Source of the DNA: Candidatus Micrarchaeia archaeon | GTDB taxonomy: Archaea > Micrarchaeota > Micrarchaeia > CABMEP01 | Assembly: GCA_038886535.1 (NCBI GenBank) | Contig: JAVZXS010000002.1 | Location: forward strand, 6,673 to 70,672 | DNA length: 64,000 nt | Direction: 5' to 3' | Shown here: positions 1-64,000 of the stretch, piece by piece | How the letters are laid out: every line of letters starts with the position of its first letter | Numbering within the stretch: the stretch's first letter is position 1 | Translations under genes and position numbers: made by a program | Notes under the pieces: generated by a model | What the model was told of the DNA's origin: nothing | Databases searched by the model: none | The model's input: only the letters and a program-made list of their open reading frames with translations

Positions 1-81
1 CATAAGATGCCATAAATCCTCGAAATTTTCTGGTTCTATTTTCATTTCACTGTTTCTCGTATCGAATTTAATTATTTTCAT
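1..81 (-). CDS. Pelota (Dom34) homolog, N-terminal 27 codons only; the CDS runs off the left edge
   Basis: Reverse complement of 1-81 reads MKIIKFDTRNSEMKIEPENFEDLWHLM. PENxxDLWHL is the typical archaeal pelota N-terminus. Confidence 0.55.
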   Translation of the reverse strand, partial: MKIIKFDTRNSEMKIEPENFEDLWHLM

Positions 82-121
82 ATTAATCAGTTTATTAATC
101 AGTTTTCATATTAATCAGTTT
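75..121. repeat. Direct repeats: 19-nt TTTTCATATTAATCAGTTT twice (75-93, 103-121) and core ATTAATCAGTTT three times (82-93, 94-105, 110-121)
   Basis: Read directly. The first copy contains the pelota start codon (CAT on + at 79-81). Confidence 0.9.
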
Positions 122-237
122 TTATATTAACTAATCTATATATAATATTTAAATATTTAATCGATGTATTAAATTTACAGATTGCTATGTTTCTATTGGT
201 TGCAATCTAAACAATATATAACTACTAGAGTGATTTT

Positions 238-1254
238 ATGGATGCAAAGAGAATAACATTACTATCTTTGATTATTTTGTTGGGGTTGGTGTTTCTTTCG
301 GGATGTACATCAACTAAGAAATGTAAATTAGATTCTGATTGTGGAAGTTGGCAGATATGCAACAATTCAAAATGTATCGCAGCCGCTGGATTCTGTGATT
401 CAAACAATGACTGTGCAGCTCATGAGCAATGCAATGCAAAAACACATACTTGTGTAGTAAGAACGGGTATGTGCAATACAAATGCAGATTGTCCAGATTG
501 GCAGGAATGCGACACTGCAACGCATGAATGCAAAGTTAGGTTAGGCTATTGTATTGACAGCACTTACTGTACTAAGGATTATGAGGTTTGTGATTCAACA
601 ACCCACCTTTGTACTCCAAAAGAAGGAAGATGTAACAATGATTATGATTGTGCAGGATGGCAGCTTTGCAATACAACAACAAATATGTGCTATCCTAGAG
701 CCGGATACTGCTTTACAAGGCTTGACTGCAATCTTTGGGAAGAATGTGATGAAAGAACAAACAAATGTAAAGTCAGAGAAGGATACTGTGCAAATGATGG
801 AAACTGTCAGAAGTGGCAGATATGCAATTTGACTACCCATAGGTGTGAAGTAGCTCCAAAGTTCTGTGATTCTGATGCCCAATGTGAGTCCTGGCAGTAT
901 TGTGTTTTATCAACTCACCAGTGCACTGCAAGAAAAGGATACTGCAGCTCAACATCAGATTGTGCTGGAGGATATTCTGGTTACGAAACATGTGACCCTG
1001 AAACACACAAATGCATAGTTACAGCGGGAAGATGCGCAAGTGATTCCGATTGTAAGAATTGGGAATATTGTGACTCTACAAGTAAGGTATGCAAAGTGAA
1101 GTCAGGATACTGCAATTCGAACAACGATTGCGAAAGGTCACAGGCATGTGACACTTCAATCCACAGGTGCTATAATCTGTACTGCGTCACAGATGCAGAT
1201 TGCGACTCGGGTTACAAATGTTCCTTTGTAACTAGATCTTGTTATAAAGTTTAA
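238..1254 (+). CDS. Secreted cysteine-rich repeat lipoprotein with 12 tandem ~26-aa four-Cys modules
   Basis: Signal peptide ending in the lipobox-like LSGC. Twelve modules of pattern C-x5-C-x5-C-x6-C-x5-6, e.g. CNTNADCPDWQECDTATHECKVRLGY. Long ORF with a T-rich tract after the stop. Confidence 0.8.
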   Translation: MDAKRITLLSLIILLGLVFLSGCTSTKKCKLDSDCGSWQICNNSKCIAAAGFCDSNNDCAAHEQCNAKTHTCVVRTGMCNTNADCPDWQECDTATHECKVRLGYCIDSTYCTKDYEVCDSTTHLCTPKEGRCNNDYDCAGWQLCNTTTNMCYPRAGYCFTRLDCNLWEECDERTNKCKVREGYCANDGNCQKWQICNLTTHRCEVAPKFCDSDAQCESWQYCVLSTHQCTARKGYCSSTSDCAGGYSGYETCDPETHKCIVTAGRCASDSDCKNWEYCDSTSKVCKVKSGYCNSNNDCERSQACDTSIHRCYNLYCVTDADCDSGYKCSFVTRSCYKV

Positions 1255-1303
1255 TTTTTTCTTTTTTATTTCTTATTTTATATTTAGGAATTTTGGGGAT
1301 TTA

Positions 1304-1780
1304 ATGCTAAATGAGTCAGTATCATTTCTCATGCAAAACCTATCCGATCCATTAGTTGTTTCATTTATTCTTGGGGCTTTACCTGTTTCAGAAGTTAGAG
1401 GCGCAGCAATTTACGCTTTCTCAATTAATAATCCAGCTTTTATCTTACCTGCTATAGTATCCAATATATTAGTATGTCCTTTAATTTTATTGCTTTGGGA
1501 TATATTAAAGATACAAAAAATAGGTGAATTTATTCTTGGTAAGTCACTTGATAATAAATTACATAAATTTGCAAAGGCCTACGAAAATCAAGGTATGTTG
1601 GCTTTGATAATATTTATAGGTCTTCCATTCCCAGCTACAGGGGTTTATACTGGAACACTGCTAGCAGAGATTTTAGGTATTAAACGAAGTAAGATGCTAT
1701 TAGGGTCTATTGTCGGTGTTTTTCTTTCTGCAGCTATAATGTACATTCTACTAAGTAATCTTTTTAGCTTATTTTTATAA
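1304..1780 (+). CDS. Small polytopic membrane protein, possibly the small multidrug export-like family (COG2426)
   Basis: Four or five hydrophobic helices. The GALPVSEVRGAAIYAF motif resembles that family from memory. Confidence 0.45.
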   Translation: MLNESVSFLMQNLSDPLVVSFILGALPVSEVRGAAIYAFSINNPAFILPAIVSNILVCPLILLLWDILKIQKIGEFILGKSLDNKLHKFAKAYENQGMLALIIFIGLPFPATGVYTGTLLAEILGIKRSKMLLGSIVGVFLSAAIMYILLSNLFSLFL

Positions 1781-1828
1781 ATCAATAAAATATAGAATAA
1801 ATTAAAAATAATAAAATAAAAAAAGAAA

Positions 1829-2893
1829 TTATCCGCAGCTTCCACTTACGCTGCCAGTTTCACTGCTTAATGTTGTGCTGCAGGAGTTAGGCTGGGTTTC
1901 AAAAGCAGAGCATATGGTTTGTTTGTATGCTTCTGCAGTTCTACTACCAGAATATTCAATATCGTTTATAAATAAAGTCGGTGAGCCCTGTACTCCATAT
2001 TTCTGGTTAATAATGTATTCCTGCTCTGCATATTTCAATGCGTTCTCATTGTAACAGTTCTTTATAAGCTCTGTGTCTATTCCCTTGCTTTTCGCTATGT
2101 TTTCCCAGCAAGTGTCTACATTCTGGTAGTTACAAGAAGTGCTGACTGTTTTAATATAGTCTCTCCAAACAGAGTAATCATATTTCTCTTTTATGCACAT
2201 CTGTCTTATGTCTTCATTTAATTCCTGAACTCCATGCATTGAGCAGTATGTTTTATTCAAACAATATGCATCTTCTTGGCCAGAATAGTATTGTGCAGGA
2301 TAGATCACATAATGGAGTTCAAATTCGATTTTGTCTCCAAGTAAATCAGTAACTGGCCACATTGCGTTTTCTGCCTGTTGACCATATGGGCAGTAGCTCA
2401 TCACAAATAACTTCACATTTGGCTTTTCAGATTTTGGAATTTCCTGCACTTGAGTCTGAGTGCCTTGGTTTGTTTGAGGGATGCTCTGACTCATGTTGTA
2501 AATTCCACCAACTATCATAAATTCTCCATCATTAGTGACATAAACCTCTCCTTCGCTCAGTTTAGCGCCGTTTTGCATTATTTCAATCTGAAGAACAGAT
2601 ATTCCGTTTAATTGCGTTATGTTTTTAACAACTGCATTCGCATTGTAGGATTTAAGGAAATTTTTATCAAGGTAATTTGCAACCTTTGTTGATAGATCTG
2701 CAGTACTCATCTCTATTCCATATTTTGGTTTTGATAATGATAGAAATGGTAGATCCCATGCATTCATTATTAAATAACCCACTAATGCATAACCCAATAC
2801 CAAACCGAAAACAACTCCAATCACAAGGCTTGTGATAATGAGTTTTCTCTTACTTGTTTGGGCTACCTTTTCTTTTAACTTTTTAATAACCAT
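1829..2893 (-). CDS. Membrane-anchored DsbA/thioredoxin-fold protein, Cys-rich
   Basis: N-terminal TM helix. FVMSYCPYGQQ active-site-like motif (monothiol CPYG). GVQGSPTLFIND matches the cis-Pro loop region of the DsbA-like fold. Many additional Cys. Confidence 0.55.
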   Translation of the reverse strand: MVIKKLKEKVAQTSKRKLIITSLVIGVVFGLVLGYALVGYLIMNAWDLPFLSLSKPKYGIEMSTADLSTKVANYLDKNFLKSYNANAVVKNITQLNGISVLQIEIMQNGAKLSEGEVYVTNDGEFMIVGGIYNMSQSIPQTNQGTQTQVQEIPKSEKPNVKLFVMSYCPYGQQAENAMWPVTDLLGDKIEFELHYVIYPAQYYSGQEDAYCLNKTYCSMHGVQELNEDIRQMCIKEKYDYSVWRDYIKTVSTSCNYQNVDTCWENIAKSKGIDTELIKNCYNENALKYAEQEYIINQKYGVQGSPTLFINDIEYSGSRTAEAYKQTICSAFETQPNSCSTTLSSETGSVSGSCG

Positions 2894-3001
2894 TTTATCA
2901 CCTAAAATTAGTTAAGTATGAGATATTATTGTTATTATACATTGATAAATCTTTACTTTGATTATTATATTAACCTTATGTGGATAAAATCAGGTATCTA
3001 A

Positions 3002-3526
3002 ATGGATAGAAAGAATAAATCTAGTAAAATTCAATTTTTGCCAGTTTACATTTCATTCATGTTTTTATGGAATCTAATCATATTCTTAACTCCTATTCTT
3101 TCTGTCAATAACTTGGAAATCTCTAAATCGCTATTTACATTTTTCTCATTTTTTTGCCACCAGTTATTTGAAAGGTCAATTTGTATGAATAATAATATGG
3201 AAATAGGAAACTGCTCAGTATCAAACGGGTTTATATATCAATTTCCAGTCTGCGCAAGAGATATAGGTTTTTATTTCGGAATGCTAATTGGCGGAATTGT
3301 TATGTTAATTGCACGCAGAGGAGAAGAAAAAATGCCTAATTTATTATTCCTTTTGATTTTCATCTTACCTATGGCAATAGACGGTATTACACAATTATTG
3401 TATCTTAGGGAGAGCACGAATGAATTAAGGCTGATCACAGGATTTCTTGCAGGCATGATCATTCCATTTTATTTGATGCCTGTTCTAAATAGATTTTCTT
3501 TTAGGGGTGTTAAGAGTGAAAGATAA
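3002..3526 (+). CDS. DUF2085-family membrane protein
   Basis: CHQLFERS followed by FPVCARDIGFYFG, plus 4 TM helices. This matches the DUF2085 signature CHQ..RS...CaRC.G. Confidence 0.6.
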   Translation: MDRKNKSSKIQFLPVYISFMFLWNLIIFLTPILSVNNLEISKSLFTFFSFFCHQLFERSICMNNNMEIGNCSVSNGFIYQFPVCARDIGFYFGMLIGGIVMLIARRGEEKMPNLLFLLIFILPMAIDGITQLLYLRESTNELRLITGFLAGMIIPFYLMPVLNRFSFRGVKSER

Positions 3527-3560
3527 AGAAAATAGATCTAAAAATCAGGTGACAAACCAG

Positions 3561-3971
3561 ATGGCAATAAAAGACATAGAGAAGAAAATCAGGAATTTCA
3601 ATAAAGAGATAAATGTTTTGTCAAAATCAAAAGAATTGAGGCACCTAAATCTAATGAAAAAAAGAGTACTTAGCCAGATAAAGAAGTGCATAGATCCAGA
3701 GTTAGGAAGCAATATAATGGATCTTGGTTTCATTTATGGTTTAGAATTGACAAAAACAGATAATAAATATAAAGTAAAAATAATTATGACCCTTACCTCT
3801 CCATTCTGTCCTTTATCTAATTATCTTGCATCAGATGTTAAGGAAAAAGTAATGAAGCTTAAAGATGTTTCAGATGTAGAAGTGGAAATAGTATTCAATC
3901 CACAATGGAACCCGTCAATGCTTTCAGCAGAATTGCAGAGAAAAATGTTTAGTCAATTCATTAATCCATAA
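3561..3971 (+). CDS. DUF59 (MIP18/SufT-like) Fe-S cluster assembly protein
   Basis: DPELGSNIMDLGFIYGL and TLTSPFCPL motifs. The ATG at 3561 with an AGGTGA SD is preferred over the GTG at 3507. Confidence 0.7.
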   Translation: MAIKDIEKKIRNFNKEINVLSKSKELRHLNLMKKRVLSQIKKCIDPELGSNIMDLGFIYGLELTKTDNKYKVKIIMTLTSPFCPLSNYLASDVKEKVMKLKDVSDVEVEIVFNPQWNPSMLSAELQRKMFSQFINP

Positions 3972-4039
3972 CTAGTTATGTTTTCATAAATCAACATATA
4001 TCAACATATTGGTGTAATATCAACATAAGTCAAAGGTTC

Positions 4040-4507
4040 CTATACATCAATTATAACCTGACATCTCCACATTTCTTTTCCGTTTATTTTTATTTTCTCT
4101 ACTTTAAAATGATGCATAGTAACTGCCTTTGCATCTATAACTATATCGTGTTTTTTCGGATCTATCTTATCCCCATATGCATTTGCATGAAGCATATATC
4201 CTTCATCATCTCTATGGATTTTAATATCAAATTTACTAAAAAACATCTGTTCTGCATCCTTTAGAAAAACTAGTTCATCTAAAAAAGAGAATAGGAGTCT
4301 CTCTTCATTTATTTCTTTCTTAGAAATTTCATATTTTGTTTTAGGCTCTATTTTATTCGGGTCTCTCACCATTACACCAAGTAAGGCAATTCCAGCATAT
4401 GAGAACATTTCTTCCAATGATTCTCCTGTTGCCTCAAATGCAACATCTGCAGATGTTAATTCAGTAAGATATTTGTAAGCCATGTTTTCCCTTAAATTAT
4501 CTATCAA
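4040..4507 (-). CDS. Archease (RtcB activator)
   Basis: TSADVAFEATGESLEEMF and the C-terminal VKAVTMHHFKVE pattern. Its start overlaps the rtcB stop by 4 nt (coupled). Confidence 0.85.
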   Translation of the reverse strand: MIDNLRENMAYKYLTELTSADVAFEATGESLEEMFSYAGIALLGVMVRDPNKIEPKTKYEISKKEINEERLLFSFLDELVFLKDAEQMFFSKFDIKIHRDDEGYMLHANAYGDKIDPKKHDIVIDAKAVTMHHFKVEKIKINGKEMWRCQVIIDV

Positions 4508-7461
4508 CCTTTGATGTTTGCAATAGGTATGAACCTTACAACTCTTTTTGATATTCCTGCATTTTCACAGGTTTCTGTAACATCATCTATCGATTTGTAT
4601 GCAGCCCCTGCCTCCTCAGCCAATCCTGAAAGGCTGTCTGTTCTTACAATAATACCTCTTTTTTCCATATCCTTCTGCAATTGATCTCCTCTGAACTGAT
4701 GCTTTGCCTGTGCCCTTGACATGGTTCTTCCGCTTCCATGCGCAGTGCTACCAAATGTATTTTCTTCTGCATATTTTGTACCCAATAACAAGTAGCTTCC
4801 AGTTTCCATTGATCCTCCGAGAATAACTGGCTGTCCAAGCTTGCTATATTCTGAAGGGATCTCTTTATTTTCAGGTCCAAATGCACGCGTGGCACCCTTT
4901 CTGTGAACTATTACCTCTTTCCAACTTCCCTCTATTAGATACTTCTCCAGCTTTGCTGTGTTATGTGTGACGTCATAAATTTGATGCATTCCTAGTTTTT
5001 CAGGATCTGATTTAAAGACATCGCTAAATACTTCTCTTATTCTATGGAGTATGACTTGACGGTTTGCAAATGCCATGTTCATTGCTCCTTTCATTGCTGA
5101 GAAATAAGTCTGACCTTCTGGCGAGTTGAAAGGCGCACAAGCAAGCTCCTTGTCCAGGATTTTTATCTTATATTTTGATTCCATTACATTAAGAAAAGTA
5201 TTAAGAGAATCAGTTGCAACCTGGTGTCCAAATCCTCTGCTTCCACAATGGAACATTACAACAATCTGACCAGGGAATATACCAAGCTTCTTTGCAGCCT
5301 CTTTGTCAAAAATGTTTTCCTCCTTTACAACTTGAATTTCTAGGTAATGATTTCCTGAACCTAATGTTCCAATTTGATCATAACCTCTTGTGATTGCTCT
5401 TTGACTTATCTTTGAAGCATCCGCCCCTTCCATGCATCCCTCTTCCTCTGTTCTCTTAAGATCTTCATCCCATCCGTATCCTTTTTTAACAGCCCATTTT
5501 GCTCCTTCTTCTATTACCTTTTTGAATTCGTCCTTGCTTATTTTTACAAATCCAGTTGCACCTACACCTGAGGGAACTCTCTTGAATAATTGATCTATTA
5601 ATTCACGAATTTTTGGCTTTACATCGTTTATGGTCAAATCAGTTCTTACAAGACGCATTCCGCAGTTTGATACCACAAATCCATTTGCTATGAAATTATG
5701 TGCCCTATGGTTGATAGTAAAGTCGTATACCCAGCCTTCATAGTCTGTTTTTTCCTTTTGAACTACTTCTGTCCATATTGCTCCACTTCTACCGAGTCCT
5801 TCGGTTGCTTTCTTGCAAAAATCTTCAAACCTATCGAATTCGAACGATATTCTCGGTTTTGTTTTTCTTTTTTCGTAAATTGATCTTATTAAAAATCGTG
5901 AATTAACATATTCTGATTCAAGCTCTTTAATTATTTCAGATTTCGAATAGCTAGATTGCCTCATTGTTTCAGCTAAACTGATTGCATTTATTCTCTTATT
6001 TATTATGTTTTCTTTCAGCCTAAGATATACAATCGCAGCATTTGCCTTTGAAGTTTTTTCATTGTTATATTCAAATCCAATCGTTTTGTACAATCTAATC
6101 AAATTTTCCGAGTCATTATGCACATGCAAGCGTATTCTGAATGTTTTGCTGAATTTCCCATCATATTCATAAACCGGTTCACTTACAACGCTTTTTATGT
6201 TAAATTCAGCAAGTATTTTTTGTATTTCAGAAAGAAAATCTACTCCAGATTTAATACATTCTGCTGATTTGTTTATTGATACAGATGGCATGTAAAAATT
6301 GAATTCATGGTTAGTAAGTACCTTTGGAGTACTCATTTCAGCTCCAAAGAATGCAGCAAGGAACAATCGTTTTTGCCACTTTGGAGATTTCGTGATCCAT
6401 GCAGGCAATTTAAATGCCTGATATGTCTTATTGCCTACAGGTGCACCAAGCATGGCTAACAATGCAGCAAAAGCGCGCGAAGAAACACGCAAAGAATGCT
6501 CCAGAAATTCAAATCTGACCTCACCGTATTTTGTAGAAATTTTATGTTTTCTTTTTCTTGAATAGATTTTGCTCGAGAATCCAAGGCGCTTAATTTCATC
6601 TTGCATGTTTTTAAGATCTTCCTTATTTCCCCAGAAGCATGAGCATATTCTACCACTTCGATCAATGTATATGGTTCCATCTCCCATGTTGTACGCAACT
6701 AATTTTATAAGCAGAGGAAAATTCTCAGATGAAAATCTTAGAGGAAGGAGATTTCTTTTTTTAAGTTCTGTAATTATTTTCTCTTTGCTTGTTTTTGAAA
6801 GAGGTAAAATATCGATATCTGATTCGCTGACAATTATTTCTTCTGATGGAATCTCATATTCCGTTCCTTCAAAGGGAAAAACCACTATTTTTTCTCCTTC
6901 TTTTATATCCTGTATCTTTTTCATTCCATCCTTTGTCATGATCGGGTGGTCTGCTGTTGCCTTTATCTCCATTCCACATTTAGTCTTTATAATAAAAACA
7001 TCATCTTTAGACCTGCGCCTTAAATGGAAAAGAATATCTGCATTAGTCCTTCTTTTTTCTGAAATTAGTGGCAATCTTATCTGTGTTTTGGATTCGAACA
7101 TGTCTTCAATTCTCAGTGTATACCCATATTCAGTCAGTATGCGAGTCTCACCAACTAGACAATTTATGTCAAAGCCCACCCCACCGGGTGAAATTACACC
7201 TGTTTCTATGTCAAATGCTGCAACACCACCTATTGGAAAACCATATCCGGAATGGCCATCCGGCATGACATAAGAGTATCTTTGAATTCCTGGGAGAGTA
7301 GCAACATTTGATGCCTGGTCAAACACTGCAAGATCCATCGTATCAAGCAATTTCTTGCTTGCATATACTCTTACAGGTACTCGCATTCCTTGCTTGAAAG
7401 ACGGAGAAATTTCCCATAGATAATCATTTATCTTTATGAATTCAGGTTTTTTCTGCACCAC
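4504..7461 (-). CDS. rtcB: RNA-splicing ligase RtcB, interrupted by one intein (extein 486 aa + intein 499 aa)
   Basis: Exteins carry PDGHSGYGFPIGGV, GGVGFDIN|CGMRL, GSGNHYLEIQ, HCGSRGFGHQ and GSTAHGSGR. Confidence 0.95.
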   Translation of the reverse strand: MVQKKPEFIKINDYLWEISPSFKQGMRVPVRVYASKKLLDTMDLAVFDQASNVATLPGIQRYSYVMPDGHSGYGFPIGGVAAFDIETGVISPGGVGFDINCLVGETRILTEYGYTLRIEDMFESKTQIRLPLISEKRRTNADILFHLRRRSKDDVFIIKTKCGMEIKATADHPIMTKDGMKKIQDIKEGEKIVVFPFEGTEYEIPSEEIIVSESDIDILPLSKTSKEKIITELKKRNLLPLRFSSENFPLLIKLVAYNMGDGTIYIDRSGRICSCFWGNKEDLKNMQDEIKRLGFSSKIYSRKRKHKISTKYGEVRFEFLEHSLRVSSRAFAALLAMLGAPVGNKTYQAFKLPAWITKSPKWQKRLFLAAFFGAEMSTPKVLTNHEFNFYMPSVSINKSAECIKSGVDFLSEIQKILAEFNIKSVVSEPVYEYDGKFSKTFRIRLHVHNDSENLIRLYKTIGFEYNNEKTSKANAAIVYLRLKENIINKRINAISLAETMRQSSYSKSEIIKELESEYVNSRFLIRSIYEKRKTKPRISFEFDRFEDFCKKATEGLGRSGAIWTEVVQKEKTDYEGWVYDFTINHRAHNFIANGFVVSNCGMRLVRTDLTINDVKPKIRELIDQLFKRVPSGVGATGFVKISKDEFKKVIEEGAKWAVKKGYGWDEDLKRTEEEGCMEGADASKISQRAITRGYDQIGTLGSGNHYLEIQVVKEENIFDKEAAKKLGIFPGQIVVMFHCGSRGFGHQVATDSLNTFLNVMESKYKIKILDKELACAPFNSPEGQTYFSAMKGAMNMAFANRQVILHRIREVFSDVFKSDPEKLGMHQIYDVTHNTAKLEKYLIEGSWKEVIVHRKGATRAFGPENKEIPSEYSKLGQPVILGGSMETGSYLLLGTKYAEENTFGSTAHGSGRTMSRAQAKHQFRGDQLQKDMEKRGIIVRTDSLSGLAEEAGAAYKSIDDVTETCENAGISKRVVRFIPIANIKG
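5665..7161 (-). mobile_element. RtcB intein with LAGLIDADG homing-endonuclease domain (aa 101-599)
   Basis: Starts CLVGETRIL directly after GFDIN. Block B is TADH. LAGLIDADG-like LVAYNMGDGTIY and FLAAFFGAEMS. Ends VYDFTINHRAHNFIANGFVVSN followed by +1 Cys (CGMRL). Junction codons were checked on the sequence. Confidence 0.9.
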
Positions 7462-7565
7462 ACCTTCACCCCATAGATAATTAGAAAAATTAATTATTTC
7501 AATGAAATATTTTGTTATATTATTACAGTATCATCTTTATTAATCTTTATTCACAATTATCTATC

Positions 7566-8519
7566 ATGGCCTTTGAAATACTTTTACAATTATTCTTTCT
7601 TATAATTGCATTAATCGCATTGGCATTCTCCTCTAAAATAGCATTAGAGAGCGCAGAGAAGCTTGCTTCATATTTTGGATTGAGTCAACTTGCTATCGGC
7701 TTTATCTTAATCTCTGTCCTTACAAGCCTTCCTGAATTCTCAATTGCAATTCTATCATCTTCATCACACAACAATAATCTTTCTCTTGGAGATTTGTTGG
7801 GATCTAATGTTACGAATATTGCATTAATATTTGGATTATTTCTATTTCTGTCAATGAAACCTATAAGGCCTAATAAAAAGAGAATGAATGAAATTCTGCT
7901 TTATATTTTCATTTCATTAATACCTGTTGTTCTGTTTATAGATGGGTCTCTTTCATTTACTGACGGTTTGATACTGTTGGTACTTTATCTATTTTTCATT
8001 AAAAACATATTAGATTCAAGAGAAAAAACATTCACAATAAGTAATCTAGATAAGAAGAGTGCAGCAAGAGAATTCTTAGTATTGCTTGCAGCAATATTTA
8101 TTGTAATAATTAGTGCAGAATTTGTAATTAAAATAGCTGTAGAAATAGCGGAAATGTTGAATCTGTTCCAATCATTTATCGGAGCTACATTAATTGCATT
8201 CAACACTTCGTTACCTGAACTTGCCCTTACTCTTGTTGCAGTTAGAAAAAGAGTCTCAGACATTGCTATAGGTAATTTGATAGGAAGCAACGTCATTAAT
8301 ATCACTCTTCTTTTAGGTTTGAATGTTTTGATAAACCCATTTTTACCTAATATAGAAGTTGCTAGCGCAATCTTTGCTTTCATCTTTATAACTTCAGGAT
8401 ATCTCGTTTACAAGCTTCTTTTGCATAATTCATTGGAGAAGAAAGATGGTATTGTTTTACTTGCCGCTTATGTTTTATATATAATCGTTCTCTCATCAGT
8501 TCAAATAGCCCTCCATTAG
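7566..8519 (+). CDS. Ca2+/Na+ (CaCA, YrbG-type) antiporter
   Basis: Two alpha-repeat motifs, GDLLGSNVTNIALIFG and GNLIGSNVINITLLLG. About 10 TM helices. The ATG at 7566 is preferred to the TTG at 7512. Confidence 0.8.
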   Translation: MAFEILLQLFFLIIALIALAFSSKIALESAEKLASYFGLSQLAIGFILISVLTSLPEFSIAILSSSSHNNNLSLGDLLGSNVTNIALIFGLFLFLSMKPIRPNKKRMNEILLYIFISLIPVVLFIDGSLSFTDGLILLVLYLFFIKNILDSREKTFTISNLDKKSAAREFLVLLAAIFIVIISAEFVIKIAVEIAEMLNLFQSFIGATLIAFNTSLPELALTLVAVRKRVSDIAIGNLIGSNVINITLLLGLNVLINPFLPNIEVASAIFAFIFITSGYLVYKLLLHNSLEKKDGIVLLAAYVLYIIVLSSVQIALH

Positions 8520-8532
8520 TGCAAGTGAGTAT

Positions 8533-9972
8533 ATGAAAAATCATATCAGGCAGAGAAGACATACCATGAACCTTTCAGTGATTGAAGGGAGCTTATATTC
8601 ATGCATGGTTGGATTCGCACAGTATTTTATAACACCATACGCAGTATTCTTAGGTATGTCTAATTTTATGATTGGTTTACTGCGTTCAATTTCATCTCTT
8701 GTTTCTGCATTAGGCTTTTATCTAAGCCCCTTACTTATGCAGTTTGAAGAAAAACGAAAAGAAACAATATCTAAGTTTGTTTCTTATCAAGCTTATACAA
8801 TAATATTATTTCTTTTAATTCCATTATTTCCATTTGATAAATCAATTTTATTCATCATTTTTTATTCACTGTTTCTTTTCTTTGGTTCACTAATATCTCC
8901 AATTTGGACTTCACTAATGAAAGATGTTGTAATAAAGAAAGAGCGAGGTTCATATTTTGGAATGAGAAACAAACTTGCAGGACTTTTTGAAGTTGGTTCT
9001 TCTTTAGTTGCAGGTGCGATACTTAGCTATTTTACAAACAATGTTTATTTAGGATTTATAACAATCTTTATCTTCGCCTTTATATTTAGAATTTTTTCAT
9101 CAAATTTAATACTTAAACATTGGGACCCAGTATCAAGATCAAAAAGACCAATGCATAAGTCTCAAGGTTTTAATTTAAAATTACTTATCCTAAATGATGC
9201 ATATCTAAATAATCTGATTCTTCTTGGAGGAGGAATGCTTTTTGCTACAAATATTGCAGGTCCATTCTTTGCGGTTTTCATGCTTAAAAATTTGAATTTT
9301 AGTTATCTTGATTTTACAATTGCAACAATTGCATCAACCTTAGCAACACTTCTATCTCAACCATATTGGGGTAAATTAATAGATAAATATGGAACGCGTC
9401 CAGTTATATTCTCCACTTCAATCTTAATTCCACTCATTCCATTACTATGGGTTCCAGCTACTAATCTTTCTTATGTAATTATTATCCAGCTTTATTCTGG
9501 CCTTGTTTGGGCAGGTTTTGATTTAGCTGTGTTTAACATGTTATTGAAGATATCTCCCAGAAATAAGACTCAATTGTATTCTGCATCATACAATGGTGCA
9601 ATATCGATATTAACATTTCTAGGCATGTTAACTGGTAGTTTTATCATATTGGCTTTGGATTATGTTGATATAAAGATACTTAATAGTATTCAGATAATCT
9701 TTATTATTTCTGGTTTATTGAGATTTATTGTTGCAGGGATTGCGCTTCCAAGAATAACCAAGCATATGCAGGTTAATTCTTTAGAGTTTTTCGTGAAAAC
9801 AATAACAGTATATCCAATTAAAGGTGTGTTATCAGAAGTTGAACAGGGAACAATATTCGCTGAACAAATAGTGGTTTCAACTTCAAGATTAATATTTGAT
9901 CCAATCGCTTCCTTCAAAAGAATTTCAAAAGGTTTTAAAGCAACCATAAGTTTAATAAGCCCAAAGAGATAA
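8533..9972 (+). CDS. MFS-type transporter
   Basis: About 12 TM helices in a 6+6 layout with a central basic loop. No specific substrate signature. Confidence 0.6.
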   Translation: MKNHIRQRRHTMNLSVIEGSLYSCMVGFAQYFITPYAVFLGMSNFMIGLLRSISSLVSALGFYLSPLLMQFEEKRKETISKFVSYQAYTIILFLLIPLFPFDKSILFIIFYSLFLFFGSLISPIWTSLMKDVVIKKERGSYFGMRNKLAGLFEVGSSLVAGAILSYFTNNVYLGFITIFIFAFIFRIFSSNLILKHWDPVSRSKRPMHKSQGFNLKLLILNDAYLNNLILLGGGMLFATNIAGPFFAVFMLKNLNFSYLDFTIATIASTLATLLSQPYWGKLIDKYGTRPVIFSTSILIPLIPLLWVPATNLSYVIIIQLYSGLVWAGFDLAVFNMLLKISPRNKTQLYSASYNGAISILTFLGMLTGSFIILALDYVDIKILNSIQIIFIISGLLRFIVAGIALPRITKHMQVNSLEFFVKTITVYPIKGVLSEVEQGTIFAEQIVVSTSRLIFDPIASFKRISKGFKATISLISPKR

Positions 9973-10014
9973 TATTTTCAAATCTTATAGAAAATTATTA
10001 AACGTAGTGATAAT

Positions 10015-10521
10015 ATGCAGATAGTCAAAATCCCAGTTGAAAGGATAAAGGTATTAATGTCAAATGCAAAATTAATAGAAGAAAAGGGAGAGATAGAACT
10101 TTCTGTTTCAAATGAAGAAGGGATATTAATTAAATCAAGCGACCCTATAGCTGAATGGAAGGCAATCAACGTGGTTAAGGCAGTAGGGAGAGGTTTCAAT
10201 CCAATGATAGCAATAAATCTTTTTAGTGATGATTATATTCTCCATATCATAAATCTTAAAGACATATTTGACAAGGAAAAGCAGAGAATAAGAGTCAGAG
10301 CAAGACTTATAGGCACAAAAGGAAAGACAAGAGCCACAATAGAAGAAATAAGCGGTGCATTTGTTTGTATATACGGAAACACTATAAGTTTCATAGGGAA
10401 ACCTGAAGAAGTTGCCATGGCAGTAGAAGCTGCAAACATGATAATAAACGGAGTAAGTCACGGTGCAGTTTATATGTTTCTTCAAAAAGAAAGAAAACGA
10501 TTAGAATCAATGAAAATTTGA
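10015..10521 (+). CDS. KH-domain RNA-binding protein (archaeal Dim2/Pno1-like)
   Basis: Two KH-like modules: VVKAVGRGFNP and RLIGTKGKTRATIEEISGA (GxxG loops). Confidence 0.7.
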   Translation: MQIVKIPVERIKVLMSNAKLIEEKGEIELSVSNEEGILIKSSDPIAEWKAINVVKAVGRGFNPMIAINLFSDDYILHIINLKDIFDKEKQRIRVRARLIGTKGKTRATIEEISGAFVCIYGNTISFIGKPEEVAMAVEAANMIINGVSHGAVYMFLQKERKRLESMKI

Positions 10522-10657
10522 TTTTTTTAGCCATTTTTACTTCTTAATGTCATGTTTTTAATATTTTCTTAACAAATATATATGTTGCTTAATTAGCAAA
10601 ATAAAAACAAAGAACGCAAACGCTCTTTTCTTTTATTAGGTCGACCAAGGTGTTCGT

Positions 10658-12400
10658 ATGGATCAAAAAGATCAGATTCCACAAGTTACTGTGCAAGAAG
10701 TTCCTCAACTAAATAAAGATCAGGTGATTTCTACAGAGATAAAATCAACAAAAATAACCGCAGGGGTTCAAGAAATAGAGAGTAAAGAGATATTCTCAGA
10801 ATTCCGTGAGCATTCTGTAGCAGAATTCTTTAAGAAAAATAGGCAGATGCTTGGTTTATCAGGTAAGGTCAGGTCACTTACAACACTTGTTCACGAATAT
10901 GTAACAAACAGTTTGGATGCATGTGAAGAAGCAAAGATTCTTCCAAATATATATGTCAAAATTGATAATCTTCCAAATGGTCATGTAAGACTTTATGTAG
11001 AAGACAATGGGCCCGGAATACCTAAACAATTCATAGGAAGGGCGCTTGGTCAGATGCTTGCAGGCACTAAATTCCACAGATTTGTTCAACAAAGAGGTCA
11101 GCAAGGTATAGGTGCTACAGCTGGAACAATGTATGCTCAAATAACAACAGGAAAACCGATACATTGTCGCTCAAGTACAGGAGATAATATTATATATGAA
11201 TGCGATATTGCAGTTGATCTTAAAACAAATACTCCAAAAATTTCAAACATGGTTGAATACACTGGAAAATATAGAGGCTTAACTATAATTGGAGAATTTG
11301 GAGAGGTCAAATATGATAGAAGTGAGTATTCTGCATTCGAATATCTAAAAGCAACCGCACTTGCCAATCCTCATGCTCAAATAACAATCGTAGAGCCAGA
11401 TGGTCAGAGAACAGTATTTCAAAGAGCACATGAAGAAGTACCTGAGAGGCCAAAACCAGCACAACCACATCCATTAGGAATTACGACTGATGACTTGATC
11501 AATTATGCTCATCATTCCAAAGAAAGGAAGCTTTCATCTTTCCTTACTGCCAACTTTGCAAGGATATCAGATTCAAAGATAGAAGAATTAAAGAAACTGT
11601 GCCCATCGATAAACTTTGACAAGATGCCTAGGGAACTTAAGTGGGAGGAGGCAGAAGCAATAGTCAATGCATTTAAACAGATAAAATGGATCGCCCCTTC
11701 AGCAGATCCACTAAGGCCGATAGGAAAGGAGCAAATAGAAAAAGCACTTAAAAACGTACTTCAACCTGAATTTATTTCTGTTTCTGAGAGAAGCCCCAAG
11801 GTATTTAGAGGAGGAGTTCCTTTCTTAGTTGAAGTTGGAATTGCATACAAAGGAAAGGCCGGAAGGCAAAAATCAGATGGTACAGTGGGATTAGATGTGA
11901 AGAGATTTGCAAATAGAGCACCGCTTCTTTTTGATGCAGGTGGATGTGCAACAATGGAAGCAGTCAAGACAATCGATTGGAGTCGATATGGGTTAAAAGA
12001 TATCGAGAATATGCCTGTAACTTTATTTATGAATTTAGTTTCAGTACATGTACCCTACACAAGTGCAGGTAAGCAAGCAATTTCACCAGAAGAAGAAATA
12101 GTTGAAGAATTTAGATATGCAATTATGGAGGTTGCAAGAGATCTTGATCGTTATTTATCAGGAAAAATAAGAGATGAACAAAGAGAGGCGAGAAAGAAAG
12201 CAATAATGAGATATGTCAAACAATTGTCATCTGATCTTCCTTATCTTGCAGGTGAAAAAACTCCTGAAGAACTTGAGAAGAAACTTATAAGTATAATCGA
12301 GTCTAAATATTCAAAGATATTTGAAAAAGGAAGGCTAACTAGTGAAGAAGAAAAGCAAATTAAAAAACAGAAAGAAGAGGAAGAAGATATAGAAGAATAA
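10658..12400 (+). CDS. top6B: DNA topoisomerase VI subunit B
   Basis: Bergerat-fold motifs HEYVTNSLDACEE and EDNGPGIP, then GQQGIGA. Located directly upstream of top6A. Confidence 0.95.
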   Translation: MDQKDQIPQVTVQEVPQLNKDQVISTEIKSTKITAGVQEIESKEIFSEFREHSVAEFFKKNRQMLGLSGKVRSLTTLVHEYVTNSLDACEEAKILPNIYVKIDNLPNGHVRLYVEDNGPGIPKQFIGRALGQMLAGTKFHRFVQQRGQQGIGATAGTMYAQITTGKPIHCRSSTGDNIIYECDIAVDLKTNTPKISNMVEYTGKYRGLTIIGEFGEVKYDRSEYSAFEYLKATALANPHAQITIVEPDGQRTVFQRAHEEVPERPKPAQPHPLGITTDDLINYAHHSKERKLSSFLTANFARISDSKIEELKKLCPSINFDKMPRELKWEEAEAIVNAFKQIKWIAPSADPLRPIGKEQIEKALKNVLQPEFISVSERSPKVFRGGVPFLVEVGIAYKGKAGRQKSDGTVGLDVKRFANRAPLLFDAGGCATMEAVKTIDWSRYGLKDIENMPVTLFMNLVSVHVPYTSAGKQAISPEEEIVEEFRYAIMEVARDLDRYLSGKIRDEQREARKKAIMRYVKQLSSDLPYLAGEKTPEELEKKLISIIESKYSKIFEKGRLTSEEEKQIKKQKEEEEDIEE

Positions 12401-12428
12401 TTCATTAGTTCAGATAAATGGTGATTTT

Positions 12429-13574
12429 ATGGCAAAGAAAAAAGATATTCAGATTGAAAAATCTAATGCACCTCTTACAAAAGAAGATATACTAGTAAAA
12501 GAAAAATTAGAAATGTTAGGAAAACAGTTGATTAGAGAAATTGAAAATGGTCAATCACCATATTTTGAAACTCTATTAAGAGGAAGGTCAAATGTATTCC
12601 ATAGTGAAGAAGGTTATTTATATTTAGGTGATAAGAAGGAAAAAAGAGTTTTCCTTAATGTAGCACAAGCAAAGAAATTTATGCAGACTATAGCAGTAGC
12701 TGCTAAATGCAAGAAATTCAAAGAGGAGAATCTTCATACTTCAATTAGAGGTCTTTTCTATCAGTTGAAATTTACTTTAGGTGAGGATTTAGATGAGGAA
12801 CTTTTTGAAGAACAATCAGAATCTAATGAACTTGTTGAAGACCTCGAAGTTGCTCTTTCACTTAAAAGAGAGGATCTAAATTTAAGTACAGATAGGAAGG
12901 GTGTAGTCGCTGGAAATCTTATCATACTCGATAAATTCGGTGGCGAAGAGATAGAGATAGATTGTACAAAACAAGGTCGTTCTGGATGGATGATCCCTTC
13001 TGATGTAGATAACGGAATGGAATTTATAGATGTAGATGTAGATTATGTTCTTGTAGTAGAAAAAGATGCGCTTTGGCAAAGATTGAATGAAGATAAATTC
13101 TGGAAAAAAGAAAATTGTCTTATAATTACACCAAAAGGTCAAGCATCAAGAGGATGCAGAAGACTTATAAGAAAGTTGGCAGATAGAAACATTCCAATAT
13201 ACTGCTTTATGGATTGTGACGCATGGGGATGGTACATATATTGGACAATAAAGACAGGAAGTATGAACCTTGCTTATTTAGGTAAAAACATTGCAACACC
13301 TGAAGCAAAGTTCATAGGTGTAACTATGTCTGATATAGAAAGATATGACTTCTTAAAGAAACTAACAATAAATGCAAAAGAAGTAGATCTTAAAAGAGCA
13401 GAAGAACTTCTTTCTTATCCTTGGATTAGCAAGCATCAAGATTGGGTTAAAGAATTGAAGATAGTTCTAGATACAAAGAAAAAGATAGAGCAGGATGCAT
13501 TGCAAGGACCTCGTTTAACATTCGTTGGAGAATACGTAAGGGAAAAAATCGAGAAAAAGCAATTCTTATACTGA
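12429..13574 (+). CDS. top6A: DNA topoisomerase VI subunit A (Spo11 homolog)
   Basis: Catalytic Tyr region IRGLFYQL. Toprim motifs VLVVEKDALWQRL and FMDCDAWGWYIY. Confidence 0.95.
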   Translation: MAKKKDIQIEKSNAPLTKEDILVKEKLEMLGKQLIREIENGQSPYFETLLRGRSNVFHSEEGYLYLGDKKEKRVFLNVAQAKKFMQTIAVAAKCKKFKEENLHTSIRGLFYQLKFTLGEDLDEELFEEQSESNELVEDLEVALSLKREDLNLSTDRKGVVAGNLIILDKFGGEEIEIDCTKQGRSGWMIPSDVDNGMEFIDVDVDYVLVVEKDALWQRLNEDKFWKKENCLIITPKGQASRGCRRLIRKLADRNIPIYCFMDCDAWGWYIYWTIKTGSMNLAYLGKNIATPEAKFIGVTMSDIERYDFLKKLTINAKEVDLKRAEELLSYPWISKHQDWVKELKIVLDTKKKIEQDALQGPRLTFVGEYVREKIEKKQFLY

Positions 13575-13581
13575 AATGAAA

Positions 13582-13617
13582 ATATCAATACGTTTCATAA
13601 TATCAGTACGGTTCATA
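13582..13617. repeat. Tandem 18-nt direct repeat, ATATCAATACGTTTCATA / ATATCAGTACGGTTCATA (2 mismatches)
   Basis: Read directly, 8 nt after the top6A stop. Confidence 0.85.
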
Positions 13618-13813
13618 CTCACATAGTTATATGGTGATGTTTTTTGCAATATTGTTTCCTTTTTCTCATTTCATATTTTTTTGTTATATCATACTATTAA
13701 ATGTGTTTTTAATATTGTAAAAATACAATATGTAGTATAAATTTTATTCGTTTAATGTCGTATTTTCAGAAATTTATAGAAAACTTTTTAAAGTTCAATG
13801 TTTCTTATATTTT

Positions 13814-15127
13814 ATGGTAGTCCGCTCTCTTCGTGATTCAACTCTGCTTATCGCAGAAGCAAATTCTTTTTTGGATCGTTTAGAACGACCAAAGACGTTG
13901 AAAGAAATCGAAAGCAATCTTCATTCTTTAAGTCGCATTAAAGAAGAAATGTTAGCTGCAGGTTTCAATGCAACTTTTCCTGAACTAATGCTTAATATAA
14001 AAACAGAACTAGCTGACGATGAAATTTCTTCAGATCTCTCAAAACAGTTAAGAAATCTAAGAGAGTTTGCAAATCTTAAAAAATATACTCTTAATAGAGT
14101 AAAGGTTGCAATCGCCTCACATAACATTTTATACAATATGTTTCAGAGAGGAACAGTATATGCTTTTGCGGACTATCTTCCATATAATGGTCAATACTTA
14201 TATGAACTTATTTATTTAGGTGAACCAGCAATACGCGCATATAACGCATTGAATATAATTCTTTCACAGAAAAAAGAAAATAAAAGTGGAGAATATACTG
14301 TTGTTATTTCTGTCGATGGGAAAAAACAAAAGATAAAACTTGATTCAAATCAAAACCTCGGTGAAAGAGTAAGAAGAGTATACGGAGAGGGGGCTACAAT
14401 ATTAAGCATTACTAAAAGAAATACTGAAAAGCCATTAGTAAATGGAAGGAGCAATAGAATAGCGATCGCGTCAGCATATGCAAGATTAGCAGCTAGTTTA
14501 GTATATCCAAAATTAAGTAATAGCCAATTATTTACAAATGAAAAACATAAAATTTATTCATCAATCCTTTCAAAGCATGGATTATCTTCAGATACTAGAA
14601 TAGATTTATTAGATGAAAGAGAAGATCTTGAAGATGAGTTATATTCCAAGAACCTTCTTTTTGAAGAGAATAATATAAAAGTTTTGCATCCTGATGTAAT
14701 AAATGCGATTACAAAGAATAGAAAGAGATTTAATAAAGAAACAGTTAAAGAAGCGGAGAGACTTCTTAGTGAAGATATATTCTATTTCTTTATGGCAGAG
14801 TCAAAGAAGGCAAGAACAGCATACCCACTATTCAAAGGAATTTCAAATGAAATTGATGAACGTTTTGACTTCATGAATAAAGTGATCGGAAACAATTCAG
14901 TTCCTTTGATAAAAGAGAAACTTGCTCTTGAATCTTTAGTTCCGACTTCAAGTAAGGAATTGTCTGCAGTTCTTTTGTTAAACTCTGGAAGAAAGAAAGA
15001 ATGGTGTATGGAGAAATTTGGTCTTTCTGAAGCAGAGCTAGAAGAAGCCAAATCAAAGTTAGCTCCTTATCTTAAGAATGTCTCATCACAAGCTAGAGAG
15101 TTTCTTGATCTGTTAAAAAAGAAATGA
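13814..15127 (+). CDS. Hypothetical protein, 437 aa, largely alpha-helical, with no family recognised
   Basis: Long ORF with coding-like composition, preceded by a 239-nt AT-rich intergenic region. Confidence 0.6.
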   Translation: MVVRSLRDSTLLIAEANSFLDRLERPKTLKEIESNLHSLSRIKEEMLAAGFNATFPELMLNIKTELADDEISSDLSKQLRNLREFANLKKYTLNRVKVAIASHNILYNMFQRGTVYAFADYLPYNGQYLYELIYLGEPAIRAYNALNIILSQKKENKSGEYTVVISVDGKKQKIKLDSNQNLGERVRRVYGEGATILSITKRNTEKPLVNGRSNRIAIASAYARLAASLVYPKLSNSQLFTNEKHKIYSSILSKHGLSSDTRIDLLDEREDLEDELYSKNLLFEENNIKVLHPDVINAITKNRKRFNKETVKEAERLLSEDIFYFFMAESKKARTAYPLFKGISNEIDERFDFMNKVIGNNSVPLIKEKLALESLVPTSSKELSAVLLLNSGRKKEWCMEKFGLSEAELEEAKSKLAPYLKNVSSQAREFLDLLKKK

Positions 15128-15179
15128 TTTCTTTAATAATTTTTTCTTTAATTTTGCATTTTAAAGTTAGGTTGATATC

Positions 15180-15506
15180 TTGCAAGAGAATGAAATTATA
15201 AAGAGAAAGGTTACTATTAGAGATATAGTTAACATATTAAATAGACCCTACCCTATTAAAAGAATTAGAATAAGTCAGGGCGCATACAATTTCCTTCCAA
15301 AGAAAGCTTTAAACACTTTAAATAAAATGAAAATTAAAATCGAAGTAATACCTTTGAAAAGAGGTCCAAGTACCAAGGTAGACAAAGAGAAAATAAGAAT
15401 GCTTTACAAATCCGATGTAAATGCATATGAGATTTCAAAAAATTTAAAAATTCCTTTGAGAACTGTCTATTATCACATTAAAAGAATAAAGAAAGAAGAA
15501 AATTGA
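15180..15506 (+). CDS. Small basic protein with a possible C-terminal HTH
   Basis: TTG start after AGGT. C-terminus is NAYEISKNLKIPLRTVYYHIKRIKK. Confidence 0.4.
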   Translation: MQENEIIKRKVTIRDIVNILNRPYPIKRIRISQGAYNFLPKKALNTLNKMKIKIEVIPLKRGPSTKVDKEKIRMLYKSDVNAYEISKNLKIPLRTVYYHIKRIKKEEN

Positions 15507-15634
15507 TTAGAAATAATTATTTTAATTACTTTAAAATTTTTTGTACAATTTAAATAAATTTGCAAGGTGTTTCTAATCAGTATAGAAAATGAAAAAGAAT
15601 TTAAATTTAGACATATATTATAATATTACTTTGT

Positions 15635-15733
15635 GCCTCGGTAGCTCAGTTGGTAGAGCGTGTGGCTGTTAATTGTATTAGTCAGTTTAAAGCAGAAACC
15701 ACAAGGTCGGAAGTTCGAGTCTTCCCCGGGGCG
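15635..15733 (+). tRNA. tRNA-Asn (anticodon GTT) with a ~26-nt intron at the canonical 37/38 position
   Basis: Acceptor GCCTCGG/CCGGGGC, D arm GCTC-AGTTGGTA-GAGC, anticodon stem TGTGG/CCACA, loop CTGTTAA, T arm GGAAG-TTCGAGT-CTTCC, discriminator G. Intron is about 15672-15697. No encoded CCA. Confidence 0.85.
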
Positions 15734-15735
15734 CA

Positions 15736-16239
15736 TCATTTTTCTATTTTTATTTTATCTCCAATTCTTATACCATTTATTTTTGAGAAATTGGTGTTCA
15801 ATTCTAGAGCATATAAAATAGGTTTATTTGGACTATATATCTTACATGTTTGGTTTTTTATGTTGCAAGGTTCAATTTCAACAATTTGAATAATGTTTAG
15901 TTCTTTATCAATAAATAGTATTTCTAAAGGGATCAATGTATCTTTCATCCAAAAAGAGTGGTAGTCTTCATTTTCAAAAATAAATAACATGCCTTCGTCT
16001 TTTCCAAGGTATGTTCTATTCATTAATCCTATAGCTCTTTCTTCTGGTGTATCTGCAATTTCTACTTTTATTTTGATATCATTTACTATTACTTCTGCAA
16101 ATTCAGTTGTTTTTTCTTTTGTTTTTATATAAGATTCATAAAATAGAAAAAATAGAATAAAAGCTAAAATTACAAAAATCAATATTAGTTTATTTCTTCC
16201 TGAGATTTTATTCTCTTTATTTTCAGATATACTTTTCAT
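15736..16239 (-). CDS. DUF192 (COG1430) protein with N-terminal membrane anchor
   Basis: VEIADTPEERAIGLMNRTYLGKDEGMLFIF and the LDMLFID-like LEILFIDKE motif. Confidence 0.75.
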   Translation of the reverse strand: MKSISENKENKISGRNKLILIFVILAFILFFLFYESYIKTKEKTTEFAEVIVNDIKIKVEIADTPEERAIGLMNRTYLGKDEGMLFIFENEDYHSFWMKDTLIPLEILFIDKELNIIQIVEIEPCNIKNQTCKIYSPNKPILYALELNTNFSKINGIRIGDKIKIEK

Positions 16240-16281
16240 TCAAAACACTTACTCGCTAATTATTTCTTACCTCTTAATTAT

Positions 16282-19107
16282 TTATTCGATTTTACCTATT
16301 ATCACTTTTTGTAATTCAACAGGAGGAATTGCATTTGCCATTTCTATAGCAAATGAAAGTTTTGTTTCGCTTTCAGATACGATTTCAAATAAAGTATCTC
16401 CAGGATTAACTTTATCACCTGTTTCACAATGTAGTATTATTCCTGCTCCTTTATCTTTCGGTGCGCCAGCAACTCTAGCTATTTTATTTATATATTTGTT
16501 GTCAACGTGCGACACTCTTCCTCCCTTTTCTGCTTTAATTGCATATCTATAATGACCGATTGGAATATCATCCTCCTTTACATTTGGATTTCCACCTTGC
16601 GCCTCTACAATCTCTTTGAATTTTTCATATGCCTTTCCACTTTTGATAATGTCAAATGCATAGTCAGCACCTTTTCCAACTGGCGCCTTCCCAAGCATTT
16701 CTAAGATACTTCCAGCCATAAGGCAGCTCTTCTCCCTCAATTCCTCTCCATCTTTCATTTTAAGCGCTTTAAGGACTTCAAGACATTCAAGACCCGGACC
16801 TATACCAAATCCTATTGGATCAGATCCATCAGTTATTAGACATCGTGTTTTTATTCCAAGCTGTTCACTAACTTGTAGAAAATCATTCGCTAGCAATCTT
16901 CCCTCTGATTCATTTTCAACTTTTGCACCTCTTCCAACAGGAATGTCAACAATTAGATACTCCGCGCCTACTGCTTTCTTCTTTCCCAGGATAGATGCTA
17001 GTAGAAGACCTTTTGGATCTAGGTGCAAAGAGTTTCTTATTCTGATTAATTTGTCGTCTACTGGCGCTAGATTTATTGCGCCTCCCCATGCAATACATCC
17101 ATGTGTTTTAAGAACAACTTTTCTCAATTCTTCAATGGGAAGAACAACAGGCGCAAAAACCTCAAATGTATCTGCAGTTCCGGACGCAGATGAAATAGCT
17201 CTTGATGATGTTTTCGGAATATATACTCCGGCAGCTGCAAGAATAGGAACGATTAACATTGTAGTTCTGTTTCCCGCAACTCCTCCTATACAATTATGCA
17301 CTGCGATTGGCGCAGTTCCAGCCATGAATCTGTGATAACCATCAACTTTAATATCATATACGTATTCTGTATTAGGTTTTATCAGTTCGATTCTTTTAAT
17401 GCGTAAAACAGACAACTGTCCTCTTATGAATTTCCTAACATCTTCGCTTTTAATATGGGCCATAATGCGTGATAGTTTTTCCTTTGTTATATACTTTTGT
17501 TCTTTTAATAGCTTTCTAAAACGCCAATCAATTTTATTTTTATCGATCTCTCCAATTTCTTTTATCGGCAGTAGGTTGAGGAATGAGATATTCGCTTTCT
17601 TTCTCTCGCCAAAGATTTGGCGTGCTTGCGTGTATACATAGTATGAATCTTGAGTCATTGCAGTTTGTTTTGGAAATTTTCTTTTCTTCCCCCCAGACAT
17701 CGACAATTTGGCTGAACATCCCATCAAGCTAAGCAAGTACTGTAATCCTATTGCCAGATTCTTAGAAGAAGTCACATAAATAACTTTGTATCCTCTTCTC
17801 ACATATCTATCTCCAGCAAATAACGCCTTTATGAATTCTTTTTTCATTTCTTCATCTAAATCAAAAATGAATGGTGGAATCTGTTTATTGAGGGCATCGC
17901 TTCCAGCTTTCAGTTTTTCAAATTCTTTTGCAAGCTTTTGGTTATAAATACATATGCGGATTGCGGTTTTATGCACCCTGTTAATTGTCGGTTCTTTTCC
18001 AAATAAATGCTTAATGCATGCAACCGCGTCTTCGATAAGTTCCTTTTCGTGAGAACCAAAATTCAGGAAGATGCCTTGAGAATTTGTAAATCCTTCTGCA
18101 ATGTAATATCCCAAAAATCTCATAAATTCACGATCGATCTTTATTTCTTTCTCTCCAATGCTAATCCTTTCCAGTTTTTCTTTGTTTTCATTTTTGAATC
18201 CAGAAGGTACAACCACATAATCTCCAACTTTTAATTCCTTCGCCATGATGTTGGTTATCTTTCCATTTTTTAGAATAAAAACAGTATGGTCGGAAGTCAC
18301 AGCGATGTTTCTATTTCCAACTAATGAGATTTTATAAAGTTTATCCGGTGCCTTCACTCGAAATACACCAGAAACAGGTTTGAATGAAACATTTCCTTCG
18401 TCATCAAATACAAGGGTCTGGAGTCCGTTTAAATTTTTATTAGTAAATTCCGCACCATCATCATTTATAATTTCATCTGGCTTGCATCGATCAAATATTT
18501 TGTCAATTGCATCACCAATGTTGACAACCTTTGCTTCTCCACTATTCTTTATTAAGATAGGTACGTCTCCAGCCAGGCAATGCTTATCTGCAATAGGGTG
18601 GACACCAAGATCTAATGTTGTTCCTGTTTCAACCATTGCCTTAGCAAGAGAAACTGTTTCCCCTATTCCAAATCCATTTATATACGCAGCTGCAATGAAT
18701 GATGCAAGTTCACCTTCACTTAATCTATTTTCAACTGTTTCTTTTACTATAGTATATATCTCGTTTTCAGTAAGCGATTCTCTATCCATTTTTTTCTTTA
18801 TATATTCTAATGATTTTGGAACCGGGATATGTTGTATTTCTACAATATCGCCATCTTTAACTTTCAATTGTTTTGCTATATCTTTATAAATTGCCACGTC
18901 TCCTTTTTTAACCATTGTTTCTGATGTATCTATTATAGATATTACTTCTTTTCCTTTGTATTTTATACTCACTCTGTCAGATATGTAAATATCATTATAA
19001 GTTGCTTCTTCCTCATTAAGAATAGCTATATTTTTTCCAGCTTCTATGTCCAATATTCTTACTTTGAATCTATGAATTCTGTGTGGAATTTCTTTGTTTA
19101 TTTTCAT
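16282..19107 (-). CDS. deoA: AMP phosphorylase (archaeal DeoA, thymidine-phosphorylase family), interrupted by one intein (extein 512 aa + intein 429 aa)
   Basis: AMPpase-type N-terminal extension (FKVRILDIEAGKNIAILNEEEA). DKH|CIGGVAGNRTT, TSSRAISSASGTADT, WGGAINLAPVDD, and C-terminal KGAGIILHCETGDKV. Confidence 0.9.
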   Translation of the reverse strand: MKINKEIPHRIHRFKVRILDIEAGKNIAILNEEEATYNDIYISDRVSIKYKGKEVISIIDTSETMVKKGDVAIYKDIAKQLKVKDGDIVEIQHIPVPKSLEYIKKKMDRESLTENEIYTIVKETVENRLSEGELASFIAAAYINGFGIGETVSLAKAMVETGTTLDLGVHPIADKHCLAGDVPILIKNSGEAKVVNIGDAIDKIFDRCKPDEIINDDGAEFTNKNLNGLQTLVFDDEGNVSFKPVSGVFRVKAPDKLYKISLVGNRNIAVTSDHTVFILKNGKITNIMAKELKVGDYVVVPSGFKNENKEKLERISIGEKEIKIDREFMRFLGYYIAEGFTNSQGIFLNFGSHEKELIEDAVACIKHLFGKEPTINRVHKTAIRICIYNQKLAKEFEKLKAGSDALNKQIPPFIFDLDEEMKKEFIKALFAGDRYVRRGYKVIYVTSSKNLAIGLQYLLSLMGCSAKLSMSGGKKRKFPKQTAMTQDSYYVYTQARQIFGERKKANISFLNLLPIKEIGEIDKNKIDWRFRKLLKEQKYITKEKLSRIMAHIKSEDVRKFIRGQLSVLRIKRIELIKPNTEYVYDIKVDGYHRFMAGTAPIAVHNCIGGVAGNRTTMLIVPILAAAGVYIPKTSSRAISSASGTADTFEVFAPVVLPIEELRKVVLKTHGCIAWGGAINLAPVDDKLIRIRNSLHLDPKGLLLASILGKKKAVGAEYLIVDIPVGRGAKVENESEGRLLANDFLQVSEQLGIKTRCLITDGSDPIGFGIGPGLECLEVLKALKMKDGEELREKSCLMAGSILEMLGKAPVGKGADYAFDIIKSGKAYEKFKEIVEAQGGNPNVKEDDIPIGHYRYAIKAEKGGRVSHVDNKYINKIARVAGAPKDKGAGIILHCETGDKVNPGDTLFEIVSESETKLSFAIEMANAIPPVELQKVIIGKIE
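17293..18579 (-). mobile_element. AMP-phosphorylase intein with LAGLIDADG endonuclease domain (aa 177-605)
   Basis: Begins CLAGDVPILIKN right after IADKH. Block B is TSDH. FLGYYIAEGF plus a degenerate second motif, ALFAGDRYV. Ends VYDIKVDGYHRFMAGTAPIAVHN followed by +1 Cys. Junction codons were checked. Confidence 0.9.
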
Positions 19108-19134
19108 ATCCTCACCATTCGGATGATTATTAAT

Positions 19135-20040
19135 TTATTCATTTTGCAGATATCTTTCAACCGCACTCATTATATTTTGTGGAGGTATTATACCTAATTC
19201 AGTGATATACGCTCTTATATATGAGGGAGGTGTAACATCAAAAGCAGGATTAATAACTTTCAATCCTTTTATCTTTTTGGCAAGAACTTCTTTTGGATCT
19301 CTCATTTCTATTTCTGTCATCTTTCCGAACTTAGTGAGCGGATCAAATTTATATATCTGGGTAGCAGAATAGAATGGAACCTTCATATCATTTGCTACAG
19401 TTGCGATTGTGGATGTTCCTATTTTATTATATAATGATCCATCCGTAGCTATAGCATCTGCCCCAACAATTACCATGCTAACATCTTTCATAACATATCG
19501 AACAGCTGAGTCAATTATAAGGGTTACATCTACACCAGCAGAGGCAAGCTGCTTTGCAGTTATGTGGCCCTGATAGAGAGGTCTCGTTTCAGTGCAGTAT
19601 ACCTTTATTTTCTTTTTCTTATTTGCTTGTATGAGAATGCTGTTAACTGTTGTACTATGGCAATGAGTTAAGATAACTTGGTCGTCCCAAATCATTTCTG
19701 ATCCATATTCAGTTATTTTTAGAAATGATTCAGTAAACATCTTGTCATATATCTTCATGGTTTCTTCTGCAATTTTCTTTATTTCTTCTACATCTTTTCC
19801 TTTCTCAAGCCTTGCGAAAAAGAATCTAAGTGTGTTTCTTGCCATTGGTTCAGTGGGTCTGAGTGAAAGAAGTTTCTCACTTGTTTTTTCTATTTCATTT
19901 AAAATCTCCTCTCTTGTTTTTGCATTGCTTTTCTGAATGCTAATTACCAATGCCTTTGCAGTAGCTTCTGCGACTCTTCTTGCACCTTGAATCTTCAATG
20001 CTTTTATATCCCGCATTATTCTTTTAACTTCTGCTGCCAT
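19135..20040 (-). CDS. Ribose-1,5-bisphosphate isomerase (eIF-2B alpha/beta/delta-like, E2b2)
   Basis: eIF-2B-family motifs ILTHCHSTTV, TETRPLYQG and VIVGADAIATDGSLYNKIGT. Located directly upstream of the AMPpase gene on the same strand. Confidence 0.8.
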   Translation of the reverse strand: MAAEVKRIMRDIKALKIQGARRVAEATAKALVISIQKSNAKTREEILNEIEKTSEKLLSLRPTEPMARNTLRFFFARLEKGKDVEEIKKIAEETMKIYDKMFTESFLKITEYGSEMIWDDQVILTHCHSTTVNSILIQANKKKKIKVYCTETRPLYQGHITAKQLASAGVDVTLIIDSAVRYVMKDVSMVIVGADAIATDGSLYNKIGTSTIATVANDMKVPFYSATQIYKFDPLTKFGKMTEIEMRDPKEVLAKKIKGLKVINPAFDVTPPSYIRAYITELGIIPPQNIMSAVERYLQNE

Positions 20041-20148
20041 AATTCTATTCTTTCAGATATAATTTTAAACTTTAACTATTTAACAAAAAAAAAAGAAGCT
20101 TTAAAATTTAAATGTATATAATATTATTTAGCAAGCGATCGTGATTTT

Positions 20149-21285
20149 ATGGTTAATTCCCTCAGACAAATTGTGGACATTCCTTTAAGTGGAGGAATGG
20201 ATCTTCAAAATTTTGATGATCTTTCAGAAGATGATAAAGAACTTCTTAAATTTTATGAGTCATCCAAACCTAAAATATATGTTTTAGGAATGGGTGGGAG
20301 CGGTAGTAATACTGTAAACAGATTATCTCAAATAGGGATCAAAGGAGCAACTATAATTGCAATGAATACCGATGTGCAACATCTTCTTCATATCAAAGCA
20401 GATAAAAAAATATTATTGGGAAAAACAACAACAAGAGGGATAGGTGCAGGTAGCGATCCAGAAGTAGGAGAAGCAGCTGCAACAGAATCTCTTGAAGACA
20501 TTAAGCGTGCAATTTCAGATGCTTCTCTAGTTTTTGTGACTTGTGGGTTAGGTGGTGGAACTGGAACTGGTTCTGCTCCAGTTGCGGCAAAGGTTGCTAA
20601 AGAAATGGGTGCATTAGTTGTAGCTGTTGTAACACTTCCATTCACTTCAGAAGGAGAAAAGAGAAGGCAGAACGCAATGAAGGGTTTAGAAAAATTAAAG
20701 AGATCTGTTGATACTCTTATTGTAATACCTAATGATAAGCTTCTTGCAGTCGTGCCAGATCTTCCTTTAGATGCTGCATTTAGAGTTTCAGATGAAGTGC
20801 TTGCAAAATCCGTCAAAGGAATAACTGAGCTGATCACTGTTTCTGGTCTTATTAATTTAGATCTTGCGGATCTTAAAACAATTCTAAAGGATGGCGGTTA
20901 TGCAATGATCGGAGTTGGAGAATCCAGCGTTGATTCTTCTTATGATGAAAGAGCATTGCTTGCTGCAAGCACCGCGCTCAAAAGTCCGCTTTTAGATGTT
21001 GATATCTCCACTTCAAACCGAGCAATTATTAATGTCGTTGGTGGAGAAGACATGACATTAAGAGAGGCCGAGCTTATAGCAAGAGAGGTATCAAAGCAGA
21101 TAGCAAAGGATTCCCATATAATCTGGGGTGCAAGAGTGGATAAATCATTGAAAAGGTCTCAGATTCAAGTTTTGGTCGTGCTTGTTGGTGTTAATGTAGG
21201 AGATTTAAATGGAAAACCAGACAAGGTAAAGGTTGCGGAGGAACTGGAAGAAATAGATCTAAATGATCTAGATCTTGCACTCTAA
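20149..21285 (+). CDS. ftsZ: Cell division protein FtsZ
   Basis: GMGGSGSNTVNRL, the tubulin signature GLGGGTGTGSAPV, and NLDLADLKT. Confidence 0.95.
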   Translation: MVNSLRQIVDIPLSGGMDLQNFDDLSEDDKELLKFYESSKPKIYVLGMGGSGSNTVNRLSQIGIKGATIIAMNTDVQHLLHIKADKKILLGKTTTRGIGAGSDPEVGEAAATESLEDIKRAISDASLVFVTCGLGGGTGTGSAPVAAKVAKEMGALVVAVVTLPFTSEGEKRRQNAMKGLEKLKRSVDTLIVIPNDKLLAVVPDLPLDAAFRVSDEVLAKSVKGITELITVSGLINLDLADLKTILKDGGYAMIGVGESSVDSSYDERALLAASTALKSPLLDVDISTSNRAIINVVGGEDMTLREAELIAREVSKQIAKDSHIIWGARVDKSLKRSQIQVLVVLVGVNVGDLNGKPDKVKVAEELEEIDLNDLDLAL

Positions 21286-21419
21286 GAAATATTATTTGAT
21301 TATTTTGACATTAAGCACATATTTTTATTTCTTTTTATTATATAATATTATGTCTATTTATAATTGTAATTGGTTATGAATAGAATGATTTGTATTTAAT
21401 CTATTTTAAAGGTGTTAAG

Positions 21420-21605
21420 ATGTCACTTGTTAAAGGAATAAAGGAGTTTTATGATAAGGCAGTATATGTATGGAGAGCAAGCAAGAAACCTTCTAAAAAA
21501 GAATTAAACGAAAATCTTAAGATAGTATTGCTAGGAATTTTGATTTTAGGGGTCATAGGTTTTATAATATCAATAATATTTGGTTTCTTACAATTTTCAC
21601 AATGA
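21420..21605 (+). CDS. secE: Protein translocase subunit SecE (Sec61 gamma)
   Basis: 61 aa with a single C-terminal TM helix. Conserved position upstream of spt5-L11. ATG at 21420 after AAAGGTG. Confidence 0.7.
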   Translation: MSLVKGIKEFYDKAVYVWRASKKPSKKELNENLKIVLLGILILGVIGFIISIIFGFLQFSQ

Positions 21606-21618
21606 ATTGGGTGGAGTT

Positions 21619-22065
21619 ATGATATTTGCATATAGGGTAACTTCAGGACAGGAACACATAGTCTTAGAGATGCTTACACACAAGGCTGAAAAGATGAAGG
21701 ATTCGATAGGTGCAATAGTAAGATTTCCAGAAGTAAAAGGTTATATATTCATAGAATCATCTGATATCTCTGCAGCAAAGACTATCTCTCAAGGTATTAG
21801 ACATATAAAAGGAATGATTTCAAAACCAGTCGATCTTAATGAAATGACCAAGCTTATAGAAGAAGGTGTGCAATCGGTCAAGCTTGGAAAAGGAGATATA
21901 ATTGAATTTACTTCAGGACCATTCAAGGGTGAAAGAGGAAAAATAATGAGAATAGATGAAACGAAAGATACAATAACTGTAGAACTTATAGATGTTGCAG
22001 TTTCTGTTCCTGTAACAGCTAAGATCAGTACAGTAAAGATAATACAAAAAGCAGAAGAGGAGTAA
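21619..22065 (+). CDS. spt5: Transcription elongation factor Spt5 (NusG)
   Basis: NGN domain (IFAYRVTSGQEH...KGYIFIE) plus KOW (GDIIEFTSGPFKGERGKIMRID). Confidence 0.85.
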   Translation: MIFAYRVTSGQEHIVLEMLTHKAEKMKDSIGAIVRFPEVKGYIFIESSDISAAKTISQGIRHIKGMISKPVDLNEMTKLIEEGVQSVKLGKGDIIEFTSGPFKGERGKIMRIDETKDTITVELIDVAVSVPVTAKISTVKIIQKAEEE

Positions 22066-22151
22066 TCAGTTTAAATTAATGTTTATAGACATCTAGACGA
22101 TGGCTAAATATCTAGTAAATAAAAAGTTAGAATTAGATAATAGGTGAGTAT

Positions 22152-22640
22152 ATGGCTGAAATTACAGTTTCACTTCTTGTAGAAGGAGGAAAGGCTTCCG
22201 GAGGACCACCGTTAGCAACTTCAATAGGACCTCTTGGAATAAATGTCAATAATATTGTTAAAGAAATAAATGAGAAAACAAAAGATTTTGCAGGAGTAAC
22301 AGTTCCAGTAAAAGTAATAGTAAATAAAGAGAACAAATCATATAAAATCGAAGTTGGAGTGCCTGCAGTAGCTTCTTTAATAAAGAAAGAGATAGGCATA
22401 GAGAAAGGAGCAAAGGCAGAACCCGGGCAGAAGCCAGCTCCAGCAGGAGACATCAGCTTTGACAAGGTTGTCAAGATCGCAAAGATAAAGATTGGGTCAA
22501 CAAATACAACAGAGCTGAAGTCTGCCGTTCTTTCAGTTTTAGGAACATGTTTAAGCGTAGGAGTTACATGTGAAGGGCAGGATCCAAGAGTAATAGCAAA
22601 GAAGGTCAAGAAAGGAGAATATGATGCAAGCATCAAGTGA
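22152..22640 (+). CDS. rpl11: 50S ribosomal protein L11 (uL11)
   Basis: GGKASGGPPLATSIGPLGIN and the C-terminal SVLGTCLSVGVTCEG pattern. Confidence 0.95.
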   Translation: MAEITVSLLVEGGKASGGPPLATSIGPLGINVNNIVKEINEKTKDFAGVTVPVKVIVNKENKSYKIEVGVPAVASLIKKEIGIEKGAKAEPGQKPAPAGDISFDKVVKIAKIKIGSTNTTELKSAVLSVLGTCLSVGVTCEGQDPRVIAKKVKKGEYDASIK

Positions 22641-22646
22641 GGTTAA

Positions 22647-24341
22647 ATGAAAATAAAATTTGTAGAGAATGAATTATACATTAAAACAAAAAGTTGCAGA
22701 ATATTCTCTATTTTAATTTTTATTTTATTATCTTTTTCTACTCTCTTTTCATTTCCGATTGATGTAAAATGGAAGGTTCAAACAACACAGACTTCAACAG
22801 CACCAGTAATTGGACAGGATTATCTATTTTCAATTTCAGACTCTGGAAACGTGGTAGCATTTAATCGCTTCACAATGGCGAGAGTTTGGAATTTAGATCT
22901 AGGTAAAAGCGTGAAGTATCAATCAAGTTTCATAAGTAATATTCTTTTCGTTCCAGCTGGAAATACATTATTTGCAATTTCAAAAGATGGACAGATAATA
23001 GGAAACATATCATTTAATTCCACCATCTCTATTCCAGTTGTTCAGGTAGGTTCAAACTTAGTGGTTGCAACAAGGGATGGGAATGTTTATATAATATCGC
23101 AGCCAGGTAATACATTTACAAATAAAAATATAATAAAAGCAACTAGATTAGATGGAGAAATAGATTCGTCTTTTACAGTAAGCGGAAATAAAATTTTCAT
23201 AGCTACAGTTAGTGGTAAGATTTATTCAATAGATCCGGCGGGTTCTCCAGTACTTTTATATGATCTTGGGTATTCGGTATGGCGATCAAGACTTGCCATT
23301 ACTAATAATACAATTTATGTCCCAGCTGAGCACTCATTATATGGAGTTGACATGCAAGGTAAGCTTCTTATTGTAAAAAGAATTGCAGATGGCAATCTCA
23401 ATTCAATAGCAACAGATGGAGAGAGGCTTTATATCGGTTCTGATGATGGTTATTTGTACTCTTTAGATCTTGAAGGGAATATCATTTGGAAGTTCAAAAC
23501 AAACAATTCAATCAAAAGCGTTCCAGTTATTCTTCAAGATTCAATTTTAATCTCTTCTAGGGACAACAACATATACAGCATAAATAAGAAAGGAAATCTT
23601 AAATGGAACATTTCAGTTTCAGATTGGCCAAGTGATATAGTTGAAGAAAGAGGAGTGTTTTATTCTACTGCATACGATGGAACAATTTATGTAGTCTCAT
23701 TACTTTCATGCCAAATAACAAATCCTGAAGTCGGTTCTACTATTCTTCCAATTGTGACGGTAGCAGGTGATGCTTATTCAGAGAATGGGGTAAAATTAGT
23801 TCAAGTAAGAACAGTGCCGGGAGAATGGCAATCTGTTAATTTGCATGGAGATGGAAATAATTTAAGTTGGTCTGGAAATATTCAGATTACAGGATTTATA
23901 GAAGGAGAGGTGTCTCTTCAGTGCAGAGTGATAGACAAATATGATAATCAAGAGCAGTCTCCTTATTTCACTTCGACCTATAATTTTGTTTTCTCAGAAG
24001 AAAAACTACCTAAGATAAACGTTTCTTATCCTTCGCAAGTTAATGTGAATCAGCCAATTATAATAAAATTCTTTACTACAGAAGGAGCTATCTTAACAGA
24101 TGTTAATGTAAAAATTGGTGGAGAGACATTTAAAGTGACAGATAAATCAGGACAGTTTACATATACTCCTGCAAAGGAGGGGGACTTAACTATTTATATT
24201 GAGAAATCAGGTTATCAACAGAGACAAATACAAATAAAAGTTACAAAACCTTTAATTCAACCGATATATGTAGCGATAATATTTCTTGTTGCAGTAGCAA
24301 TAGTCATATATTCCTCAATAAGAAAAGGAACTTGGAAATAA
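22647..24341 (+). CDS. PQQ-like beta-propeller repeat surface protein with an Ig-like C-terminal region and TM anchor
   Basis: Repeated DG.IY/ DGNVY/ DGYLYSLD/ DGTIYVV blades. N-terminal signal/anchor and a C-terminal TM helix. Confidence 0.7.
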   Translation: MKIKFVENELYIKTKSCRIFSILIFILLSFSTLFSFPIDVKWKVQTTQTSTAPVIGQDYLFSISDSGNVVAFNRFTMARVWNLDLGKSVKYQSSFISNILFVPAGNTLFAISKDGQIIGNISFNSTISIPVVQVGSNLVVATRDGNVYIISQPGNTFTNKNIIKATRLDGEIDSSFTVSGNKIFIATVSGKIYSIDPAGSPVLLYDLGYSVWRSRLAITNNTIYVPAEHSLYGVDMQGKLLIVKRIADGNLNSIATDGERLYIGSDDGYLYSLDLEGNIIWKFKTNNSIKSVPVILQDSILISSRDNNIYSINKKGNLKWNISVSDWPSDIVEERGVFYSTAYDGTIYVVSLLSCQITNPEVGSTILPIVTVAGDAYSENGVKLVQVRTVPGEWQSVNLHGDGNNLSWSGNIQITGFIEGEVSLQCRVIDKYDNQEQSPYFTSTYNFVFSEEKLPKINVSYPSQVNVNQPIIIKFFTTEGAILTDVNVKIGGETFKVTDKSGQFTYTPAKEGDLTIYIEKSGYQQRQIQIKVTKPLIQPIYVAIIFLVAVAIVIYSSIRKGTWK

Positions 24342-24969
24342 ATCCTGAATGGATGTATCTATTGTTAACCTCATTTAAAATATTTCTTTTTTCATTCCCA
24401 CTTTTCCAAACAATATAGCTACAGATAAACGTAAGAGAGAGGGTCATTATTGCTATTATTTCTATTCTTTCATTTGGAATTATTGGATGGGTTCCAATCA
24501 AATAGTCAAAAGCATCATTAAGCAAATAGAACCCAAATATTAGGAATAAATCCTTTTTCTTTATTTCTAATCCAGTTAAAGCAAGTCCTTCCAACACGAG
24601 ACCAAGATGTGCGATAAATAAAATTGAGTAAGTAAAAGGATCAGAAACAAGAAAGTAATTATAATAAAATAGGATTACAAACATAGTCCATGTTCCATAT
24701 TTAATTGAACCGACTGCAGTGAAGTTAGTAAGGAATCTAAATAGTCCAAATAATTTTTGGTTAGTGGGATTTTCTTCTTTTCTCCATATATCTCTTAATT
24801 TCCAGATTAATATAATCCCAACTAACAATGCTTGTAAAGGACAGTCAATTATTAATAGCCAGTATAAAAAATTCCAATCAGAAAGTTGATCTGAATAATA
24901 GTAGACACCATATAAAAATCCTATAAAATTTATAACTGCTATAATCAAGAGTAGATTTCCTTCTTGCAT
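24304..24969 (-). CDS. Polytopic membrane protein (DUF1405-like; uncertain)
   Basis: Six or seven hydrophobic helices. Its 3' end converges on and overlaps the 3' end of the PQQ gene by 38 nt. Confidence 0.5.
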   Translation of the reverse strand: MQEGNLLLIIAVINFIGFLYGVYYYSDQLSDWNFLYWLLIIDCPLQALLVGIILIWKLRDIWRKEENPTNQKLFGLFRFLTNFTAVGSIKYGTWTMFVILFYYNYFLVSDPFTYSILFIAHLGLVLEGLALTGLEIKKKDLFLIFGFYLLNDAFDYLIGTHPIIPNERIEIIAIMTLSLTFICSYIVWKSGNEKRNILNEVNNRYIHSGFISKFLFLLRNI

Positions 24970-25004
24970 TTTGTCACTTTCTATCTTTACAGAATTTATA
25001 AGAA

Positions 25005-25484
25005 TTATTCTTTAATAATTTTTATAGGCACTCCTCCAACAAAACTGTTTTGTCTAACATCCTTATTCACAAGGGACATCGCAGATATCTTAGCATTATT
25101 TCCTATCTTAACTCCTGGAAGTATTGTGCAATTTGCCCCTATCATAACATTTTTACCTATATCAACATTTCCTATTCTTAATTCTTCCTGTAAGAATTCA
25201 TGTGTCAATATTGTAGAATTAAATCCTATAATAGTGTTATCTTCTATTTTGATTAGTTCAGGAAAAAATATGTCAAACGTGACACCTAATCCAATTGATA
25301 CGTTCTTACCTATCTTCATTCCAGTCATTTTGTAAAGTAATCTTTTGATTGTCAATGAAGGCATGTATTTAGCAAGATATATCAATATGAAATTATATAT
25401 TATTATCAAAGGGTTTTTTACTTTATACCAATAAAGAAGCGAATTTCCTTTTCCAGAGAATCTTATGGATTTGAGTCTTCTCAT
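25005..25484 (-). CDS. Hexapeptide-repeat (LbH) acetyltransferase
   Basis: Imperfect [LIV]-G-x4 hexads: IGKNVSIGLGV, IGNVDIGKNVMIGANCTILPGVKIGNNAKI. Confidence 0.75.
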   Translation of the reverse strand: MRRLKSIRFSGKGNSLLYWYKVKNPLIIIYNFILIYLAKYMPSLTIKRLLYKMTGMKIGKNVSIGLGVTFDIFFPELIKIEDNTIIGFNSTILTHEFLQEELRIGNVDIGKNVMIGANCTILPGVKIGNNAKISAMSLVNKDVRQNSFVGGVPIKIIKE

Positions 25485-25645
25485 TTAATCACTCTTTTTT
25501 AAATTATTTAGTTTAATCCATAAAACAATATATTTTTAAATTATCGCATTGTATATATCTTATCTATTGTAGTAATTATTAAATATACGCGCAGATCTTT
25601 ATATCTGTTGCCCGTATAACCGCATTCTGCGGGAGGGTGTTTTAA

Positions 25646-26278
25646 ATGATTAATGATGAGAGCATTAAACAGGCTATTTCAAAAGCTTTAGAAGAAAAGG
25701 GTTCAAGAAAGTTTGTACAGTCTGTTGAGATGGCTGTGAATTTTAAAAACATAGACATGTCAAAACAGGAGAACAAGCTTAATCTTGAAGTTACACTTCC
25801 AAAAGGAAGAGGAAAAAACATAAACTTAGTTGTATTTGCAGATGGCAACGTTGCAGCTGATGCAAAGGCAGCAGGAGCAGAATTTGTAATAGGTAGCGAT
25901 CAAATTCCAAAATATAAGAAATCAGACATAAAAAGACTTGCAAAGAATTCAGAGTTTTTTGCACAACCTCAATTAATGGTAGTAGTTGGTAAGCATTTTG
26001 GTCAGATTCTTGGTGGAAGAGGAAAGATTCCAAAGCCTCTTGTTGGAAATATTTCTGCAATGCTTAAGAATGCGAGAAATATTGTAAAGATAAGATCAAG
26101 AGGAAAGTTCCTTCCAGTTGTTCACTGTGCTATCGGAACAGAAAATATGTCTGTAGAGGACCTTACTGAAAACGCGAAAGCAGTTCTCAATGCAATAAGA
26201 AATAAATTCGGTGGAGACTCAGTAATAAAATCAGTTGTAATTAAACTTTCCATGGGTAAACCAGTTAAAGTCGAATAA
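25646..26278 (+). CDS. rpl1: 50S ribosomal protein L1 (uL1)
   Basis: RKFVQSVEMAVNFK and LPKGRGK motifs. Precedes P0 and P1. Confidence 0.95.
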   Translation: MINDESIKQAISKALEEKGSRKFVQSVEMAVNFKNIDMSKQENKLNLEVTLPKGRGKNINLVVFADGNVAADAKAAGAEFVIGSDQIPKYKKSDIKRLAKNSEFFAQPQLMVVVGKHFGQILGGRGKIPKPLVGNISAMLKNARNIVKIRSRGKFLPVVHCAIGTENMSVEDLTENAKAVLNAIRNKFGGDSVIKSVVIKLSMGKPVKVE

Positions 26279-26294
26279 ATAAAAGGTGATATTT

Positions 26295-27134
26295 ATGGTA
26301 AGCGCACTTGAAATTAAAAAGCAAAAAGTAAATGAAATAGCTAATCAATTAAAAACAGCAAAAGTTGTTGCAGTTGTAGATTTGCATACTTTACCAAATG
26401 CTCTTTTACATCAGATAAGAAAAGAACTAAAAGGTGAAGCAAAAATTATAATATATAAAACATCTCTTCTTAGAAGAGCACTTAAACTTGCAAAACTAAA
26501 CGAATTACTTCCAGCCATGAAAGGAGAGAAAGCACTGCTCATTACAAATACAGACCCATTCAAACTTTACAAAAAGATGAACGCAAATCCATTGAAGGTT
26601 TATGCAAAGCCTGGCCAAATAGCTCCTTATGATATAATTGTACCTGCTGGAGAAACACAGTTGTCACCCGGTCCGATCCTGACAGAGCTTAAGAGTGCAG
26701 GAATAGATGCAAGAATACAGGGAGGAAAGGTCGCAGTTGGAAAGGATTCTTTAGTGGCGAAGAAGGGTGAAGTTATAAAGGACGTGGTGGCTAAGGCATT
26801 ACAAAAATTAGATATAAGGCCTTTTGAAGTAAGAGTACATGTTCCTCTTGCATATGAAGGTGGAATAGTATACAGCGAAGAGCTTCTCAATGTTGACGAG
26901 AAGAAATTATTATCAGATATAGCAGCCGGATACTTTAATGCAAGAGCAATTTCAATGGAGATTGGATATGTAACAAAAGACACAATAGAACCTTTGATGC
27001 AGAAGGCATATCGCAATGCAAGATATATTGGAATTGAGAGAGATATTATGCTTCCTGAATTAATGGAAGAATTGATGAAGAAGGCAGCAAGGCAGGCACA
27101 GTCTGTAAATTCAGTAGTGCCTAATGCTGCATGA
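26295..27134 (+). CDS. rplP0: 50S ribosomal protein P0 (uL10)
   Basis: Archaeal P0 length and order (L1-P0-P1). ATG at 26295, 6 nt after AAAAGGTGA. Confidence 0.9.
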   Translation: MVSALEIKKQKVNEIANQLKTAKVVAVVDLHTLPNALLHQIRKELKGEAKIIIYKTSLLRRALKLAKLNELLPAMKGEKALLITNTDPFKLYKKMNANPLKVYAKPGQIAPYDIIVPAGETQLSPGPILTELKSAGIDARIQGGKVAVGKDSLVAKKGEVIKDVVAKALQKLDIRPFEVRVHVPLAYEGGIVYSEELLNVDEKKLLSDIAAGYFNARAISMEIGYVTKDTIEPLMQKAYRNARYIGIERDIMLPELMEELMKKAARQAQSVNSVVPNAA

Positions 27135-27165
27135 TCATCAAATTAGATGTTTTTGAGGTGAATTT

Positions 27166-27465
27166 ATGGAGTATATCTACGCTGCTTTGTTGTTGCACGC
27201 AGGCAAGAAAGAAATAACAGAGGATGCATTGAATGCAACCGTAAAGGCTGCTGGCTTGACACCAGATCCAGCAAAGGCAAAGATGGTGGTTACAGCTCTA
27301 CAAGGAGCAAACATAGATGAGATATTAAAGAACGCATCTATGCCAGTTGCAATAGCAGCTCCATCTGGTGGCGCAGCTCCAGCTGAAGCAAAGAAAGAAG
27401 AGAAGAAAGAGGAGAAGAAGACAGAAGAAGAAGCAGCAGCAGGACTTGGTAGCCTGTTCGGCTAA
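27166..27465 (+). CDS. rpl12: 50S ribosomal stalk protein P1 (aL12)
   Basis: [12 protein letters not shown]-terminus, an Ala/Glu/Lys hinge, and the conserved C-terminal GLGSLFG. Confidence 0.9.
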
Positions 27466-27578
27466 TTCTTCTATTTTCTTTTTTATTTTATTGTCAGTAA
27501 TCTTTCTCTATTTTTTCTTGTTTTCTGGTTTTTCTTAAGACTCTAAAATCTGCCTATTCACAAAAGAGATATAAAATT

Positions 27579-27839
27579 TTGTTTCATAATTATATTATGC
27601 AGATTCAATCTTTAGGTAAGCATGTTAATAATGAGCATTTTTTTAATACATTAATATTTTCTGCATTAGTAAATGCACAGAAAGAGGTCGATTCCGAGAA
27701 TTATATTTCAAAAATCCAATTAAGTAAGGGAGCAGAAGAGTTATTTAAAAAATTAGGTCTCAATGGCAGTTCAGATTTACTCACTTTTTTTGGAAAACAA
27801 AATAAGACCATGTTTTTTTATTTCAAAAGGGTGTGTTGA
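27579..27839 (+). CDS. Hypothetical small protein (TTG start)
   Basis: ORF only. It overlaps the next ORF by 7 nt. Confidence 0.3.
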   Translation: MFHNYIMQIQSLGKHVNNEHFFNTLIFSALVNAQKEVDSENYISKIQLSKGAEELFKKLGLNGSSDLLTFFGKQNKTMFFYFKRVC

Positions 27840-28693
27840 TTGATCTTAGGATCTTAAAAGAAGAGGATAAGGCATATGTGCAATTTAATTTTAATCCGTT
27901 AATAAATTTCTTTAAATTAACGCCAGATGCTGAAAAGGTAATAGCAATAGTTTCAAGATTGGAGAAAACTAAAAGAAAGAACTTCAACTATAATTTTTTA
28001 GTTACCACTACAGATATGAATTCATTGGTTAATGAAATTAAAAAATACACAAACGATAAAATTGAATACAAACAAATAGGAAAGGATAAGTTTAATGTTA
28101 CCATTACAAGAGGCGATCCAAAAATAAGAGAAATTAGCGAAAATGCTAAGTCAGATGCATTTGCATGTCTGGCAAATATTTATTTCAGCAAAAGCAAAAG
28201 GAAACAGTTTGTTAATTTTCTTGTAGATTTGTGGAATGCACCCTACAATGATTTCGAAAGTAGAAGAGCAATAGAGGAGGTGTTTTCAAAAGCAAGTTGG
28301 AAGGTGTGGAGTGAAATAAAGAATCATTTACCTGCTGCAATAAGGGACCAAATCGCTAAGAAGAGAGAAAAGGCTCTGCCAAAAGAGAGATTGGAAGAGG
28401 TGAAAAAAGAAATCGCTTTTAGTAAGAGATACAAACAGTTAGAAAAAATTATTTCATCTATCAAAGAAGTAGAATCAAGTAATAAAGAACTTAAAGACGA
28501 TCTAAAGAAGCTAAGAAAGGAGATTAAGAAAATATTAAAGATAGCTAAAGAAGAAAATAAAGAAGATGTAATAAAGAAAGAGATAGAAAGCTATGCAGCA
28601 AGAAATCTAAGAGAGGATTGGTATTTACATTTAGAAGAAATATTCAAATTTAGGACATTTTTATCCAAGAAATATTCAAACGTTTTAAAGTGA
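27833..28693 (+). CDS. Hypothetical Lys-rich protein with a C-terminal coiled coil
   Basis: 286-aa ORF with a GTG start. No family recognised. Confidence 0.5.
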   Translation: MLIDLRILKEEDKAYVQFNFNPLINFFKLTPDAEKVIAIVSRLEKTKRKNFNYNFLVTTTDMNSLVNEIKKYTNDKIEYKQIGKDKFNVTITRGDPKIREISENAKSDAFACLANIYFSKSKRKQFVNFLVDLWNAPYNDFESRRAIEEVFSKASWKVWSEIKNHLPAAIRDQIAKKREKALPKERLEEVKKEIAFSKRYKQLEKIISSIKEVESSNKELKDDLKKLRKEIKKILKIAKEENKEDVIKKEIESYAARNLREDWYLHLEEIFKFRTFLSKKYSNVLK

Positions 28694-28695
28694 TT

Positions 28696-29409
28696 TTATT
28701 TCGTTTTAATGATTCGCAATAATCTTCCATTAAGTCTGTTTAGATTAATTTCCAACACTCCTTTTTGTATTCCTATCGGTTTTCCTAATCCTTTTTTAAT
28801 TGCTTTTCTATAATCCTCAATAGTATCTACATTAGCAAATGTATACACGCTCCCTATCTCTCTTAGGATATGCGCATCGCTGCCACCGATTTGTGGAATT
28901 TTATTCTTTGTTGCGTATTCTATTGCCTTTCCATTTTCTTTTGCGTTACACCTTCCATTTATTGACTCTATCACATCAAGTTTTATCTTTCTTTCGGATA
29001 AAAATTGCAACATATTTTGTTTTCGAAACATACCTGAGAATGGATGGGGTATTGCAGCAATCCCATTTCTTTCATGAATCTGCTCAATTATTTCTTCAAC
29101 ATTTTCAGGAGTCTGTTCTTCTTTTTTTATTTTCAGGTCTTCGTCTAAAAAAAGAGCAAGGATCTCACCAATTTTCTTTCCTTTCTTTTCACCAAACTTT
29201 GGTTTCTTTCTTATCACTATTTCTTTTCCTGCAACAAATACAAGTCCAAGTACCTTTGCAGCCTTTTTTCCTCTTTCCCATCCAGAAGAGGTGTCATGGT
29301 CTGTTATAGCAAATCCATTCAGGCCAAGCGCCTTTGCTCTTGAAGCTATTTCTTCAGGGCTGCAGCATCCATCAGAGTATATCGAGTGAATATGAAGATC
29401 AAGTTTCAT
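28696..29409 (-). CDS. PHP-domain metal-dependent phosphoesterase
   Basis: MKLDLHIHSIYSDG, ITDHD, AIPHPF and GGSDAH motifs. Confidence 0.85.
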   Translation of the reverse strand: MKLDLHIHSIYSDGCCSPEEIASRAKALGLNGFAITDHDTSSGWERGKKAAKVLGLVFVAGKEIVIRKKPKFGEKKGKKIGEILALFLDEDLKIKKEEQTPENVEEIIEQIHERNGIAAIPHPFSGMFRKQNMLQFLSERKIKLDVIESINGRCNAKENGKAIEYATKNKIPQIGGSDAHILREIGSVYTFANVDTIEDYRKAIKKGLGKPIGIQKGVLEINLNRLNGRLLRIIKTK

Positions 29410-29461
29410 TAATAATCTATTTGTATGATAACATTTTATATCTTATTTTATAATATTTAAT

Positions 29462-29962
29462 ATGGACACTAAAAACATTGGGGATGGAAAAGTAGAGAAA
29501 TACTATCTTTCATGGGAAAAAATAGAAAAAATGTGTCAGGACATAGCGAACCAAATAGAAAGGCAGAATATAAAAATAGATAAGATAATAGCAATAAGCA
29601 GAGGAGGACTTATTCCAGGAAGAATACTCTCCAGTATTCTTAAAAATAATAATTTGTCCACTATAAGGGTTACATTTTATACAAAACCGGGCGTGGCTAA
29701 AGAGAGGCCTCACCTAGCAGAGGACCTTTCAACAGATGTTACAGACAAGAAGGTGCTTATTGTTGATGACGTTGTTGAATCTGGAAAGACGCTTTCTCTT
29801 ACATATAATTACCTTAAAGAAAGAGGAGTTAAAAAAGTGTATACCGCAGCTCTTATTGATAAAACTGTTGATGGAAAAGAAAAAATTATGTCTCCAGATT
29901 TTTATTCGGAAAAGATCGCTAATAAGTGGATCGTTTATCCTTGGGAAAAATTTGAAGAATGA
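29462..29962 (+). CDS. Purine (hypoxanthine/guanine/xanthine) phosphoribosyltransferase
   Basis: PRPP-binding motif VLIVDDVVESGKTL. AISRGGLIPGR loop. Confidence 0.8.
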   Translation: MDTKNIGDGKVEKYYLSWEKIEKMCQDIANQIERQNIKIDKIIAISRGGLIPGRILSSILKNNNLSTIRVTFYTKPGVAKERPHLAEDLSTDVTDKKVLIVDDVVESGKTLSLTYNYLKERGVKKVYTAALIDKTVDGKEKIMSPDFYSEKIANKWIVYPWEKFEE

Positions 29963-29985
29963 TAATTTTAGCAATTAACAATAAA

Positions 29986-30639
29986 TCACTCATTTTTGGG
30001 ATATCCGAATCTTCCTACTAGAGGAACAAACATAACAGGCAAAATAGCTCTTGTAGTGATGCCTCCATTTTCATTCTTTTCAACTAAAACAAGATCCTGC
30101 CAGTATCCTATGCCAACCGGAATAAGCATCTTTCCTCCTTTCTTCAATTGTTCTAATAGAGGTGGTGGGATCTGCGGGGCACCAGCAGATACAATTATTC
30201 TGTCAAAAGGTGACCTTTCCTGCAATCCTTCAGTTCCATCCTTTACAATTATCTCAACATTTTCAATTCCCAGCTGCTTTATTATCTGCTTTGCATTCTC
30301 CGCAAGTTCTTTTATTCTTTCTATAGAATATATTTTTCCATTATTTCCTACAAGCTTTGCCAATAAACACGTCTGCCATCCAGATCCAGTTCCAACCTCA
30401 AGCACAGTCATTCCTTCCTTAACATTTAATTCTTTAAGCATTATTCCAACCATGGAAGGGGCAGAGATTGTTTGTCCAAATCCAATAGGTAAAGGAAGAT
30501 CCAGATAGCTTGAATCTTTTAGCTCAGCCGGGATAAACAATTCTCTTTTAATTTCTCTCATTGCTGAAGCTATCTTTTCATCAATATAATTATTTTTAAA
30601 AAGATATTCTATCATTATGCTATTCTTGTCTTCTTTCAT
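29986..30639 (-). CDS. pcm: Protein-L-isoaspartate O-methyltransferase
   Basis: GQTISAPSMV and the SAM motif VLEVGTGSGWQTCLLA. C-terminal VPLVG. Confidence 0.9.
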   Translation of the reverse strand: MKEDKNSIMIEYLFKNNYIDEKIASAMREIKRELFIPAELKDSSYLDLPLPIGFGQTISAPSMVGIMLKELNVKEGMTVLEVGTGSGWQTCLLAKLVGNNGKIYSIERIKELAENAKQIIKQLGIENVEIIVKDGTEGLQERSPFDRIIVSAGAPQIPPPLLEQLKKGGKMLIPVGIGYWQDLVLVEKNENGGITTRAILPVMFVPLVGRFGYPKNE

Positions 30640-30762
30640 AGAATCACATAATAATAAAGATATAAATATCTTAATGTCTACTACTATATTAAAATATAAT
30701 CAAACATCATCTCAAGAATTCTAATTATATTTATTCATTTTTAGTTTTTTACAGGTGTTTTT

Positions 30763-30951
30763 ATGAAGTGTATAATAAATGGAAAATCAAATAATATAAG
30801 ATTTGAAGGAACAGTTCAGGAACTTCTAAGCAAGCTTGGAATAAGCGAGCAAATAGTGATTGTTAAGGTCAATGGGAAGATTGTCACAGAATTAGATAAA
30901 GTTTCCAATCAAGATAATGTTGAAATCCAGAAAGTAATACTTGGTGGATGA
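30763..30951 (+). CDS. ThiS/MoaD/TtuB-like ubiquitin-fold sulfur carrier
   Basis: 62 aa ending in a Gly-Gly C-terminus (VILGG*). Overlaps the downstream thiolase gene. Confidence 0.7.
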   Translation: MKCIINGKSNNIRFEGTVQELLSKLGISEQIVIVKVNGKIVTELDKVSNQDNVEIQKVILGG

Positions 30952-31915
30952 TTTAAAGGTGTTAACAGTGGTTAAATGTTCTTTCTGCAGTAAGCAGGCA
31001 GTAATCCATCTATCATATTCAAATACAAATCTATGCGAGAAGCATCTTGTTTATTCAGTGGAAAGAAGGGTGAAACGCACGATCAGGGAATATGGGATGT
31101 TGGACGGAGCCAAACATGTGGGAGTAGCGGTTTCTGGTGGAAAAGACAGCCAAGTTCTTTTGTATCTTCTAAACAAGATAGCAAAGCCAATGAGAATAAA
31201 GCTTACTGCCATACTTGTGGATGAAGGAATAGAAGGATATAGAGATAAGATCATACCAGAGGCCAAGAAGCTTGCTTCTGAGCTTGAAGTCCCTTTAGAA
31301 ATAGTGACATTCAAAGAGCTAACAGAACATACTCTAGATGAGATAATGTCGATAGAGAAAGAAAGGAGGGAGGATTCATCGTGTACATATTGCGGTGTAT
31401 TCAGGAGATACGCATTAAACCTTGCAGCAAAGAGATTAGGGGTTGATAGATTAGCTATAGGGCATAATCTTGACGATATGGTTCAGAGCTATCTAATGAA
31501 TATATTAAGAAATGAGGGTTTGCTTTTTAGATTCAAGCCTATGGGTGGCGCAATAGAAGATGAGAGATTTGTTATGAGGATAAGGCCTCTTTTCAAGATT
31601 CCAGAGAAAGAGATAGCAGTCTATGCTGTTGTAAAGGGTTTCAAGTCTGTATTTGTGGAGTGTCCTTATGTCAATGAAGGCCTAAGGCCTTTGGTGCGTG
31701 ATTTCATCAATTTAGCTGAATCTAGATATCCAGGAACAAAGTTTAAGATTCTTCAAAATTATTTAGAGACAAGCAGTGTGATTTCAGACAAATTCGATTC
31801 TAGTAGAAAAGAAAAGAAAATAAACAGCTGCTCAATTTGTGGAGAACCAACTTCAGGTTCAATATGCAAAGCATGCAGCCTTTTGGAAAAATTGAAAAGA
31901 GAGAAGCGAGTGTAA
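30941..31915 (+). CDS. tRNA 2-thiolation PP-loop ATPase (TtuA/Ncs6 family)
   Basis: N-terminal CSFC...C..H zinc finger. PP-loop VAVSGGKDSQVLLYLL. GHNLDD. C-terminal CSICGEPTSGSICKAC. The start codon is uncertain (TTG/GTG cluster at 30941-30968). Confidence 0.85.
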   Translation: MVDDLKVLTVVKCSFCSKQAVIHLSYSNTNLCEKHLVYSVERRVKRTIREYGMLDGAKHVGVAVSGGKDSQVLLYLLNKIAKPMRIKLTAILVDEGIEGYRDKIIPEAKKLASELEVPLEIVTFKELTEHTLDEIMSIEKERREDSSCTYCGVFRRYALNLAAKRLGVDRLAIGHNLDDMVQSYLMNILRNEGLLFRFKPMGGAIEDERFVMRIRPLFKIPEKEIAVYAVVKGFKSVFVECPYVNEGLRPLVRDFINLAESRYPGTKFKILQNYLETSSVISDKFDSSRKEKKINSCSICGEPTSGSICKACSLLEKLKREKRV

Positions 31916-31930
31916 AATATTAGAAAAATA

Positions 31931-32683
31931 CTAGATTTTGTTTATAGAATTGATTATATCTATAATTTGAGTTAAATCCTCAATCATATAATCTGCTTTT
32001 GGACCTTTCGCCTCATCGCTGTTGCATTTTCTATTAAGATATACTGTAATAAGGCCAGCATCTTTTGATGGCTCAATATCATTCGAATAGCTGTCGCCAA
32101 CCATTATTATTTCTTTTACATCCCTGCCTAATTTTGAAGCTATCCATAGGAAATATTCTTTTGTTTTTATATCTATACTTTGGCATAATTTGTTCTCTTG
32201 AATATACTGCTCAGTTACAAATATTTCATCTATAAGCATGTTTAAATTCGTCCAATTTATTTTATCTATTTGTTTATGTGTGATTCCTGCTGTAGCTATT
32301 CCAATACAAAGTCCTTTTTTCTTAAGAGAAGTCAGAGTTTCTATCACCTCGTTGTACAGGAAAGCGAAATATGCATATTTTGTTTTATGATGCGCACTTA
32401 TTCCTGCTGTCGCTATCCTATCAATCTTTAGCTGGTCATTTATTCCCAAGTTTTTGCAAACTATCATTGCGGTTTCATCAATAAGCTTCCCATAATTAGA
32501 TCCTTTTTCTTTTCTTATCTTTTCCATTGTTTCCTCAAGCACTTTTCTTGACAACTTTATTCTGAACTTTTCAGTTGCCTCTGACTGCATTCCAATTATC
32601 ACTGCTCTTTTTGAAAGCTCCTTGTATTCATTTGTATTCAAAATTGTATTATCCCAGTCAAACAAAACAGTTGTTATTGCCAT
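31931..32683 (-). CDS. HAD-superfamily hydrolase
   Basis: Motif I is VLFDWDNT. Motif IV is MVGDSYSNDI. The ATG at 32683 is preferred to the one at 32698. Confidence 0.7.
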   Translation of the reverse strand: MAITTVLFDWDNTILNTNEYKELSKRAVIIGMQSEATEKFRIKLSRKVLEETMEKIRKEKGSNYGKLIDETAMIVCKNLGINDQLKIDRIATAGISAHHKTKYAYFAFLYNEVIETLTSLKKKGLCIGIATAGITHKQIDKINWTNLNMLIDEIFVTEQYIQENKLCQSIDIKTKEYFLWIASKLGRDVKEIIMVGDSYSNDIEPSKDAGLITVYLNRKCNSDEAKGPKADYMIEDLTQIIDIINSINKI

Positions 32684-32758
32684 GAAATAAAGACACAAGA
32701 CAAATATAAATACATTTCGCCTATATTATTTTTAGATTTAATATATGGTGGTGTAGTT

Positions 32759-33424
32759 ATGAAAGAAAAAAGAATGATAAAAGCAATAATCTTTGATATG
32801 GATAACACTCTTTTAGAGCTGAATGTTGATTGGTATAAACTTACAAATGATATAGATTATGAATACTTCCAGGGAAGGTATTCGCACTTAACCCCGCATA
32901 AATTTTTTGTTGCTTTTTTCTCAAAGCTTTTAGATAAGCTTACAAGCAGGCAGAAGAAAGAAATTAGAGAAAAGAGATTAGAGAAAGAGATGGAAGGACT
33001 GGCAACAGGCACATGTTTCCCTTACAGAGGAATCTTGAAATCTTTAAGCAAGAAATACAAGCTTGGTGTTGTGTCTGGAAATTATCGCCAAACAGTAATA
33101 AAAGCATTGCAAAAGTGTGGATTTAGAAAATACATTAAAGCAATAGTATCTATAGATGATGTTCCAGAATCAAAGCCATCTCCTCTTCCTTTGCAAAAGG
33201 CACTTAAAATGTTAAGGGTTAAGCCAGAGGAAGCAGTTTATGTGGGAGATCACCCAGATGACATAAAGGCAGCTAGGAATGCAGGAATGCATTCAATAGG
33301 CGTGCTTACATACAAGAGAAAATACGATCAACTTCAGAAAGAAAATCCAGAATTAATAATCAAAAACTTATTTGAGCTTGAAGGCGCGATTGATCAATTA
33401 GAACATAAAATGCGAATGAACTGA
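32759..33424 (+). CDS. HAD-superfamily phosphatase (phosphoglycolate phosphatase-like)
   Basis: IIFDMDNTL, VVSGN and YVGDHPDDIKAARNAG motifs. Confidence 0.75.
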   Translation: MKEKRMIKAIIFDMDNTLLELNVDWYKLTNDIDYEYFQGRYSHLTPHKFFVAFFSKLLDKLTSRQKKEIREKRLEKEMEGLATGTCFPYRGILKSLSKKYKLGVVSGNYRQTVIKALQKCGFRKYIKAIVSIDDVPESKPSPLPLQKALKMLRVKPEEAVYVGDHPDDIKAARNAGMHSIGVLTYKRKYDQLQKENPELIIKNLFELEGAIDQLEHKMRMN

Positions 33425-33488
33425 AAGTGAATAATGTTTAATTGTCTCTCAAATAGATGAATTTTAAATTTATTGCTTATATTTTATT

Positions 33489-34181
33489 ATGGCAGAATCT
33501 AAAAAGATACAAATTGGAATTTCTGGAATAGATGACATGCTTAATGGCGGAATACCTAAAAGGCATCATGTGCTTGTTTCAGGTGGTCCTGGAAGCGGAA
33601 AAACATTATTCTGCTTTGAATACCTTTACAGGGGTGCAAAGAAAGGTGAGAAAGGTCTTTTTATTACCTTAGAAGAGGATCCAGAATTAATAGTTGAAAA
33701 CGTAAAGGGCGCATTTTCAGGATTGAAGGATATAGATTCAATGATAAATAAGGATATATTTATCATCAAACCTGCAATGTATGACTTCAAAAACTTTTCA
33801 GACATCCTCCAGTCGTATGTGGTTCACCATGGAGTTAAAAGAGTGGTCATAGATTCATCTACTTTACTCAGATTCAGCTTTGAAGAGGTTTTAGAGTTTA
33901 GGAAGAAACTTATTGAATTCCTTAGTTTCTTAAGAAATCTGGATTGCACTGCATTGATTACTTCAGAGCTAGAGAATCCAGTAAGAAACAAAATGAAGTT
34001 CAAAATAGAGCATTTTGCAGCAGATGGAATTATAGTTCTTTACAACATGCCAAGAAAGGAAAAAAGAATAAGGGCTTTAGAAATAATAAAAATGAGAGGA
34101 ACAGACCATTCAAGAGATTTAGTCCCAATGAAGATCACATCCCAAGGAATAACTGTATTTCCGGGTGAAAAGATCTATTGA
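33489..34181 (+). CDS. KaiC/RecA-superfamily ATPase (single-domain KaiC-like)
   Basis: GISGIDDMLNGGIP, Walker A GGPGSGKT, Walker B RVVIDS, and LEIIKMRGTDH. Confidence 0.8.
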   Translation: MAESKKIQIGISGIDDMLNGGIPKRHHVLVSGGPGSGKTLFCFEYLYRGAKKGEKGLFITLEEDPELIVENVKGAFSGLKDIDSMINKDIFIIKPAMYDFKNFSDILQSYVVHHGVKRVVIDSSTLLRFSFEEVLEFRKKLIEFLSFLRNLDCTALITSELENPVRNKMKFKIEHFAADGIIVLYNMPRKEKRIRALEIIKMRGTDHSRDLVPMKITSQGITVFPGEKIY

Positions 34182-34228
34182 TTGATGATAATATAGAGAT
34201 TTAATAAGAGAGTTAAGATAGTGGTTCA

Positions 34229-35038
34229 ATGAGAATCGATAATGAATATGTTTCATTTATTTTCGATCTTGAACAAGATATAGATTTAAGCAAGCTTTCA
34301 AAAAGCAAGAACTTTCTTTCGCTTCCAAATGAATCTAACTTTTTGTTTTCTGTTATTGAAAACAAGATATTTTTCATTGTTTTTAAAAGCGGAAAAGTGA
34401 GGATCACCTATCCAAACGGTGATGTAGAATCTCTTCAGAAAAATATTTCAGAGTTTGCACCAAAGATAAGTGAATTATTCAACGAAGTTAAAGAGAAGGC
34501 TAAGATAAAGGCAAACATATCCTCAGTTATTTCAAAAGGAAGATTGGAAAGCGAAAAAGATGGCTTTGAGATAAGAAAAGATATCTGCGAGAAGGATTGT
34601 TCGATTCCAGTAGGGCTTTTTTTCGATTTGGCTTTTCTTTCTCCAATGCAGTTGTTCGGTCAATACAACCATGAAAGATTGCTAACCTTTTCAGGAGAAA
34701 AATTCGGTAGAAAGATATCTGCTAAGAATAAGCAACATTTAGAGAAAGAAATAAAGAAGTTTATTGAACAGAATAATTTAGGGTTAGTTGAAATAATCAA
34801 ACCGAAGGAGGATGAAATAGGAGCCATGCCTTTTTCTTCCTTCAGAGTATATAAAAGCAAGTTTGTGTATGGATTGCCGCCAACTGGAAGGGCAGAATGT
34901 TATTTCATACAAGCTCTGATAAGGGGCGCATTTGCAGCATATCTTAAGCAGGAAAATATTAATGTGATTGAAACTAAATGTTGGAGAAAAGGAGATGTTT
35001 ATTGCGAATTCAATGTTTACCTGTTAAAACATTCATGA
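34229..35038 (+). CDS. V4R-domain protein with an unassigned N-terminal domain
   Basis: C-terminus ECYFIQALIRGAFAAYL...VIETKCWRKGDVYCEFNV matches the V4R pattern C..G..G...E..C...G...C.F. The N-terminal FFIVFKSGKVRIT weakly recalls a TBP-fold strand motif. Confidence 0.55.
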   Translation: MRIDNEYVSFIFDLEQDIDLSKLSKSKNFLSLPNESNFLFSVIENKIFFIVFKSGKVRITYPNGDVESLQKNISEFAPKISELFNEVKEKAKIKANISSVISKGRLESEKDGFEIRKDICEKDCSIPVGLFFDLAFLSPMQLFGQYNHERLLTFSGEKFGRKISAKNKQHLEKEIKKFIEQNNLGLVEIIKPKEDEIGAMPFSSFRVYKSKFVYGLPPTGRAECYFIQALIRGAFAAYLKQENINVIETKCWRKGDVYCEFNVYLLKHS

Positions 35039-35133
35039 TTAGTATTTATATTACGAATTTATAGGTATAGATATTTTTATTAATTAGATGTATTAATATT
35101 TTTATTAATATTCTAAAAATATATTCTAATGAT

Positions 35134-35157
35134 CAATAAAAAGTACAATAAAAAGTA
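35134..35157. repeat. Perfect 12-nt tandem repeat, CAATAAAAAGTA x2, 7 nt upstream of the 35164 start codon
   Basis: Read directly. The same spacer also holds a 14-nt dispersed repeat, ATATTTTTATTAAT, at 35071-35084 and 35096-35109. Confidence 0.9.
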
Positions 35158-35163
35158 GGTTTT

Positions 35164-35853
35164 ATGAAATCTCAAAAGGATAAAATAGGAATAGATTTTA
35201 TAGATAATCTAATGCAAGGAGGACTTCCATCAAAGACAGCTCTGCTAATAGAAGGCACATCTGGAATTGGTCAGAATGTCATGCTTTATCAATTCATTTA
35301 TGAAGGAATAAAGAATAACGAAAAATGCATCTATCTATTTTCAGGGCATATGATAGATGAGATATTGGATGAGTTTGAGTCTTATGGAATAGAGGTAAAG
35401 GAAAAAGATATTGTTTGGATTGATGCCTCTTCTTCAAATGAAAATGCAATTCAATGCGATTTATCAGAACTTTACACTGTTTCTTCAGCTATTAAAAATG
35501 TGTTATCAAGCAGAAAGAAAAACGAAAAGATAAGATTTGCTACTGATGCAGTATCTCCCATGCTGATGGCAAATAATCCAGCAGAGGTTTACAAGTTTCT
35601 TTCATCTCTTATAACAGAGCTGAAGAAAGCAGATGCACTGTCAATGTTTATAATCGAGGATGCAATGCACGAACCACAGGTAACTGCATCTATAGAGCAA
35701 CTTTGCGACGGAGTTATTGAATTAAAGGCAATTGAAAGAGATTTGGAAATCGAAACAGTAATGAAGATAAAGAAGATGAAGAATATTCCTCCATTTCAAA
35801 AGTATTTCAAATATAAAGTTACAGAAGAAGGTATAATAGAAAAGAGGGAATAA
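35164..35853 (+). CDS. KaiC/RecA-like protein with a degenerate P-loop (probable pseudo-ATPase)
   Basis: Same fold signature as the first KaiC-like protein (IGIDFIDNLMQGGLP...). Walker A reads GTSGIGQN, with Lys-Thr replaced by Gln-Asn. Confidence 0.65.
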   Translation: MKSQKDKIGIDFIDNLMQGGLPSKTALLIEGTSGIGQNVMLYQFIYEGIKNNEKCIYLFSGHMIDEILDEFESYGIEVKEKDIVWIDASSSNENAIQCDLSELYTVSSAIKNVLSSRKKNEKIRFATDAVSPMLMANNPAEVYKFLSSLITELKKADALSMFIIEDAMHEPQVTASIEQLCDGVIELKAIERDLEIETVMKIKKMKNIPPFQKYFKYKVTEEGIIEKRE

Positions 35854-35854
35854 C

Positions 35855-36613
35855 ATGTCTGAATTTACAAGCGAATCAAACTTAACAAACATAATTGCAG
35901 AGATCGCAGGATTGTCAGCTCCATTCTATTTAATAATTGCATTGTCTCTGCCAATCATAGCCGCCTTACTAGTATATAGATACTTAATAACTAATAAGAT
36001 AGTTGTTGACAAATTAGCAAAGAAAAGACTCTTTGCCTCTATGCTTACTGCAGTGTTTTCAATCTTATTCACTGAGATAGATGCAATAGGATCACTGACT
36101 GGATTGGAATTCGGACAATATGTTCTGATAAGAAGATATGTGGGTGCAGTTGCAATATACGGAGTTTATCTTTTGTTCTGTTCGCTAATTGAATCTGCTT
36201 TGAAATATGATTACACCCATAACAGAAAGAGGCTAGTGCAGGACGGACATATGGGAAGAATATCCAGCTTCCTTCTCATAGCCATACTGATTATTTCTCC
36301 ATTTATTGGGGATAAGCAGCTTTCAGATTTCTTTACATTCATGATAGCAGTACTCTTGCTTTTAATTATGATAATCGCACTAAAAGTTTTGAAAGATACT
36401 GAAAAGGGAATAAAAGACAAAACAACAAGAAAATTCACTGTATGGTCTTGCTATCAGGTAGTTTTCATGAGCATAGGCGCATTTTTCAATACAGTTGCAA
36501 TATTGGCAAGCCTTCCACCTGCAGCAAACCTGATAAGAATACCGATGTCAATCCTAGTTGCATATGCAGCTTATAAGGTTTCAAAGAATTTAATAAAAGT
36601 AGAAGAAGAGTAA
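35855..36613 (+). CDS. Polytopic membrane protein (~7 TM), unknown family
   Basis: Hydrophobic helices throughout. The start lies 1 nt after the previous stop (coupled). Confidence 0.6.
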   Translation: MSEFTSESNLTNIIAEIAGLSAPFYLIIALSLPIIAALLVYRYLITNKIVVDKLAKKRLFASMLTAVFSILFTEIDAIGSLTGLEFGQYVLIRRYVGAVAIYGVYLLFCSLIESALKYDYTHNRKRLVQDGHMGRISSFLLIAILIISPFIGDKQLSDFFTFMIAVLLLLIMIIALKVLKDTEKGIKDKTTRKFTVWSCYQVVFMSIGAFFNTVAILASLPPAANLIRIPMSILVAYAAYKVSKNLIKVEEE

Positions 36614-36625
36614 TAAGGTGATCTT

Positions 36626-37852
36626 ATGGATTCAAATCTTCCAAAAAGAAGAGAGACATTTCAGGTAAAGGTCGGAGACATAACTATTGGCAGCCAGCAT
36701 CCAATCGTAGTCCAGTCAATGACAAATACCAATACAGCTGATGTTGATTCAACTGTAAAACAGATAATAGAACTTCATAAAGCAGGATCAGAAATGGTAA
36801 GATTCACAGTAAAAGATGATGAAATGGCAAAGGCAGTTCCAGAGATAAAGAAAAAACTTATTGATCAGGGGTACACTCTTCCTCTAATAGGGGATTTTCA
36901 TTTCAACGGAGACATCCTTCTTTCAAAATATCCAAAGATGGCAGAGTCTCTTGACAAATGGAGGGTCAATCCAGGAAATGCAGGAAGCGATGAAAGATTT
37001 AGAAATATCATAAAGCTTGCAATAGATTACAACAAGCCTATAAGAATAGGCGTAAACGGAGGTTCATTGGATCAAAAACTTCTTGCAAGGATGATAGAGA
37101 AGGATTTGAAGAAACCAAAAGAAAAGCAGCTTGGTTCCCACAGGGTTTTTCTTGATGCAATGATAAAGAGTGCATTAACATCTGCAGAATCTGCAATAGA
37201 GGCAGGAATGCCAGAGAATGCAATTATATTATCAGCTAAGGTATCGAATGTGAGAGATCTCATTTATGTTTATTCTAATCTTGCAAAGAAATGCAAGTTC
37301 CCCCTTCATCTAGGGCTGACAGAGGCTGGAGGGGGATCAAAGGGAATAGTTGCATCAGCACAAGGAATAGGGATTCTTTTGAATCAGGGAATCGGGGATA
37401 CGATTCGTGTTTCTATCACTCCAAGGCCAGGGCAAAGTAGGACTGAGGAAGTGATTGTTGCCCAAGAAATACTTCAAACTCTTGGTCTCAGGGCGTTCTT
37501 CCCGATGGTTACGAGCTGTCCGGGTTGTGGAAGAACAACGAGCACTGTTTTTCAAACCATAGCAGAGGAGATAAGCAAGTATCTTCAGCAGCAGTCTCAT
37601 GTTTGGAGGGCGCAGGGATACAAGGGATTTGAAAACATGAAGGTTGCAGTCATGGGGTGCATTGTCAATGGTCCGGGCGAGTCAAGAGAGGCAAACATAG
37701 GACTAAGCCTGCCAGGATCTGGAGAAACCCCATCAGCTCCTGTGTTTGCAGATGGAAAACAGATTGCAACCCTGACCGGAGATGCAAGATCCATCTCAGA
37801 GCAGTATAAGAAATTGATAGAGGATTATGTGAAGACGCATTATAGAATTTGA
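36626..37852 (+). CDS. ispG: 4-hydroxy-3-methylbut-2-en-1-yl diphosphate synthase IspG (GcpE)
   Basis: VQSMTNTNTADVDSTVKQI, RVNPGN and GLTEAGG. 4Fe-4S ligands SCPGCGRT and GCIVNGPGE. Confidence 0.9.
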   Translation: MDSNLPKRRETFQVKVGDITIGSQHPIVVQSMTNTNTADVDSTVKQIIELHKAGSEMVRFTVKDDEMAKAVPEIKKKLIDQGYTLPLIGDFHFNGDILLSKYPKMAESLDKWRVNPGNAGSDERFRNIIKLAIDYNKPIRIGVNGGSLDQKLLARMIEKDLKKPKEKQLGSHRVFLDAMIKSALTSAESAIEAGMPENAIILSAKVSNVRDLIYVYSNLAKKCKFPLHLGLTEAGGGSKGIVASAQGIGILLNQGIGDTIRVSITPRPGQSRTEEVIVAQEILQTLGLRAFFPMVTSCPGCGRTTSTVFQTIAEEISKYLQQQSHVWRAQGYKGFENMKVAVMGCIVNGPGESREANIGLSLPGSGETPSAPVFADGKQIATLTGDARSISEQYKKLIEDYVKTHYRI

Positions 37853-37905
37853 TTTCCTGGATTTTATTAAACAGCATATTTATAAATATATACTATAATT
37901 ATCAT

Positions 37906-37979
37906 ATAAGCGACATTGTTGATATTATTGGTAAAAGTATAGTAATTATACTATTACCTTATCAATTTTAGTCGCTTAT
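37906..37979 (+). promoter_or_regulatory. 74-nt imperfect hairpin in the leader of the S-layer-like gene
   Basis: Paired segments ATAAGCGAC/GTCGCTTAT, TTGATA/TATCAA, GGTAA/TTACC and AGTATA/TATACT around the loop GTAAT. A TATA-like TTTATAAATATATA lies about 20 nt upstream. The SD GGGTGA and the ATG at 38000 follow. Confidence 0.5.
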
Positions 37980-37999
37980 TTTATATTTGGGTGAATCTA

Positions 38000-40900
38000 A
38001 TGAAAAAATTATCTGTAATTTTGTCTTTCTTTCTTTTTGGACTGCTGAGTGCAGTCTCTATTAATTTAATCTCTCCAGCAAATAACACATTTACAAATCA
38101 AACAACTGTTGCTTTTGTATTTAATGCTACAGATGATGAAAATACAACTCTAAATTGTAGTTTGTATATCAACGACGCTCTCAATATAATAAATGAAACA
38201 GTGGAGAACAGTTCAATTACTAATTTCACACTTACAGATGTTAGTGAAGGAAATTATTTGTGGTATATAAACTGTAGCAATGGAATAGACATAAATACCT
38301 CTGATATTTATAACCTCACAATTGATACATCTGGCTTCATAATCTATTCAATAGGTGCTGCAGAACCAGATCGGTTTGTGTCGAATAATTCTGCAAATAA
38401 TCAGCTAACCTTGATTGTAAATGCATCTGACAATGGACCTGCAGGAATTGATTATTTAACTGCAAACTTCACAGCATTGCAGCAACCAGGACTTGATTAT
38501 GTTAATATGACATATAATGATACAACAGGATTGTGGAATGCAACGATAACAGTTACAGATGTAAGCAATTTTGAATTCACTCCACTTAATGTTTCTGTAT
38601 TCGGTTTCGATAAGGCTGGCAATGGATTGGGCGGAGGACAGTCATCAACTATGTTCACTCTCTACAAATTCAGCCAACCTACATTTGTCGGTAATCCATG
38701 CTACCAATGGGGAGATTCAACAACAGATTTGACCGAAGAAACAGATTTTGAGCATGTAAACTATGTGCTTGAACTACAGGTCAATGTATCTTGCATGATG
38801 GACGGATTGCCACCAGGTTCTCCAAGCTGGATGAATCAGTTTGAAACTGTAGCATTGTTTAACTTTACATCCTTAAACTTTTCCGATCCTTCAACAGGTC
38901 CAAAGCTTGCAGCTCTCGCAAACAACATGCAAGTAAATATCACCCTGCCTGGAGAATTTGGAGATTCAAGAATATATTTCAATACATCATATCTCTCTGA
39001 ATTTAACACAACCGCAGTTGTGAAATTATTCCATCTTCCATTTGTTTCACAACCAAATATTGAACCAGATCCAGACGCAGCAGGTTATGATGACACTTCA
39101 ATTGTGTGGGACCAGGGCGTAGGAGAAGGTAATCTTACCTTCACAGTTTATGGTTTCTCAGGCTACAATATAACTGATGACGTAGCTCCAAACATAACTT
39201 TGAATTCACCAAACCCATCTATGCCATATACCAATGATTCTACCCCAACAATAAACATAACTCTAAATGGAACAAAGACAACAATAAGCTACTTGCTTGT
39301 TCAGATAGATAATACAAGCTATGTGTTTAATTCAACAGTCAACCAAACCAATTGCCAAGCAACTGCAAATCCAGAAATCATGAATTGTGTGTTTGATAGC
39401 AGCAATTTGTCAAACGGACAGCACACTTTGTTCATACTGACGCGTGACTTTGGTGGGGAATCTGGAAACGCAGCAAATTACACAATTAACTTTACAGTAG
39501 ATACTGTAGCTCCAACAGTAAATATCACTTCGCCAACATCAAATTCAATTAAGGGAGAAGTAATACATATACAGATTACTGTTTCTGAGACTGCAGATAC
39601 AAATATTTCAATATACAATAGTACAGGTGCACTAGTTAATTCAACAATGATAAATAACAATACATCAATATCTACTTCATTGTCTGTTCCTGCTGAAGGC
39701 ATTTATTCCTTAGTTGCAACATCCTGTGATATTGCAGGAAACTATGGAAATGCAACAGTTTCAAATATAACAGTTGATATGACAAATCCAGTTGTTGTCA
39801 TATCATTACCAACAAACGATACAGAATTTGATTCCGCAACGATAACAATATCTGGAAATTCAATAGATGAAAATCTGAACTACACAAACATTTCAATCCA
39901 AGTTAGTGGACAGTTAATAAGTTCCACCACAACAACAAATTCATCATGGAGTGTCAAATTAGCAGTTAACGCAAGTTTGAGTGAATATTATATCATGGCA
40001 AAAGCATATGATCTTGCAGGCAATTATGGAATTGTAAATGTAACAAATATAACAGTTAATGATACAACTGCACCATCTGTAACTGCTATAAGCGCAACAA
40101 CTTCAGGATCAACAGTTACACTAAGTGTAACAACAAATGAGTTTGCAGTATGCAGATATTCAACAAGCGACATTGATTACGAAAACATGTCAAACATGAC
40201 AACAACGGGTGAATTATCGCACAGCCATTCAATAACGTACAGTTCAACAACATCTGGAACATTTTATGTCAGGTGTGTAGATCCGATTGGAAATGTAATG
40301 AACTCATCAAACAGTACAACTTTCAGTGTTACAATATCTTCAGGAAGTTCAAGCTCTTCATCATCAACCACAAACCAAACAACAAATGTCACACCATATG
40401 TTCCACCTGTGACACCGCCAACAACACAACCGCAACCTGAAGAAACGCCAGCCCCAACAACCCCTATAAGTGTTGTTTCATCAACTGCTTCAACAGTTGT
40501 GTTTAGCTTGAATGCAGTTGCTGGAGAACAAATAACTATAGATGTTGCAAAGATGGCAAGCGGAGTTGCACAAGGCACTGGAATATCAAAGATATCAATC
40601 GCTACAAGATCAGCAGTGTCTAATGTACAGGTTGCAATAAAGCCTGTAGAAAAACCATCTTCCATTCCAGAGCCAGCAAAGAAGGTTCTCAATTATATAG
40701 AGATTAGCTTTGGAGGAGCAAGCGATGCAGTTCAAAGCGCAAAGATAACATTCACATTGAAGAAGTCAGACATCAGAAAGCAAAACATAGATTCAGATAC
40801 AATCAAGCTCCTAAGATATGCAAACGGACAATGGCAGGAGCTCCAGACAGTGAAAGGATTTGAGGATCTTGAATCAATAACATTTGAAGCAACCACGCCA

Positions 40901-41113
40901 GGCTTCAGCTACTTTGCAATTGCAGGAAGCGAGATACAGGCTCCAGCAGAAACTCCTAAAGTTACAACAACAACTACTGAAGAAGAACCCGGAATAACAG
41001 TGGTTTCTGAAAAGAAGGAGGAGAGCCCGTTAGGATTGATACTGCTGATAGCAGTTATCCTGATAATAGGATACATTGTGCTAAGCAGCCAGAAGCCATG
41101 GAAGACAAAATAA
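38000..41113 (+). CDS. Large S-layer-like surface glycoprotein with a PGF-pre-PGF-type domain and C-terminal TM anchor
   Basis: Signal peptide MKKLSVILSFFLFGLLSAVS. Dozens of N-x-S/T sequons. Repeated Ig-like modules (VAPNITLNSP, VAPTVNITSP, TNPVVVISLP, TAPSVTAIS). Ser/Thr/Pro linker. TTPGFSYFAIAG motif. Terminal TM helix plus a basic tail. Confidence 0.8.
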   Translation: MKKLSVILSFFLFGLLSAVSINLISPANNTFTNQTTVAFVFNATDDENTTLNCSLYINDALNIINETVENSSITNFTLTDVSEGNYLWYINCSNGIDINTSDIYNLTIDTSGFIIYSIGAAEPDRFVSNNSANNQLTLIVNASDNGPAGIDYLTANFTALQQPGLDYVNMTYNDTTGLWNATITVTDVSNFEFTPLNVSVFGFDKAGNGLGGGQSSTMFTLYKFSQPTFVGNPCYQWGDSTTDLTEETDFEHVNYVLELQVNVSCMMDGLPPGSPSWMNQFETVALFNFTSLNFSDPSTGPKLAALANNMQVNITLPGEFGDSRIYFNTSYLSEFNTTAVVKLFHLPFVSQPNIEPDPDAAGYDDTSIVWDQGVGEGNLTFTVYGFSGYNITDDVAPNITLNSPNPSMPYTNDSTPTINITLNGTKTTISYLLVQIDNTSYVFNSTVNQTNCQATANPEIMNCVFDSSNLSNGQHTLFILTRDFGGESGNAANYTINFTVDTVAPTVNITSPTSNSIKGEVIHIQITVSETADTNISIYNSTGALVNSTMINNNTSISTSLSVPAEGIYSLVATSCDIAGNYGNATVSNITVDMTNPVVVISLPTNDTEFDSATITISGNSIDENLNYTNISIQVSGQLISSTTTTNSSWSVKLAVNASLSEYYIMAKAYDLAGNYGIVNVTNITVNDTTAPSVTAISATTSGSTVTLSVTTNEFAVCRYSTSDIDYENMSNMTTTGELSHSHSITYSSTTSGTFYVRCVDPIGNVMNSSNSTTFSVTISSGSSSSSSSTTNQTTNVTPYVPPVTPPTTQPQPEETPAPTTPISVVSSTASTVVFSLNAVAGEQITIDVAKMASGVAQGTGISKISIATRSAVSNVQVAIKPVEKPSSIPEPAKKVLNYIEISFGGASDAVQSAKITFTLKKSDIRKQNIDSDTIKLLRYANGQWQELQTVKGFEDLESITFEATTPGFSYFAIAGSEIQAPAETPKVTTTTTEEEPGITVVSEKKEESPLGLILLIAVILIIGYIVLSSQKPWKTK

Positions 41114-41137
41114 ATTAAATTAAGCCAAGTTGATAAA

Positions 41138-41176
41138 AGGGCGCACGCCCTGCTTTTTATTTTTTATTTATTTTTT
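41138..41176 (+). terminator. GC-rich hairpin plus oligo-T tracts after the S-layer-like gene
   Basis: AGGGC-GCAC-GCCCT followed by T5, T6 and T6 runs. It is the only GC-rich patch in this spacer. Confidence 0.55.
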
Positions 41177-41261
41177 AAGTTCCTTTTCGTATTTTGCTAT
41201 ATTTATATTTCTTTTCTTCTTTAATACCATTGTTTTCAAAAATTGAAACATAGGTGTTTTT

Positions 41262-42131
41262 ATGGAGATAATAGTTGCAGAACCTAAAGGCTTCTGTTTT
41301 GGAGTTAAAAGATCTATTGATATGGTTGAGAAGGCGATCAAGGAAGGAAAGAAAAACATTCAGATCTTTGGTCCTATAGTTCATAATCCTCAACAGATTG
41401 CTCTCCTTGAGAAAAAAGGAGTAAAGATGGTTAATACTATTGATGAGATCCAGCCTGGAACTGTTTTTATCAGGGCACATGGAGTTTCACCAGATGTTTT
41501 CAAAAAGATAAAGGAAAAAGCAGTAGAGGTAATCGATGCAACATGTCCCTTTGTTAAAGTGGAACAGGAATATGCAAGGAAGCTTGCAGAAGAAGGCTAT
41601 CAAGTGATAGTAATAGGTGAAAAAAACCATCCAGAAGCACTAGGCGCACAAGGATATGCTCCGGGTTCTATCATAATAGGAAGTGTTGAAGAAGCAAGAG
41701 GGTTAAAGGAAACACCTAAGATCGGAGCTGTAGTTCAAACTACATTAGAGCCAGAGGCAGTGGATGATATAGTTGCAGAACTTTATCATAAGGCAAAGGA
41801 AGTGAGGGTTTTCAATACAATCTGCCAATCAACAAAGATGAGACAGCCTGCTGCAAGGAAGGTTGCACAGGAAGCTGACATAATGATAGTTGTTGGAGGA
41901 AAAAATAGTGGAAATACAAGAAGGCTTGCTGAGGTTTGCAGCAGAATAAAGCCAACCTATCATATTGAAACCGCTGCCGAGCTTAAAAACGAGTGGTTCA
42001 AAGGAGTAAACAAGGTTGGAATCAGTGCAGGCGCTTCCACCCCTGAATTCATAATTGACGAAGTTATAGAAGCAATAAAGCAAATCGATAAAAAAATTGG
42101 TAAAAATAATGAAAATAAAAGGAAAAAATGA
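41262..42131 (+). CDS. ispH: 4-hydroxy-3-methylbut-2-enyl diphosphate reductase IspH (LytB)
   Basis: EPKGFCFGVKRSI, ATCPFVKV and NTICQST (three cluster Cys). VVGGKNSGNTRRL and SAGASTPE. Confidence 0.9.
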   Translation: MEIIVAEPKGFCFGVKRSIDMVEKAIKEGKKNIQIFGPIVHNPQQIALLEKKGVKMVNTIDEIQPGTVFIRAHGVSPDVFKKIKEKAVEVIDATCPFVKVEQEYARKLAEEGYQVIVIGEKNHPEALGAQGYAPGSIIIGSVEEARGLKETPKIGAVVQTTLEPEAVDDIVAELYHKAKEVRVFNTICQSTKMRQPAARKVAQEADIMIVVGGKNSGNTRRLAEVCSRIKPTYHIETAAELKNEWFKGVNKVGISAGASTPEFIIDEVIEAIKQIDKKIGKNNENKRKK

Positions 42132-42357
42132 GCTGATTTGAACTTCTCAACCTTAGATTATATTTTAGATTATTTAACCCCTTATTTCTGATTTTAAATT
42201 CAGTCCTAACTTTGCAATTGCAAAAACTTATTGAATATGTTTTAAAGATTGCAAAAGATGGATTAGAGCGGGAATAGGGCTCTCAGTGTAGATAGGCGTT
42301 GATTTAACAAAGGTCTACAATTTAAGAAAGGATTATAAATATTTATATATATCAATA

Positions 42358-42383
42358 TGTCAATACAAGTTGTCAATACAAGT
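42358..42383. promoter_or_regulatory. Perfect 13-nt tandem repeat TGTCAATACAAGT x2 between a TATA-like box and the arsR start (candidate operator)
   Basis: Read directly. TTTATATATAT lies at about 42342-42352. GGGG and the ATG at 42390 follow the repeat. Confidence 0.5.
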
Positions 42384-42389
42384 GGGGCT

Positions 42390-42704
42390 ATGGAAAACAT
42401 AAAGGAAACTTTGAAGATTTTGAAGGCATTGTCTGATGAAACAAGGTTAAGAATAGTTTATTTTCTTTTAGATGGCGAAAAATGCGTCTGTGAGATTTTC
42501 CCTCACGTAAAGAGGAGCCAATCAACTGTTTCAATACAGCTGTCAAAACTTGAAAATTTGGGAATTGTTGAATCAGAAAGGAAAGGAAAACAAGTTTTCT
42601 ACAGGATAAAAGACTATCGTGTTTGCGATATTTTCAAGGCGTTGGGTTTTGAGAGAGGGAAAGTATTGAAGAAAGCCTGTTGCATGAAAAGAGGTGAACA
42701 ATAA
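42390..42704 (+). CDS. ArsR/SmtB-family transcriptional regulator
   Basis: LKALSDETRLRIVYFLLDGEKCVCEI, then QSTVSIQLSKLENLGIV wHTH. The ATG at 42390 is preferred to 42357, which lies inside the repeat/promoter. Confidence 0.8.
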   Translation: MENIKETLKILKALSDETRLRIVYFLLDGEKCVCEIFPHVKRSQSTVSIQLSKLENLGIVESERKGKQVFYRIKDYRVCDIFKALGFERGKVLKKACCMKRGEQ

Positions 42705-43810
42705 TGAGGTCTAAATTTTTAGTGCTTGCACTTTTGTTTCTTCTGAGCATCTCTTTCGCTCAGAGTGTTTGTGTTTATTTCTTTTATGGTGACGGATGTC
42801 CACACTGCGCCAAGGTTGAACCATTCATCAATCAAATGAAACAAAAATATCCACAGTTAGAGTTGCACCAGTTTGAGATTTACAATAATAGAAGTAATGC
42901 ACAATTGTTGAATTCTTTTTTTGATTCATACAACATTTCTCAGAAAGAAAGAGGAGTTCCGATTGTTTTTGTTTCAAACTTTTATATTATGGGGGACAGA
43001 CCAATCATTGATAATCTTGAAGAAAAAATTCAAAGTTTAATTGAAACTGGGAGCGAGTGTCCTTCTCCTGAGATCACTGGAGTTTCTGGAATTGCTGAAA
43101 AGGAAGCATTGTCTGGGTTAACACTTGATCTGCCGCAGCTATTTTTTACTGCGACAGGAGCCGCTCTTGTTGATTCGATCAATCCATGTGCGATTGCAGT
43201 GCTCTTGATCCTGTTAACTGCCCTCCTTACAGCTGGAGAAAAGACAAGAGCACTTAAGGCAGGACTTGCATTCATTCTTTCAATCTATATAACTTATTTC
43301 TTATTTGGTCTTGGCCTGTTTCATGCCTTGCAGATAAGCGGACTCTCCTATTGGTTCTACCAAATACTTGGATTCCTTGCAATAGTAATTGGTGTACTTA
43401 ACATAAAAGATTATTTCTGGTATGGTGGGGGAGGATTCGTGATGGAGATTCCTCGTTCTTGGAGGCCTACGCTCAAAAAACTACTGCAAAGTGTCACAAG
43501 TCCCTCTGGAGCATTTCTGATGGGCTTTGTGGTTTGCCTGTTTGAATTGCCATGCACTGGAGGACCATACTTATTTATGACGGGCCTCCTTGCACAGCAG
43601 GTTACTCAAGCAATAGCAATTCCTATCCTTCTCTATTACAATCTTCTGTTTGTTTTGCCTTTGATTGGAATTATTATCTTGCTTTACTTTGGAATGTCAA
43701 AAGTTGAAGAAATGGAGGAATGGAGAACTAGGAATATTCGTCTACTTCATCTCGTGGCAGGTCTTATCATGGTCGCATTAGGTGGTGCAGTTATTCTTAG
43801 GGTTATATGA
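42704..43810 (+). CDS. Fusion of an exported thioredoxin-fold domain (CPHC) with a CcdA/DsbD-like transmembrane thiol-disulfide transporter
   Basis: Signal peptide. FFYGDGCPHCAKVEP. TM core with SINPCAIAVLL and ELPCTGGPY (the two conserved CcdA Cys). TAATG overlap with arsR. Confidence 0.7.
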   Translation: MRSKFLVLALLFLLSISFAQSVCVYFFYGDGCPHCAKVEPFINQMKQKYPQLELHQFEIYNNRSNAQLLNSFFDSYNISQKERGVPIVFVSNFYIMGDRPIIDNLEEKIQSLIETGSECPSPEITGVSGIAEKEALSGLTLDLPQLFFTATGAALVDSINPCAIAVLLILLTALLTAGEKTRALKAGLAFILSIYITYFLFGLGLFHALQISGLSYWFYQILGFLAIVIGVLNIKDYFWYGGGGFVMEIPRSWRPTLKKLLQSVTSPSGAFLMGFVVCLFELPCTGGPYLFMTGLLAQQVTQAIAIPILLYYNLLFVLPLIGIIILLYFGMSKVEEMEEWRTRNIRLLHLVAGLIMVALGGAVILRVI

Positions 43811-43866
43811 TCATTTAGCTACAGATAATATTCACAAAATTATGATGAGACAAGGAGAAGATATAT

Positions 43867-44895
43867 ATGGATCTATTATCGCTTTTGTTTGCTGGCATAA
43901 CTGCTCTTCAAGAATACCTTTTAGAGCATACACTTACATGCCTTATACCTGCATTTTTCATAGCTGGTGCTATTACTGTGGTCATCTCGAAGGAATCTGT
44001 GCTAAAATATCTTGGTGCGAAGACTAAGAAGCGAATATCATATGCAGTAGCATCAATCATAGGAACAATCCTTGCTGTTTGTTCCTGTACTGTTCTTCCT
44101 TTGTTTGCGGGAATTTACAAGAGAGGAGCAGGCCTTGGTCCTGCGATAACTTTTCTTTTTTCTGGGCCAGCAATCAATTTGCTAGCTATCATTTACTCGG
44201 CGAGTCTGTTGGGCATTGATATCGGAATTGCAAGAACAGTAGCAGCCATACTTCTTTCAATAGTAATCGGTCTTATAATGGCTTATCTATTTAGAAATGA
44301 AAAAAGCAAAGGAGATCTGAGCATTGGAGAATCAAAAACCAAACCAACTGTGCAAGTTGTTTCCTTTCTTTCAATTTTAATCCTGATTCTTGTTATTGGA
44401 GCTGCACAAATAGAATTAACATTAAAGTCATTTTTCCTTATCGTTCTGCTTTTCGCTCTTATTGTTGTTCTCAAGATCTGGTATTCAAAGGAAGAGATAA
44501 AGGAATGGCTGAGTGCAACATGGGATTTAGCAAAACAACTTGTTCCATTGCTTTTGATTGGAGTTTTTATTGCAGGAATTATCACTGCAATTGTTCCAAG
44601 AGAACTAATTGAGAATTCCGTCGGAGGAAATTCAATAACCTCAAATTTAGTTGCTTCGATTTTTGGAGCATTCATGTATTTTGCAACTCTTACTGAAGTT
44701 CCGATAGTAAAATCTCTGATGGTTCTTGGGATGGGTAAAGGTCCGGCCCTTGCCTTGCTGCTTGCAGGCCCGTCTTTAAGCCTTCCAAACATGCTTGTAA
44801 TAAACAAAGTTCTTGGGCTTAAGAAAACAGTTGCATATGTTTTCTTAGTAATTATTTTCTCTGCTTTAGCTGGGTTTATTTTCGGAATGCTGTGA
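43867..44895 (+). CDS. COG0701-type permease (two-CxC family, ArsP-like)
   Basis: About 8-10 TM helices. LAVCSCTVLPLF motif and a duplicated half. Confidence 0.7.
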   Translation: MDLLSLLFAGITALQEYLLEHTLTCLIPAFFIAGAITVVISKESVLKYLGAKTKKRISYAVASIIGTILAVCSCTVLPLFAGIYKRGAGLGPAITFLFSGPAINLLAIIYSASLLGIDIGIARTVAAILLSIVIGLIMAYLFRNEKSKGDLSIGESKTKPTVQVVSFLSILILILVIGAAQIELTLKSFFLIVLLFALIVVLKIWYSKEEIKEWLSATWDLAKQLVPLLLIGVFIAGIITAIVPRELIENSVGGNSITSNLVASIFGAFMYFATLTEVPIVKSLMVLGMGKGPALALLLAGPSLSLPNMLVINKVLGLKKTVAYVFLVIIFSALAGFIFGML

Positions 44896-44915
44896 GGTGA
44901 CTGTGAGGTGAAAAA

Positions 44916-45155
44916 ATGGTTAGAATGAAGATTGAAATTTGTGGCTCTGGATGTCCAAAGTGTGTCTCTACAGAATCAGTTGTAAGGAAAGTTGTGAAAA
45001 AACTCGGAATAGACGCTGAGATAAAGAAAGTTTCAGATTTCAATACAATGGCAGATTTGGGGGTGATGATGACTCCTGCAGTGGTAGTAAATGGAAAGGT
45101 GAAGATCCAGGGCAAAATACCAACTGAAGAAGAAATAGAGAAAGTATTGAAATAA
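44916..45155 (+). CDS. Small thioredoxin-fold protein (redox-active disulfide protein 2 type)
   Basis: MKIEICGSGCPKC N-terminus, TPAVVVNGK, 79 aa. Confidence 0.75.
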   Translation: MVRMKIEICGSGCPKCVSTESVVRKVVKKLGIDAEIKKVSDFNTMADLGVMMTPAVVVNGKVKIQGKIPTEEEIEKVLK

Positions 45156-45202
45156 AAAGATAAATAATAAAAAAATAAATAATCAAATTAAATTTTAGTC
45201 CA

Positions 45203-46159
45203 TCAATCTCTTATTCCTTCAGGTGTGACTTTGAACACACATTCTCCTTCGGGCATGTTCGGCGAGTCTATAAGTCTTGCGATTCTTTTTTCTTCTTTTC
45301 CTCTTCTTACATATACCCTATATGTTGATTGATGCGCTAGAACGTGCCCTCCAATAGGAGTTGTAGGATCGCCGAATAGGATTGCAGGATTATCCATTAC
45401 TTGGTTTGTAATGTAAACTGCAACATTGTATGTATCAGCAAGTCTTTGGAGTGCACGGATATGTCTGTTTAATTTTTGCTGCCTTTCTCCAAGAGCGCCC
45501 CTTCCTACATAATCTGATCTAAATTGAGAGGTCAAAGAATCAACTATAATTAGTTTTATGTTCTCTTTCTTTATCAGTTCGTCAGCCTTTTCAATTAGAA
45601 GAATTTGATGATCTGAATTCATAGCTCTTGCAACATGGATATTCTTCAAGACCTGATCCGGATCCATTCCTTGTGCTTCTGCTATCTGTCTTATTCTTTC
45701 TGGTCTGAATGTTGCTTCAGAATCTATGAAAAGTACTTTTCCGCCAAGCCCTCCTTGACCTTCAGGCTTTTGTACATTTACTGCAAGTTGGAATCCAACT
45801 TGTGTTTTCCCTGAACCAAATTTACCGAAGAATTCTGTTATCGCTTGCGTTTCTACTCCTCCTCCAAGCAATTCATCAAGTTCCTTTGATCCTGTGCTAA
45901 TCTTTGCAATTTGTTTTCTTCTCTCGTAAACCTGATCTCCTGTTTCAAATCCAATTTCCGTTGCTTTCTTTGCAGCTTCTATTGCTTTTTTCGCATTGTC
46001 AACACTAATTTCACCTATCTCTGCAAGTTCATGTGGAGACGCAGTTGCAATCTTTTCAATAGTATCATATCCCTCTGCTCTGAGCTTTTCAGCAGTTGCA
46101 GGCCCTATACCTGGAAGATCTTCTAATTCTTTTACATACTCACTTTTTTCCTTTGCCAT
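45203..46159 (-). CDS. radA: DNA repair and recombination protein RadA
   Basis: N-terminal Hh[16 protein letters not shown]. Walker [10 protein letters not shown]. Walker B LIIVDS. No intein. Confidence 0.95.
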
Positions 46160-46376
46160 ACTATCACCAATAATCCACTACAATAAATCCCGATTATTAT
46201 ATATTAGTATTTTGAAAACTAATTTATTTATAATTAACTTCTTTTTTATATTAACTTACATATTTATATATCTCATCTAACCTCATTTCCAGTGATTCTA
46301 GAAGGAGTGTTCTTTTAATAAATATTTTTTCATTTTTAATATTATTTTTTTTAGTTTTATTAATATAATTATCATC

Positions 46377-47333
46377 TCATTCATTTGCAAAATCGATAAT
46401 TCTTTCTAATGATTCTTGTGGTGTTTCAATTGTATTAAGGAAGATGATGTCACATTTCTGAAGTAATCTTTCATATGCGCTTTTTCTTACTTCAGTCTTC
46501 CAGCTATTTTTTTGTAGCCAGTGTGGATTAAAGAAATCATTATTTACTAAATGCTTTAGTGCTTCTTTTACAGTTAATCTTGTAACAACAGGCTTATTCA
46601 TCTCTCTCCTTAGGATTATGAATTTATTTATATCAACAGAATCAGCTATTTTTTCTTTCCCTACAACCTTTGAAAGATTAAGTATAGCTCTTTCTTTATT
46701 ATCTATCTTTGCAAACCTCATTATATCTTTATATTCTTTCCAACTTTTGCTGAGGTCGGCTCTAATATATGTATTTTTTTCACTTCTGTATCCCATTGCT
46801 GTTCCATTTATGAACTTAAAATAAAACCAATCATCAGCTACTATCTTTGTATTTTGTTTTGTCAAAAGCCCATAGCTTAATGTTGTTTTTCCAGTTCCTG
46901 AAGGGCCTAGGATGCAAGTTCCATTCCCATTTACATTTAGTAATGCTGCATGGGCTGAAAATATATTATGGTTATCCTCTAATACATCTCCTATAAGTGC
47001 TAATGCAACTGATTTTAGCCATCCATAGTAATCATTATTTTTGAAGAAAGCAGTTCTTGATTTAGGGTCATATTGTACAGTTGGAATTCCTTTAGCAGCA
47101 GATCCAGATTCGATTGATAATAGCTTTGCATGCGATCTTATTCCTTCATCAATGAAAAACCAGTTTTCATCCCATTGGTCTTCCCATTCTTCGCTATCAG
47201 AATAGAAATGAAGGCATGCTCCACTTATGTTTGCCTTTCTTTCAAAAATTATGGAAGGAATGTACTTTTTGTATATTCTTTCCTTTTCATCTATGCTTAT
47301 TATTTTTTTAACATATTTAGATTTAGTAGACAT
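46377..47333 (-). CDS. P-loop protein resembling the HPr-kinase C-terminal (HprK-related kinase) fold
   Basis: AALLNVNGNGTCILGPSGTGKTTLSYGLL...IVADDWFYF parallels HprK (G.G.LI.G.SG.GKS...L.......L..DD). Confidence 0.4.
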   Translation of the reverse strand: MSTKSKYVKKIISIDEKERIYKKYIPSIIFERKANISGACLHFYSDSEEWEDQWDENWFFIDEGIRSHAKLLSIESGSAAKGIPTVQYDPKSRTAFFKNNDYYGWLKSVALALIGDVLEDNHNIFSAHAALLNVNGNGTCILGPSGTGKTTLSYGLLTKQNTKIVADDWFYFKFINGTAMGYRSEKNTYIRADLSKSWKEYKDIMRFAKIDNKERAILNLSKVVGKEKIADSVDINKFIILRREMNKPVVTRLTVKEALKHLVNNDFFNPHWLQKNSWKTEVRKSAYERLLQKCDIIFLNTIETPQESLERIIDFANE

Positions 47334-47351
47334 ATGTTAATGGTTGGAAGG

Positions 47352-47369
47352 TAATATTTATAATATTTA
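47352..47369. repeat. Perfect 9-nt tandem repeat TAATATTTA x2 in the pilin-operon promoter region
   Basis: Read directly. Confidence 0.85.
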
Positions 47370-47389
47370 CACGTGTATATAAAATGTCA

Positions 47390-47413
47390 GCATGCTAGTT
47401 ACTCTAGCAATGC
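47390..47413. promoter_or_regulatory. Near-perfect palindrome GCATGCTAG-TTACT-CTAGCAATGC between a TATA-like box (47376-47384) and the SD/ATG of pilin gene 1
   Basis: Read directly. A 9-bp stem with one bulged A. It is the GC-richest element of the spacer and sits where a TSS or operator would lie. Confidence 0.45.
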
Positions 47414-47444
47414 ATTTACGTTCTAAAAACAAAGGTGAGATAAT

Positions 47445-47801
47445 ATGAAGAAATTAGGAGTATTGATGGCATTATTTCTTTTAGGAACATTGGTTTTTGC
47501 ACAGACCGGTTCATCAACAGAAGCAAGTACAAAGCTTAAATCCGTTCTTAGAACTGTTTGTGATCTTTCTGCAGGACTTTTAGGTCCAATAGCATTTGTA
47601 CTTATTGTTCTTGCAGGAGTAGTATATGCAGGCAGTCAATTCTTTGGAGCTGAAGCTAGAGCAACAGGTTCAAAATGGGCAATGACAATGATAACTGGAG
47701 CAATAGTAGCATTCTTGCTATGGATTATAGGTCCAATGATAATTTCTGCATTCGGTGGTGGCAGCTACCAGATCGGTTCAAGTGCATGCTCTGGTTTCTG
47801 A
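47445..47801 (+). CDS. VirB2/TrbC-like pilin paralog 1
   Basis: Sec signal peptide ending VFAQ. Mature part is a Ser/Thr-rich N-terminus, then helix 1 (LLGPIAFVLIVLAGVVYAG), the loop SQFFGAEARATGSKW, and helix 2 (AMTMITGAIVAFLLWIIGPMII). Exactly 2 Cys in the mature region. Confidence 0.6.
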   Translation: MKKLGVLMALFLLGTLVFAQTGSSTEASTKLKSVLRTVCDLSAGLLGPIAFVLIVLAGVVYAGSQFFGAEARATGSKWAMTMITGAIVAFLLWIIGPMIISAFGGGSYQIGSSACSGF

Positions 47802-47832
47802 TTGATAATATTTTTTCTTTTAGTTGATTGCC

Positions 47833-48237
47833 ATGTCAGATGCAAGGACTAGATTTAAAGGTCATTCAAAGAAATCAAAAAGCAATTCAACCTTATATTG
47901 GCTAGTCTTTGCTGTTTCTTTTATTTTTATTATTTCATTTTCGTTTGCACAGACCATCGGTTCTACACAGGCGTCAGACAAACTTAAAAAAACACTTTGC
48001 GATCTTTACAAAGATCTTAATTCAGTAATTCCAACTGTCGCATTTGTTCTCTTTGTTCTTGCAGGAGTTGCATATGCAGGAGGTCAATTCTTTGGAGCAG
48101 AAACAAGAGCAAAGTCAATATCCTGGTCAATGTCAATGGTGACTGGTGCAGTAGTTGGATTATTAATTGTTCAGGTTGCGTCCGTTCTTATTTCAAATCT
48201 TTCAGGTTATCAATTAAAGGACATTTGTCCTGTTTAA
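47833..48237 (+). CDS. VirB2/TrbC-like pilin paralog 2, with a long basic n-region on the signal peptide
   Basis: Signal ends ...SFSFAQ. Core is VIPTVAFVLFVLAGVAYAGGQFFGAETRAKSISWSMSMVTGAVVGLLIV. 2 Cys (TLCDL, DICPV). Confidence 0.6.
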   Translation: MSDARTRFKGHSKKSKSNSTLYWLVFAVSFIFIISFSFAQTIGSTQASDKLKKTLCDLYKDLNSVIPTVAFVLFVLAGVAYAGGQFFGAETRAKSISWSMSMVTGAVVGLLIVQVASVLISNLSGYQLKDICPV

Positions 48238-48312
48238 ATAGTCAATATTTAAATTTTAAATATCTAACATCTTTTTAAATTTTTATTTATAATTTGTTAG
48301 TAAGGTGTTTAA

Positions 48313-48672
48313 ATGAAAATCAATATCTTAATGTCAATAGCCTTTATGTTATTATTGTTTTCGTTCTCATTTGCACAGGGAACTTCTGATGTTACAGAAA
48401 GGTTAGTAGTGGGATTGAATGATGTATGTGTTCAATTGACACAGATTCTTCCTATAATTGCTATTGTATTGTTTGTACTTGCAGCAGTAATTTATGGAAT
48501 TGGTCATATATTTGGTGCAGAGATGAAATCAAAGGCCACAGGCTGGGCTACTTCTATGGTTGTTGGAGCAGTTATCTCGCTTCTAATATTCTTGTTGGCA
48601 AGACCTATTCTAGGCATTTTTATTCCAGAGATATCCACCTCTGACTTCTGCACAGAAAGATTCTATCCATAA
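48313..48672 (+). CDS. VirB2/TrbC-like pilin paralog 3
   Basis: Signal ends ...SFSFAQ. Core is ILPIIAIVLFVLAAVIYGIGHIFGAEMKSKATGWATSMVVGAVISLLIF. 2 Cys (DVCVQ, DFCTE). Confidence 0.6.
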   Translation: MKINILMSIAFMLLLFSFSFAQGTSDVTERLVVGLNDVCVQLTQILPIIAIVLFVLAAVIYGIGHIFGAEMKSKATGWATSMVVGAVISLLIFLLARPILGIFIPEISTSDFCTERFYP

Positions 48673-48720
48673 ATTTTTTATTTCACTTTTTGGCATATTC
48701 TCTTTTATTCCTTTTTCTAT
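48673..48720 (+). terminator. Oligo-T tracts after pilin gene 3 (possible partial terminator/attenuator)
   Basis: T6 immediately after the stop, then several T3-T5 runs within a 97-nt spacer. Archaeal termination uses oligo-T. Confidence 0.35.
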
Positions 48721-48769
48721 TCAATACATAGCATTTAAAAACTTTTAAAGAAATAATAAAGCGATAGCT

Positions 48770-49591
48770 ATGGCACTCGGATTTACTACTAGACAAATGG
48801 CTTATGGGGCGATAGGAGTTTCCATATTAGTTTTCTTAATAATGGCAACACTTCCAGGGGGAAGTACTTTACAATTCATCATGGCAGGTTTGTCTTTATT
48901 TACTGCAGTATTGTCATTTATTCTTTGGAAATACGGATATTGGATGGTTCCATTCATAACAAAGAGGCTTAACATAATTGAAGTACATGATGGGCAATGG
49001 GAAACCACTCCAGCACAGGATGCAATAGTTAAAAAGATAGGAGATGAATATTATGCATCTGTTTTTCTTCACATTAAGATGTACAAATCTACAACAGAAA
49101 GATCTCAAGAAGAAAACATGGTTTTCATAGATTCATTTGAAAGAGCAATTGCAAACATAAAATATCCAGTAAAGATTGCAACACTTCTTTATGCTAAGGA
49201 CATAGCAAAATACAGAGAGGATATTGAGACAAAGAAATATGAAGCGCAATTAAAGCTTCAGAGAGAAAGAGAAAAATCAGAGCCCGATGTTTTGGCATTA
49301 GATAGATTGGAAAAGGAAGTAGCAATGTATGAGGCAGAGTTAAACAGAATCATTTCTGGAGAAAGGCCAATGGGATTGATTTCATATGCAATGACAACTG
49401 GGGTTGGAGTTACAAAAGATGCAGCAGTTGCAGTAGCAAAGAATCAGGCAGCTGAAATAAAGACATTGCTTGCAAACGCCCTTAATGTAGAGGTATCATA
49501 TTTGTATGGAGAAGATATGATGAAGTGTTATGATCTTGAACACATGGTTCCTCCAACAATAAAGGCATTGAAAGATTTTGTTGAGGCATAG
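48770..49591 (+). CDS. VirB3-like TM hairpin fused to a VirB4 N-terminal-like domain (hypothesis)
   Basis: N-terminus LGFTTRQMAYGAIGV plus two TM helices recalls the VirB3/TrbD entry motif (..TRP....GV). It is followed by a ~200-aa soluble domain with a coiled segment. Sits immediately upstream of the VirB4-type P-loop ORF. Confidence 0.4.
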   Translation: MALGFTTRQMAYGAIGVSILVFLIMATLPGGSTLQFIMAGLSLFTAVLSFILWKYGYWMVPFITKRLNIIEVHDGQWETTPAQDAIVKKIGDEYYASVFLHIKMYKSTTERSQEENMVFIDSFERAIANIKYPVKIATLLYAKDIAKYREDIETKKYEAQLKLQREREKSEPDVLALDRLEKEVAMYEAELNRIISGERPMGLISYAMTTGVGVTKDAAVAVAKNQAAEIKTLLANALNVEVSYLYGEDMMKCYDLEHMVPPTIKALKDFVEA

Positions 49592-49622
49592 TTTGGTAAA
49601 TTATTTTTTTATTGGTGAATAA

Positions 49623-51194
49623 ATGGGTGATTTAAAGATAAACGATGTTCAGAATACGGATATAGGAAGAAGAACAATCATTGTCAGCCCACCAGAGCCA
49701 CCCGCAGAATATCTAATGGGCGATCCTAAGGATTCAATATATTTAGGAAGAACAGCTGTTTTTAATGTTCCTTTCTATTGGAATTTCAAGAGATTAACAA
49801 ATCCACATATCGCAATAACAGGAATCACTGGTTCTGGTAAATCCTATTTGATAAAGACATTTCTCCTCAGGGCAGCACTAGTATGGAATGCAAATGCAAT
49901 CATCATCGACTGGGCTGGAGAATATAAGGCATGGGTTAAACAAGTCAATGGGGTTGTAGTAGCTCTTGGAAGAGGTTCTTATCTAAATCTTTTAGACCTT
50001 GGAGGCATGAAGCCTTCAGATAGGATAAAACAAGTAATAAGATCACTTGAAATACTTACTGATATAGGTCAATATCCAGAACAAAGGAGACTTATAGAAG
50101 AAGCGATAGAAAAGGCATATTTGAATGCAGGATTTAAGCTTTCAGAAAAGGATCAGAGAGATGCATTAGGCAATCCTCTAAGGCCGCCTACTCTTAAAGA
50201 CGTTCAAAAAATTCTACAACAAATGCTTGAGACAGGGACATATGAGTTTCCTGCAGAACTTCAGAATGCTATTTATAAGATAAAGAAGTTTACTCTTGAA
50301 GGTGATGATTATTTTGCAGAACAGTCTACTATAGATCTTGACAAACTTCTTACATCTGGTCTTGTTGCAATCGATCTCTCGGGATTGCCAGACGAAACTT
50401 TCCGTGCGCTTGCAGCTCTTACCATTCTTCAATTCATAAAAGAAAAGATGAGAATGGAAGGATGGAAGCCAGAGAAGGGAATAAAACTTTTTGTTGTGCT
50501 GGACGAAGCTTGGAAAATTTCGAAGGATGAGAATAGCGATGCAGTTATGATTGTAAGAGAAGGAAGAAAGTATCAATTTGCACTGATAGTTGCATCACAG
50601 ACTCCAACAGATATAAGTGAGGTAATATTCAGCAATGTAGGGACTGTAATTATGTTAAGATTAAAGTTTGAAAAGTATCTCGATTATTTGCAAAATTCAT
50701 TGAGGTTTAGTAATTATATAAGACAACAGATTTTGGGATTTGGAGTTGGGCAAGCTGCGATTTCTATGGCTTATGAGCAAACCACTCCATTCAGCGAAAC
50801 ATTCATACTTAAGAAGATTGACGGTGAAGAGCCAATAGTTGATTACTTCATCGATATTCTATCTGTGCTGACAGAAGCACAAAGAAGGGATGAGACAATG
50901 CCAAAGAGTTTTTCAATGGAAAGAACAGCATTCAAGAAGAGATTGAGAGAAATGGGACTTAGCGATCAAAGAGTAGAGGAGATATCTACACTAATTGAAA
51001 AGAAGGCAAAGCACATCGATGCAATAGAATTCGTGATAGAGCTTGAAAGAAGCGGAGTAAACAGGAAAACAATTACAATGTTCTTCAGAGAGCTTGGAAT
51101 TGATGATAGTACTATTATAAACATATTTACAAGAGCAGATCAGAAAAAGACAGGAGCAGGAGAAAGAGAATTAACTCAAATAACATTAGAATGA
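49623..51194 (+). CDS. VirB4/TrbE/CedB-type (DUF87-like) secretion ATPase, C-terminal P-loop domain, plus a helical C-terminal extension
   Basis: Walker A NPHIAITGITGSGKSYL. IIIDWAGEY. SYLNLLDL. PTLKDVQKIL. Walker B LFVVLDEAWK. REGRKYQFALIVASQTPTDI. About 110 aa of extra helical repeats at the C-terminus. Confidence 0.75.
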   Translation: MGDLKINDVQNTDIGRRTIIVSPPEPPAEYLMGDPKDSIYLGRTAVFNVPFYWNFKRLTNPHIAITGITGSGKSYLIKTFLLRAALVWNANAIIIDWAGEYKAWVKQVNGVVVALGRGSYLNLLDLGGMKPSDRIKQVIRSLEILTDIGQYPEQRRLIEEAIEKAYLNAGFKLSEKDQRDALGNPLRPPTLKDVQKILQQMLETGTYEFPAELQNAIYKIKKFTLEGDDYFAEQSTIDLDKLLTSGLVAIDLSGLPDETFRALAALTILQFIKEKMRMEGWKPEKGIKLFVVLDEAWKISKDENSDAVMIVREGRKYQFALIVASQTPTDISEVIFSNVGTVIMLRLKFEKYLDYLQNSLRFSNYIRQQILGFGVGQAAISMAYEQTTPFSETFILKKIDGEEPIVDYFIDILSVLTEAQRRDETMPKSFSMERTAFKKRLREMGLSDQRVEEISTLIEKKAKHIDAIEFVIELERSGVNRKTITMFFRELGIDDSTIINIFTRADQKKTGAGERELTQITLE

Positions 51195-51249
51195 TGACCT
51201 AAACATATTCAGATTGTATATTCATGTAGAAGGATTTAGAGGGATTTTG

Positions 51250-51696
51250 ATGGCTAAAGTATGTATAATTGGAAAAGAAGAAGTCAAGGGAGGAAATTAC
51301 AAGAAAGTCAAGGAAGATATAGTTATCTCATCCATAAGGAATCTTAAGAGATTCTTTAAGATCGCTGCAGAAAACGAGCTTGTAGTGTGTGAGAATCATC
51401 TCGGAGAGGCAATTAAAAGAAGAAAGGAATTTGAATCATCAATAGTAAAGATAGTTGCTGTGGTTGCAGTGATAGCGGTTATAGCAATCATACTAGCTTT
51501 ACTCAATAACTCTCTCAATTTCATCCCAGCTACAATTTCAATGATCATCTTACTATTCATACTATTGATGTTTGTTTCTTTGTTTAGGTATTTCCCTGCA
51601 ATAGAAAATGCAGAAATAGTTTCGAATGAGAAAGAGAAAAAGCAAAAAGAGACTACAAAGCAATTTAAAGAAAAGCAAAAAGTAAAGAGGAGATAA
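51250..51696 (+). CDS. Small membrane protein (cytoplasmic N-domain, 2 TM helices, Lys-rich tail)
   Basis: ATG at 51250 after GAGGGA. TM helices IVAVVAVIAVIAIILALL and ISMIILLFILLMFVSLF. Confidence 0.5.
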   Translation: MAKVCIIGKEEVKGGNYKKVKEDIVISSIRNLKRFFKIAAENELVVCENHLGEAIKRRKEFESSIVKIVAVVAVIAVIAIILALLNNSLNFIPATISMIILLFILLMFVSLFRYFPAIENAEIVSNEKEKKQKETTKQFKEKQKVKRR

Positions 51697-51697
51697 G

Positions 51698-52444
51698 ATG
51701 GTTTCATTTGACAAGAAAGATCAACAGGTTTCATCAAGAGAACCATTCATCGAGGGATTTAGGATAGAAGCAAAGATGCTCAAAGGAACTCAGGAAATAA
51801 TAGATGCACTTTCGCCATTGCAGTTCTTAGACATAGTAGAAACAAAAACAGGAATAGCAGCAATTAATGTCGAGAGAAGAGACATTCAAAAGAATCCATA
51901 TCTCTTTTCCATAATCTATCTCAATCCAGATTGTATAGAGATAATATACAGCTATAACCCAGATGAGAGCCCAAAGAAAAGAAGATTAGAAATACTTCGC
52001 TACTTTTTGAATATTGTAACTCTTCTTGAGAATGTTTATTTCATTAATCACAAACAGCTTTATCAGGTTGTTGACAACTTCATGTCACGTCTTTTGGAAT
52101 ATACCTCTTCTACCTATGAGGAGCTTTTCTCAAAATATGATTCAGTAAAGGAAGAGTGCGACAGGATAAAGAAGCAGCTTGCAGAGGTAACAGCTGCAAA
52201 TGAAAGCCTCAGGAAATCAAACATGGAGCTGAAGGAGCAGCAGAATCAATTGATGCTTAGGATAAAGGAACTCGAGATGGTTTCAGATGATGTTCTCATC
52301 TCAAGAATACAGACATGGTTGGATGAACATAATTATGAGATAAACATTTCTGATTTCGCTAGAATAAATAAGGTCAGTGAGCAAAGAGTAGAAGAGATAC
52401 TTAATAAAATGGTAAGAGAAGGATATTTAATACAGAGAGAATAA
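51698..52444 (+). CDS. Cytoplasmic protein with an N-domain, coiled coil and C-terminal winged-HTH-like domain
   Basis: Heptad-rich segment (KEECDRIKKQLAEVTAANESLRKSNMELKEQQNQLMLRIKELE), then ISDFARINKVSEQRVEEILNKMVREGYLIQ. The start abuts the previous stop. Confidence 0.5.
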   Translation: MVSFDKKDQQVSSREPFIEGFRIEAKMLKGTQEIIDALSPLQFLDIVETKTGIAAINVERRDIQKNPYLFSIIYLNPDCIEIIYSYNPDESPKKRRLEILRYFLNIVTLLENVYFINHKQLYQVVDNFMSRLLEYTSSTYEELFSKYDSVKEECDRIKKQLAEVTAANESLRKSNMELKEQQNQLMLRIKELEMVSDDVLISRIQTWLDEHNYEINISDFARINKVSEQRVEEILNKMVREGYLIQRE

Positions 52445-52492
52445 CAAATGCTATGTTGATGATTTCTTAATATTCTAATAAAGAGGATAGGT

Positions 52493-55114
52493 ATGCAAGA
52501 TGAGAAAAATCAAACAAATCAAAGAAAATTTGCAAAGGTACATAGGGCAGTATACAAGTTTAATATTAGAAGGATGTTCATACCTATCAAGAGATTTATA
52601 AAAAAGACAAATGAATTCACCCCACAGATGATCTTGGATTCATTATCATCTTTATTCAAGCCAAAGGAGAAGTATGGTGAGAAAAAAGAACTCAAGCCAA
52701 TGAAACCAGTAAAGGCAATGCCTTCTCCTATAATGAATTTCATAATTGTATTCCTTTTATGCCTGTTGGCGATCGGAGGATATTTTCTTTTCATTTATTA
52801 CACTGGTCCTTCAGAGCCTGTGACTCCTCCGGTAACAGAAATACCAAAACCAACTCTTTCAGTAAATGTATTGAGCTCAGGCTATCTTGATTCTTCTTTT
52901 GACAAGACAAGATGGTTTGCCTTAGTTGAAATTTCTTCCCAGAATGCTACAAACATAAGCTTGGATATGGTTATTCAGCAGAATCCCATCCCAAATGATG
53001 TTTATATATTAAGAGTTCCAAACTACCAATTTGCATCAAACTATCCTCAGTTCTATTCTGTTCTGAAGAACAAGCTTGAGAAGAAAGGATTGTATCTTTC
53101 AGAAATAACTATAGATGAACTTGTCTCTTTGCCATCCACAAGAAAAATAATTTTAGTGGTTCCTTCAGGCTATCTCCCAGCTGTATTTGTTGGGGAGGAA
53201 TATGCAAATTTCACTCTAAAAAGCTTTGTTGAAAATGGAAATGTTGTAATCTACATAGGTTACAAACCAACAGACAGCATTCTTTATTCCAATTCTCCAA
53301 ACCCGCAGCCATTATCTCTAGATAAGATAGCAAGCTGGCAGCTTTCATTTGATCAAGCTACAGATCAGCCATCATTCTTCTCGTTCAGGAATCCATTGTA
53401 TTCTGTAAAGGCAGTAGGAAGTACATCAACCCGTCCAGCAGTAACAGGAGAACCTGGCGGTTTCTCTGTTAAGTGGGGTGGAGATGGGTTTGCATATTTT
53501 ATACCAACCACAATAGATTTCTGGTGGCAATTTTCAGGTGAGAAGTCTGCAGAGGAGCTTGCAGATGCGATAGTAAATGGAAAATGGGGCTATGGTCTTT
53601 CAAGAATACAGAAAACCATTCCTGTGAATGGTTCCATAAACAAGCAGATAATCATATTCAGCTCGCAATTTAAATTCCCGGACAGCACAAGGGTTTCAAG
53701 ATCTTATGGGAAGCTTTATGTTCAATCCCTGAATCAGGTAGAGAACCTAACTGAAATCAATGGTATTTCTCTTCCTGTCAGATTTCCAACCAGGCCGAAT
53801 GGCATTTTGATGCATGATGATGTAGCATTAAATTCAATCATAACTGGAAATCCTCTTGAGATAAAGTACTCTTTAAACGAAAATACAACTGAATTAAGAC
53901 AGCTTTATTTATCTGCCATATCAGAAAACAATGAAGAAATTTTATTCACGCCTATAACTGCTGCTCCAGTACCTCTTAAGCTTTCAAATGCAGTATATAG
54001 ATTTGATAACAGGCTTCCGCAAGGCAATTATATATTAAGAATAACAGATGACAGGCGAAACGTTTATGCACAATCATATCTTTCAATGGCATCTTTCAAT
54101 ATCGAACCTTACATCACAGATTTCATATCTGGCAATTATATCTTTAATGTATATTTCTCATCAACAGGTGAGCAATACACCTCTGATTTGAAGAATGTGG
54201 TTGTCTCAGTTGATGATGGAGACAAAAAGACACTCGAGGTAAGACAGGGTAGAATTTTATATAACGCCACTCCTATTACTGTGCCTGGTGTTCATATATT
54301 TAAATTTGAATTCGGGCCGGATACAATTATTCTTCCAGTAACTTACACAAGACCTGTTTCTATGTTTGAGAGGCCAGAAAACATAGCAATGGGAATAATC
54401 GCAATACTTCTCTTTGCAATCGGGTATTTGATTTCAAGACCAGAGGCAGTAAAATATTCAATAGATGTTCCAGATTTCCCACCCTTACAATCAATAGCAG
54501 TTCCAATAAAAAGAGAAAAAATATTGGACATGTTTGATTCGATAAATGCTGATCTTAAATGGAAATATACTCCACTTACAATCAATGATCTAAAGATGGG
54601 ATTCAAGAAGATAATGTTCAGAGGAAAACCTCTTCTTGTTGGCGATTACAATCTTGAAATGGTTCTTGACAAGCTTAAGGAAGAGGGATATGTTGTCCAG
54701 TCAATGGATTATTATGGATTAAAAAGATGGGAGAAGGAAACAAGAAAATCAATTTATTACCTTGCTCTTGTTAGGGCTCTTAGGGATGTGTTTGTAACAG
54801 AGGGAATTCCATTCCTTCAATTTGGACAGAGGGGAGATGCAGATACAGTACTAAGCTACGGTGGAGAAAAGGTATATATTCACATTTATGAATCTGATGC
54901 AGTTATAAAGAAGGCAATTCAAACTTCCTCTTTCGGAAGAACAATTATTGTTTTTGAGAATGAAACAGTGATGAATGATTTCCTATCCAGAATTCATACT
55001 CCGAGCCAGCAAAACGTAGTATTCAAATTGCTCCTTGACAACGGAAAGATAAGCGTTGCTCCAATAACAAGTTTCATGGATGTTCTGACAAAGAAAAAAA
55101 TATTTACTTACTAA
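52493..55114 (+). CDS. 873-aa bitopic membrane protein: short basic N-tail, TM, ~520-aa extracellular domain, TM, ~230-aa cytoplasmic domain
   Basis: TM helices IMNFIIVFLLCLLAIGGYFLFIYY and IAMGIIAILLFAIGYLI. The C-domain contains a wHTH-like segment, LEMVLDKLKEEGYVVQS. No family recognised. Confidence 0.6.
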   Translation: MQDEKNQTNQRKFAKVHRAVYKFNIRRMFIPIKRFIKKTNEFTPQMILDSLSSLFKPKEKYGEKKELKPMKPVKAMPSPIMNFIIVFLLCLLAIGGYFLFIYYTGPSEPVTPPVTEIPKPTLSVNVLSSGYLDSSFDKTRWFALVEISSQNATNISLDMVIQQNPIPNDVYILRVPNYQFASNYPQFYSVLKNKLEKKGLYLSEITIDELVSLPSTRKIILVVPSGYLPAVFVGEEYANFTLKSFVENGNVVIYIGYKPTDSILYSNSPNPQPLSLDKIASWQLSFDQATDQPSFFSFRNPLYSVKAVGSTSTRPAVTGEPGGFSVKWGGDGFAYFIPTTIDFWWQFSGEKSAEELADAIVNGKWGYGLSRIQKTIPVNGSINKQIIIFSSQFKFPDSTRVSRSYGKLYVQSLNQVENLTEINGISLPVRFPTRPNGILMHDDVALNSIITGNPLEIKYSLNENTTELRQLYLSAISENNEEILFTPITAAPVPLKLSNAVYRFDNRLPQGNYILRITDDRRNVYAQSYLSMASFNIEPYITDFISGNYIFNVYFSSTGEQYTSDLKNVVVSVDDGDKKTLEVRQGRILYNATPITVPGVHIFKFEFGPDTIILPVTYTRPVSMFERPENIAMGIIAILLFAIGYLISRPEAVKYSIDVPDFPPLQSIAVPIKREKILDMFDSINADLKWKYTPLTINDLKMGFKKIMFRGKPLLVGDYNLEMVLDKLKEEGYVVQSMDYYGLKRWEKETRKSIYYLALVRALRDVFVTEGIPFLQFGQRGDADTVLSYGGEKVYIHIYESDAVIKKAIQTSSFGRTIIVFENETVMNDFLSRIHTPSQQNVVFKLLLDNGKISVAPITSFMDVLTKKKIFTY

Positions 55115-55224
55115 TTAAACATTCACTTACTGCTTTACCTAATTTATATGCTACCATAAACAGTAAGTAAAAAATTAAGAATTATAAGAGATTGAATATA
55201 TGAGATTGAAAGATTATATTTTCT

Positions 55225-56361
55225 CTATCTTTTCTCATTTTCAGTCAAGAGTTGATTGTATATCTCTATGTGTCTTTTCAGTGTTTTTTCTATTGAGTGC
55301 TCCTTTGCCATCTTTACTGCATTCTTTGACAATCTTTCTCTGTTTTTTATGCATTTTATTACTGCCTCTGCACATCCCTTAACATCATGCGGCTTAAAGA
55401 GATAACCATTGTAATCATCCTTTACAAGATCTGGTATTGCAAGATAATCTGCACCTGCAACAGGTAATCCACATGCAAGTGCTTCAAGGCAGGAAAGGCC
55501 CTGTGTTTCAAACATAGAAGGAAATGCAAATACATCAGCATTATGATAAAATTCAACTATATCTTTATGCTTTACTCCGCTAATGAATATGAATATATCC
55601 TCTACCTTATTTTTCTTTACTAATTCTTTGTATTTTTGTTCCATAGGTCCGCTTCCCACTATTATAAAAAACGCATTCTTTATTTCTTTTCTAATAATAG
55701 GTGCAGCTTTGATTAGCACCTCAAGATTCTTTTCTTTCACCAGTCTTCCAGTGTAGAGTATAACTGTTTTATCTAGCCACATTTTCTTTTTACCAGGTTT
55801 GAACCTTTTAAGATCAATTCCATTTGAAATTGCTTCAACATTTTTTATTCCATTCCTTATGCATTCTTTTTTCATATATTCGCTAGGAACAATGACTTTA
55901 TCACATTGATTATAATACCATCTAAGATATCTCCATGCAACACTCTTCATTATCTTCTGCATTGGCTTGATCGGAGCTATGTAATGAGTCGCCTCCTGGA
56001 TATTTGTATGGAGAGTTCCTACAAGAGGCTTTTTGAGAATGCTTGCTGCATAAAGCGCTGCTAAACCCATTGGACCCATCCCGTGTGAATGTATGACATC
56101 AATCTTTTCTTTTCTAACTATTTCTTCTGCATCCGGATATGGGAATATAGCAAGCTTGTATGTAGGATAGGGAATGAATTCTATTGATGGAAAGATATAT
56201 GCATCATCTTTTCTTCTTCTCTTTTTAACTTCAGGCGTTCCTGCTGCAAATACTACTATTTTATTCCCTAGTTTCTCCAGCCTTTCTTTTATATTTGTTA
56301 TAGCAACAACAACACCATCAACATTAGGATACCAAGTTTCTGTAAAGAATGCAATTCTCAT
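55225..56361 (-). CDS. Glycosyltransferase family 4 (GT-B)
   Basis: MRIAFFTETWYPNVDGV N-terminus. C-terminal FPSMFETQGLSCLEALACGLPV (E-x7-E). Confidence 0.85.
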   Translation of the reverse strand: MRIAFFTETWYPNVDGVVVAITNIKERLEKLGNKIVVFAAGTPEVKKRRRKDDAYIFPSIEFIPYPTYKLAIFPYPDAEEIVRKEKIDVIHSHGMGPMGLAALYAASILKKPLVGTLHTNIQEATHYIAPIKPMQKIMKSVAWRYLRWYYNQCDKVIVPSEYMKKECIRNGIKNVEAISNGIDLKRFKPGKKKMWLDKTVILYTGRLVKEKNLEVLIKAAPIIRKEIKNAFFIIVGSGPMEQKYKELVKKNKVEDIFIFISGVKHKDIVEFYHNADVFAFPSMFETQGLSCLEALACGLPVAGADYLAIPDLVKDDYNGYLFKPHDVKGCAEAVIKCIKNRERLSKNAVKMAKEHSIEKTLKRHIEIYNQLLTENEKR

Positions 56362-56517
56362 ATCTCCACCTATCTAAATCCTCATTTTTCCATCATTATT
56401 TTTTCCATCCTTATTATTTCTCCACCAATTTATTGTATAGGTTTTGTTGCACAATTTTATTTTATTTATACTTATTTTGTTGTTTACACAAATTATACAT
56501 TCTATTAACTGTTTTTA

Positions 56518-58446
56518 TTACTGTTTATTGATCATCTCCATTACTTCTTGTGGGTCAATATTTAATCTATACTTAGCCATTAATCTTTGAATTTCTTTTG
56601 CACTTTTTATTCCTTCTTTTTCTATTATCTCCTTTAATTTTTCTCCAGATATGCGCATGAGTTTAGCACTTGAAATGATTTCTTCTATTTCTTCAATGTC
56701 TTCTCCTATCTCTTGTTTTTTCTCTGCAACTAGCTTCAGCACTTCAGGTATTGCTGCCTTTGTTATTTTTTCATCTCTGTAAAGAATGAGTATCATCTTT
56801 ATTTTTTCTTCGCTCAATGAATTTACATCTACACCTTCTCTTCTTAGTGATTTAATTGTGTCTTCGCAAGTGACAGCAGCAACAGTAGGATTAACTCCCT
56901 CTTCTACAAGTTCAAGAAATAGATTCAATTTTTCAGATCTTATCATCTTTCCAGCCATCTCTGCATTCAGAAGAGATCTCACTCTCTCTTCTATTTCATT
57001 GAAAGATGGAAAGTTTTGGCTTTCAGCAATCATATCTTCAGTTATTCTTATGGGAGCAATGTCTGTTTCTGGATACATTCTTGCAGATCCAGGCAAAGGT
57101 CTCATGTAATGCGTTTTACCTTGCAAATCCGCTCTTCTTGTCTCTTCAGGAACATTGGTTGCGTATGCTCGCTTGAAAACAAGCTTCAATGCAGAGATGC
57201 ATTGTTCCTTTTCTCCAACTACAATTATCCATCCATCATCATGATCAAGTTTTAACAAATTTGCTATCTCTCCGATTTCATTTCTAATATTATATTTATC
57301 TATATTCTCATCAGAATGAATTATTCCTCCGAGACCCTGCGTTTTTGCATAGTCACTGAGTTCGCTCCCATATCTATAATCAGGATAAAGCTCGATTCCA
57401 AACACTCCTTTCATTCCTGGCAGTTTAATTGCAAATACAGATTTTCCGCTTTCAACTGCTTTCTTTATCATTTTGCTTCCTGTATTTGCGAAGAAGTGCG
57501 TCACATCTTTTATTTCCTTTTCTATTTTCTTATCTGCTTCTTCAGGATCTCCTTCGATAATATGACTTACTTCTTTATGTTTGCTTAGTATACTCTTTAT
57601 CTTTTCACATATCTCTATCAGCTTGCTTTGCCGTTTTATTTCATTTTCAACAACTGTTTCTATCAGTTCTAATTCCTGAACTCCTTTTATTTCAACTCTT
57701 GCTCCCCCAGGAATAGAGATGTTGAGGTCTTGTCTTATTGTTCCTATTCCTCTCATCATTTTTCCCGTGGATCTTAGCATTAGTCCTATTCTCTCTGCAA
57801 CCAATCTTGCTTCTTTTCCGCTCTTTATGTCTGGGGTTGTAGCAATCTCAACAAGAGGAATGCCAAGTCTATCAAGTCTGAAGCTTTCTATCTCTCCTTT
57901 CTGCTCTCCTATTATTCCGCAGCTTTCTTCTTCTATTGCTATTGTTTGTATTCCTATCTCCTTTTCACTTTTTTCTTGTACGTTTGCATCTTTGTTTTCT
58001 TTAATATCTTCTTCATTAATTTCATATCTCAATTTTCCATTCATTCCAAATATTGCAGTTCTTTGGAATCCAGATGTGTTAGATCCGTCGATTACTGTTT
58101 TCCTCATTACATGTATCTCATCTACAATCTCTGCTTCAAACATATTGCAGATCATCAATCCAAGTAATATTGCTTCTTTATTCATATCATGTGGTGGCTC
58201 ATCATCTGTCTCAACCAAACAGCATGTATCTTTGTAAAAATCATATCTGTGTAAAGGCGCTTTCTTTGATTCAAAAAGAGCAGCAGGGTCTACTTGTCCG
58301 AGTTCACTTGGAACTGCATGAAGCTTTCTTCTCAGCTCTCTTGTCTTTTCTTCATTTCCTTTAGTACTACAGCTGCAGAATAGCTTATTTTTTGTTGCAA
58401 GCCTTTGATGTAGTTCCAATCCTATCTTAATTCCTTCAATTCCCAT
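56518..58446 (-). CDS. gatE: Glutamyl-tRNA(Gln) amidotransferase subunit E
   Basis: IGLELHQRL...KLFCSC N-terminus. Archaeal GatE length with an inserted domain. Directly downstream of gatD. Confidence 0.95.
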   Translation of the reverse strand: MGIEGIKIGLELHQRLATKNKLFCSCSTKGNEEKTRELRRKLHAVPSELGQVDPAALFESKKAPLHRYDFYKDTCCLVETDDEPPHDMNKEAILLGLMICNMFEAEIVDEIHVMRKTVIDGSNTSGFQRTAIFGMNGKLRYEINEEDIKENKDANVQEKSEKEIGIQTIAIEEESCGIIGEQKGEIESFRLDRLGIPLVEIATTPDIKSGKEARLVAERIGLMLRSTGKMMRGIGTIRQDLNISIPGGARVEIKGVQELELIETVVENEIKRQSKLIEICEKIKSILSKHKEVSHIIEGDPEEADKKIEKEIKDVTHFFANTGSKMIKKAVESGKSVFAIKLPGMKGVFGIELYPDYRYGSELSDYAKTQGLGGIIHSDENIDKYNIRNEIGEIANLLKLDHDDGWIIVVGEKEQCISALKLVFKRAYATNVPEETRRADLQGKTHYMRPLPGSARMYPETDIAPIRITEDMIAESQNFPSFNEIEERVRSLLNAEMAGKMIRSEKLNLFLELVEEGVNPTVAAVTCEDTIKSLRREGVDVNSLSEEKIKMILILYRDEKITKAAIPEVLKLVAEKKQEIGEDIEEIEEIISSAKLMRISGEKLKEIIEKEGIKSAKEIQRLMAKYRLNIDPQEVMEMINKQ

Positions 58447-58463
58447 TCTATCCCCAGTTTAAT

Positions 58464-59768
58464 TCATTCTTCATTTCTCTCAGTTATTTCTCCAGCAATG
58501 TTTGTTTCCATTATTTTCTTCACTTCATCTACACTTTGAGCATGAGCTAATGCATACATAAGTTTGACAAATGCAGCCTCAGGAGTCCAATCCATTAGAT
58601 GGCCTATTACTCCTGCTTCTTTCATCAGTCTTCCAGTTTCATAAACATTAAGATTCAATCTTCCATTTATTGTTTGCGAAGAGATTACAATAGGCTTTTT
58701 GCTTGAATATTTCTTTATCACTTCAATCATTCCGGTGGATACATGGCCAAGCCCAGTTCCAACCAGCACAATCCCATCATGCTTTTCAATTATGTGTTCA
58801 AGAATCTCTTTTTTCATTCCAGGATAGAAATAAGCAAGAGCTACATTCCTGTTTAATTCTGTATCTAAAATGAATTTATTTTCTCCTCTTCTTACATATC
58901 TTGAAAGTATTTCTATTCTATCTTCATCAGGCCATATCTTAGCTATAGGAGAAGAATTTATGCTTTTGAAGGCATCTCTTCTGCTTGTATGCATCTTTCT
59001 TGCCTTTGTTCCTCTATGAAGATAGCAGTAATCATCATTTTCTGTTCCATGCATGCAGATTGTTATCTCTGCAATATCACTTTCAGCTGCAAGAATTGCA
59101 GCCATCAAATTCATCATATTGTCAGATGATCCCCTATCGCTGCTTCTTTGAGCACCAACCAAGACTATAGGAACAGGAGTTTTTATCATGTAAGAAAGTG
59201 CAGCAGCAGTATAATGCATAGTATCAGTTCCATGCATCAATACAATTCCTTTGCATCCCTTTTCTATTTCATCTTTTATAGCATTTCCTATTTCAATCCA
59301 ATGGTCTGGTGTTATATTTTCAGAAAGAATTGAGAAAAGCATCTTGGTTCTAATTTTCTTATTCTTAAGCTGTGGGAAAGACTCTACTAATTCTTCGCTT
59401 GTTATTGCAGGGTGCACTGCTCCTGTTTTATATTCTATTTTAGAAGCAATCGTGCCACCGCAACCAAGTATTACTATCTCTTCATTAGGATCAGTTGTTT
59501 CCTTTTTTTCTTCTATATGTTCTTTATTCTCTTTTTTTATTTCTGTAATTTCTGTTTTTTCTATCTTTTCTATGTCCATTATTCTGTTGACTTCTATTCC
59601 TATATTGTATCCATTTGTAAGCTTGAGTATGAGGCATTCGTTATCTCCGTATCCTATTCTCGGCATTATTCTTCCTTTATATTCATTCTTTTCAGTCTTT
59701 AGCAGAACCAGATCTCCTTCTTTTAGGCCTTTGTATTCTAATATTTTTCTTATATTCTCTCCATACAT
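58464..59768 (-). CDS. gatD: Glutamyl-tRNA(Gln) amidotransferase subunit D
   Basis: Asparaginase-like motifs LGCGGTIAS and VLMHGTDTMHYTAAALS. Confidence 0.95.
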   Translation of the reverse strand: MYGENIRKILEYKGLKEGDLVLLKTEKNEYKGRIMPRIGYGDNECLILKLTNGYNIGIEVNRIMDIEKIEKTEITEIKKENKEHIEEKKETTDPNEEIVILGCGGTIASKIEYKTGAVHPAITSEELVESFPQLKNKKIRTKMLFSILSENITPDHWIEIGNAIKDEIEKGCKGIVLMHGTDTMHYTAAALSYMIKTPVPIVLVGAQRSSDRGSSDNMMNLMAAILAAESDIAEITICMHGTENDDYCYLHRGTKARKMHTSRRDAFKSINSSPIAKIWPDEDRIEILSRYVRRGENKFILDTELNRNVALAYFYPGMKKEILEHIIEKHDGIVLVGTGLGHVSTGMIEVIKKYSSKKPIVISSQTINGRLNLNVYETGRLMKEAGVIGHLMDWTPEAAFVKLMYALAHAQSVDEVKKIMETNIAGEITERNEE

Positions 59769-59828
59769 GCAACTACCTGTTTTTCATTCAAAGATCAATT
59801 AAAAGTAAAAAATAATTAAGAAATAGAA

Positions 59829-60656
59829 TCAGCCGAATACGTATCCTACTATTCCCATAAAGGTGTATAATGGTTCAAGTGTTAATGGGAATATCAATAT
59901 TCCATTCTTTGTTGCCTTTATGTCTCCTATAACATCGGATTTGACAGTAAGCTCAACATCATATGTATGCTTGAGTCTTTCACTTGAGATTGATTTTACT
60001 ATAATAGTTGGCTTGTATTCCTTTTCCTCGTTTACTGCAATCTCATAGAATGTGTTTACAGTTTGTCCTGCTGCCACATGTATGCTCTTTTTCATATTCC
60101 ATGCAGGTACTCCTTCAGAATATATTTCAAAAACATCATTCGCAGCTCCTTTGTTCTCTATTTTTATAGGATATCTTGCAGGCTGGCCAACACCAGTTGT
60201 TATTCCAACTGTTGGCATGCCTGTTTTCATTACATCTCTGCTTATCTTCACTCTTCCGAAAAAAATTACTCTCCCAAGTCCTTGCTTTGCTTCACAAACT
60301 TCATTTTTATCTTCACATTCTGTAAGTATAAGCTTAACAATGTATGTTCCATCCGGAGCATTAGGGTCTGCTTTGATCGTAGCCCTCATGTTTTTTGCAT
60401 AAACCATGCTGTCGAATCCTTGCCATCCATTAGGCACTTCCAGTACACCCAGTACACCCCAGTTTGCTTCAAGTCCGCCCTTTCCTATGTCAGTACCTTT
60501 TACAGTAATTGCTAGTGTCTGACCTGGACCTATTGTTCCAAGGTCGACTGTTTCGCCTTCAGAAACAGTTGCAACAACTGGTTCAAGTATCTTTACAGAA
60601 GATGAAAACACTGCACCGATTAATAATAATGCAAACAGAATAGATACTTTCTTCAT
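59829..60656 (-). CDS. Secreted Ig-like (CARDB/NEW3-like) protein with a C-terminal TM anchor
   Basis: Signal peptide. PARYPIKIENKGAANDVFEIYSEGVPAWN resembles CARDB/NEW3 strands. Hydrophobic C-terminus. Confidence 0.45.
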   Translation of the reverse strand: MKKVSILFALLLIGAVFSSSVKILEPVVATVSEGETVDLGTIGPGQTLAITVKGTDIGKGGLEANWGVLGVLEVPNGWQGFDSMVYAKNMRATIKADPNAPDGTYIVKLILTECEDKNEVCEAKQGLGRVIFFGRVKISRDVMKTGMPTVGITTGVGQPARYPIKIENKGAANDVFEIYSEGVPAWNMKKSIHVAAGQTVNTFYEIAVNEEKEYKPTIIVKSISSERLKHTYDVELTVKSDVIGDIKATKNGILIFPLTLEPLYTFMGIVGYVFG

Positions 60657-60685
60657 AACATTACCTCTTTTTTGGTCAAAGAATT

Positions 60686-60730
60686 CATTCGAATATTACG
60701 CATTTGAATATTAATATTTGAATTAATATT
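60686..60730. repeat. Three degenerate copies of CATTYGAATATTA in the divergent promoter between 59829-60656(-) and pilin paralog 4
   Basis: CATTCGAATATTA at 60686-60698, CATTTGAATATTA at 60701-60713, and TATTTGAATTAATATT at 60715-60730. Confidence 0.7.
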
Positions 60731-60831
60731 TATGTATTAAATATTCATTCCTTAGAAAACTTTATAAATTAATAGTTTAAATATGTTTTTAAAGAAATTA
60801 ATATAATATCGAAATATGTTGGTGATTTCAT

Positions 60832-61188
60832 ATGAGAAAATTATTTACTATTGTTTTTTTGTCATTAATTTTTAGTATAGTATTTGCACAGTCAACAACA
60901 TCCACTACAAGTTCGTCAAGTGAAAAAATTAAAGATGCTATTTGTGCAGTTTATGATTTATTAAATGGTTTGCTTCCAGTTATAGCATTTGTTCTCTTTG
61001 TTCTTGCTGGTGTTGCATATGCAGCAGGAAATTTCTTTGGAGCTGAGATGAGGGCAAAGGCAACAGGCTGGGCAATGAATATGATAACTGGAGCAATAAT
61101 TGCATTGATTTTGTCTGCAGTAGGCCCATCGATATTAAGTTATCTCTATCAAGGTGAAGGCAGTATAAATGCAGATTTATGTTCTTAA
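60832..61188 (+). CDS. VirB2/TrbC-like pilin paralog 4 (satellite copy)
   Basis: Signal ends ...SIVFAQ. Core is LLPVIAFVLFVLAGVAYAAGNFFGAEMRAKATGWAMNMITGAIIALIL, nearly identical to paralogs 1-3. 2 Cys (AICAV, DLCS). Confidence 0.6.
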   Translation: MRKLFTIVFLSLIFSIVFAQSTTSTTSSSSEKIKDAICAVYDLLNGLLPVIAFVLFVLAGVAYAAGNFFGAEMRAKATGWAMNMITGAIIALILSAVGPSILSYLYQGEGSINADLCS

Positions 61189-61213
61189 GCATGATTTTGT
61201 AAGGTGATTTGAT

Positions 61214-61633
61214 ATGGCATTTTCAAAGCAACAGGTAGGATATTTTGCATTCATCGCAGGACTTTTTGTAGCTGCATTTGTTGCAGTTGCATATCCAGCA
61301 TTAATGCCGATCCATGTTTACTCATTAGGACTTCTCGGTATAATAATAGGATTGCTTAACATAGAAGCAAGAGAGGTATGGCCATACATCCTAGCAGCAG
61401 TTGCATTTCTTGTTGCATCAACAACATTCATGCAGACTATTGATGCATTGCCTGTAGTAAATCTTCTTCTTGAAAGATTCCTTAATGCATTGATATACAT
61501 TGTAGGGCCAGGTGTATTTGTAGTCTCATTAAGAATAATATACGAGGCAGCAAAGTCAAGAGAATCTCTTCCACACCCATTGAAAGAAGAAAAAACTGTC
61601 ACAAAGAAAGCTGAAAAGAAAAGAAAAAGATAA
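61214..61633 (+). CDS. Small 4-TM membrane protein with a Lys-rich tail
   Basis: Hydrophobic helices throughout. Starts 25 nt after pilin paralog 4. Confidence 0.5.
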   Translation: MAFSKQQVGYFAFIAGLFVAAFVAVAYPALMPIHVYSLGLLGIIIGLLNIEAREVWPYILAAVAFLVASTTFMQTIDALPVVNLLLERFLNALIYIVGPGVFVVSLRIIYEAAKSRESLPHPLKEEKTVTKKAEKKRKR

Positions 61634-61739
61634 CTAGTTTTTAGATTTTATTTTCCATTTCTTATTTTATCTTTAAAATTTTATTAAATAAATTTGTGAA
61701 TATTAAAAAAAGTTTTAAAATCAAATATCAAAAAATAAA

Positions 61740-62288
61740 TTATTCAGCTGATGGAGCAGTTCCGTAAACTTCATCAACTACCTCTACTTTATAAGATCCA
61801 GGCAGTTTTATTCTTGCTCTTCTGAAAGCCTCTTTTACATGTGGAAGATCTTTGTCCTGTACTCTTGCTGTGTATACAACAGTTCCTTCATATACTCTTG
61901 CAGCTCTATCAGAAGGCTTGCCCCATGCATGTTTCATTCCCTTCTGAATACGATCCGCTCCTGCTCCGAATACCATCTTAATTTCTCTTATAACATGGTG
62001 GGGTTGGACTCTCAAGAATAAATGATATTGTCCAGGTATTTTTGCTTCAAGATATTTGTTTGCAGCCTGTCTTGATGCTTCGAGTGCATTGTCTCTTATC
62101 TGAACTGGTTTTGTTGCAACAAGATCAACTCTCTTGGTATAATATCCTTTCTGATTACCCATTGAAGTAATTTGGATTGCATTGTGTGGCATTGATTTGA
62201 CATAACTCTTTCTTGGCTTTTTTATTGAGTATCTTGTCCATGCTTGTTTTTTGATTTCTCTTACAATTCTTCCAGGTCTTAATCCCAT
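61740..62288 (-). CDS. rpl10e: 50S ribosomal protein L10e (uL16)
   Basis: MGLRPGR N-terminus, GADRIQKGMKHAWGKP, ~180 aa. The ATG at 62288 is preferred to the GTG at 62297. Confidence 0.9.
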   Translation of the reverse strand: MGLRPGRIVREIKKQAWTRYSIKKPRKSYVKSMPHNAIQITSMGNQKGYYTKRVDLVATKPVQIRDNALEASRQAANKYLEAKIPGQYHLFLRVQPHHVIREIKMVFGAGADRIQKGMKHAWGKPSDRAARVYEGTVVYTARVQDKDLPHVKEAFRRARIKLPGSYKVEVVDEVYGTAPSAE

Positions 62289-62417
62289 AAATAACACCTT
62301 GAATAAAATTCATCCATCTCTGATAAAAACGAGACAGTAAATTATTTTATCAAATTAAATTTAAATATCTTTCTGTAATTAATTTATTGAGAAAAATAAA
62401 TATTAAGCGACCAATTA

Positions 62418-62453
62418 GAAACATTAGATTTAAATGAAACATTAGATTTAAAT
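62418..62453. repeat. Perfect 18-nt tandem duplication GAAACATTAGATTTAAAT x2 upstream of the LamG gene
   Basis: Read directly. Each copy carries a TATA-like TTTAAAT. It ends 35 nt before the ATG at 62489. Confidence 0.9.
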
Positions 62454-62488
62454 ATACAAATATTATATATTAAAATAACAGGTGTAGC

Positions 62489-64000
62489 ATGGCTTCTAAA
62501 GTTTCAAATATGGTTTTGTTTGCTTTCTTCTCTATTCTGTTTTTATTCCAGTTAGTATTAGCTCAATGTCCTTCTGGAATGGTTTCCTATTGGAAATTTG
62601 ATGAAGGAAGCGGAACAGTAGCTTATGATTTTGTAGGAGTAAATAACGGTACGCTTCTTTATGGCACTAATTGGATACAGGGTGTTGTGAATTCAGCTGT
62701 TAATTTCGATGGGATAAATGGTTATATCTCAGTTCCAACATCATCATCTCTTCAAAGTCCTGCGATAACAAATGAACTAACAATTGCTGCATGGGTGTAT
62801 CTTAGATCAATTCCTTCAGCAGAGATGTATATCGTATCCCACAACTATAGATTTTATGAATTCCGTATCGGTGCATGGGGTCAAACTCAATTATCTGCCT
62901 ATTTGGGAAATGGTACAAATCATGCGAATTATGAATCAGGATATTATGTTCCATTAAATCAATGGCACCATTATGTTGTTACTGCAAATGGAACTCATGT
63001 TAAATTTTATGTAGATGGAGTTCTAATAAAAACACTTACACAAACTTTACCTTTGGGTGTTTACAATACTCCTTTGTATATAGGAAGAAGATCACCAGTA
63101 GAATGGGATCCATTTAATGGAATGATTGATGAAGTTGCAATATTCAATAGAAGTTTGTCAGATTTAGAAATCCAACAATTATATGAGGCTTCTAACAGTG
63201 GAAGAGATTATTGTTCCATTTCAAATGTAAATCTTAATTTTATACCTTCAACTCCAGCCAACGGATCAACAATCTCAACTAACTACGTTGAAATCAATGC
63301 AACAATTGACATTTTGAATACATCAGCTAATTTAGATACATTCAAATTCAACTGGAACGGAACCAACTATAGCATTTATGACTCCTCTCTCGTCCTTGCA
63401 CTCAACTTCAATAACAATTCAGCAATCGGAGAATCAGGAACCAAAGTAGTTGACATCTCAAAATACAGCAATAATGGTACATGTACAAACATGGGATCTA
63501 CATGCAATTATACTTCAGGTAAATTCGGATCTGCAATCAGCTTTGATGGTGTGAATGACTATATAGAAATACCCAATTCAGCTTCATTAAATAGTTCTGA
63601 AAATATAACAATTGAAGGTTGGTTCTATTGGTTTGGCATGGGAGATTTACATCAATTCATAGTATCAAAGAGAGGTATAAATAATAGTTTTGTCGAGTAT
63701 CAGATTTCAATCTCGAATTATAGTAAATTAAGACCGTATATAAGTGTAGGAGGAAATATGGTATTTTTTGATTCAAATACTACAATAAGAACAAATACTT
63801 GGAATCATTTTGTAATGGTTTATAACACTACTCATCTAATGGTTTATCTTAATGGTAAATTAGATGGACAAAATTCAACATCATCTCCACGTTTGAAACT
63901 CAATAATCCAGTATGGATAGGAAGAAGAGCTACAACAGCTGATCTCGGCTTCAATGGTCTAATCGACGAAATCCGCATCTACAACCGTGCCTTATCAGCA
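62489..64000 (+). CDS. Secreted multi-LamG (Laminin_G_3 / concanavalin-like lectin) protein; partial, runs off the right edge
   Basis: Not in the ORF track because there is no stop. My translation is open for 504 codons. Signal peptide ...FQLVLAQ. Two LamG units end FNGMIDEVAIFNRSLSDLEIQQLY and FNGLIDEIRIYNRALSA. Confidence 0.75.
   Translation, partial: MASKVSNMVLFAFFSILFLFQLVLAQCPSGMVSYWKFDEGSGTVAYDFVGVNNGTLLYGTNWIQGVVNSAVNFDGINGYISVPTSSSLQSPAITNELTIAAWVYLRSIPSAEMYIVSHNYRFYEFRIGAWGQTQLSAYLGNGTNHANYESGYYVPLNQWHHYVVTANGTHVKFYVDGVLIKTLTQTLPLGVYNTPLYIGRRSPVEWDPFNGMIDEVAIFNRSLSDLEIQQLYEASNSGRDYCSISNVNLNFIPSTPANGSTISTNYVEINATIDILNTSANLDTFKFNWNGTNYSIYDSSLVLALNFNNNSAIGESGTKVVDISKYSNNGTCTNMGSTCNYTSGKFGSAISFDGVNDYIEIPNSASLNSSENITIEGWFYWFGMGDLHQFIVSKRGINNSFVEYQISISNYSKLRPYISVGGNMVFFDSNTTIRTNTWNHFVMVYNTTHLMVYLNGKLDGQNSTSSPRLKLNNPVWIGRRATTADLGFNGLIDEIRIYNRALSA

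Follow-up and report, generated by a model that had tools for sequence, protein, structure and literature searches.

The question raised by this locus was whether a group of chromosomal genes in a DPANN archaeon encodes a pilus system that descends from conjugation machinery and, if so, what such a system might do. The genes lie in a 64,000-nt stretch of DNA, here called the window, from Candidatus Micrarchaeia archaeon GCA_038886535.1 (contig JAVZXS010000002.1). An earlier interpretation made from sequence alone (the sequence-only reading) had proposed a conjugation-derived, Ced/Ted-like pilus module in a DPANN-like host. The host assignment held, as the window shared about 99% identity with MAG contigs of Micrarchaeia, and the central proposal was supported, with its function inferred. 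The locus is likely to be a vertically inherited, domesticated conjugation (T4SS) derivative in the sampled Micrarchaeota lineages (probability of about 0.7); there are no pilus, expression, or transfer data. No description of the Micrarchaeota system was found in the literature that we searched.

The eight co-directional, tightly spaced genes that had been proposed were all present as open reading frames on the forward strand between 47445 and 55114, with spacers of 1 to 97 nt (Table 1). The proposed core-gene flanks were also confirmed by sequence and Pfam: radA and an HprK-like gene upstream, and GT4 and gatE/gatD downstream. GC content across the cluster was unremarkable and uniform, and Shine-Dalgarno-like GGTG/GAGG motifs preceded most of the start codons. 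The divergent intergenic region contained AT-rich TATA-like boxes and the Shine-Dalgarno-like motif AAAGGTGAG ahead of the pilin 1 ATG; a promoter role is inferred from sequence alone. A single promoter region for all eight genes, as had been claimed, was not shown because TATA-like AT-rich boxes were also found ahead of pilin 3 and p273, and the pilins formed separate loci in most relatives.

Table 1. Features of the Micrarchaeia locus, in window coordinates
Feature	Coordinates	Strand	Basis
Divergent intergenic region	47334..47444	.	HprK-like gene (-) versus pilin 1 (+); read from sequence
Pilin paralog 1, 118 aa	47445..47801	+	PF18895 T4SS_pilin, 27.2 bits (cut-off 26.6)
Pilin paralog 2	47824..48237	+	PF04956 TrbC/VirB2, 28.7 bits (cut-off 27.9); NCBIfam TrwL pilin, 8.5e-6
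Pilin paralog 3, 119 aa	48313..48672	+	TrbC 5e-5 and T4SS_pilin 9e-4, both under cut-off (23.9 bits)
p273	48770..49591	+	AF2 model, Foldseek; no Pfam or PDB sequence match
p523 motor ATPase	49623..51194	+	NCBIfam, Pfam, hhalign
p160	51250..51696	+	Alignment; no family (Pfam, NCBIfam) or PDB match
p248	51698..52444	+	EAP30, 7.8e-6 (26.2 bits, just under cut-off 26.8); PDB 2xvc (CdvB winged helix), E 0.0046
p873	52493..55114	+	AF2, Foldseek, family searches
GT4 glycosyltransferase	55225..56361	-	Frequent neighbour of core
Pilin paralog 4, 118 aa	60832..61188	+	Translation; 5.7 kb away from cluster

For the comparison of gene neighbourhoods, we used the best 80 loci among at least 496 ATPase-encoding stretches of species-representative genomes; the label was Micrarchaeota for all but five, whose archaeal names were different or unspecific. 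The core order p273-ATPase-p160-p248-p873 was strictly syntenic across the 80 related loci examined, and the complete five-gene core was present in 67 of them, most of the others being cut off by contig ends. The core was flanked by housekeeping genes that differed between loci. The radA gene was within 10 kb of the core in only 4 of the 80 loci, all close relatives. The suggestion that radA adjacency fits a DNA-uptake or recombination role failed because this adjacency was not conserved.

One alternative is that the locus is an ordinary integrated conjugative element or the remains of a plasmid that has decayed. In its favour, the pilin and VirB4-like genes are conjugative in ancestry, and the 2673 plasmid records that matched p523 were mostly TraC/VirB4 proteins on conjugative plasmids, the nearest by E-value being monoderm-type VirB4s. 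Against it stand the conservation of five genes in one order across the 80 loci despite varying housekeeping flanks, the uniform GC content, the absence of att-like flanking direct repeats from the window (repeat finder), and the lack of relatives on IMG/VR viral contigs. In addition, a Walker A scan of the 46 ORFs that lie in the window but not in the cluster and encode 110 aa or more yielded no VirD4 (T4CP) or VirB11 candidate, Pfam or NCBIfam searches with 24 of these 46 ORFs identified no integrase, relaxase, or CedA-like protein, and neither the cassette nor the scanned window revealed a VirB8 or a polytopic channel of the VirB6/CedA/TedA kind. Taken together, these points leave almost no room for a mobile element. 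The sequence-only reading had likewise concluded that this was not a typical conjugative element, and the absences that it listed (relaxase, coupling protein, polytopic channel, VirB8, VirB11, integrase, and att repeats) held within the scanned ORFs and window.

The small proteins were VirB2/TrbC-type pilins with signal peptides, as had been proposed, and two of them passed Pfam gathering cut-offs. The signal peptide of pilin 1 ended in FAQ, and a GAExRA loop connected its two hydrophobic helices, with a single Cys on either side (C39 and C115); the architecture and Cys pair of pilin 3 were as in the other pilins. Read from its TTG start, pilin 2 comprised 137 aa; the ATG at 47833 would give 134 aa. 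The proposed count of three pilins was only partly correct, as a fourth paralog had been overlooked. Pilin 4 had the FAQ signal end, a GAEMRA loop, and the Cys pair C38/C117, and it was 78% identical to pilin 2 over 133 nt; a repeat finder independently grouped all four genes as one family (D1). Among 19 pilin family members, 10 matched TrbC and 7 matched T4SS_pilin, and the best PDB match of the family profile was TrwL, the VirB2 pilin of R388. The Cys pair was kept in 152 of 165 pilin ORFs.

The idea of pilins plus core genes as one obligatory operon was not supported. Only 18 of the 80 loci had pilin genes next to the core on the same strand; these loci were spread over several groups, and their ATPases were only about 62 to 66% identical to p523. 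Pilin genes away from the core formed separate arrays of 1 to 6 genes, and on one 67-kb contig the pilins and core were 15 kb apart.

The p523 protein corresponded to a P-loop motor equivalent to the VirB4/CedB C-terminal domain, with about 130 further residues forming a helical extension at the C-terminus. All of the ATPase motifs quoted in the sequence-only reading were present in the 523-aa translation, and its assignment to VirB4/TrbE-type ATPases held, as profiles favoured CedB/VirB4 over HerA. Specifically, p523 matched the NCBIfam models CedB (3.7e-24), VirB4-like CD1110 (5e-22), and CedD (1e-20), as well as Pfam DUF87, AAA_10, and P-loop_TraG; CedB, VirB4-CD1110, CedD, and VirB4_plasma were the top NCBIfam matches in 18 of 18 ATPase members tested. 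The match to VirB4/CedB-type proteins was restricted to their C-terminal motor domain, and hhalign placed p523 on residues 253-596 of the 672 residues of TrsE from pSK41. Identity of p523 across Micrarchaeota was about 60 to 66%.

At its N-terminus, the p273 protein had a two-helix membrane hairpin whose position and topology were VirB3-like; after it came a cytoplasmic alpha/beta domain that was predicted to fold like the VirB4 N-terminal domain (AF2 model, pLDDT 80.7). In a Foldseek search of the PDB, every one of the 11 best matches was to TrwK, the VirB4 of R388 (E 5e-3 to 0.14, probability 0.80-0.98), with TM-scores of about 0.3. Some p273 members showed faint sequence matches on the N-terminal part of VirB4_plasma, and two weakly matched the CedB model. 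No long VirB4 was retrieved when the p273 profile was searched against 1.84 billion proteins, and hhalign comparisons with TrsD and TrsC were not significant. The gene was present in 75 of the 80 loci, always immediately upstream of the ATPase gene. Cultured ARM-1 had two p273 paralogs, with no ATPase within 10 kb of either. The proposed split VirB3/VirB4 was thus supported at the fold level, and p273 and p523 probably represent a split CedB/VirB4, although the p273 half rests on fold matches with modest E-values.

A second alternative treats the five genes of the core as a housekeeping DNA translocase of the HerA/FtsK type that has nothing to do with pili, is anchored in the membrane, and works, for example, in chromosome segregation, division, or repair; the pilin adjacency in this genome would be incidental. 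In support of this idea, the ATPase is widespread and very highly conserved (its identity of about 60 to 65%, versus far more diverged other components, is higher than is usual among T4SS motors and could also fit a housekeeping role), one relative contains an intein, which is typical of essential genes, HerA structures ranked above the sole VirB4 match in a PDB sequence search with p523 (5e-14 versus 1e-7), several databases label relatives as HerA, and 62 of the 80 core loci lacked pilins. However, p523 lacked a HAS-barrel N-domain as well as a NurA, Mre11, or Rad50 partner, and VirB4-type models spanned the whole motor domain (residues 36-394), whereas HerA models covered only its C-terminal half. 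The VirB4 fold matches of p273, the same-strand pilins directly upstream of p273 in several divergent locus groups, and a gene order that mirrors trsB-trsE of pSK41 also argue against a translocase, and the large, fast-evolving p873 ectodomain would be unexpected for an internal DNA pump. We consider this alternative unlikely.

The three partners that had been described as unknown did belong to unknown families, and they were co-conserved, lineage-specific partners of the core. In the p160 protein (79 of 80 loci), a cytoplasmic, zinc-ribbon-like CxxC...CxxC N-terminus, of which this genome has a degenerate form, preceded two membrane helices and a tail rich in Lys; its ORF opens at TTG 51214, and its most likely start is the ATG at 51250 (148 aa). 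A p160-like gene was found ahead of pilin arrays in loci L099 and L107. The p248 protein (77 of 80 loci) was cytoplasmic: its alpha/beta N-terminal region was followed by a coiled coil at about residues 138-195, and its C-terminus formed an ESCRT-II/CdvB-type winged helix. The p873 protein (71 of 80 loci) had been called bitopic, which was incorrect: two membrane helices (79-103 and 628-647) were predicted, with a cytoplasmic N-terminus and, between the helices, a variable extracellular region of about 520 aa predicted to form an alpha/beta domain and three beta-sandwich domains. Its cytoplasmic C-terminal domain (about 230 aa) was highly conserved, with invariant residues concentrated at 658-830. 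The AF2 model was confident for 115-620 and poor for the C-terminus, Foldseek returned only generic tandem Ig/MG/FN3 arrays, and 44 family members gave no Pfam or PDB sequence match. In 24 of 70 loci, no more than 750 nt separated a GT4 gene from the end of p873, and in 6 of 75 loci such a gene closely preceded p273. GT4 might be an accessory that glycosylates surface parts, but its membership in the system was not shown.

The proposed likeness to Ced and Ted, with a different accessory set, held. Like Ced of Sulfolobales/Desulfurococcales (CedA, CedA1, CedA2, CedB, and the newer CedD/CedE), the Micrarchaeota system is chromosomal, relaxase-less, and conjugation-derived, with a VirB2-like two-helix pilin and a motor that combines membrane helices, a VirB4-like N-domain, and a HerA-clade ATPase, as in CedB/CedD (PMC11868833). 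CedB was the top NCBIfam match of p523, but the score was 85 bits versus a cut-off of 700, and therefore p523 is not a CedB ortholog. Unlike in Ced, the motor appears to be split into two genes, neither the cassette nor the window yielded a polytopic channel like CedA/CedE, the pilins have a cleavable signal peptide and Cys pair (CedA1 is unprocessed; PMC9905601), p160, p248, and p873 have no Ced counterpart, and the host is a DPANN symbiont rather than a free-living crenarchaeon. Ted of Thermoproteales (TedA, TedB, TedC) shares the chromosomal location, a signal-peptide VirB2-like pilin (TedC), and a VirB4-like ATPase (PMC9905601). The Micrarchaeota locus differs in its split ATPase and accessory set, and no TedA/VirB6-like protein or linked HerA, ParA/VirC1, or Rad50 genes were found there.

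The chromosomal T4SS of Patescibacteria (CPR), such as Southlakia epibionticum, is likewise relaxase-less and lineage-wide in ultrasmall episymbionts with reduced genomes, and it has tandem VirB2-like pilin arrays matched by PF18895 and a stand-alone VirB4-N-terminal-like protein (TrsD) beside VirB4 (PMC12102498). In the archaeal system, the VirB3-like hairpin and NTD-like domain are fused in p273, p160, p248, and p873 are specific, and VirB6, VirB8, VirB1, and VirD4 homologs were not detected. The pGO1/pSK41 systems (MPF_FATA) are colinear (trsB-trsC-trsD-trsE in pSK41): a pilin-like gene, a VirB3-like membrane protein, the VirB4-NTD-like TrsD, and a DUF87 VirB4 ATPase. This order favours the conjugation-derived reading. 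The pSK41 genes differ in being plasmid-borne with relaxase, T4CP, VirB6-like, and CHAP hydrolase genes, TrsE retains its own N-domain, and p273 had no detectable sequence similarity to TrsC or TrsD. Points against the preferred reading are the failure to find a polytopic channel, VirD4, VirB8, or VirB11, the HerA ranking in the PDB search, pilins away from the core in most genomes, the ARM-1 paralogs, and the fold-level nature of the p273-VirB4 link.

Under the conjugation-derived reading, pilins would be inserted via Sec, cleaved after the FAQ/A-x-A-like site, and held in a membrane pool, with their N- and C-terminal tails joined by the conserved Cys pair. A p523 hexamer anchored by p273 would extract pilins and polymerise a thin, hollow pilus, like bacterial VirB4. 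The p873 protein, with its large variable ectodomain and conserved cytoplasmic domain, may form with p160 an envelope-spanning scaffold in place of VirB6/8/10, and p248 may link cytoplasmic parts via its winged helix and coiled coil. The inferred role is contact with a host cell (or sister cell), then transfer across that contact. By analogy with Ced/Ted, the likeliest cargo would be imported DNA or nucleic acid.

A third alternative is a T4SS-derived pilus that does not transport DNA and whose use is limited to adhesion, host recognition, or the exchange of proteins or lipids. No linked relaxase, coupling protein, nuclease, or ssDNA-binding gene was found, and radA linkage was not conserved. 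Recognition at the surface is suggested by the several fast-evolving pilin paralogs and the variable ectodomain of p873, the linked GT4 gene hints at glycosylation of surface components, and in Patescibacteria the T4SS is essential but ComEC-dependent DNA uptake is not (PMC12102498, PMC12857230). On the other hand, Ced and Ted, the most closely related archaeal systems to have been characterised, are DNA importers that lack a relaxase and a coupling protein (PMC9905601). It is also inferred from VirB2 topology that the GAExR(A/S)(R/K) loop, which is basic and conserved, would face the lumen of the pilus, as in pili that conduct DNA. We regard a pilus without DNA transport as improbable, although the evidence does not discriminate between cargoes.

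If DNA import by this conjugation-derived system is true, it would serve recombination as well as nucleotide supply in a genome-reduced episymbiont. The system would have a counterpart in the relaxase-less chromosomal T4SS on which the epibiotic growth of Patescibacteria depends. With its function inferred, it is a strong candidate for how Micrarchaeota connect to, and take material from, their hosts.

The five-gene core cassette and the pilin genes upstream of it were likely to encode a T4SS-derived machine, at a probability of about 0.8. The cluster consisted of eight ORFs whose products were 118, 137, 119, 273, 523, 160, 248, and 873 amino acids long. The first three were VirB2/TrbC-type pilins (pilins 1 to 3), and the remaining five were the core proteins, which we named p273, p523 (the ATPase), p160 (148 amino acids if the ATG at 51250 is used), p248, and p873. 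The spacers measured, in order, 22, 75, 97, 31, 52, 1, and 48 nt, and GGTG/GAGG-type ribosome-binding motifs were located 5' of most starts. The sequence-only reading had described eight genes, including three pilins and an ATPase with a series of quoted motifs. The eight-gene observation held with corrections, and every quoted motif was found in the p523 translation. The count of three pilins held only for the cluster, as a fourth paralog (pilin 4) had been missed. The rest of the window carried ordinary archaeal core genes, such as those for topoisomerase VI A/B, FtsZ, eIF-2B, KaiC-like ATPases, TtuA, radA, and gatD/E.

Positions of the features discussed in the window and in related loci (L numbers; locus coordinates)
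Feature	Position	Strand	Description
Pilin and core cluster	47445-55114	+	Eight ORFs
Pilin repeat family	47581, 48029, 48449, 60974		Four pilin paralogs; the sole noteworthy repeat family
Pilin 4	60832-61188	+	Own gene, outside the cluster
139-aa protein	61214-61633		25 nt past pilin 4; 4-5 membrane helices, Lys-rich tail; no Pfam or NCBIfam match
radA	45203-46159		318 aa
HprK-like gene	46377-47333	-	318-aa protein with HPr-kinase C-terminal-like P-loop domain; divergent from pilin 1
Redox/metal module	42357-45155		2-5 kb upstream of the cluster; ArsR-like regulator, 368-aa thioredoxin-fold + DsbD/CcdA-like membrane fusion, 10-TM permease, 79-aa CxxC thioredoxin-like protein
KaiC-like cluster	33489-36613		KaiC-like ATPase, TBP-like + V4R protein, second KaiC-like protein without Walker A, unassigned 252-aa 7-TM protein; unconnected to the cassette as far as tested
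Secreted protein	37991-41113		1040 aa, with adhesin-like repeats plus a PGF-pre-PGF domain; probable S-layer or surface protein of the symbiont
tRNA	15635-15733		99 nt, found by Rfam (59.8 bits), missed by ARAGORN; likely an intron-containing archaeal tRNA
Tandem duplication	62418-62453		Intergenic; 18-nt unit GAAACATTAGATTTAAAT, perfect duplication
Detached ATPase C-terminus	~11.5-12.2 kb in L030, L040, L048, L050, L068, L069, L070, L073, L076, L077, L080		Last ~100 residues on a separate small ORF or after an insertion
ATPase with intein	L005:799-4323		LAGLIDADG domain, near the P-loop
RadA, 832 aa	L001:4017-6515	-	Intein confirmed
RadA, 832 aa	L010:1522-4020	-	Intein inferred from ORF length
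p273 pair of ARM-1	L165:9992-11682		Tandem duplicate
p160-like genes	L099:8853-9269, L107:8820-9296		Directly upstream of pilin arrays, away from the core
p873-like gene	L160:11330-13444		Near pilins, away from the core
Pilin fusions	L036:18889-21428		Pilin domain as part of far longer proteins (203 and 429 aa)

The results of our NCBIfam searches indicated that p523 was a VirB4-type motor. The best-ranked models were CedB (3.7e-24), VirB4-like CD1110 (5e-22), CedD (1e-20), mycoplasma ICE VirB4 (1e-17), and TraC (3e-15), and the HerA models ranked under all of these (3e-14 and weaker). VirB4-type models aligned residues 36-394 as one stretch, which represented the whole motor domain, whereas HerA models covered only residues ~241-380. 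The preference for CedB/VirB4 over HerA was repeated in 18 of the 18 ATPase members tested. The CedB model NF041017 was the top match, yet p523 scored only 85 bits against a cut-off of 700. Because all of the NCBIfam scores were far under the equivalog cut-offs, we concluded that p523 belonged to a new family and was not an ortholog of any matched one. A tblastn search of 72,556 plasmids with p523 returned 2673 records. Most were TraC/VirB4 encoded by conjugative plasmids, and the lowest E-values came from monoderm plasmids. Using hhalign, the ATPase family was placed on residues 253-596 of TrsE, the 672-aa VirB4 of the conjugative plasmid pSK41, that is, on its C-terminal domain.

The rival possibility was that p523 is a helicase of the HerA-NurA end-resection type, which is defined by a HAS barrel at the N-terminus, the nuclease NurA as a partner, and a link to Mre11/Rad50. 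It drew support from the PDB sequence search, in which HerA chains were the best matches (5e-14, versus 1e-7 for Thermoanaerobacter VirB4). This result agreed with the published record, as CedB and CedD were formerly classed in the HerA clade though they bear VirB4-like N-domains (PMC11868833). Against this possibility, only ~36 residues preceded the P-loop domain and no HAS barrel was present, the alignment to HerA models was partial, and no NurA gene was found beside p523 in the window or in 80 related loci, where its neighbors encoded membrane proteins. We therefore considered the helicase assignment unlikely and regarded p523 as a VirB4-family ATPase of the T4SS kind, with the caveats that its scores were below equivalog level and that HerA came first in the PDB sequence search.

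Some variation was observed within the ATPase family. In several lineages, the last ~100 residues were detached, which suggested that the helical C-terminal extension was a separable module. One ortholog carried an intein. Long forms of RadA were found in two MAGs with a 99%-identical ATPase, and the window radA lacked an intein; thus, the RadA intein was a presence/absence polymorphism between near-identical genomes.

Sequence searches of Pfam, NCBIfam, and the PDB gave no match for p273. Its AlphaFold2 model (40-sequence alignment, pLDDT 80.7) showed membrane helices at residues 7-27 and 33-67, followed by an alpha/beta domain. When this model was compared with 350,542 PDB chains via Foldseek, ranks 1 to 11 were all occupied by TrwK, the VirB4 of the R388 T4SS, with probabilities of 0.80-0.98 and E-values of 5e-3 to 0.14; the first unrelated chain had an E-value of 0.3. 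We took this as moderate evidence for a VirB4 fold because the E-values were modest and the TM-scores were ~0.3. Sequence proof that p273 corresponds to VirB3 plus the VirB4 N-domain was not obtained. Pfam and NCBIfam searches with 40 members yielded only faint PrgI, VirB4_plasma, and CedB signals. Specifically, the mycoplasma VirB4 model (894 positions) faintly matched the window p273 through its positions 131-202 (E 1.6), and the CedB model faintly matched two relatives (E 0.04). Comparisons with TrsC and TrsD by hhalign were not significant, and a PDB profile search was empty. Thus, the split VirB3/VirB4 that had been proposed from sequence alone had moderate support at the fold level only, without a significant sequence match.

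An HMM search of 1.84 billion representatives identified 196 p273 cluster representatives, all of which were stand-alone proteins of 240-280 aa; no long VirB4 was among the matches. Ten clusters were sampled, and the named ones were from Micrarchaeota. Based on these findings, the family looked restricted to the phylum. The simplest reading, which rests on moderate fold-level evidence, was that p273 and p523 form a split CedB/VirB4, with the p273 hairpin in the anchoring role of VirB3. CedB and CedD each combine a membrane segment, a VirB4-like N-domain, and the ATPase in a single chain (PMC11868833), and in Patescibacteria, no T4SS component is more common than a stand-alone TrsD (PMC12102498). 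Tandem duplicates of p273 were observed in five loci (L012, L015, L023, L028, and L052, with L015 from the genus Micrarchaeum) and in ARM-1, a cultured micrarchaeon (Microcaldus) grown with Metallosphaera. Such paired N-domain paralogs were reminiscent of CedB and CedD, which jointly make up one VirB4 N-domain.

The window pilins met the VirB2/TrbC-type description of a signal peptide followed by a two-helix hairpin. Pilin 1 scored above the gathering cut-off of PF18895 (T4SS_pilin) and pilin 2 above that of PF04956 (TrbC/VirB2); pilin 3 was slightly under. Among 19 family members from divergent Micrarchaeota, 10 matched TrbC and 7 matched T4SS_pilin, and the top PDB match of the family profile was TrwL, the R388 VirB2 pilin, though it was weak (E 0.034). 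All members followed a common plan, in which the signal peptide ended in A-Q or A-G and preceded a short N-terminal tail bearing a single Cys; helix 1, a loop, helix 2, and a C-terminal tail then followed. The loop motif G-A-E-x-R-(A/S)-(R/K), the Trp that opens helix 2, and the Cys that ends the C-terminal tail were invariant. The Cys pair was present in 152 of the 165 pilin ORFs collected, and each window pilin contained exactly two Cys. We infer that the pair forms a disulfide joining both tails, which has not been tested and which, by analogy, would act like the head-to-tail cyclization of TrbC and T-pilin. A redox/metal module was located upstream of the cluster; that it could provide extracytoplasmic disulfide chemistry for the Cys-paired pilins is possible, but this is pure speculation. 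In one related locus, the pilin domain was fused into larger proteins. The membrane protein encoded beside pilin 4 was ruled out as a conserved pilin partner, since no homolog was found in 160 related loci.

The three remaining core proteins represented new families. In the case of p160, an N-terminal CxxC...CxxC zinc-ribbon-like module (half-degenerate in the window protein) was followed by a basic segment (KKRRxxFE), a pair of membrane helices, and a Lys-rich tail, and family and PDB searches revealed no known relatives. The cytoplasmic p248 contained a coiled coil and, at its C-terminus, a winged helix nearest the ESCRT-II/CdvB type (EAP30 at 26.2 bits, cut-off 26.8; PDB 2xvc, E 0.005); the faint EAP30 signal was also present in its orthologs. 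No family or PDB sequence match was found for any of 44 members of the p873 family. The p873 AlphaFold2 model, built from a shallow 10-sequence alignment, was confident at residues 115-620 and poor for the C-terminal 230 residues. The confident part, flanked by a membrane helix on each side, comprised one alpha/beta domain plus three beta-sandwich domains. Since Foldseek matched p873 only to generic tandem Ig/MG/FN3 arrays, its assignment to a known T4SS component was unsupported. Invariant residues were concentrated in the cytoplasmic C-terminal domain, and the ectodomain was only 22-28% identical across the phylum. Genes resembling p160 and p873 were also found near pilins and away from the core.

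We examined the distribution of the cassette by scanning one genome per GTDB species. The scan gave at least 599 pattern matches, of which at least 496 were confirmed as ATPase relatives. The best 120 ATPase database matches were full-length and 58-90% identical, and those with an organism name were almost always from Micrarchaeota (Micrarchaeia, Anstonellales, Gugararchaeum, or Bilamarchaeaceae); p523 and p273 were ~99% identical to proteins on Micrarchaeia MAG contigs such as JAVZRC010000011. The window was therefore assigned to a DPANN archaeon belonging to Micrarchaeota. The best 80 ATPase-bearing loci, which served as our synteny set, were labeled Micrarchaeota except for five with other or unspecific archaeal names. 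The ATPase was present in all 80, p160 in 79, p248 in 77, p273 in 75, and p873 in 71. The core was complete in 67 of these loci, with most others cut by contig ends, and its order and strand were constant in every locus except L059, in which p873 was inverted. Identity to the window proteins dropped from the motor outward, from ~60-66% for the ATPase to 43-50% for p273, 34-47% for p248, 26-37% for p160, and 22-28% for p873.

The cassette neighborhood was far less constant. Varying upstream neighbors included genes for adenylosuccinate lyase, a Mg-chelatase-like AAA protein, a GT2-methyltransferase, GINS, and a restriction-modification system. A GT4 glycosyltransferase gene abutted the cassette in ~30 loci, and radA, the HprK-like gene, and gatD/E were beside it in only 1-4 loci, all close relatives. 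For this reason, the HprK-like gene was rejected as a part of the system, and radA adjacency, which had been offered as functional evidence for DNA uptake, failed.

An alternative explanation was that the cluster originated as an integrated conjugative element or plasmid. We rejected this idea: a repeat search of the window detected no long direct repeats around the cluster and no att repeats, the cluster GC (0.34-0.37) was the same as that of the remaining window, synteny was constant across loci, IMG/VR contigs contained no relatives of the cassette, and no relaxase or integrase was found among the window ORFs scanned (64 kb only). A VirB6/CedA/TedA-like polytopic channel was absent from the cassette and from the scanned polytopic ORFs of the window, which encoded an Na/Ca exchanger, an MFS transporter, a permease, proteins of the DUF1405 and DsbD-like kinds, and the unassigned 7-TM protein beside the KaiC-like genes; genes elsewhere in the genome were not excluded. 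No CedA-like match was detected among the window ORFs scanned. VirB8, VirB11, and VirD4 were not found in a Walker A scan of ORFs of ≥110 aa outside the cluster or in the polytopic-ORF scans, again within 64 kb only. In the Walker A scan, only a KaiC-like protein came up, together with a membrane protein of 158 aa in which the motif was matched; radA and its neighbor, the HprK-like gene, also carry P-loops next to the cluster but belong to other families. Thus, the reported lack of a relaxase, VirD4, a VirB6/CedA-like channel, an integrase, and att repeats held for the ORFs scanned, and the VirD4 coupling protein and relaxase needed for conjugative DNA export were not in evidence in the window.

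The pilin genes were on the same strand and directly upstream of p273 in only 18 of the 80 loci. These loci fell into several groups with ATPases only ~62-66% identical to that of the window: the window clade (2-3 pilin copies), L006 with L007, L011, the five loci with the tandem p273 duplicate, and L050 with L070. A metagenome scan with the pilin profile yielded 375 confirmed loci, and the longer ones carried tandem arrays of 1-6 pilin genes in housekeeping surroundings, with no ATPase within 10 kb. De novo clustering of the array neighbors recovered only housekeeping genes, such as those for superoxide dismutase, a cation antiporter, and GT2. On contig Ga0210057_1000468 (67,120 bp), the ATPase was at 47.2 kb and a pilin pair was well apart from it, at ~31.6-32.5 kb, so both parts were in one genome without being adjacent; L016 and L135, both 629,424 bp, appeared to be one contig. 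These findings indicated that the contiguous layout of the window was a minority arrangement, which happened to show the whole system with the fourth pilin gene already detached. ARM-1 had the two tandem p273 paralogs and no ATPase within 10 kb; therefore, the cassette had been rearranged in at least that lineage. The ARM-1 proteomics supplements contained no entry for the p273 homolog or its neighbors. Overall, the pilus-machine interpretation in the sequence-only reading was supported, except for the radA argument and the assumption that pilins and core form a single operon.

The cassette was compared with four known types of system. In pSK41, the order trsB (pilin-like), trsC (VirB3), trsD (VirB4-NTD-like), and trsE (VirB4) was colinear with pilin, p273, and DUF87 ATPase. 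The crenarchaeal DNA-import system Ced, which is induced by DNA damage, differed in that p523 did not qualify as a CedB ortholog, the CedA channel had no counterpart found in the window, and the CedA1 pilin is unprocessed, whereas the window pilins had a classical signal peptide. In the related Ted system, the signal peptide of the TedC-type pilin is cleaved, and the architecture of the window pilins agreed with that of this pilin. TedB is a VirB4 and TedA is VirB6-like, and Ted is often linked to HerA, ParA, or Rad50; no TedA-like, ParA, HerA, or Rad50 genes were linked to the cassette in the 80 loci or the window. The Patescibacteria T4SS shared the lineage-wide, chromosomal, relaxase-less setting, the PF18895 pilin arrays, and a TrsD-like protein beside VirB4, but its VirB6, VirB8, and VirB1 components were not found for the Micrarchaeota cassette. 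This likeness was functional and architectural and did not establish common descent. We therefore view the cassette as a domesticated conjugation machine that is distinguished by its split motor, its Cys-paired pilin arrays, and its three new partner families. In the literature searched in full text, T4SS-like systems were not described for Micrarchaeota or DPANN: the Mia14 paper gave only type IV pili, the ARM-1 genome paper did not mention pili or secretion, and a December 2025 T4SS review treated Patescibacteria and archaeal plasmids but not DPANN. In databases, the cassette proteins were named "ATP-binding protein", "HerA", or "hypothetical".

A mechanism can be inferred from Ced/Ted and from the way in which VirB4 drives pilus biogenesis. 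In this model, pilins inserted by Sec and processed by signal peptidase would gather in the membrane, and a p523 hexamer anchored by p273 would extract and polymerize them. The p873 and p160 proteins may form a membrane/envelope scaffold, with the variable p873 ectodomain facing the S-layer or the host and the conserved cytoplasmic domain facing the motor, and p248 would connect the cytoplasmic parts.

That the T4SS-derived machine also acts in host contact and import is inferred, and we hold it with less confidence than the T4SS derivation itself; for the overall reading, we estimate a probability of about 0.7. DNA import provides a precedent in Archaea for such machines (PMC9905601), and comparable relaxase-less T4SSs with pilin arrays are essential for epibiotic growth in Patescibacteria (PMC12102498, PMC12857230). 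Cryo-ET of ARM-1 and Metallosphaera revealed tubes of 6.7 nm in width between the cells and, within the envelope of the symbiont, a barrel of 21 nm. The proteins of these structures are unidentified, and the tubes were attributed to the host by the authors (PMC11329633). A bolder reading, which is possible but speculative, is that the cassette is the symbiont-side conduit of the Micrarchaeota-host junction, importing host DNA, nucleotides, or other macromolecules. Such a conduit could be a VirB2-type pilus reaching the host or an envelope complex docking the intercellular tubes.

The means by which DPANN draw DNA, nucleotides, lipids, and further building blocks from their hosts are an open problem, and the molecules at the contact site are unknown. 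Our analysis provided a concrete, strictly syntenic gene set that descends from conjugation systems, occurs at all of the related Micrarchaeota loci examined, and is now open to direct tests, and it defined a split CedB/VirB4 architecture along with the p160, p248, and p873 families. Relatives of the cassette occur in the genus Micrarchaeum, and the cultured ARM-1 has part of the set (the p273 pair). The cassette would be a third independent case, besides crenarchaeal Ced/Ted and the Patescibacteria T4SS, in which conjugation machinery was domesticated, and the second such case among radiations of ultrasmall episymbionts, which would point to a general solution to host dependence. If the conduit reading is true, the cassette would be essential for the DPANN episymbiotic lifestyle and, through either convergence or an ancient transfer, would correspond in Archaea to the essential Patescibacteria T4SS.

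Follow-up and report, generated by a model that had tools for sequence, protein, structure and literature searches.

A 64-kb window from the genome of a Micrarchaeota (DPANN) archaeon (the window is the whole stretch of DNA that we analysed) contains a tandem array of three small genes, A, B and C, and a fourth paralog, D, that sits 12 kb away from the A-B-C cluster. Matches to protein families confirmed that these four ORFs are, as judged from their sequences, VirB2/TrbC/T4SS_pilin-type helical hairpins. Their coordinates, and those of the other features that we discuss, are given in the table. The mechanical ORF for paralog B (47824-48237) begins at the TTG at 47824, and we think that the start is likely to be the ATG at 47833 because the annotated homologs P0002 and P0003 begin with MSDARTR. 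The mature pilins are about 95-100 amino acids long, and the paralogs are 32-49% identical to each other.

Coordinates and main characteristics of the genes discussed in the text
Feature	Position	Strand	Size	Characteristics
Pilin paralog A	47445-47801	+	118 aa	Cys39 (TVCDL, nt 47559-47561), Cys115 (SACSGF, nt 47787-47789); signal peptide, S/T-rich N-terminus, α1, TM1, basic loop GAEARATGSKW, TM2, tail
Pilin paralog B	47833-48237	+	134 aa	Likely start at ATG 47833; Cys codons in TLCDL (nt 47998-48000) and DICPV (nt 48226-48228); long basic leader (~40 aa)
Pilin paralog C	48313-48672	+	119 aa	Cys39 (DVCVQ, nt 48427-48429), Cys113 (DFCTERFYP, nt 48649-48651)
Pilin paralog D	60832-61188	+	118 aa	Cys38 (AICAV, nt 60943-60945), Cys117 (DLCS, nt 61180-61182)
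Protein preceding the ATPase	48770-49591	+	273 aa	Soluble domain preceded by two TM helices at the N-terminus
VirB4/CedB-like P-loop ATPase	49623-51194	+	523 aa	Second gene after the A-B-C array
Three syntenic genes	51214-55114	+	160, 248 and 873 aa	Membrane protein; coiled-coil protein; protein with 2 TM helices and a large extracellular domain
Upstream neighbor of D	59829-60656	-		
Downstream neighbor of D	61214-61633	+		
Exported CPHC-thioredoxin::CcdA fusion	42704-43810	+		Signal peptide ending in SFAQ; CcdA/DsbD-type membrane domain
Membrane-anchored thioredoxin-fold protein	1829-2893	-		10 Cys; active-site motif CPYG

Pilin-like genes and their neighborhood

The initial annotation had described the four proteins as VirB2/TrbC-type pilins, and the family searches agree. 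Three of the four paralogs reach the gathering score of a Pfam T4SS_pilin or TrbC model: A and D match PF18895 (T4SS_pilin; 27.2 and 31.8 bits, cutoff 26.6), and B matches PF04956 (TrbC/VirB2; 28.7 bits, cutoff 27.9) as well as the NCBIfam model for the TrwL pilin (E = 8.5e-6). Paralog C is below the Pfam cutoff (23.9 bits for PF04956; its other score was 19.7) and matches the profile of the family that we built at 3e-43. When we compared sequence profiles to the PDB, the sole match was to TrwL, the pilin of R388 (8s6h); it was weak (E = 0.012), its alignment spans α1, TM1, and the region up to the start of TM2, and CedA1, TedC, VirB2, and TraA were not among the results of that search. We also ran Foldseek against the PDB with both of our AlphaFold2 models and obtained generic helical hairpins and no pilins (best E ~1.3-1.6), which is uninformative because the hairpin fold is too simple to discriminate. 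The proteins have the hallmarks of VirB2/TrbC pilins: a cleavable leader, two hydrophobic helices, a short basic loop, and termini that are predicted to be extracytoplasmic. Across the family, the loop has the consensus GAE[AMT][RK].K...W and the signal peptide ends in FA. The cleavage site had been placed after FAQ; the FA end holds up, while a cut after FA itself is more likely because the next residue differs among orthologs (Q, A, E, or D).

The ATPase that follows the array is related to the motors of conjugation-like systems (NCBIfam CedB, E = 3.7e-24; CD1110 VirB4-like, 5e-22; TraC, 3e-15; VirB4_CagE, 2e-13; Pfam DUF87/HerA, AAA_10, and the TraG P-loop domain). All of the NCBIfam matches are far under their equivalog cutoffs; the best, to CedB (NF041017), scores 85.3 bits versus a cutoff of 700. 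It is presumably the motor for the extraction of pilins from the membrane and for their assembly. The 273-amino-acid protein between the array and the ATPase gave no match of its own in Pfam or NCBIfam. Among the loci that we compared, it is invariably the gene immediately before the ATPase (L006-L014, L018, and L024), and we infer that VirB4/CedB is split here, with this protein as its N-terminal half (VirB3/VirB4-NTD-like). The three genes that follow (51214-55114) had no informative matches in Pfam or NCBIfam and are syntenic with the pilin-ATPase cluster in L006-L014. We found no S26-family peptidase among the cluster genes that we examined.

This arrangement is conserved. Nine related loci whose flanks are complete keep the order of pilin array, 273-amino-acid protein, and ATPase, and the adjacency of the three is also seen in L018 and L024. 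Many of the 43 Micrarchaeota loci have arrays of 2-4 pilin genes, as compared to three in tandem and one distal here. The cluster is flanked by archaeal housekeeping genes (radA and gatD/gatE), with synteny across species. Paralog D is syntenic with its own two neighbors in L001-L003, L005, and L010; L004 ends at its D-type pilin, so that only the upstream gene is visible. Beside the distant pilin arrays in L015 and L020, we did not find VirB4, and the neighbors there are aspartyl-tRNA synthetase, a glycosyltransferase, and unassigned genes. An origin from a virus or mobile element was rejected because a scan of IMG/VR identified no relatives.

The paralogs themselves are, judging from their sequences, four ancient ortholog groups and not recent antigenic variants. 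The orthologs of paralog A are 71-99% identical to it in L007, L008, and L011-L014 (56% in L009), and those of paralog C are 66-96% identical and are found in a conserved gene order. It had been suggested that the surface segments of the pilins vary, perhaps antigenically. The exposed N-terminus and tail are indeed much more variable than the helices: their rate of evolution is about threefold that of the core, and the cysteines are invariant within them. Region-wise Nei-Gojobori estimates of dN/dS were 0.04-0.07 for the core, 0.10-0.70 for the N-terminus with α1, and 0.13-0.36 for the tail, with dS near saturation. Antigenic variation or positive selection is therefore unsupported, as every regional ratio is below 1 (again with dS near saturation) and the four groups are old and keep a fixed gene order in several species.

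A pair of cysteines across the family

Each of the four mature pilins was reported to contain exactly two cysteines, and we found the same for A, B, C, and D, at the same coordinates and in the same sequences. The first lies 16-19 residues past FAQ (17-20 residues from the N-terminus if cleavage is after FA), and 1-6 residues follow the second. The N-proximal cysteine does not occupy a single alignment column. Instead, it is found in two registers relative to the conserved proline that opens TM1, at Pro-8 or Pro-11 (A and C versus B and D).

We then compared these cysteines across ~270 full-length relatives (273), 333 family domains, a set of 122 close sequences, and 40 divergent members. Every relative with a name is from Micrarchaeota, and a second database search, for which the 40 most divergent members served as seeds, likewise found Micrarchaeota alone. 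The tail cysteine (profile position 116) is a cysteine in 100% of the 333 domains, and positions 39 and 42 jointly hold a cysteine in 95% of them. In the alignment of the 40 divergent members, which has a mean column identity of just 18%, the tail cysteine is the sole invariant column. For comparison, cysteine has a frequency of 1.18% in the window's predicted proteome, and the conservation of the pair is far above chance. The initial annotation would have been contradicted by homologs that lack one or both cysteines, and we found almost none. Some pilins of the family also bear large cysteine-rich domains at their C-termini.

The number of cysteines outside the cytoplasm is also informative. 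It is even in 256 of the 273 full-length proteins; about half of the other 17 are fragments or have errors in their heuristically assigned boundaries, and about 3% of members are odd. Within the close set (n = 122), the numbers of N-side and tail cysteines are (1,1) for 102 proteins, (2,2) for 10, (3,1) for 6, and (4,2) for 2, with an odd total in the remaining 2. For comparison, the window's cytoplasmic ORFs include 15 with an even number of cysteines and 21 with an odd number. Furthermore, the two sides covary: proteins with at least two cysteines in α1 tend to have at least two in the tail (odds ratio 8.7, Fisher p = 6e-5 with close relatives collapsed, although these sequences are related phylogenetically, so that p-values are approximate). 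The additional cysteines are found in many different combinations of motifs (CxxxC with CxC, CC with Cx4C, CxC with Cx4C, Cx5C with Cx8C, and others), which implies that the second pair was gained repeatedly and independently. Even cysteine numbers together with the joint gain of N-side and tail cysteines are the classic signature of a disulfide in sequence data.

Could something other than a disulfide explain why the cysteines are kept, such as the ligation of a metal or cofactor, S-lipidation or a thioether, or recognition by an enzyme that processes the C-terminus? In most members, 0-7 residues separate the tail cysteine from the C-terminus, much like some C-terminal processing signals. Across the family, however, this distance ranges from 0 to over 40 residues; the N-side cysteine, at 16-19 residues past FAQ, is not in the position of a lipobox; two thiols per subunit would make a poor metal site; and neither even parity nor paired gains would be expected if these were independent sites of modification. 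We consider a role of this kind to be very improbable.

We identified no DsbB/VKOR, and the window yielded no classical DsbA/DsbB pair, which might also be taken to favor a role other than a disulfide. (The ORF beside the gene that had been called DsbA-like was considered as a DsbB/VKOR and rejected, as it belongs to DUF2085.) The exported thiol-disulfide machinery that was noted initially is present in part. The thioredoxin::CcdA fusion has a CPHC motif and is a candidate extracytoplasmic thiol-disulfide enzyme, going by its domains (SfLAP, E = 7e-9; Pfam DsbD_2, E = 1e-4, 22.7 bits versus a gathering cutoff of 24.9). In contrast, the "DsbA-like" protein (Pfam Thioredoxin_4, E = 2e-4, 21.9 bits versus a cutoff of 23.2; VSR_TRX, E = 6e-7) reads CPYG and not CxxC. 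The window also encodes a secreted repeat protein with 48 cysteines. We took the exported CPHC-thioredoxin::CcdA and the 48-cysteine protein as suggesting an oxidizing exterior, which would favor a disulfide. Against this, CcdA/DsbD-type proteins usually supply reducing rather than oxidizing power, and the CxxC motif is missing from the "DsbA-like" protein.

A putative staple between the first helix and the tail

Both cysteines had been predicted to lie on the same side of the membrane, and this prediction is consistent with the distribution of charges and with predicted secondary structure. Basic residues mark the loop (GAEMRAKATGW), and the tail and the N-terminal segment are neutral or acidic; combined with the signal peptide, these charges would place both cysteines outside the cell, or on the exterior of the pilus. 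We obtained two AlphaFold2 models for paralog D (full-length and mature). They show a two-helix hairpin (helices at 29-68 and 71-105 and coil at 106-118) with a pLDDT of 78-79, and confidence in the tail is moderate (pLDDT 55-71). A stretch of 28 residues leads from the α1 cysteine to the turn, helix 2 has 35 residues, and the tail has 11; going by this secondary structure, helix 2 ends about 10 Å past the level of the α1 cysteine. Across the 333 domains, the α1 cysteines are found only at offsets of 7/8, 10/11, or 14/15 from the conserved proline. Because these offsets correspond to i, i+3/4, and i+7, the cysteines would lie on one face of the helix.

We propose that, in the VirB2/TrbC-type pilins of a chromosomal, minimal type-IV-secretion-like (Ced/Ted-like) apparatus, a disulfide probably links α1 to the tail of the same molecule. 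A disulfide between these two segments is well supported in silico. What the analysis shows is that the proteins belong to the family, how the topology follows, and that the cysteines are conserved, even in number, and covarying; that the bond does form, that it lies within one subunit, and that these proteins build a pilus is what we infer. After export by Sec and cleavage of the leader (probably after FA), the membrane-embedded pilin would be a helical hairpin, with its basic loop towards the cytoplasm (and later the lumen of the pilus) and with α1 and the Gly/Ser/Thr-rich C-terminal tail outside. The α1 cysteine on the outward face (Pro-8 or Pro-11) and the cysteine near the end of the tail would then form an intramolecular disulfide, which would fold the tail of 11-27 residues onto α1 and clamp the open end of the hairpin. 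The clamp might stabilize the subunit where it is exposed and shield this part from proteases, first in the membrane and again once the VirB4/CedB-like ATPase has pulled the pilin out and into the pilus.

Alternatively, the α1 cysteine of one subunit could pair with the tail cysteine of its neighbor, which would cross-link the filament. Cysteine parity and the joint gain of N-side and tail cysteines fit this arrangement equally well, both cysteines are predicted to be on the exterior of the pilus where neighboring subunits meet, and covalent filaments would be useful in the hot or acidic habitats that are the source of many of these genomes (MAGs from hot springs and sulfidic caves). Nevertheless, this is an unlikely alternative. 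Some members of the family are poly-pilins with 4-7 fused hairpins; these are polytopic membrane proteins and not filaments, yet they keep the cysteine pair in almost every repeat, which favors pairing within a subunit. The weak negative correlation between the length of the tail and the register of the α1 cysteine (Spearman -0.36) favors intramolecular pairing as well. Variants with 1+3 or 3+1 cysteines imply that some cysteines pair locally with others of their own segment, within the molecule. Also, given where helix 2 ends, the flexible tail can reach its own α1, and as long as a pilin is still in the membrane and unassembled, the closest partner for each cysteine is in the same molecule.

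The fused proteins raise another issue, which is whether the hairpins are pilus subunits at all. They might instead reside in the membrane, as a channel or stator of the VirB4-like machine, and be stabilized there by the disulfide. Poly-pilins, and relatives that join two pilin-like hairpins to a polytopic domain of 330 amino acids, cannot polymerize like free pilins, and the pilus is so far a prediction from genes. (Neither the poly-pilins nor the polytopic fusion domain had matches in Pfam.) However, the two hairpins that are fused to the polytopic domain are precisely those that lack the cysteine pair. The free forms have cleavable leaders, the size of pilins, basic loops for the lumen, and Pfam matches to pilins, and the four conserved, arrayed paralogs have counterparts in Patescibacteria, with their pilin arrays (PMC12102498), and in the archaeal Ced/Ted pili (PMC9905601). 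Overall, we find it quite improbable that these hairpins are not pilus subunits, and we return to the reading in which each pilin is stapled by its own disulfide.

Comparison with other pili

The initial annotation also proposed that the disulfide ties the termini together and so mimics a cyclic pilin. A link through these cysteines would not join the termini, as 17-20 N-terminal and 1-6 C-terminal residues remain outside the closed loop; going by the positions of the cysteines, it would be a side-chain staple and not a cyclization. One of the pilins named as a precedent, the T-pilin of Agrobacterium (VirB2), turned out to be non-cyclic when its structure was solved by cryo-EM (PMC9905601, PMC12037004). 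TrbC of RP4 (PMC13434634) and TrhA of R27 (PMC12037004) are cyclized head-to-tail and are valid comparators; the cyclic link of TrhA is required for pilus biogenesis and has been proposed to add stability (PMC12037004). As predicted for the Micrarchaeota pilins, TrbC and TrhA have a covalent link between the region of the N-terminal helix and the C-terminal end, on the exterior of the pilus. Their link is a backbone peptide bond from residue 1 to a trimmed C-terminus and is made by a dedicated peptidase (TraF-type, similar to signal peptidases), whereas the proposed link joins the sulfurs of internal residues and leaves the S/T-rich N-terminus and the 1-6 C-terminal residues free.

Like the Micrarchaeota pilins, TrwL of R388 and other members of the VirB2/TrbC/TraA family (PF04956) have a Sec-type leader, a hairpin of α1-TM1, basic loop, and TM2, and a neighboring gene for a VirB4-family ATPase. 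Pilins of this family polymerize into an extracellular pilus, usually together with lipid. The classical members do not have a conserved pair of extracytoplasmic cysteines, and TrwL has no cysteine at the aligned position in α1. The Micrarchaeota pilins also differ from them in being archaeal and chromosomal, in having four conserved paralogs, and in having a longer and flexible C-terminal tail.

The Ced and Ted systems (CedA1 of Aeropyrum pernix and TedC of Pyrobaculum calidifontis) also combine an archaeal, chromosomal VirB2-like pilin with a VirB4/HerA-FtsK-type ATPase, and they too are found off mobile elements, much as the Micrarchaeota cluster lies beside radA with housekeeping genes on its flanks. 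They are from Thermoproteota rather than DPANN, and the Micrarchaeota ATPase is below the equivalog cutoff for CedB. When we compared the pilins and their neighbors to NCBIfam, no model for a Ced or Ted pilin or channel was matched at E ≤ 0.1. The Ced/Ted paper does not mention cysteines or disulfides (PMC9905601).

Another parallel is with the Patescibacteria (CPR), which are ultrasmall episymbionts with tandem arrays of 2-11 divergent genes for VirB2-like pilins (PF18895), which frequently lie close to virB4 and lack a relaxase; these systems are related to the MPF-FATA machinery of monoderms, and no cysteine pair was reported for them (PMC12102498). Both groups are ultrasmall symbionts with tandem, divergent pilin genes near a virB4-like ATPase. 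The Micrarchaeota differ in being archaea and in that their paralogs fall into stable ortholog groups.

Type IVa pilins of bacteria have a conserved C-terminal disulfide loop, the D-region, which is in the exposed part of the subunit and is required for its stability and assembly. A disulfide in the exposed part is comparable to what we predict here, but the fold and the machinery are unrelated: type IVa pilins have an αβ-roll with an N-terminal helix, both cysteines are C-terminal, and they are assembled by PilB/PilC with a prepilin peptidase. To our knowledge, Micrarchaeota have hitherto been described solely with type IV pili. A full-text search of the literature found no description of VirB2-like pilins in Micrarchaeota or of a disulfide in any VirB2-family pilin, so this feature of VirB2-type pili has apparently not been described before.

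Pili of the conjugative (VirB2) type have a central part in horizontal gene transfer, and it is an active question how such small subunits survive extraction from the membrane and harsh surroundings. A conserved T4SS/Ced-like module beside radA bears on how DPANN symbionts and their hosts exchange material. More speculatively, Micrarchaeota as a whole may have a lineage-specific, minimal machine of this kind that is fixed in the chromosome, with four types of pilin that are locked by disulfides and essential for biogenesis, with poly-pilins and tip adhesins, and with a role as a conduit to the host or an organelle of contact; we view this broader scenario as possible, if doubtful. If it is correct, then the poly-pilins and the pilins with cysteine-rich domains (candidate tip adhesins) would be elaborations of the same module, and the pilus would be the long-sought link between these episymbionts and hosts of the Thermoplasmatales type, for DNA uptake (beside RadA) or for other exchange. 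By analogy, the staple may play the role of cyclization in TrbC and TrhA or of the D-region disulfide in type IV pilins, by different chemistry. A cysteine pair that is essentially invariant and covaries across a whole archaeal phylum suggests that the disulfide staple is a third covalent solution, and in the broader scenario it would be a convergent and enzyme-light alternative to the backbone cyclization of TrbC and TrhA.

Pilin genes and their neighbourhood

The window is a stretch of archaeal chromosome of low GC content (about 34%) that encodes radA, gatD/gatE and archease, and the closest database proteins all come from "Candidatus Micrarchaeia/Micrarchaeota" MAGs. All four pilin paralogs (A, B, C and D) match Pfam T4SS_pilin (PF18895) and/or TrbC/VirB2 (PF04956), and B also matches the NCBIfam model for the TrwL pilin. 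The R388 pilin TrwL (8s6h, E = 0.012) was the only solved structure retrieved by the family profile, with an alignment that spans helix α1 (the helix before TM1) and TM1, up to the beginning of TM2. On the 3' side of C, the gene of a protein of 273 aa with two TM helices precedes that of a P-loop ATPase of 523 aa, whose top matches (CedB, CD1110-type VirB4, TraC and VirB4_CagE) are all far under the equivalog cutoffs. Because of the pilin family matches and the VirB4/CedB-like ATPase downstream, we identify A-D, from their sequences, as VirB2-like pilins of a minimal T4SS/Ced-like module. The VirB4/CedB-like function looks split between the 273-aa protein and the ATPase (48770-51194) in all relatives.

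Features of the window and of related loci (L numbers, from a genome scan; coordinates are those of each locus)
Feature	Coordinates	Strand	Description
Secreted protein	238-1254	+	338 aa; lipobox-like LSGC after signal peptide; 48 Cys
Thioredoxin-fold protein	1829-2893	-	membrane-anchored; 10 Cys
DUF2085 protein	3002-3526	+	membrane protein; 4 Cys; divergent neighbour of 1829-2893
radA + HprK/PEPCK-like P-loop gene	45203-47333	-	immediately upstream of cluster, divergent
Pilin A	47445-47801	+	tandem ORF; PF18895/PF04956, gathering score reached
Pilin B	47824/47833-48237	+	tandem ORF; PF18895/PF04956, gathering score reached
Pilin C	48313-48672	+	tandem ORF; PF18895/PF04956, below gathering score
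273-aa protein	48770-49591	+
523-aa ATPase	49623-51194	+
D neighbour	59829-60656	-	secreted, 275 aa; C-terminally anchored; 2 Cys
Pilin D	60832-61188	+	12 kb from A-C; PF18895/PF04956, gathering score reached
D neighbour	61214-61633	+	139 aa; 4 TM
L009	8256-9851		ATPase in two ORFs; frameshift or assembly error
L032	2300-3859		two hairpins lacking the Cys pair + polytopic domain (about 330 aa)
L039	5584-7113		as L032
L041	5773-7371		as L032
L043	5752-7371		as L032
L015	6883-12067		tandem paralogs of the polytopic domain

B and its orthologs have leaders of ~40 aa in which the basic n-region is long (MSDARTRFKGHSKKSKSNS..., 47824-47960). The leaders of TraA, VirB2 and TrbC are unusually long, and that of B is reminiscent of them. 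The true start of B is probably the ATG at 47833, not the TTG (47824) of the mechanical ORF. The initial annotation placed leader cleavage at FAQ, but cleavage after FA is more likely because orthologs differ in the residue that comes next (Q, A, E or D) while [VSI]-F-A obeys the -3/-1 rule.

Pilin loci were sought in a single genome of each GTDB species. The scan yielded 43, with the label Micrarchaeota on 41 (Anstonellales and Bilamarchaeaceae among them), Aenigmatarchaeota on one and only "archaeon" on the last. The Aenigmatarchaeota-labelled locus (JAWCDI010000182.1) encodes two pilins, the 273-aa protein and the ATPase; its label could be due to a binning error or to lateral transfer. Arrays in which 2-4 pilin genes stand in tandem are recurrent among the loci. 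We found no recognisable VirB4 beside the arrays of two distant loci and no relatives in IMG/VR.

All the close relatives (L006-L014) keep radA and then the HprK-like P-loop gene in front of A, B and C, which are followed by the 273-aa protein, the ATPase and three more genes; the adjacency of radA and the P-loop gene is suggestive of a role in DNA uptake and recombination. (In L011 and L013, radA is an ORF of about 2.5 kb rather than 0.96 kb; an intein is a possible reason.) D and its two neighbours stay together in L001-L003, L005 and L010, while the sequence of L004 ends at the pilin. Family searches with the two neighbours gave no match; they may be D-specific partners. Each of A, B, C and D has orthologs in several species, so they are old, specialised paralogs and not recent variants.

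The cysteine pair among relatives

Each precursor carries exactly two cysteines, in the motifs that the initial annotation quoted. The first lies 16-19 residues past "FAQ" and has two registers: it precedes the conserved proline that opens TM1 by 8 residues in A and C and by 11 in B and D. Beyond the second there are 1-6 residues. A profile built from the four paralogs retrieved 187 proteins. Among the top 120 of these, two cysteines are present in 93, four in 17 and six in 2; in those with three, the extra cysteine is mostly in the leader.

A profile run exhaustively against 1.84 billion cluster representatives matched 608 clusters at E <= 1e-3 (378 at E <= 1e-10). A disulfide would be doubtful if homologs often lacked either cysteine, and clearly they do not: among single-domain proteins in the best 150 of the 608 clusters, 130/131 have at least one cysteine within 21 residues before TM1 and 131/131 have at least one after TM2. 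Across 333 aligned domains, profile position 116, in the tail that follows TM2, is cysteine in 100%, and positions 39 and 42 in α1 are cysteine in 40% and 55%. When 40 divergent members are aligned (mean column identity 18%), no column but that of the tail cysteine is invariant. For comparison, the cysteine content of the proteins predicted in the window is 1.18%. Real and strongly non-random, the pair is a hallmark of a VirB2-like pilin subfamily that extends across the Micrarchaeota.

Evidence for a probable disulfide

Several observations support a bond between the cysteines. In a close set of 122 sequences, the N-side and tail cysteine counts are (1,1) in 102, (2,2) in 10, (3,1) in 6 and (4,2) in 2, and only two totals are odd. 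The number of extracytoplasmic cysteines is even in 256/273 full-length members, and roughly half of the 17 odd cases are fragments or boundary errors of the signal-peptide heuristic; the window's cytoplasmic ORFs are 15 even versus 21 odd. A second α1 cysteine is usually accompanied by a second tail cysteine (odds ratio 8.7, Fisher p = 6e-5 after collapsing relatives into state-homogeneous clusters at >=80% core identity; the p-value is approximate because the sequences are related). The many motif combinations (CxxxC+CxC, CC+Cx4C, CxC+Cx4C, Cx5C+Cx8C, three+three) imply repeated independent gains of extra pairs. The α1 cysteine precedes the proline by 7/8 (200 domains), 10/11 (145) or 14/15 residues (21) and by no other distance, an i, i+3/4, i+7 pattern that puts it on one helix face. 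Identity among orthologs is 81-92% in TM1, the loop and TM2, 25-62% in the S/T-rich N-terminus and 26-74% in the tail; pooled pN/pS is 0.34 in either exposed segment and 0.10 in the core. Despite this variability, the cysteines never change.

The AlphaFold2 models of D (pLDDT 78-79) have helices at 29-68 and 71-105, separated by a turn, and a coil at 106-118. The loop (GAEMRAKATGW) is basic and both ends are acidic or neutral, which, with the cleaved leader, places both cysteines outside the cell in the predicted topology; in VirB2-type pili of solved structure, this side corresponds to the outside of the pilus (PMC9905601, PMC12037004). The α1 cysteine is 28 residues from the turn, and the 35 residues of helix 2 are followed by 11 coil residues to the tail cysteine; in these models the tail would need to fold back by only about 10-15 Å.

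The initial annotation also reported exported thiol-disulfide machinery. This stands for a CPHC-thioredoxin fused to a CcdA/DsbD membrane domain but not for the supposed DsbA-like protein (the thioredoxin-fold protein with 10 cysteines), which reads CPYG instead of CxxC at the active-site position. These two proteins and the secreted 48-Cys protein make an oxidising exterior plausible. The cysteines of the 48-Cys protein are arranged as roughly 12 copies of a 4-Cys module (Pfam DUF5885), and the predicted sequence of this protein indicates heavy extracellular disulfide use by the organism.

A disulfide, within or between subunits, very probably links the pair. The intramolecular bond is favoured over the intermolecular one for three reasons: nearly all repeats of fused poly-pilins retain the pair, the 1+3 and 3+1 variants need local pairs, and tail length correlates, weakly and negatively, with α1 register (Spearman -0.36). 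These poly-pilins are metagenomic relatives with a Cys-containing extracellular N-domain of 250-400 aa and 4-7 tandem hairpins joined by short G/S/T linkers: P0121 (1071 aa) has seven hairpins behind a 400-aa domain, and P0124 (632 aa) and P0129 (342 aa) have four. Their loop motif is GQTRG instead of GAEMRAK, and a Pfam search of the three gave no match. An intramolecular staple is the best explanation, and a likely one.

The relatives without the pair are hairpins fused to the polytopic domain (P0152, P0157, P0188, P0259), an architecture that, as predicted, cannot be that of free pilins. The domain has no Pfam match and no homolog in the window. Several paralogs of it occur in tandem, in L015 directly 3' of three free pilin genes, and the fusion may be a VirB6/CedA-like channel of the system. 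Other relatives (P0190, from Ca. Anstonella stagnisolia, 429 aa; P0227, P0202, P0210, P0247, P0249) have long C-terminal extensions that are extremely rich in cysteine, with up to 53 cysteines after TM2; these are candidates for minor or tip pilins with an adhesin-like domain.

Comparison with known pili

A literature search on disulfides of VirB2 or pilins in archaea, DPANN or Micrarchaeota found nothing relevant, and Micrarchaeota genome papers mention only type IV pili. As here, pilin arrays near virB4 are described in Patescibacteria, where cysteines are not mentioned (PMC12102498); for the archaeal Ced/Ted pili, PMC9905601 mentions neither cysteine nor disulfide. The initial annotation proposed that the staple mimics cyclised pilins, including T-pilin. 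R27 TrhA is cyclic, and pilus biogenesis needs the cyclisation (PMC12037004); RP4 TrbC is described as cyclic in a cryo-EM structure (PMC13434634). T-pilin is not cyclic (PMC9905601), so the functional analogy extends to TrbC and TrhA but not to VirB2. Even there, TrbC and TrhA are cyclic, whereas the link proposed here is a side-chain staple that would leave the S/T-rich N-terminus free.

Follow-up and report, generated by a model that had tools for sequence, protein, structure and literature searches.

Is the VirB4-type motor ATPase of a conjugation-like machine encoded in the Micrarchaeota by a single gene or by two? The question arises from a 64,000-nucleotide stretch of DNA of a Candidatus Micrarchaeia archaeon, hereafter the window, which derives from a metagenome-assembled genome of 40 contigs that is 88% complete. 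A gene for a 273-aa protein is directly followed there by a gene for a 523-aa P-loop ATPase, and an earlier interpretation of the letters (hereafter the sequence-only reading) had regarded the two as a VirB4 divided in a novel manner, with a VirB3-like segment and the VirB4 N-terminal domain on the first protein and the C-terminal ATPase domain (CTD) on the second. The VirB4-like motor ATPase of a conjugation-like pilus machine is encoded in the Micrarchaeota by two neighbouring genes, one specifying a membrane anchor and the other a separate ATPase core (Table 1).

Table 1. Features of the two-gene motor locus and its neighbours, in positions of the window
Feature	Position	Strand	Basis
VirB2/TrbC-like pilin paralog 1, 118 aa	47445..47801	+	Pfam T4SS_pilin 4e-06 (over cut-off), TrbC 8.5e-04
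VirB2/TrbC-like pilin paralog 2, 137 aa	47824..48237	+	Pfam TrbC 1.5e-06 (over cut-off); NCBIfam TrwL pilin 8.5e-06
VirB2/TrbC-like pilin paralog 3, 119 aa	48313..48672	+	Pfam TrbC 5e-05, T4SS_pilin 9e-04
Membrane-anchor subunit, 273 aa: TM hairpin and cytoplasmic TrsD/VirB4-N-like domain (weak but consistent similarity)	48770..49591	+	AF2, Foldseek
Two TM helices (aa 7-27, 34-~55) and juxtamembrane motif	48788..48970	+	AF2; columns of 41 orthologs
Region aa 131-255 aligning with TrsD residues 91-212	49160..49534	+	hhalign
31-nt spacer; GGTGA Shine-Dalgarno-like box 4 nt before ATG, T7 run	49592..49622	+	Read directly
VirB4-CTD/CedB-like P-loop ATPase subunit, 523 aa	49623..51194	+	Pfam DUF87, AAA_10, P-loop_TraG; NCBIfam CedB; Foldseek; hhalign
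Invariant P23-P24-E25-P26-P27 in N-terminal tail	49689..49703	+	Invariant columns; R17 also invariant
Walker A GITGSGKS, aa 67-74	49821..49844	+	Sequence; G67, G70, G72, K73, S74 invariant
Walker B FVVLDE, aa 290-295	50490..50507	+	Sequence; D294, E295 invariant
Separable C-terminal helical module, aa 424-523, three helix-Gly-turn-helix units	50892..51191	+	AF2
Operon partner p160, two TM helices	51214..51696	+	Downstream in 70/71 related loci; no Pfam/NCBIfam family
Operon partner p248, coiled coil and C-terminal winged-helix-like end	51698..52444	+	68/69 related loci; weak EAP30/MarR_2 matches
Operon partner p873, large bitopic membrane protein	52493..55114	+	57/59 related loci; no Pfam/NCBIfam family

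The 523-aa protein is a VirB4-CTD-only P-loop ATPase. Its ORF was called from the first start after an upstream in-frame stop, so that no longer N-terminus can be hidden; the ~400-aa VirB4 N-terminal domain is absent from the chain, and a PF03135 search of the whole genome finds nothing. CedB is the top-scoring NCBIfam model (E 3.7e-24, 85.3 bits) and is aligned only over model positions 251-537 of 590, while the alignments with the VirB4/TraC models begin only at about model position 420. In hhalign, residues 34-396 are matched to residues 382-750 of the full-length VirB4/TraC proteins, two in number, that the genome itself encodes (98.5%, E 1.7e-15), and Foldseek superposes the protein on the VirB4 CTD 4ag5 with a TM of 0.80 and an rmsd of 3.8 A over ~400 columns. 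The scores lie below the curated cut-offs of TIGR00929 (49.4 bits vs 643) and TraC-F (55 vs 567) as well as those of CedB (85.3 bits vs 700) and CedD (73.6 vs 600). The ORF limits, the model start positions and the hhalign comparison thus bear out the earlier claim that this ATPase is without the canonical N-domain. All catalytic residues are invariant among 39 orthologs and the mean column identity of the family in the ortholog alignment is 66%. Inteins are carried in the catalytic motifs of the ATPase in some Micrarchaeota lineages.

A P-loop core of this kind is also found in HerA, which shares with the ATPase the FtsK-HerA superfamily fold and DUF87 and functions with NurA in repair and in the Sir2-HerA and DUF4297-HerA systems in defence. 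The protein might be a DNA-repair or anti-phage ATPase, the neighbouring genes its effectors or sensors and the pilins a coincidence. The similarity to defence-type HerA (82 bits, 9.4e-24 with the PADLOC HerA models; 57 bits with DndH) is on par with that to CedB (85 bits), the best phmmer matches in the PDB are defence HerA proteins, and radA is located 2.6 kb from the 273-aa gene. However, the HerA models match the ATPase core only, the HAS-barrel N-domain is lacking and, instead of NurA, Sir2, DUF4297 or any other nuclease or effector, the ATPase is accompanied by a membrane-anchored partner and pilin genes, the partner genes being without PADLOC, Pfam or NCBIfam family matches. The best global structural match is to the VirB4 CTD at the above TM of 0.80, compared with 0.33-0.53 (target-normalised) for HerA chains. 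Pilin genes recur beside paralogous modules in other genomes, linkage to radA is seen in only 8/51 loci, and defence islands are not typically retained, as this module is, by almost every member of a phylum whose genomes are ~1 Mb in size. A repair or defence role of the HerA type is thus considered very improbable. The radA gene, 1.3 kb upstream of the pilin genes in the window, was also considered as a hint of DNA import through conserved linkage, which was rejected on the same count.

The invariant proline motif of the ATPase sits in an N-terminal tail modelled at low confidence (pLDDT <60 for residues 1-20 in AF2) and, along with R17, is a candidate docking peptide for the anchor subunit. 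At the other end of the chain, an extension of ~100 aa, kept in all orthologs, is predicted, with good confidence as far as residue 510, to form two short strands (429-433, 464-466) and six helices (including 434-443, 448-460, 467-476, 481-491 and 495-510). A free ORF of 98 aa encodes the same module a short way downstream in some 10/80 loci, and the module stands alone in other families and genomes too; it is a separable module and not simply a novel tail. Profile searches against Pfam and the PDB returned helix-loop-helix matches too weak and mutually inconsistent for a fold to be assigned, namely to an EF-hand pair (3e-6), the HhH of topoisomerase V (1e-3) and designed helical proteins. The helical extension described earlier is, then, real and conserved, while the HTH-like repeats seen in it are only one possible reading of its three helix-Gly-turn-helix units.

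The AF2 model of the 273-aa protein (pLDDT 78) shows two helices, 7-27 and 34-67, and after them an alpha/beta domain that includes a coiled-coil hairpin, in agreement with the two TM helices and the ~200-aa soluble domain assigned to it previously. Mean column identity in the ortholog alignment of this family is 58%, and a juxtamembrane motif after TM2, K54-x-G56-Y57-x3-P61-x2-T64, occupies invariant or nearly invariant columns in 41 orthologs. The VirB3-like motif that had been noted at the N-terminus did not hold up: it is not conserved in the 69-member alignment, and the protein has no match to the VirB3 model PF05101 at E <0.1. A relationship to VirB3 is, therefore, not supported by the sequence, the two-TM topology alone agreeing with it. 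Pfam and NCBIfam scans of the protein matched no family, those of the 69 family members gave nothing consistent (TraC_F_IV in 2/69 at E 0.029), and sequence searches of the PDB with the protein or its profile yielded chance-level matches only.

Evidence on the soluble domain comes from fold comparison and from comparison with TrsD, a stand-alone protein of ~200 aa described as a remote homolog of the VirB4 N-terminus (PMC12102498). The best seven PDB matches of the 273-aa model in Foldseek are all to R388 TrwK/VirB4 (E 6.6e-3 to 4.8e-2, prob 0.80-0.97) and represent four entries of the 174,310 in the library, with a TM that reaches only 0.29 on normalisation to the full query length. Since the gene is located directly upstream of a VirB4-CTD gene, VirB4 is unlikely to be the best fold match by chance. 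The family profile aligns with TrsD in hhalign with a score of 23.1 (E 0.013, probability 3.4%), which none of 300 block-shuffles reached (mean 13.8, sd 2.5, max 22.9), and under relaxed settings a collinear alignment of residues 50-266 with TrsD 12-223 is obtained, the domain being equal to TrsD in size. The accepted TrsD-VirB4N pair scores 26-27 in the same comparison, a comparable strength, and whichever two of the 273-aa family, TrsD and the VirB4 N-domain are aligned, a C-terminal motif falls in the same register. The NCBIfam TrsD model matches the N-domain of a full-length VirB4 of the same genome (E 0.005). The resemblance of the soluble domain is confined to the first subdomain (~200 aa) of a VirB4 N-domain of ~400 aa.

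Direct comparisons were negative. Against the N-domains of the full-length VirB4/TraC proteins of the same genome, hhalign gave a probability of <1%, within the shuffle null, and an HMM of the own-genome VirB4/TraC N-domain found no significant match among all 273-like proteins. The CedB (NF041017), CedD (NF053655), TrsD (NF041427) and PF03135 models, run over the whole genome at lenient E-values (up to 10 for CedB, CedD and TrsD), never matched the 273-aa ORF; nor did the CagE_TrbE_VirB, TraC_F_IV and VirB3 Pfam models match the protein. Homology of the soluble domain to TrsD and the VirB4 N-domain is, thus, weak but consistent: its earlier assignment as a VirB4 N-domain is weakly supported by the TrwK fold match and the above-null match to TrsD and not by the profiles of the VirB4/TraC N-domains themselves.

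The negative searches would also fit a 273-aa protein that is a lineage-specific membrane adaptor, devoid of VirB3, TrsD or VirB4-N ancestry, serving an ATPase that is natively a minimal, N-less motor of the DUF87/HerA-VirB4 type. The two would never have been one gene and would act like a tethered VirB4 without being a split VirB4. No curated VirB4 N-domain, TrsD, CedB/D N-domain or VirB3 model recognises the protein, generic alpha/beta folds such as YbjN and type III chaperones are placed just under VirB4 in its Foldseek list, and no fusion with the ATPase was found among 197 relatives (see below). Against this stand the improbability of a chance top match to VirB4 in such a position, and the TrsD match, which exceeds 300/300 shuffles and runs collinearly along a domain equal in length, together with the trsD-trsE gene order. 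An adaptor of independent origin is, on balance, regarded as somewhat unlikely.

Co-occurrence, on which the sequence-only reading had made its proposal depend, is extensive. The 273-like gene and the ATPase gene are adjacent and on the same strand in 78/80 related Micrarchaeota loci, and the 273-aa family is present in 177/201 Micrarchaeota genomes. Paralogous second and third loci keep the order pilin, 273-like gene, N-less ATPase and p248-like gene, the pilin not necessarily adjoining the rest; a Micrarchaeota genome often has two or three paralogs of the motor. The partner gene is, by these observations, physically and evolutionarily locked to the ATPase gene. In two complete genomes, on the other hand, a distance of 22-135 kb separates the main ATPase from the 273-like genes. 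Orthologs encoding both parts as one polypeptide, which had also been suggested as a check, were not found: the 197 relatives among 1.84 billion representative proteins include no fused form, the longest being 466 aa. As there is no fused ortholog, fission of a VirB4 and a pair that was never fused look alike.

The spacer between the two genes has a median of 12 nt (range -1 to 214 nt) in the 78 related loci, and all three relative frames occur, for which reason the idea that the two ORFs are joined by read-through or by a programmed frameshift was rejected. The same features weigh against the notion that the split is an artefact of assembly or annotation, or that one gene has recently been turned into a pseudogene by a frameshift. 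The draft nature of the source genome would favour such an error, and the ATPase itself is broken into two ORFs in a few related loci (L021, L042, L044, L082). Yet the same two ORFs with their own starts are found in 78 independent assemblies, the GGTGA box precedes the ATPase start in the window, the spacers vary in length and frame, fused forms are missing from the representative proteins and both proteins are strongly conserved, so that an artefact has a practically negligible probability.

The split between the 273-aa and 523-aa genes is real, but precedented by TrsC-TrsD-TrsE (PMC12102498) and CedB/CedD (PMC11868833); the part of the sequence-only reading that called it novel does not stand. 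In the staphylococcal plasmids pGO1/pSK41 (pGO1 subclass of MPF_FATA), a VirB2-like TrsB is followed by a small membrane protein (TrsC), an N-domain-like protein (TrsD) and a DUF87/VirB4 ATPase (TrsE), and the Micrarchaeota order is alike, TrsD and the 273-aa gene each being immediately upstream of the ATPase gene. Besides pSK41, seven further plasmids were seen to have an N-domain-like gene followed by a DUF87/VirB4 ATPase gene. In Patescibacteria, too, the TrsD-VirB4 pairs are encoded on the chromosome, in symbiont genomes that have retained them despite reduction. The systems differ in that the TM hairpin and the TrsD-like domain form one polypeptide in the Micrarchaeota whereas TrsC and TrsD are separate proteins, and in that TrsE (672 aa) retains the second part of the N-domain, aligning to VirB4 models from about position 170-265, while the Micrarchaeota ATPase has none of it. 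The Micrarchaeota system is, moreover, archaeal and chromosomal, has the C-terminal helical module and, in contrast to Trs, includes no relaxase, coupling protein or VirB6/TrbL-like gene in its operon.

Ced of the Sulfolobales and Ted (TedB) share with the Micrarchaeota system an archaeal, chromosomal, T4SS-derived character and VirB2-like pilins. CedB and CedD combine a TM segment, a partial VirB4-like N-terminal domain and a HerA/VirB4-like ATPase in one chain (PMC11868833), whereas the TM region with the N-domain and the ATPase are encoded by separate genes in the Micrarchaeota. Recognisable VirB3 and VirB8 are absent from Ced (PMC11868833, PMC9905601); p160, p248 and p873 have no Ced counterparts, and a CedA/VirB6-like channel was not identified in the Micrarchaeota operon. 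DNA import has been demonstrated for Ced and would be a candidate function of the Micrarchaeota system. Bacterial VirB3-VirB4 fusions have the same linear order as the Micrarchaeota pair, from a two-TM anchor through the N-domain to a RecA-like CTD, and the CTD fold is common to the ATPase and R388 TrwK, the VirB4 that works with TrwM (VirB3). The break is at the boundary between N-domain and CTD in the Micrarchaeota, as opposed to that between VirB3 and VirB4 in canonical systems, and about half of a TrwK-type N-domain (residues 15-400, ~385 aa; PMC9259494) is represented in the pair. The two ordinary full-length VirB4/TraC genes of the same genome (804 and 868 aa) are on element-like contigs, and their presence makes the two-gene motor a distinct lineage. 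A literature search did not find a description of a two-gene motor system in Micrarchaeota, and the ARM-1 papers name no such genes.

Three pilin genes are directly upstream of the pair in the window, and pilins have this position in only 11/66 orthologous loci. A p248-like gene also adjoins paralogous ATPases. No VirB6/TrbL/CedA-like polytopic channel protein was recognised in the operon, and no relaxase or coupling protein gene is found there. With a probability of roughly 0.6, the pair constitutes a two-part motor of the VirB4/CedB type, belonging to a chromosomal and pared-down machine for type IV secretion or a Ced-like pilus that is conserved across the Micrarchaeota. Domain content, gene linkage, conservation and the fold and profile similarities form the observed basis of this reading, and from them we infer a physical complex of the two subunits, a hexamer, a substrate and a direction of transport.

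In such a bipartite motor, subunit A (273 aa) would be held in the membrane by an N-in/C-in helical hairpin, its ~200-aa cytoplasmic domain being the probable equivalent of TrsD or the first VirB4 N-subdomain, and subunit B (523 aa) would be a soluble, presumably hexameric ATPase of the VirB4-CTD type. A would recruit B to the membrane base of a VirB2-like pilus, a recruitment paralleling that by bacterial VirB3 and the VirB4 N-domain, within or beside one polypeptide. ATP hydrolysis by B may then drive the extraction and assembly of pilins and/or, as in Ced, the transport of DNA or some other macromolecule. The 100-aa helical module of B could be an autonomous adaptor or regulatory unit, with nucleic acid, the winged-helix protein p248 or its own free paralog as possible binding partners.

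The arrangement is a natural experiment for type IV secretion, in which what is probably a TrsD-like N-subdomain forms a subunit of its own, anchored in the membrane, and a second N-subdomain is absent; the split helps to define the parts of VirB4 needed for membrane coupling as against ATPase function. Bacterial TrsD, crenarchaeal CedB/CedD and the DPANN systems, so far treated separately, are connected by it as well. DPANN archaea are host-dependent, and the machines at their cell-cell interface are almost unknown. Being kept in about 88% of the sampled Micrarchaeota genomes of ~1 Mb, often in multiple copies and, in some lineages, with inteins in its catalytic motifs, the motor is a concrete and testable candidate for DNA or macromolecule transfer. 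It is a tentative and rather unlikely suggestion that the VirB2-like pilins, the two-gene motor of the phylum and the three orphan proteins beside it together make up a machine for the exchange of DNA or macromolecules with Thermoplasmatales or Sulfolobales hosts, or among Micrarchaeota. If true, it would add to Ced and Ted a third T4SS derivative in the archaea, with a motor made of separate N-domain and ATPase subunits, and would carry a weight for the episymbiotic lifestyle like that of T4SS for Patescibacteria.

The adjacent genes for a 273-aa protein (the anchor, or subunit A) and a 523-aa P-loop ATPase (subunit B) form a real and conserved feature. The sequence-only reading, in which a VirB4 protein would be partitioned between the two, is right in part. 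The surrounding DNA is chromosomal and belongs to a Micrarchaeota (DPANN) archaeon; it has a GC content of about 34%, one intron-containing tRNA and housekeeping genes in its flanks (IspH, RadA, GatDE and a glycosyltransferase). The genome is represented by a bin of 1.14 Mb in 40 contigs (88% complete), and its nearest relatives are 'Candidatus Micrarchaeia' MAGs from hot springs.

Table. Features of the gene cluster in the window, in the same genome and in related loci (G, Micrarchaeota genomes; C, contigs; L, related loci, of which L097 and L098 are in the same genome)
Feature	Position	Strand	Remarks
HprK-C-like P-loop protein	window 46377-47333	-	Pfam Hpr_kinase_C 1.9e-08; between radA and pilin genes
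VirB2/TrbC-like pilins (n=3)	window 47445-48672	+	Pfam T4SS_pilin/TrbC; head of cluster
273-aa ORF (anchor)	window 48770-49591	+	after pilins, before ATPase
T7 run	window 49604-49610		between anchor and ATPase genes
GGTGA box	4 nt 5' of ATPase ATG (window)	+
523-aa ATPase	window 49623-51194	+	after 273-aa ORF, before p160
p160, p248, p873	3' of ATPase, in that order	+	proteins without any family
Fourth VirB2-like pilin paralog and 139-aa protein	window 60832-61633		Pfam T4SS_pilin 1.5e-07 for the pilin
VirB4/TraC-like ATPase, 804 aa	contig C8 13541-15955 (L098)	-	same genome; TraC_F_IV + P-loop_TraG
VirB4/TraC-like ATPase, 868 aa	contig C7 19079-21685 (L097)	-	same genome; TraC_F_IV + P-loop_TraG
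Tandem anchor paralogs	G016:C1:695150-696759, G038:C1:470157-471752, G100:C1:651633-653276, G103:C1:42089-43727, others
Intein-bearing ATPase orthologs	L024:799-4320, L087:2665-5826		Intein_splicing + LAGLIDADG
Free module genes, 98-106 aa	L046:3435-3731, L059:9423-9719, L072:9338-9634, L093:9502-9798, L113:8368-8688, L116:8038-8334, L102:3791-4087		after ATPase

To assess linkage of the two genes, 80 related loci were taken from GTDB species genomes. The ATPase gene comes next after the 273-like gene on the same strand in 78 of them, one of the two exceptions being truncated by a contig end; spacers range from -1 to 214 nt, with a median of 12 nt. All three relative frames of the pair occur (33, 26 and 19 loci); a conserved programmed frameshift or read-through joining both ORFs is therefore ruled out. 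Among 1.84 billion representative proteins, a profile search identified 197 that are related to the 273-aa protein; none is fused to the ATPase, as all are 466 aa or shorter. The chance that the split is an artefact is negligible, being contradicted by 78 independent assemblies, and the separation of the two genes proposed earlier is thus real and conserved.

Of the 201 genomes sampled across the phylum, 177 contain the 273-aa family (134 of the 152 of high quality), and many carry two or three paralogs. The order pilin, 273-like gene, N-domain-less ATPase (350-517 aa) and p248-like gene is kept in 17 of the 18 second- or third-locus modules fetched, and the pairing has therefore been passed on as the module duplicated as a unit. 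Adjacency is usual rather than obligatory, since two complete genomes have their main ATPase 22 kb (G033) and 135 kb (G042) away from a tandem 273-like pair. Such tandem pairs also occur ahead of the ATPase in several Micrarchaeota families, and recall the CedB/CedD pair of the Sulfolobales DNA import (Ced) system, whose partial N-domains are complementary.

The orthologous operon core consists of the 273-aa gene, the ATPase, p160 (70/71 loci), p248 (68/69) and p873 (57/59). Only 11 of the 66 loci have pilins immediately 5', and 8 of 51 have radA upstream; the HprK-C-like gene is linked to the operon in close relatives only (8/57). Archaeal transcription can be terminated by oligo-T, and the T7 run between the two genes might tune the ratio of the subunits, or equally may be a chance occurrence at 34% GC. 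Beyond the operon, 5.7 kb downstream, the fourth pilin paralog precedes a 139-aa protein without any family match; as the main operon itself yielded no VirB6/CedA-like gene, this protein could be a small channel component.

In the ATPase, Walker A spans residues 67-74 and Walker B residues 290-295, and the catalytic residues are all invariant in 39 orthologs. The absence of an N-terminal VirB4 domain, suggested earlier from the position of Walker A, is borne out by several observations. The ORF begins at the first start codon downstream of an in-frame stop, so that such a domain cannot be masked by a wrong start. The CedB model aligned over its ATPase half alone (positions 251-537 of 590) and the curated VirB4/TraC models only from model position ~420, while profile comparison matched residues 34-396 with residues 382-750 of the two full-length VirB4/TraC proteins of the same genome (98.5%, E 1.7e-15). 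The best superposition of the AlphaFold2 model (pLDDT 82) is with the Thermoanaerobacter VirB4 C-terminal domain in isolated form (4ag5; TM 0.80 target-normalised, rmsd 3.8 A); the DndH C-domain also superposes, and HerA chains score lower. A HerA-type role in repair or defence is very improbable: the HerA sequence scores equal those of CedB (PADLOC HerA, 82 bits), but the HAS barrel and the effector are missing, and a membrane partner, the presence of pilins and conservation throughout the phylum contradict it. The low-confidence N-terminal tail, which holds the invariant R17 and P23-P-E-P-P27, could be the peptide by which the ATPase docks on the anchor.

Two full-length VirB4/TraC-like ATPases of the same genome lie within long single-strand gene arrays, each followed by a 553-567-aa ORF; these arrays resemble integrated or plasmid-borne conjugative elements, or are possibly mis-binned contigs. 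Large inteins were found in two ATPase orthologs of other Micrarchaeota MAGs, one (~640 aa) interrupting the Walker A P-loop (profile positions 66-75) and the other (~516 aa) at Walker B (position ~291). In four related MAGs (L021, L042, L044 and L082) the ATPase is split into two ORFs at differing internal positions. These breaks probably reflect pseudogenes, frameshifts or errors of assembly and differ from the anchor/ATPase boundary, which is conserved.

The AlphaFold2 model of the 273-aa protein (pLDDT 78) agrees with the two TM helices and soluble domain expected from the sequence, with a membrane hairpin (helices 7-27 and 34-67) followed by an alpha/beta domain with a coiled-coil hairpin insert (145-195). 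The hairpin has positive residues on both its N- and C-sides, consistent with a cytoplasmic soluble domain. The VirB3-like N-terminal motif did not hold, as it is not conserved in the family and no VirB3 model matches; the conserved motif is juxtamembrane, past the second helix (K54-x-G56-Y57-x3-P61-x2-T64). Likeness to VirB3, or to TrsC of plasmids pGO1/pSK41, is confined to the two-TM topology and the place before an N-like domain. The archaeal Ced systems have no recognisable VirB3, their TM helices being fused to the ATPases instead (PMC11868833).

Pfam and NCBIfam scans and a PDB sequence search gave no match for the 273-aa protein, nor did the PF03135, CedB, CedD and TrsD models at E up to 10, and hhalign of its family against the VirB4/TraC family of the same genome stayed inside the shuffle null. 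In a Foldseek search of 350,542 PDB chains, the top seven hits were R388 TrwK/VirB4 (E 6.6e-3 to 4.8e-2, probability 0.80-0.97), counted as one match since they represent one protein in four entries; TM is only 0.29 across the whole query, the aligned range not being part of the output. It is very unlikely that VirB4 would by chance be the best fold match for a gene beside a VirB4-CTD gene.

Plasmid pSK41 has the order trsB (VirB2-like), trsC, trsD (a stand-alone VirB4-N-like protein) and trsE (672-aa DUF87 protein). A TrsD profile was built from pSK41 TrsD and seven diverse homologs, each adjoining, 5', the VirB4-type ATPase gene of its plasmid (annotated DUF87 in five). The 273-aa family profile (69 members) matched it with a score of 23.1 (E 0.013; aa 131-255 against TrsD 91-212), which none of 300 block-shuffled TrsD alignments reached (mean 13.8, sd 2.5, max 22.9); the accepted pair of TrsD and the VirB4/TraC N-domain scores only 26-27, with equally shallow alignments. 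Relaxed settings gave a collinear alignment over the whole domain (aa 50-266 against TrsD 12-223), the two domains are equal in length, and a C-terminal motif (ALNVEVSYLYGEDMMKCY / HYGLETRPIYQTEYLNQF / DAHIKTKILNGQELTSLL) falls in one register across all three pairwise alignments. Because every homology signal for the domain is weak, a non-homologous adaptor beside a natively N-less ATPase keeps some probability, although it is considered rather unlikely. The soluble domain is probably (roughly 65-70%) TrsD-like and equivalent to the first of the VirB4 N-domain's subdomains (~200 residues); nothing in either protein corresponds to the second subdomain, and the earlier assignment of the entire N-domain is narrowed accordingly.

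The C-terminal extension of the ATPase, earlier regarded as helical repeats, is conserved (residues ~424-523, 100% coverage in all orthologs) and is modelled as two short strands and six helices (pLDDT 82-91 for 430-510) with three helix-Gly-turn-helix units. It is not simply a tail but a separable module. About 10 of the 80 orthologous loci, and other families too, have a free homologous ORF of 98 aa directly 3' of the ATPase; it starts at a conserved M-A-K-S and matches profile positions 426-522, and the ATPases preceding it retain the fused copy as well. Many other Micrarchaeota have a free module gene, usually beside a fused copy, and one paralogous locus combines the free ORF with an ATPase lacking the module. 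Profile searches gave weak, mutually inconsistent matches (an EF-hand pair without calcium ligands, topoisomerase V HhH repeats and designed helical bundles), and no fold was assigned. The C-terminal tail of TrwK is auto-inhibitory, and by analogy a regulatory or docking role is reasonable to suppose; the module may also be DNA-binding.

The system does not reach the curated thresholds for VirB4, CedB/CedD, TrsD and VirB3, and no description of a two-gene motor in Micrarchaeota was found in the literature searched. The data show how its domains are arranged, the linkage and conservation of its genes, and its similarities in fold and profile. The closest analogues are TrsC-TrsD-TrsE and CedB/CedD, from which it differs in that the anchor fuses a TM hairpin to a TrsD-like domain, the ATPase is without any N-domain remnant, and the ATPase adds the separable C-terminal module. 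The system would work like a tethered VirB4. The complex of the two subunits, its stoichiometry, substrate and direction of transport are inferred: subunit A would tether subunit B, as a hexamer, to the cytoplasmic membrane face and position it beneath a VirB2-type pilus. The ATPase cycle of subunit B would drive pilin extraction and polymerisation, a known role of VirB4. In the R388 system, dimerisation is mediated by the N-domain of VirB4, which also touches VirB3, VirB6 and the tails of VirB8 (PMC9259494). Transfer of DNA or macromolecules, the role of CedB/CedD (PMC11868833, PMC9905601), could be another process driven by subunit B, and p160, p248 and p873 would be lineage-specific parts of the same machine.
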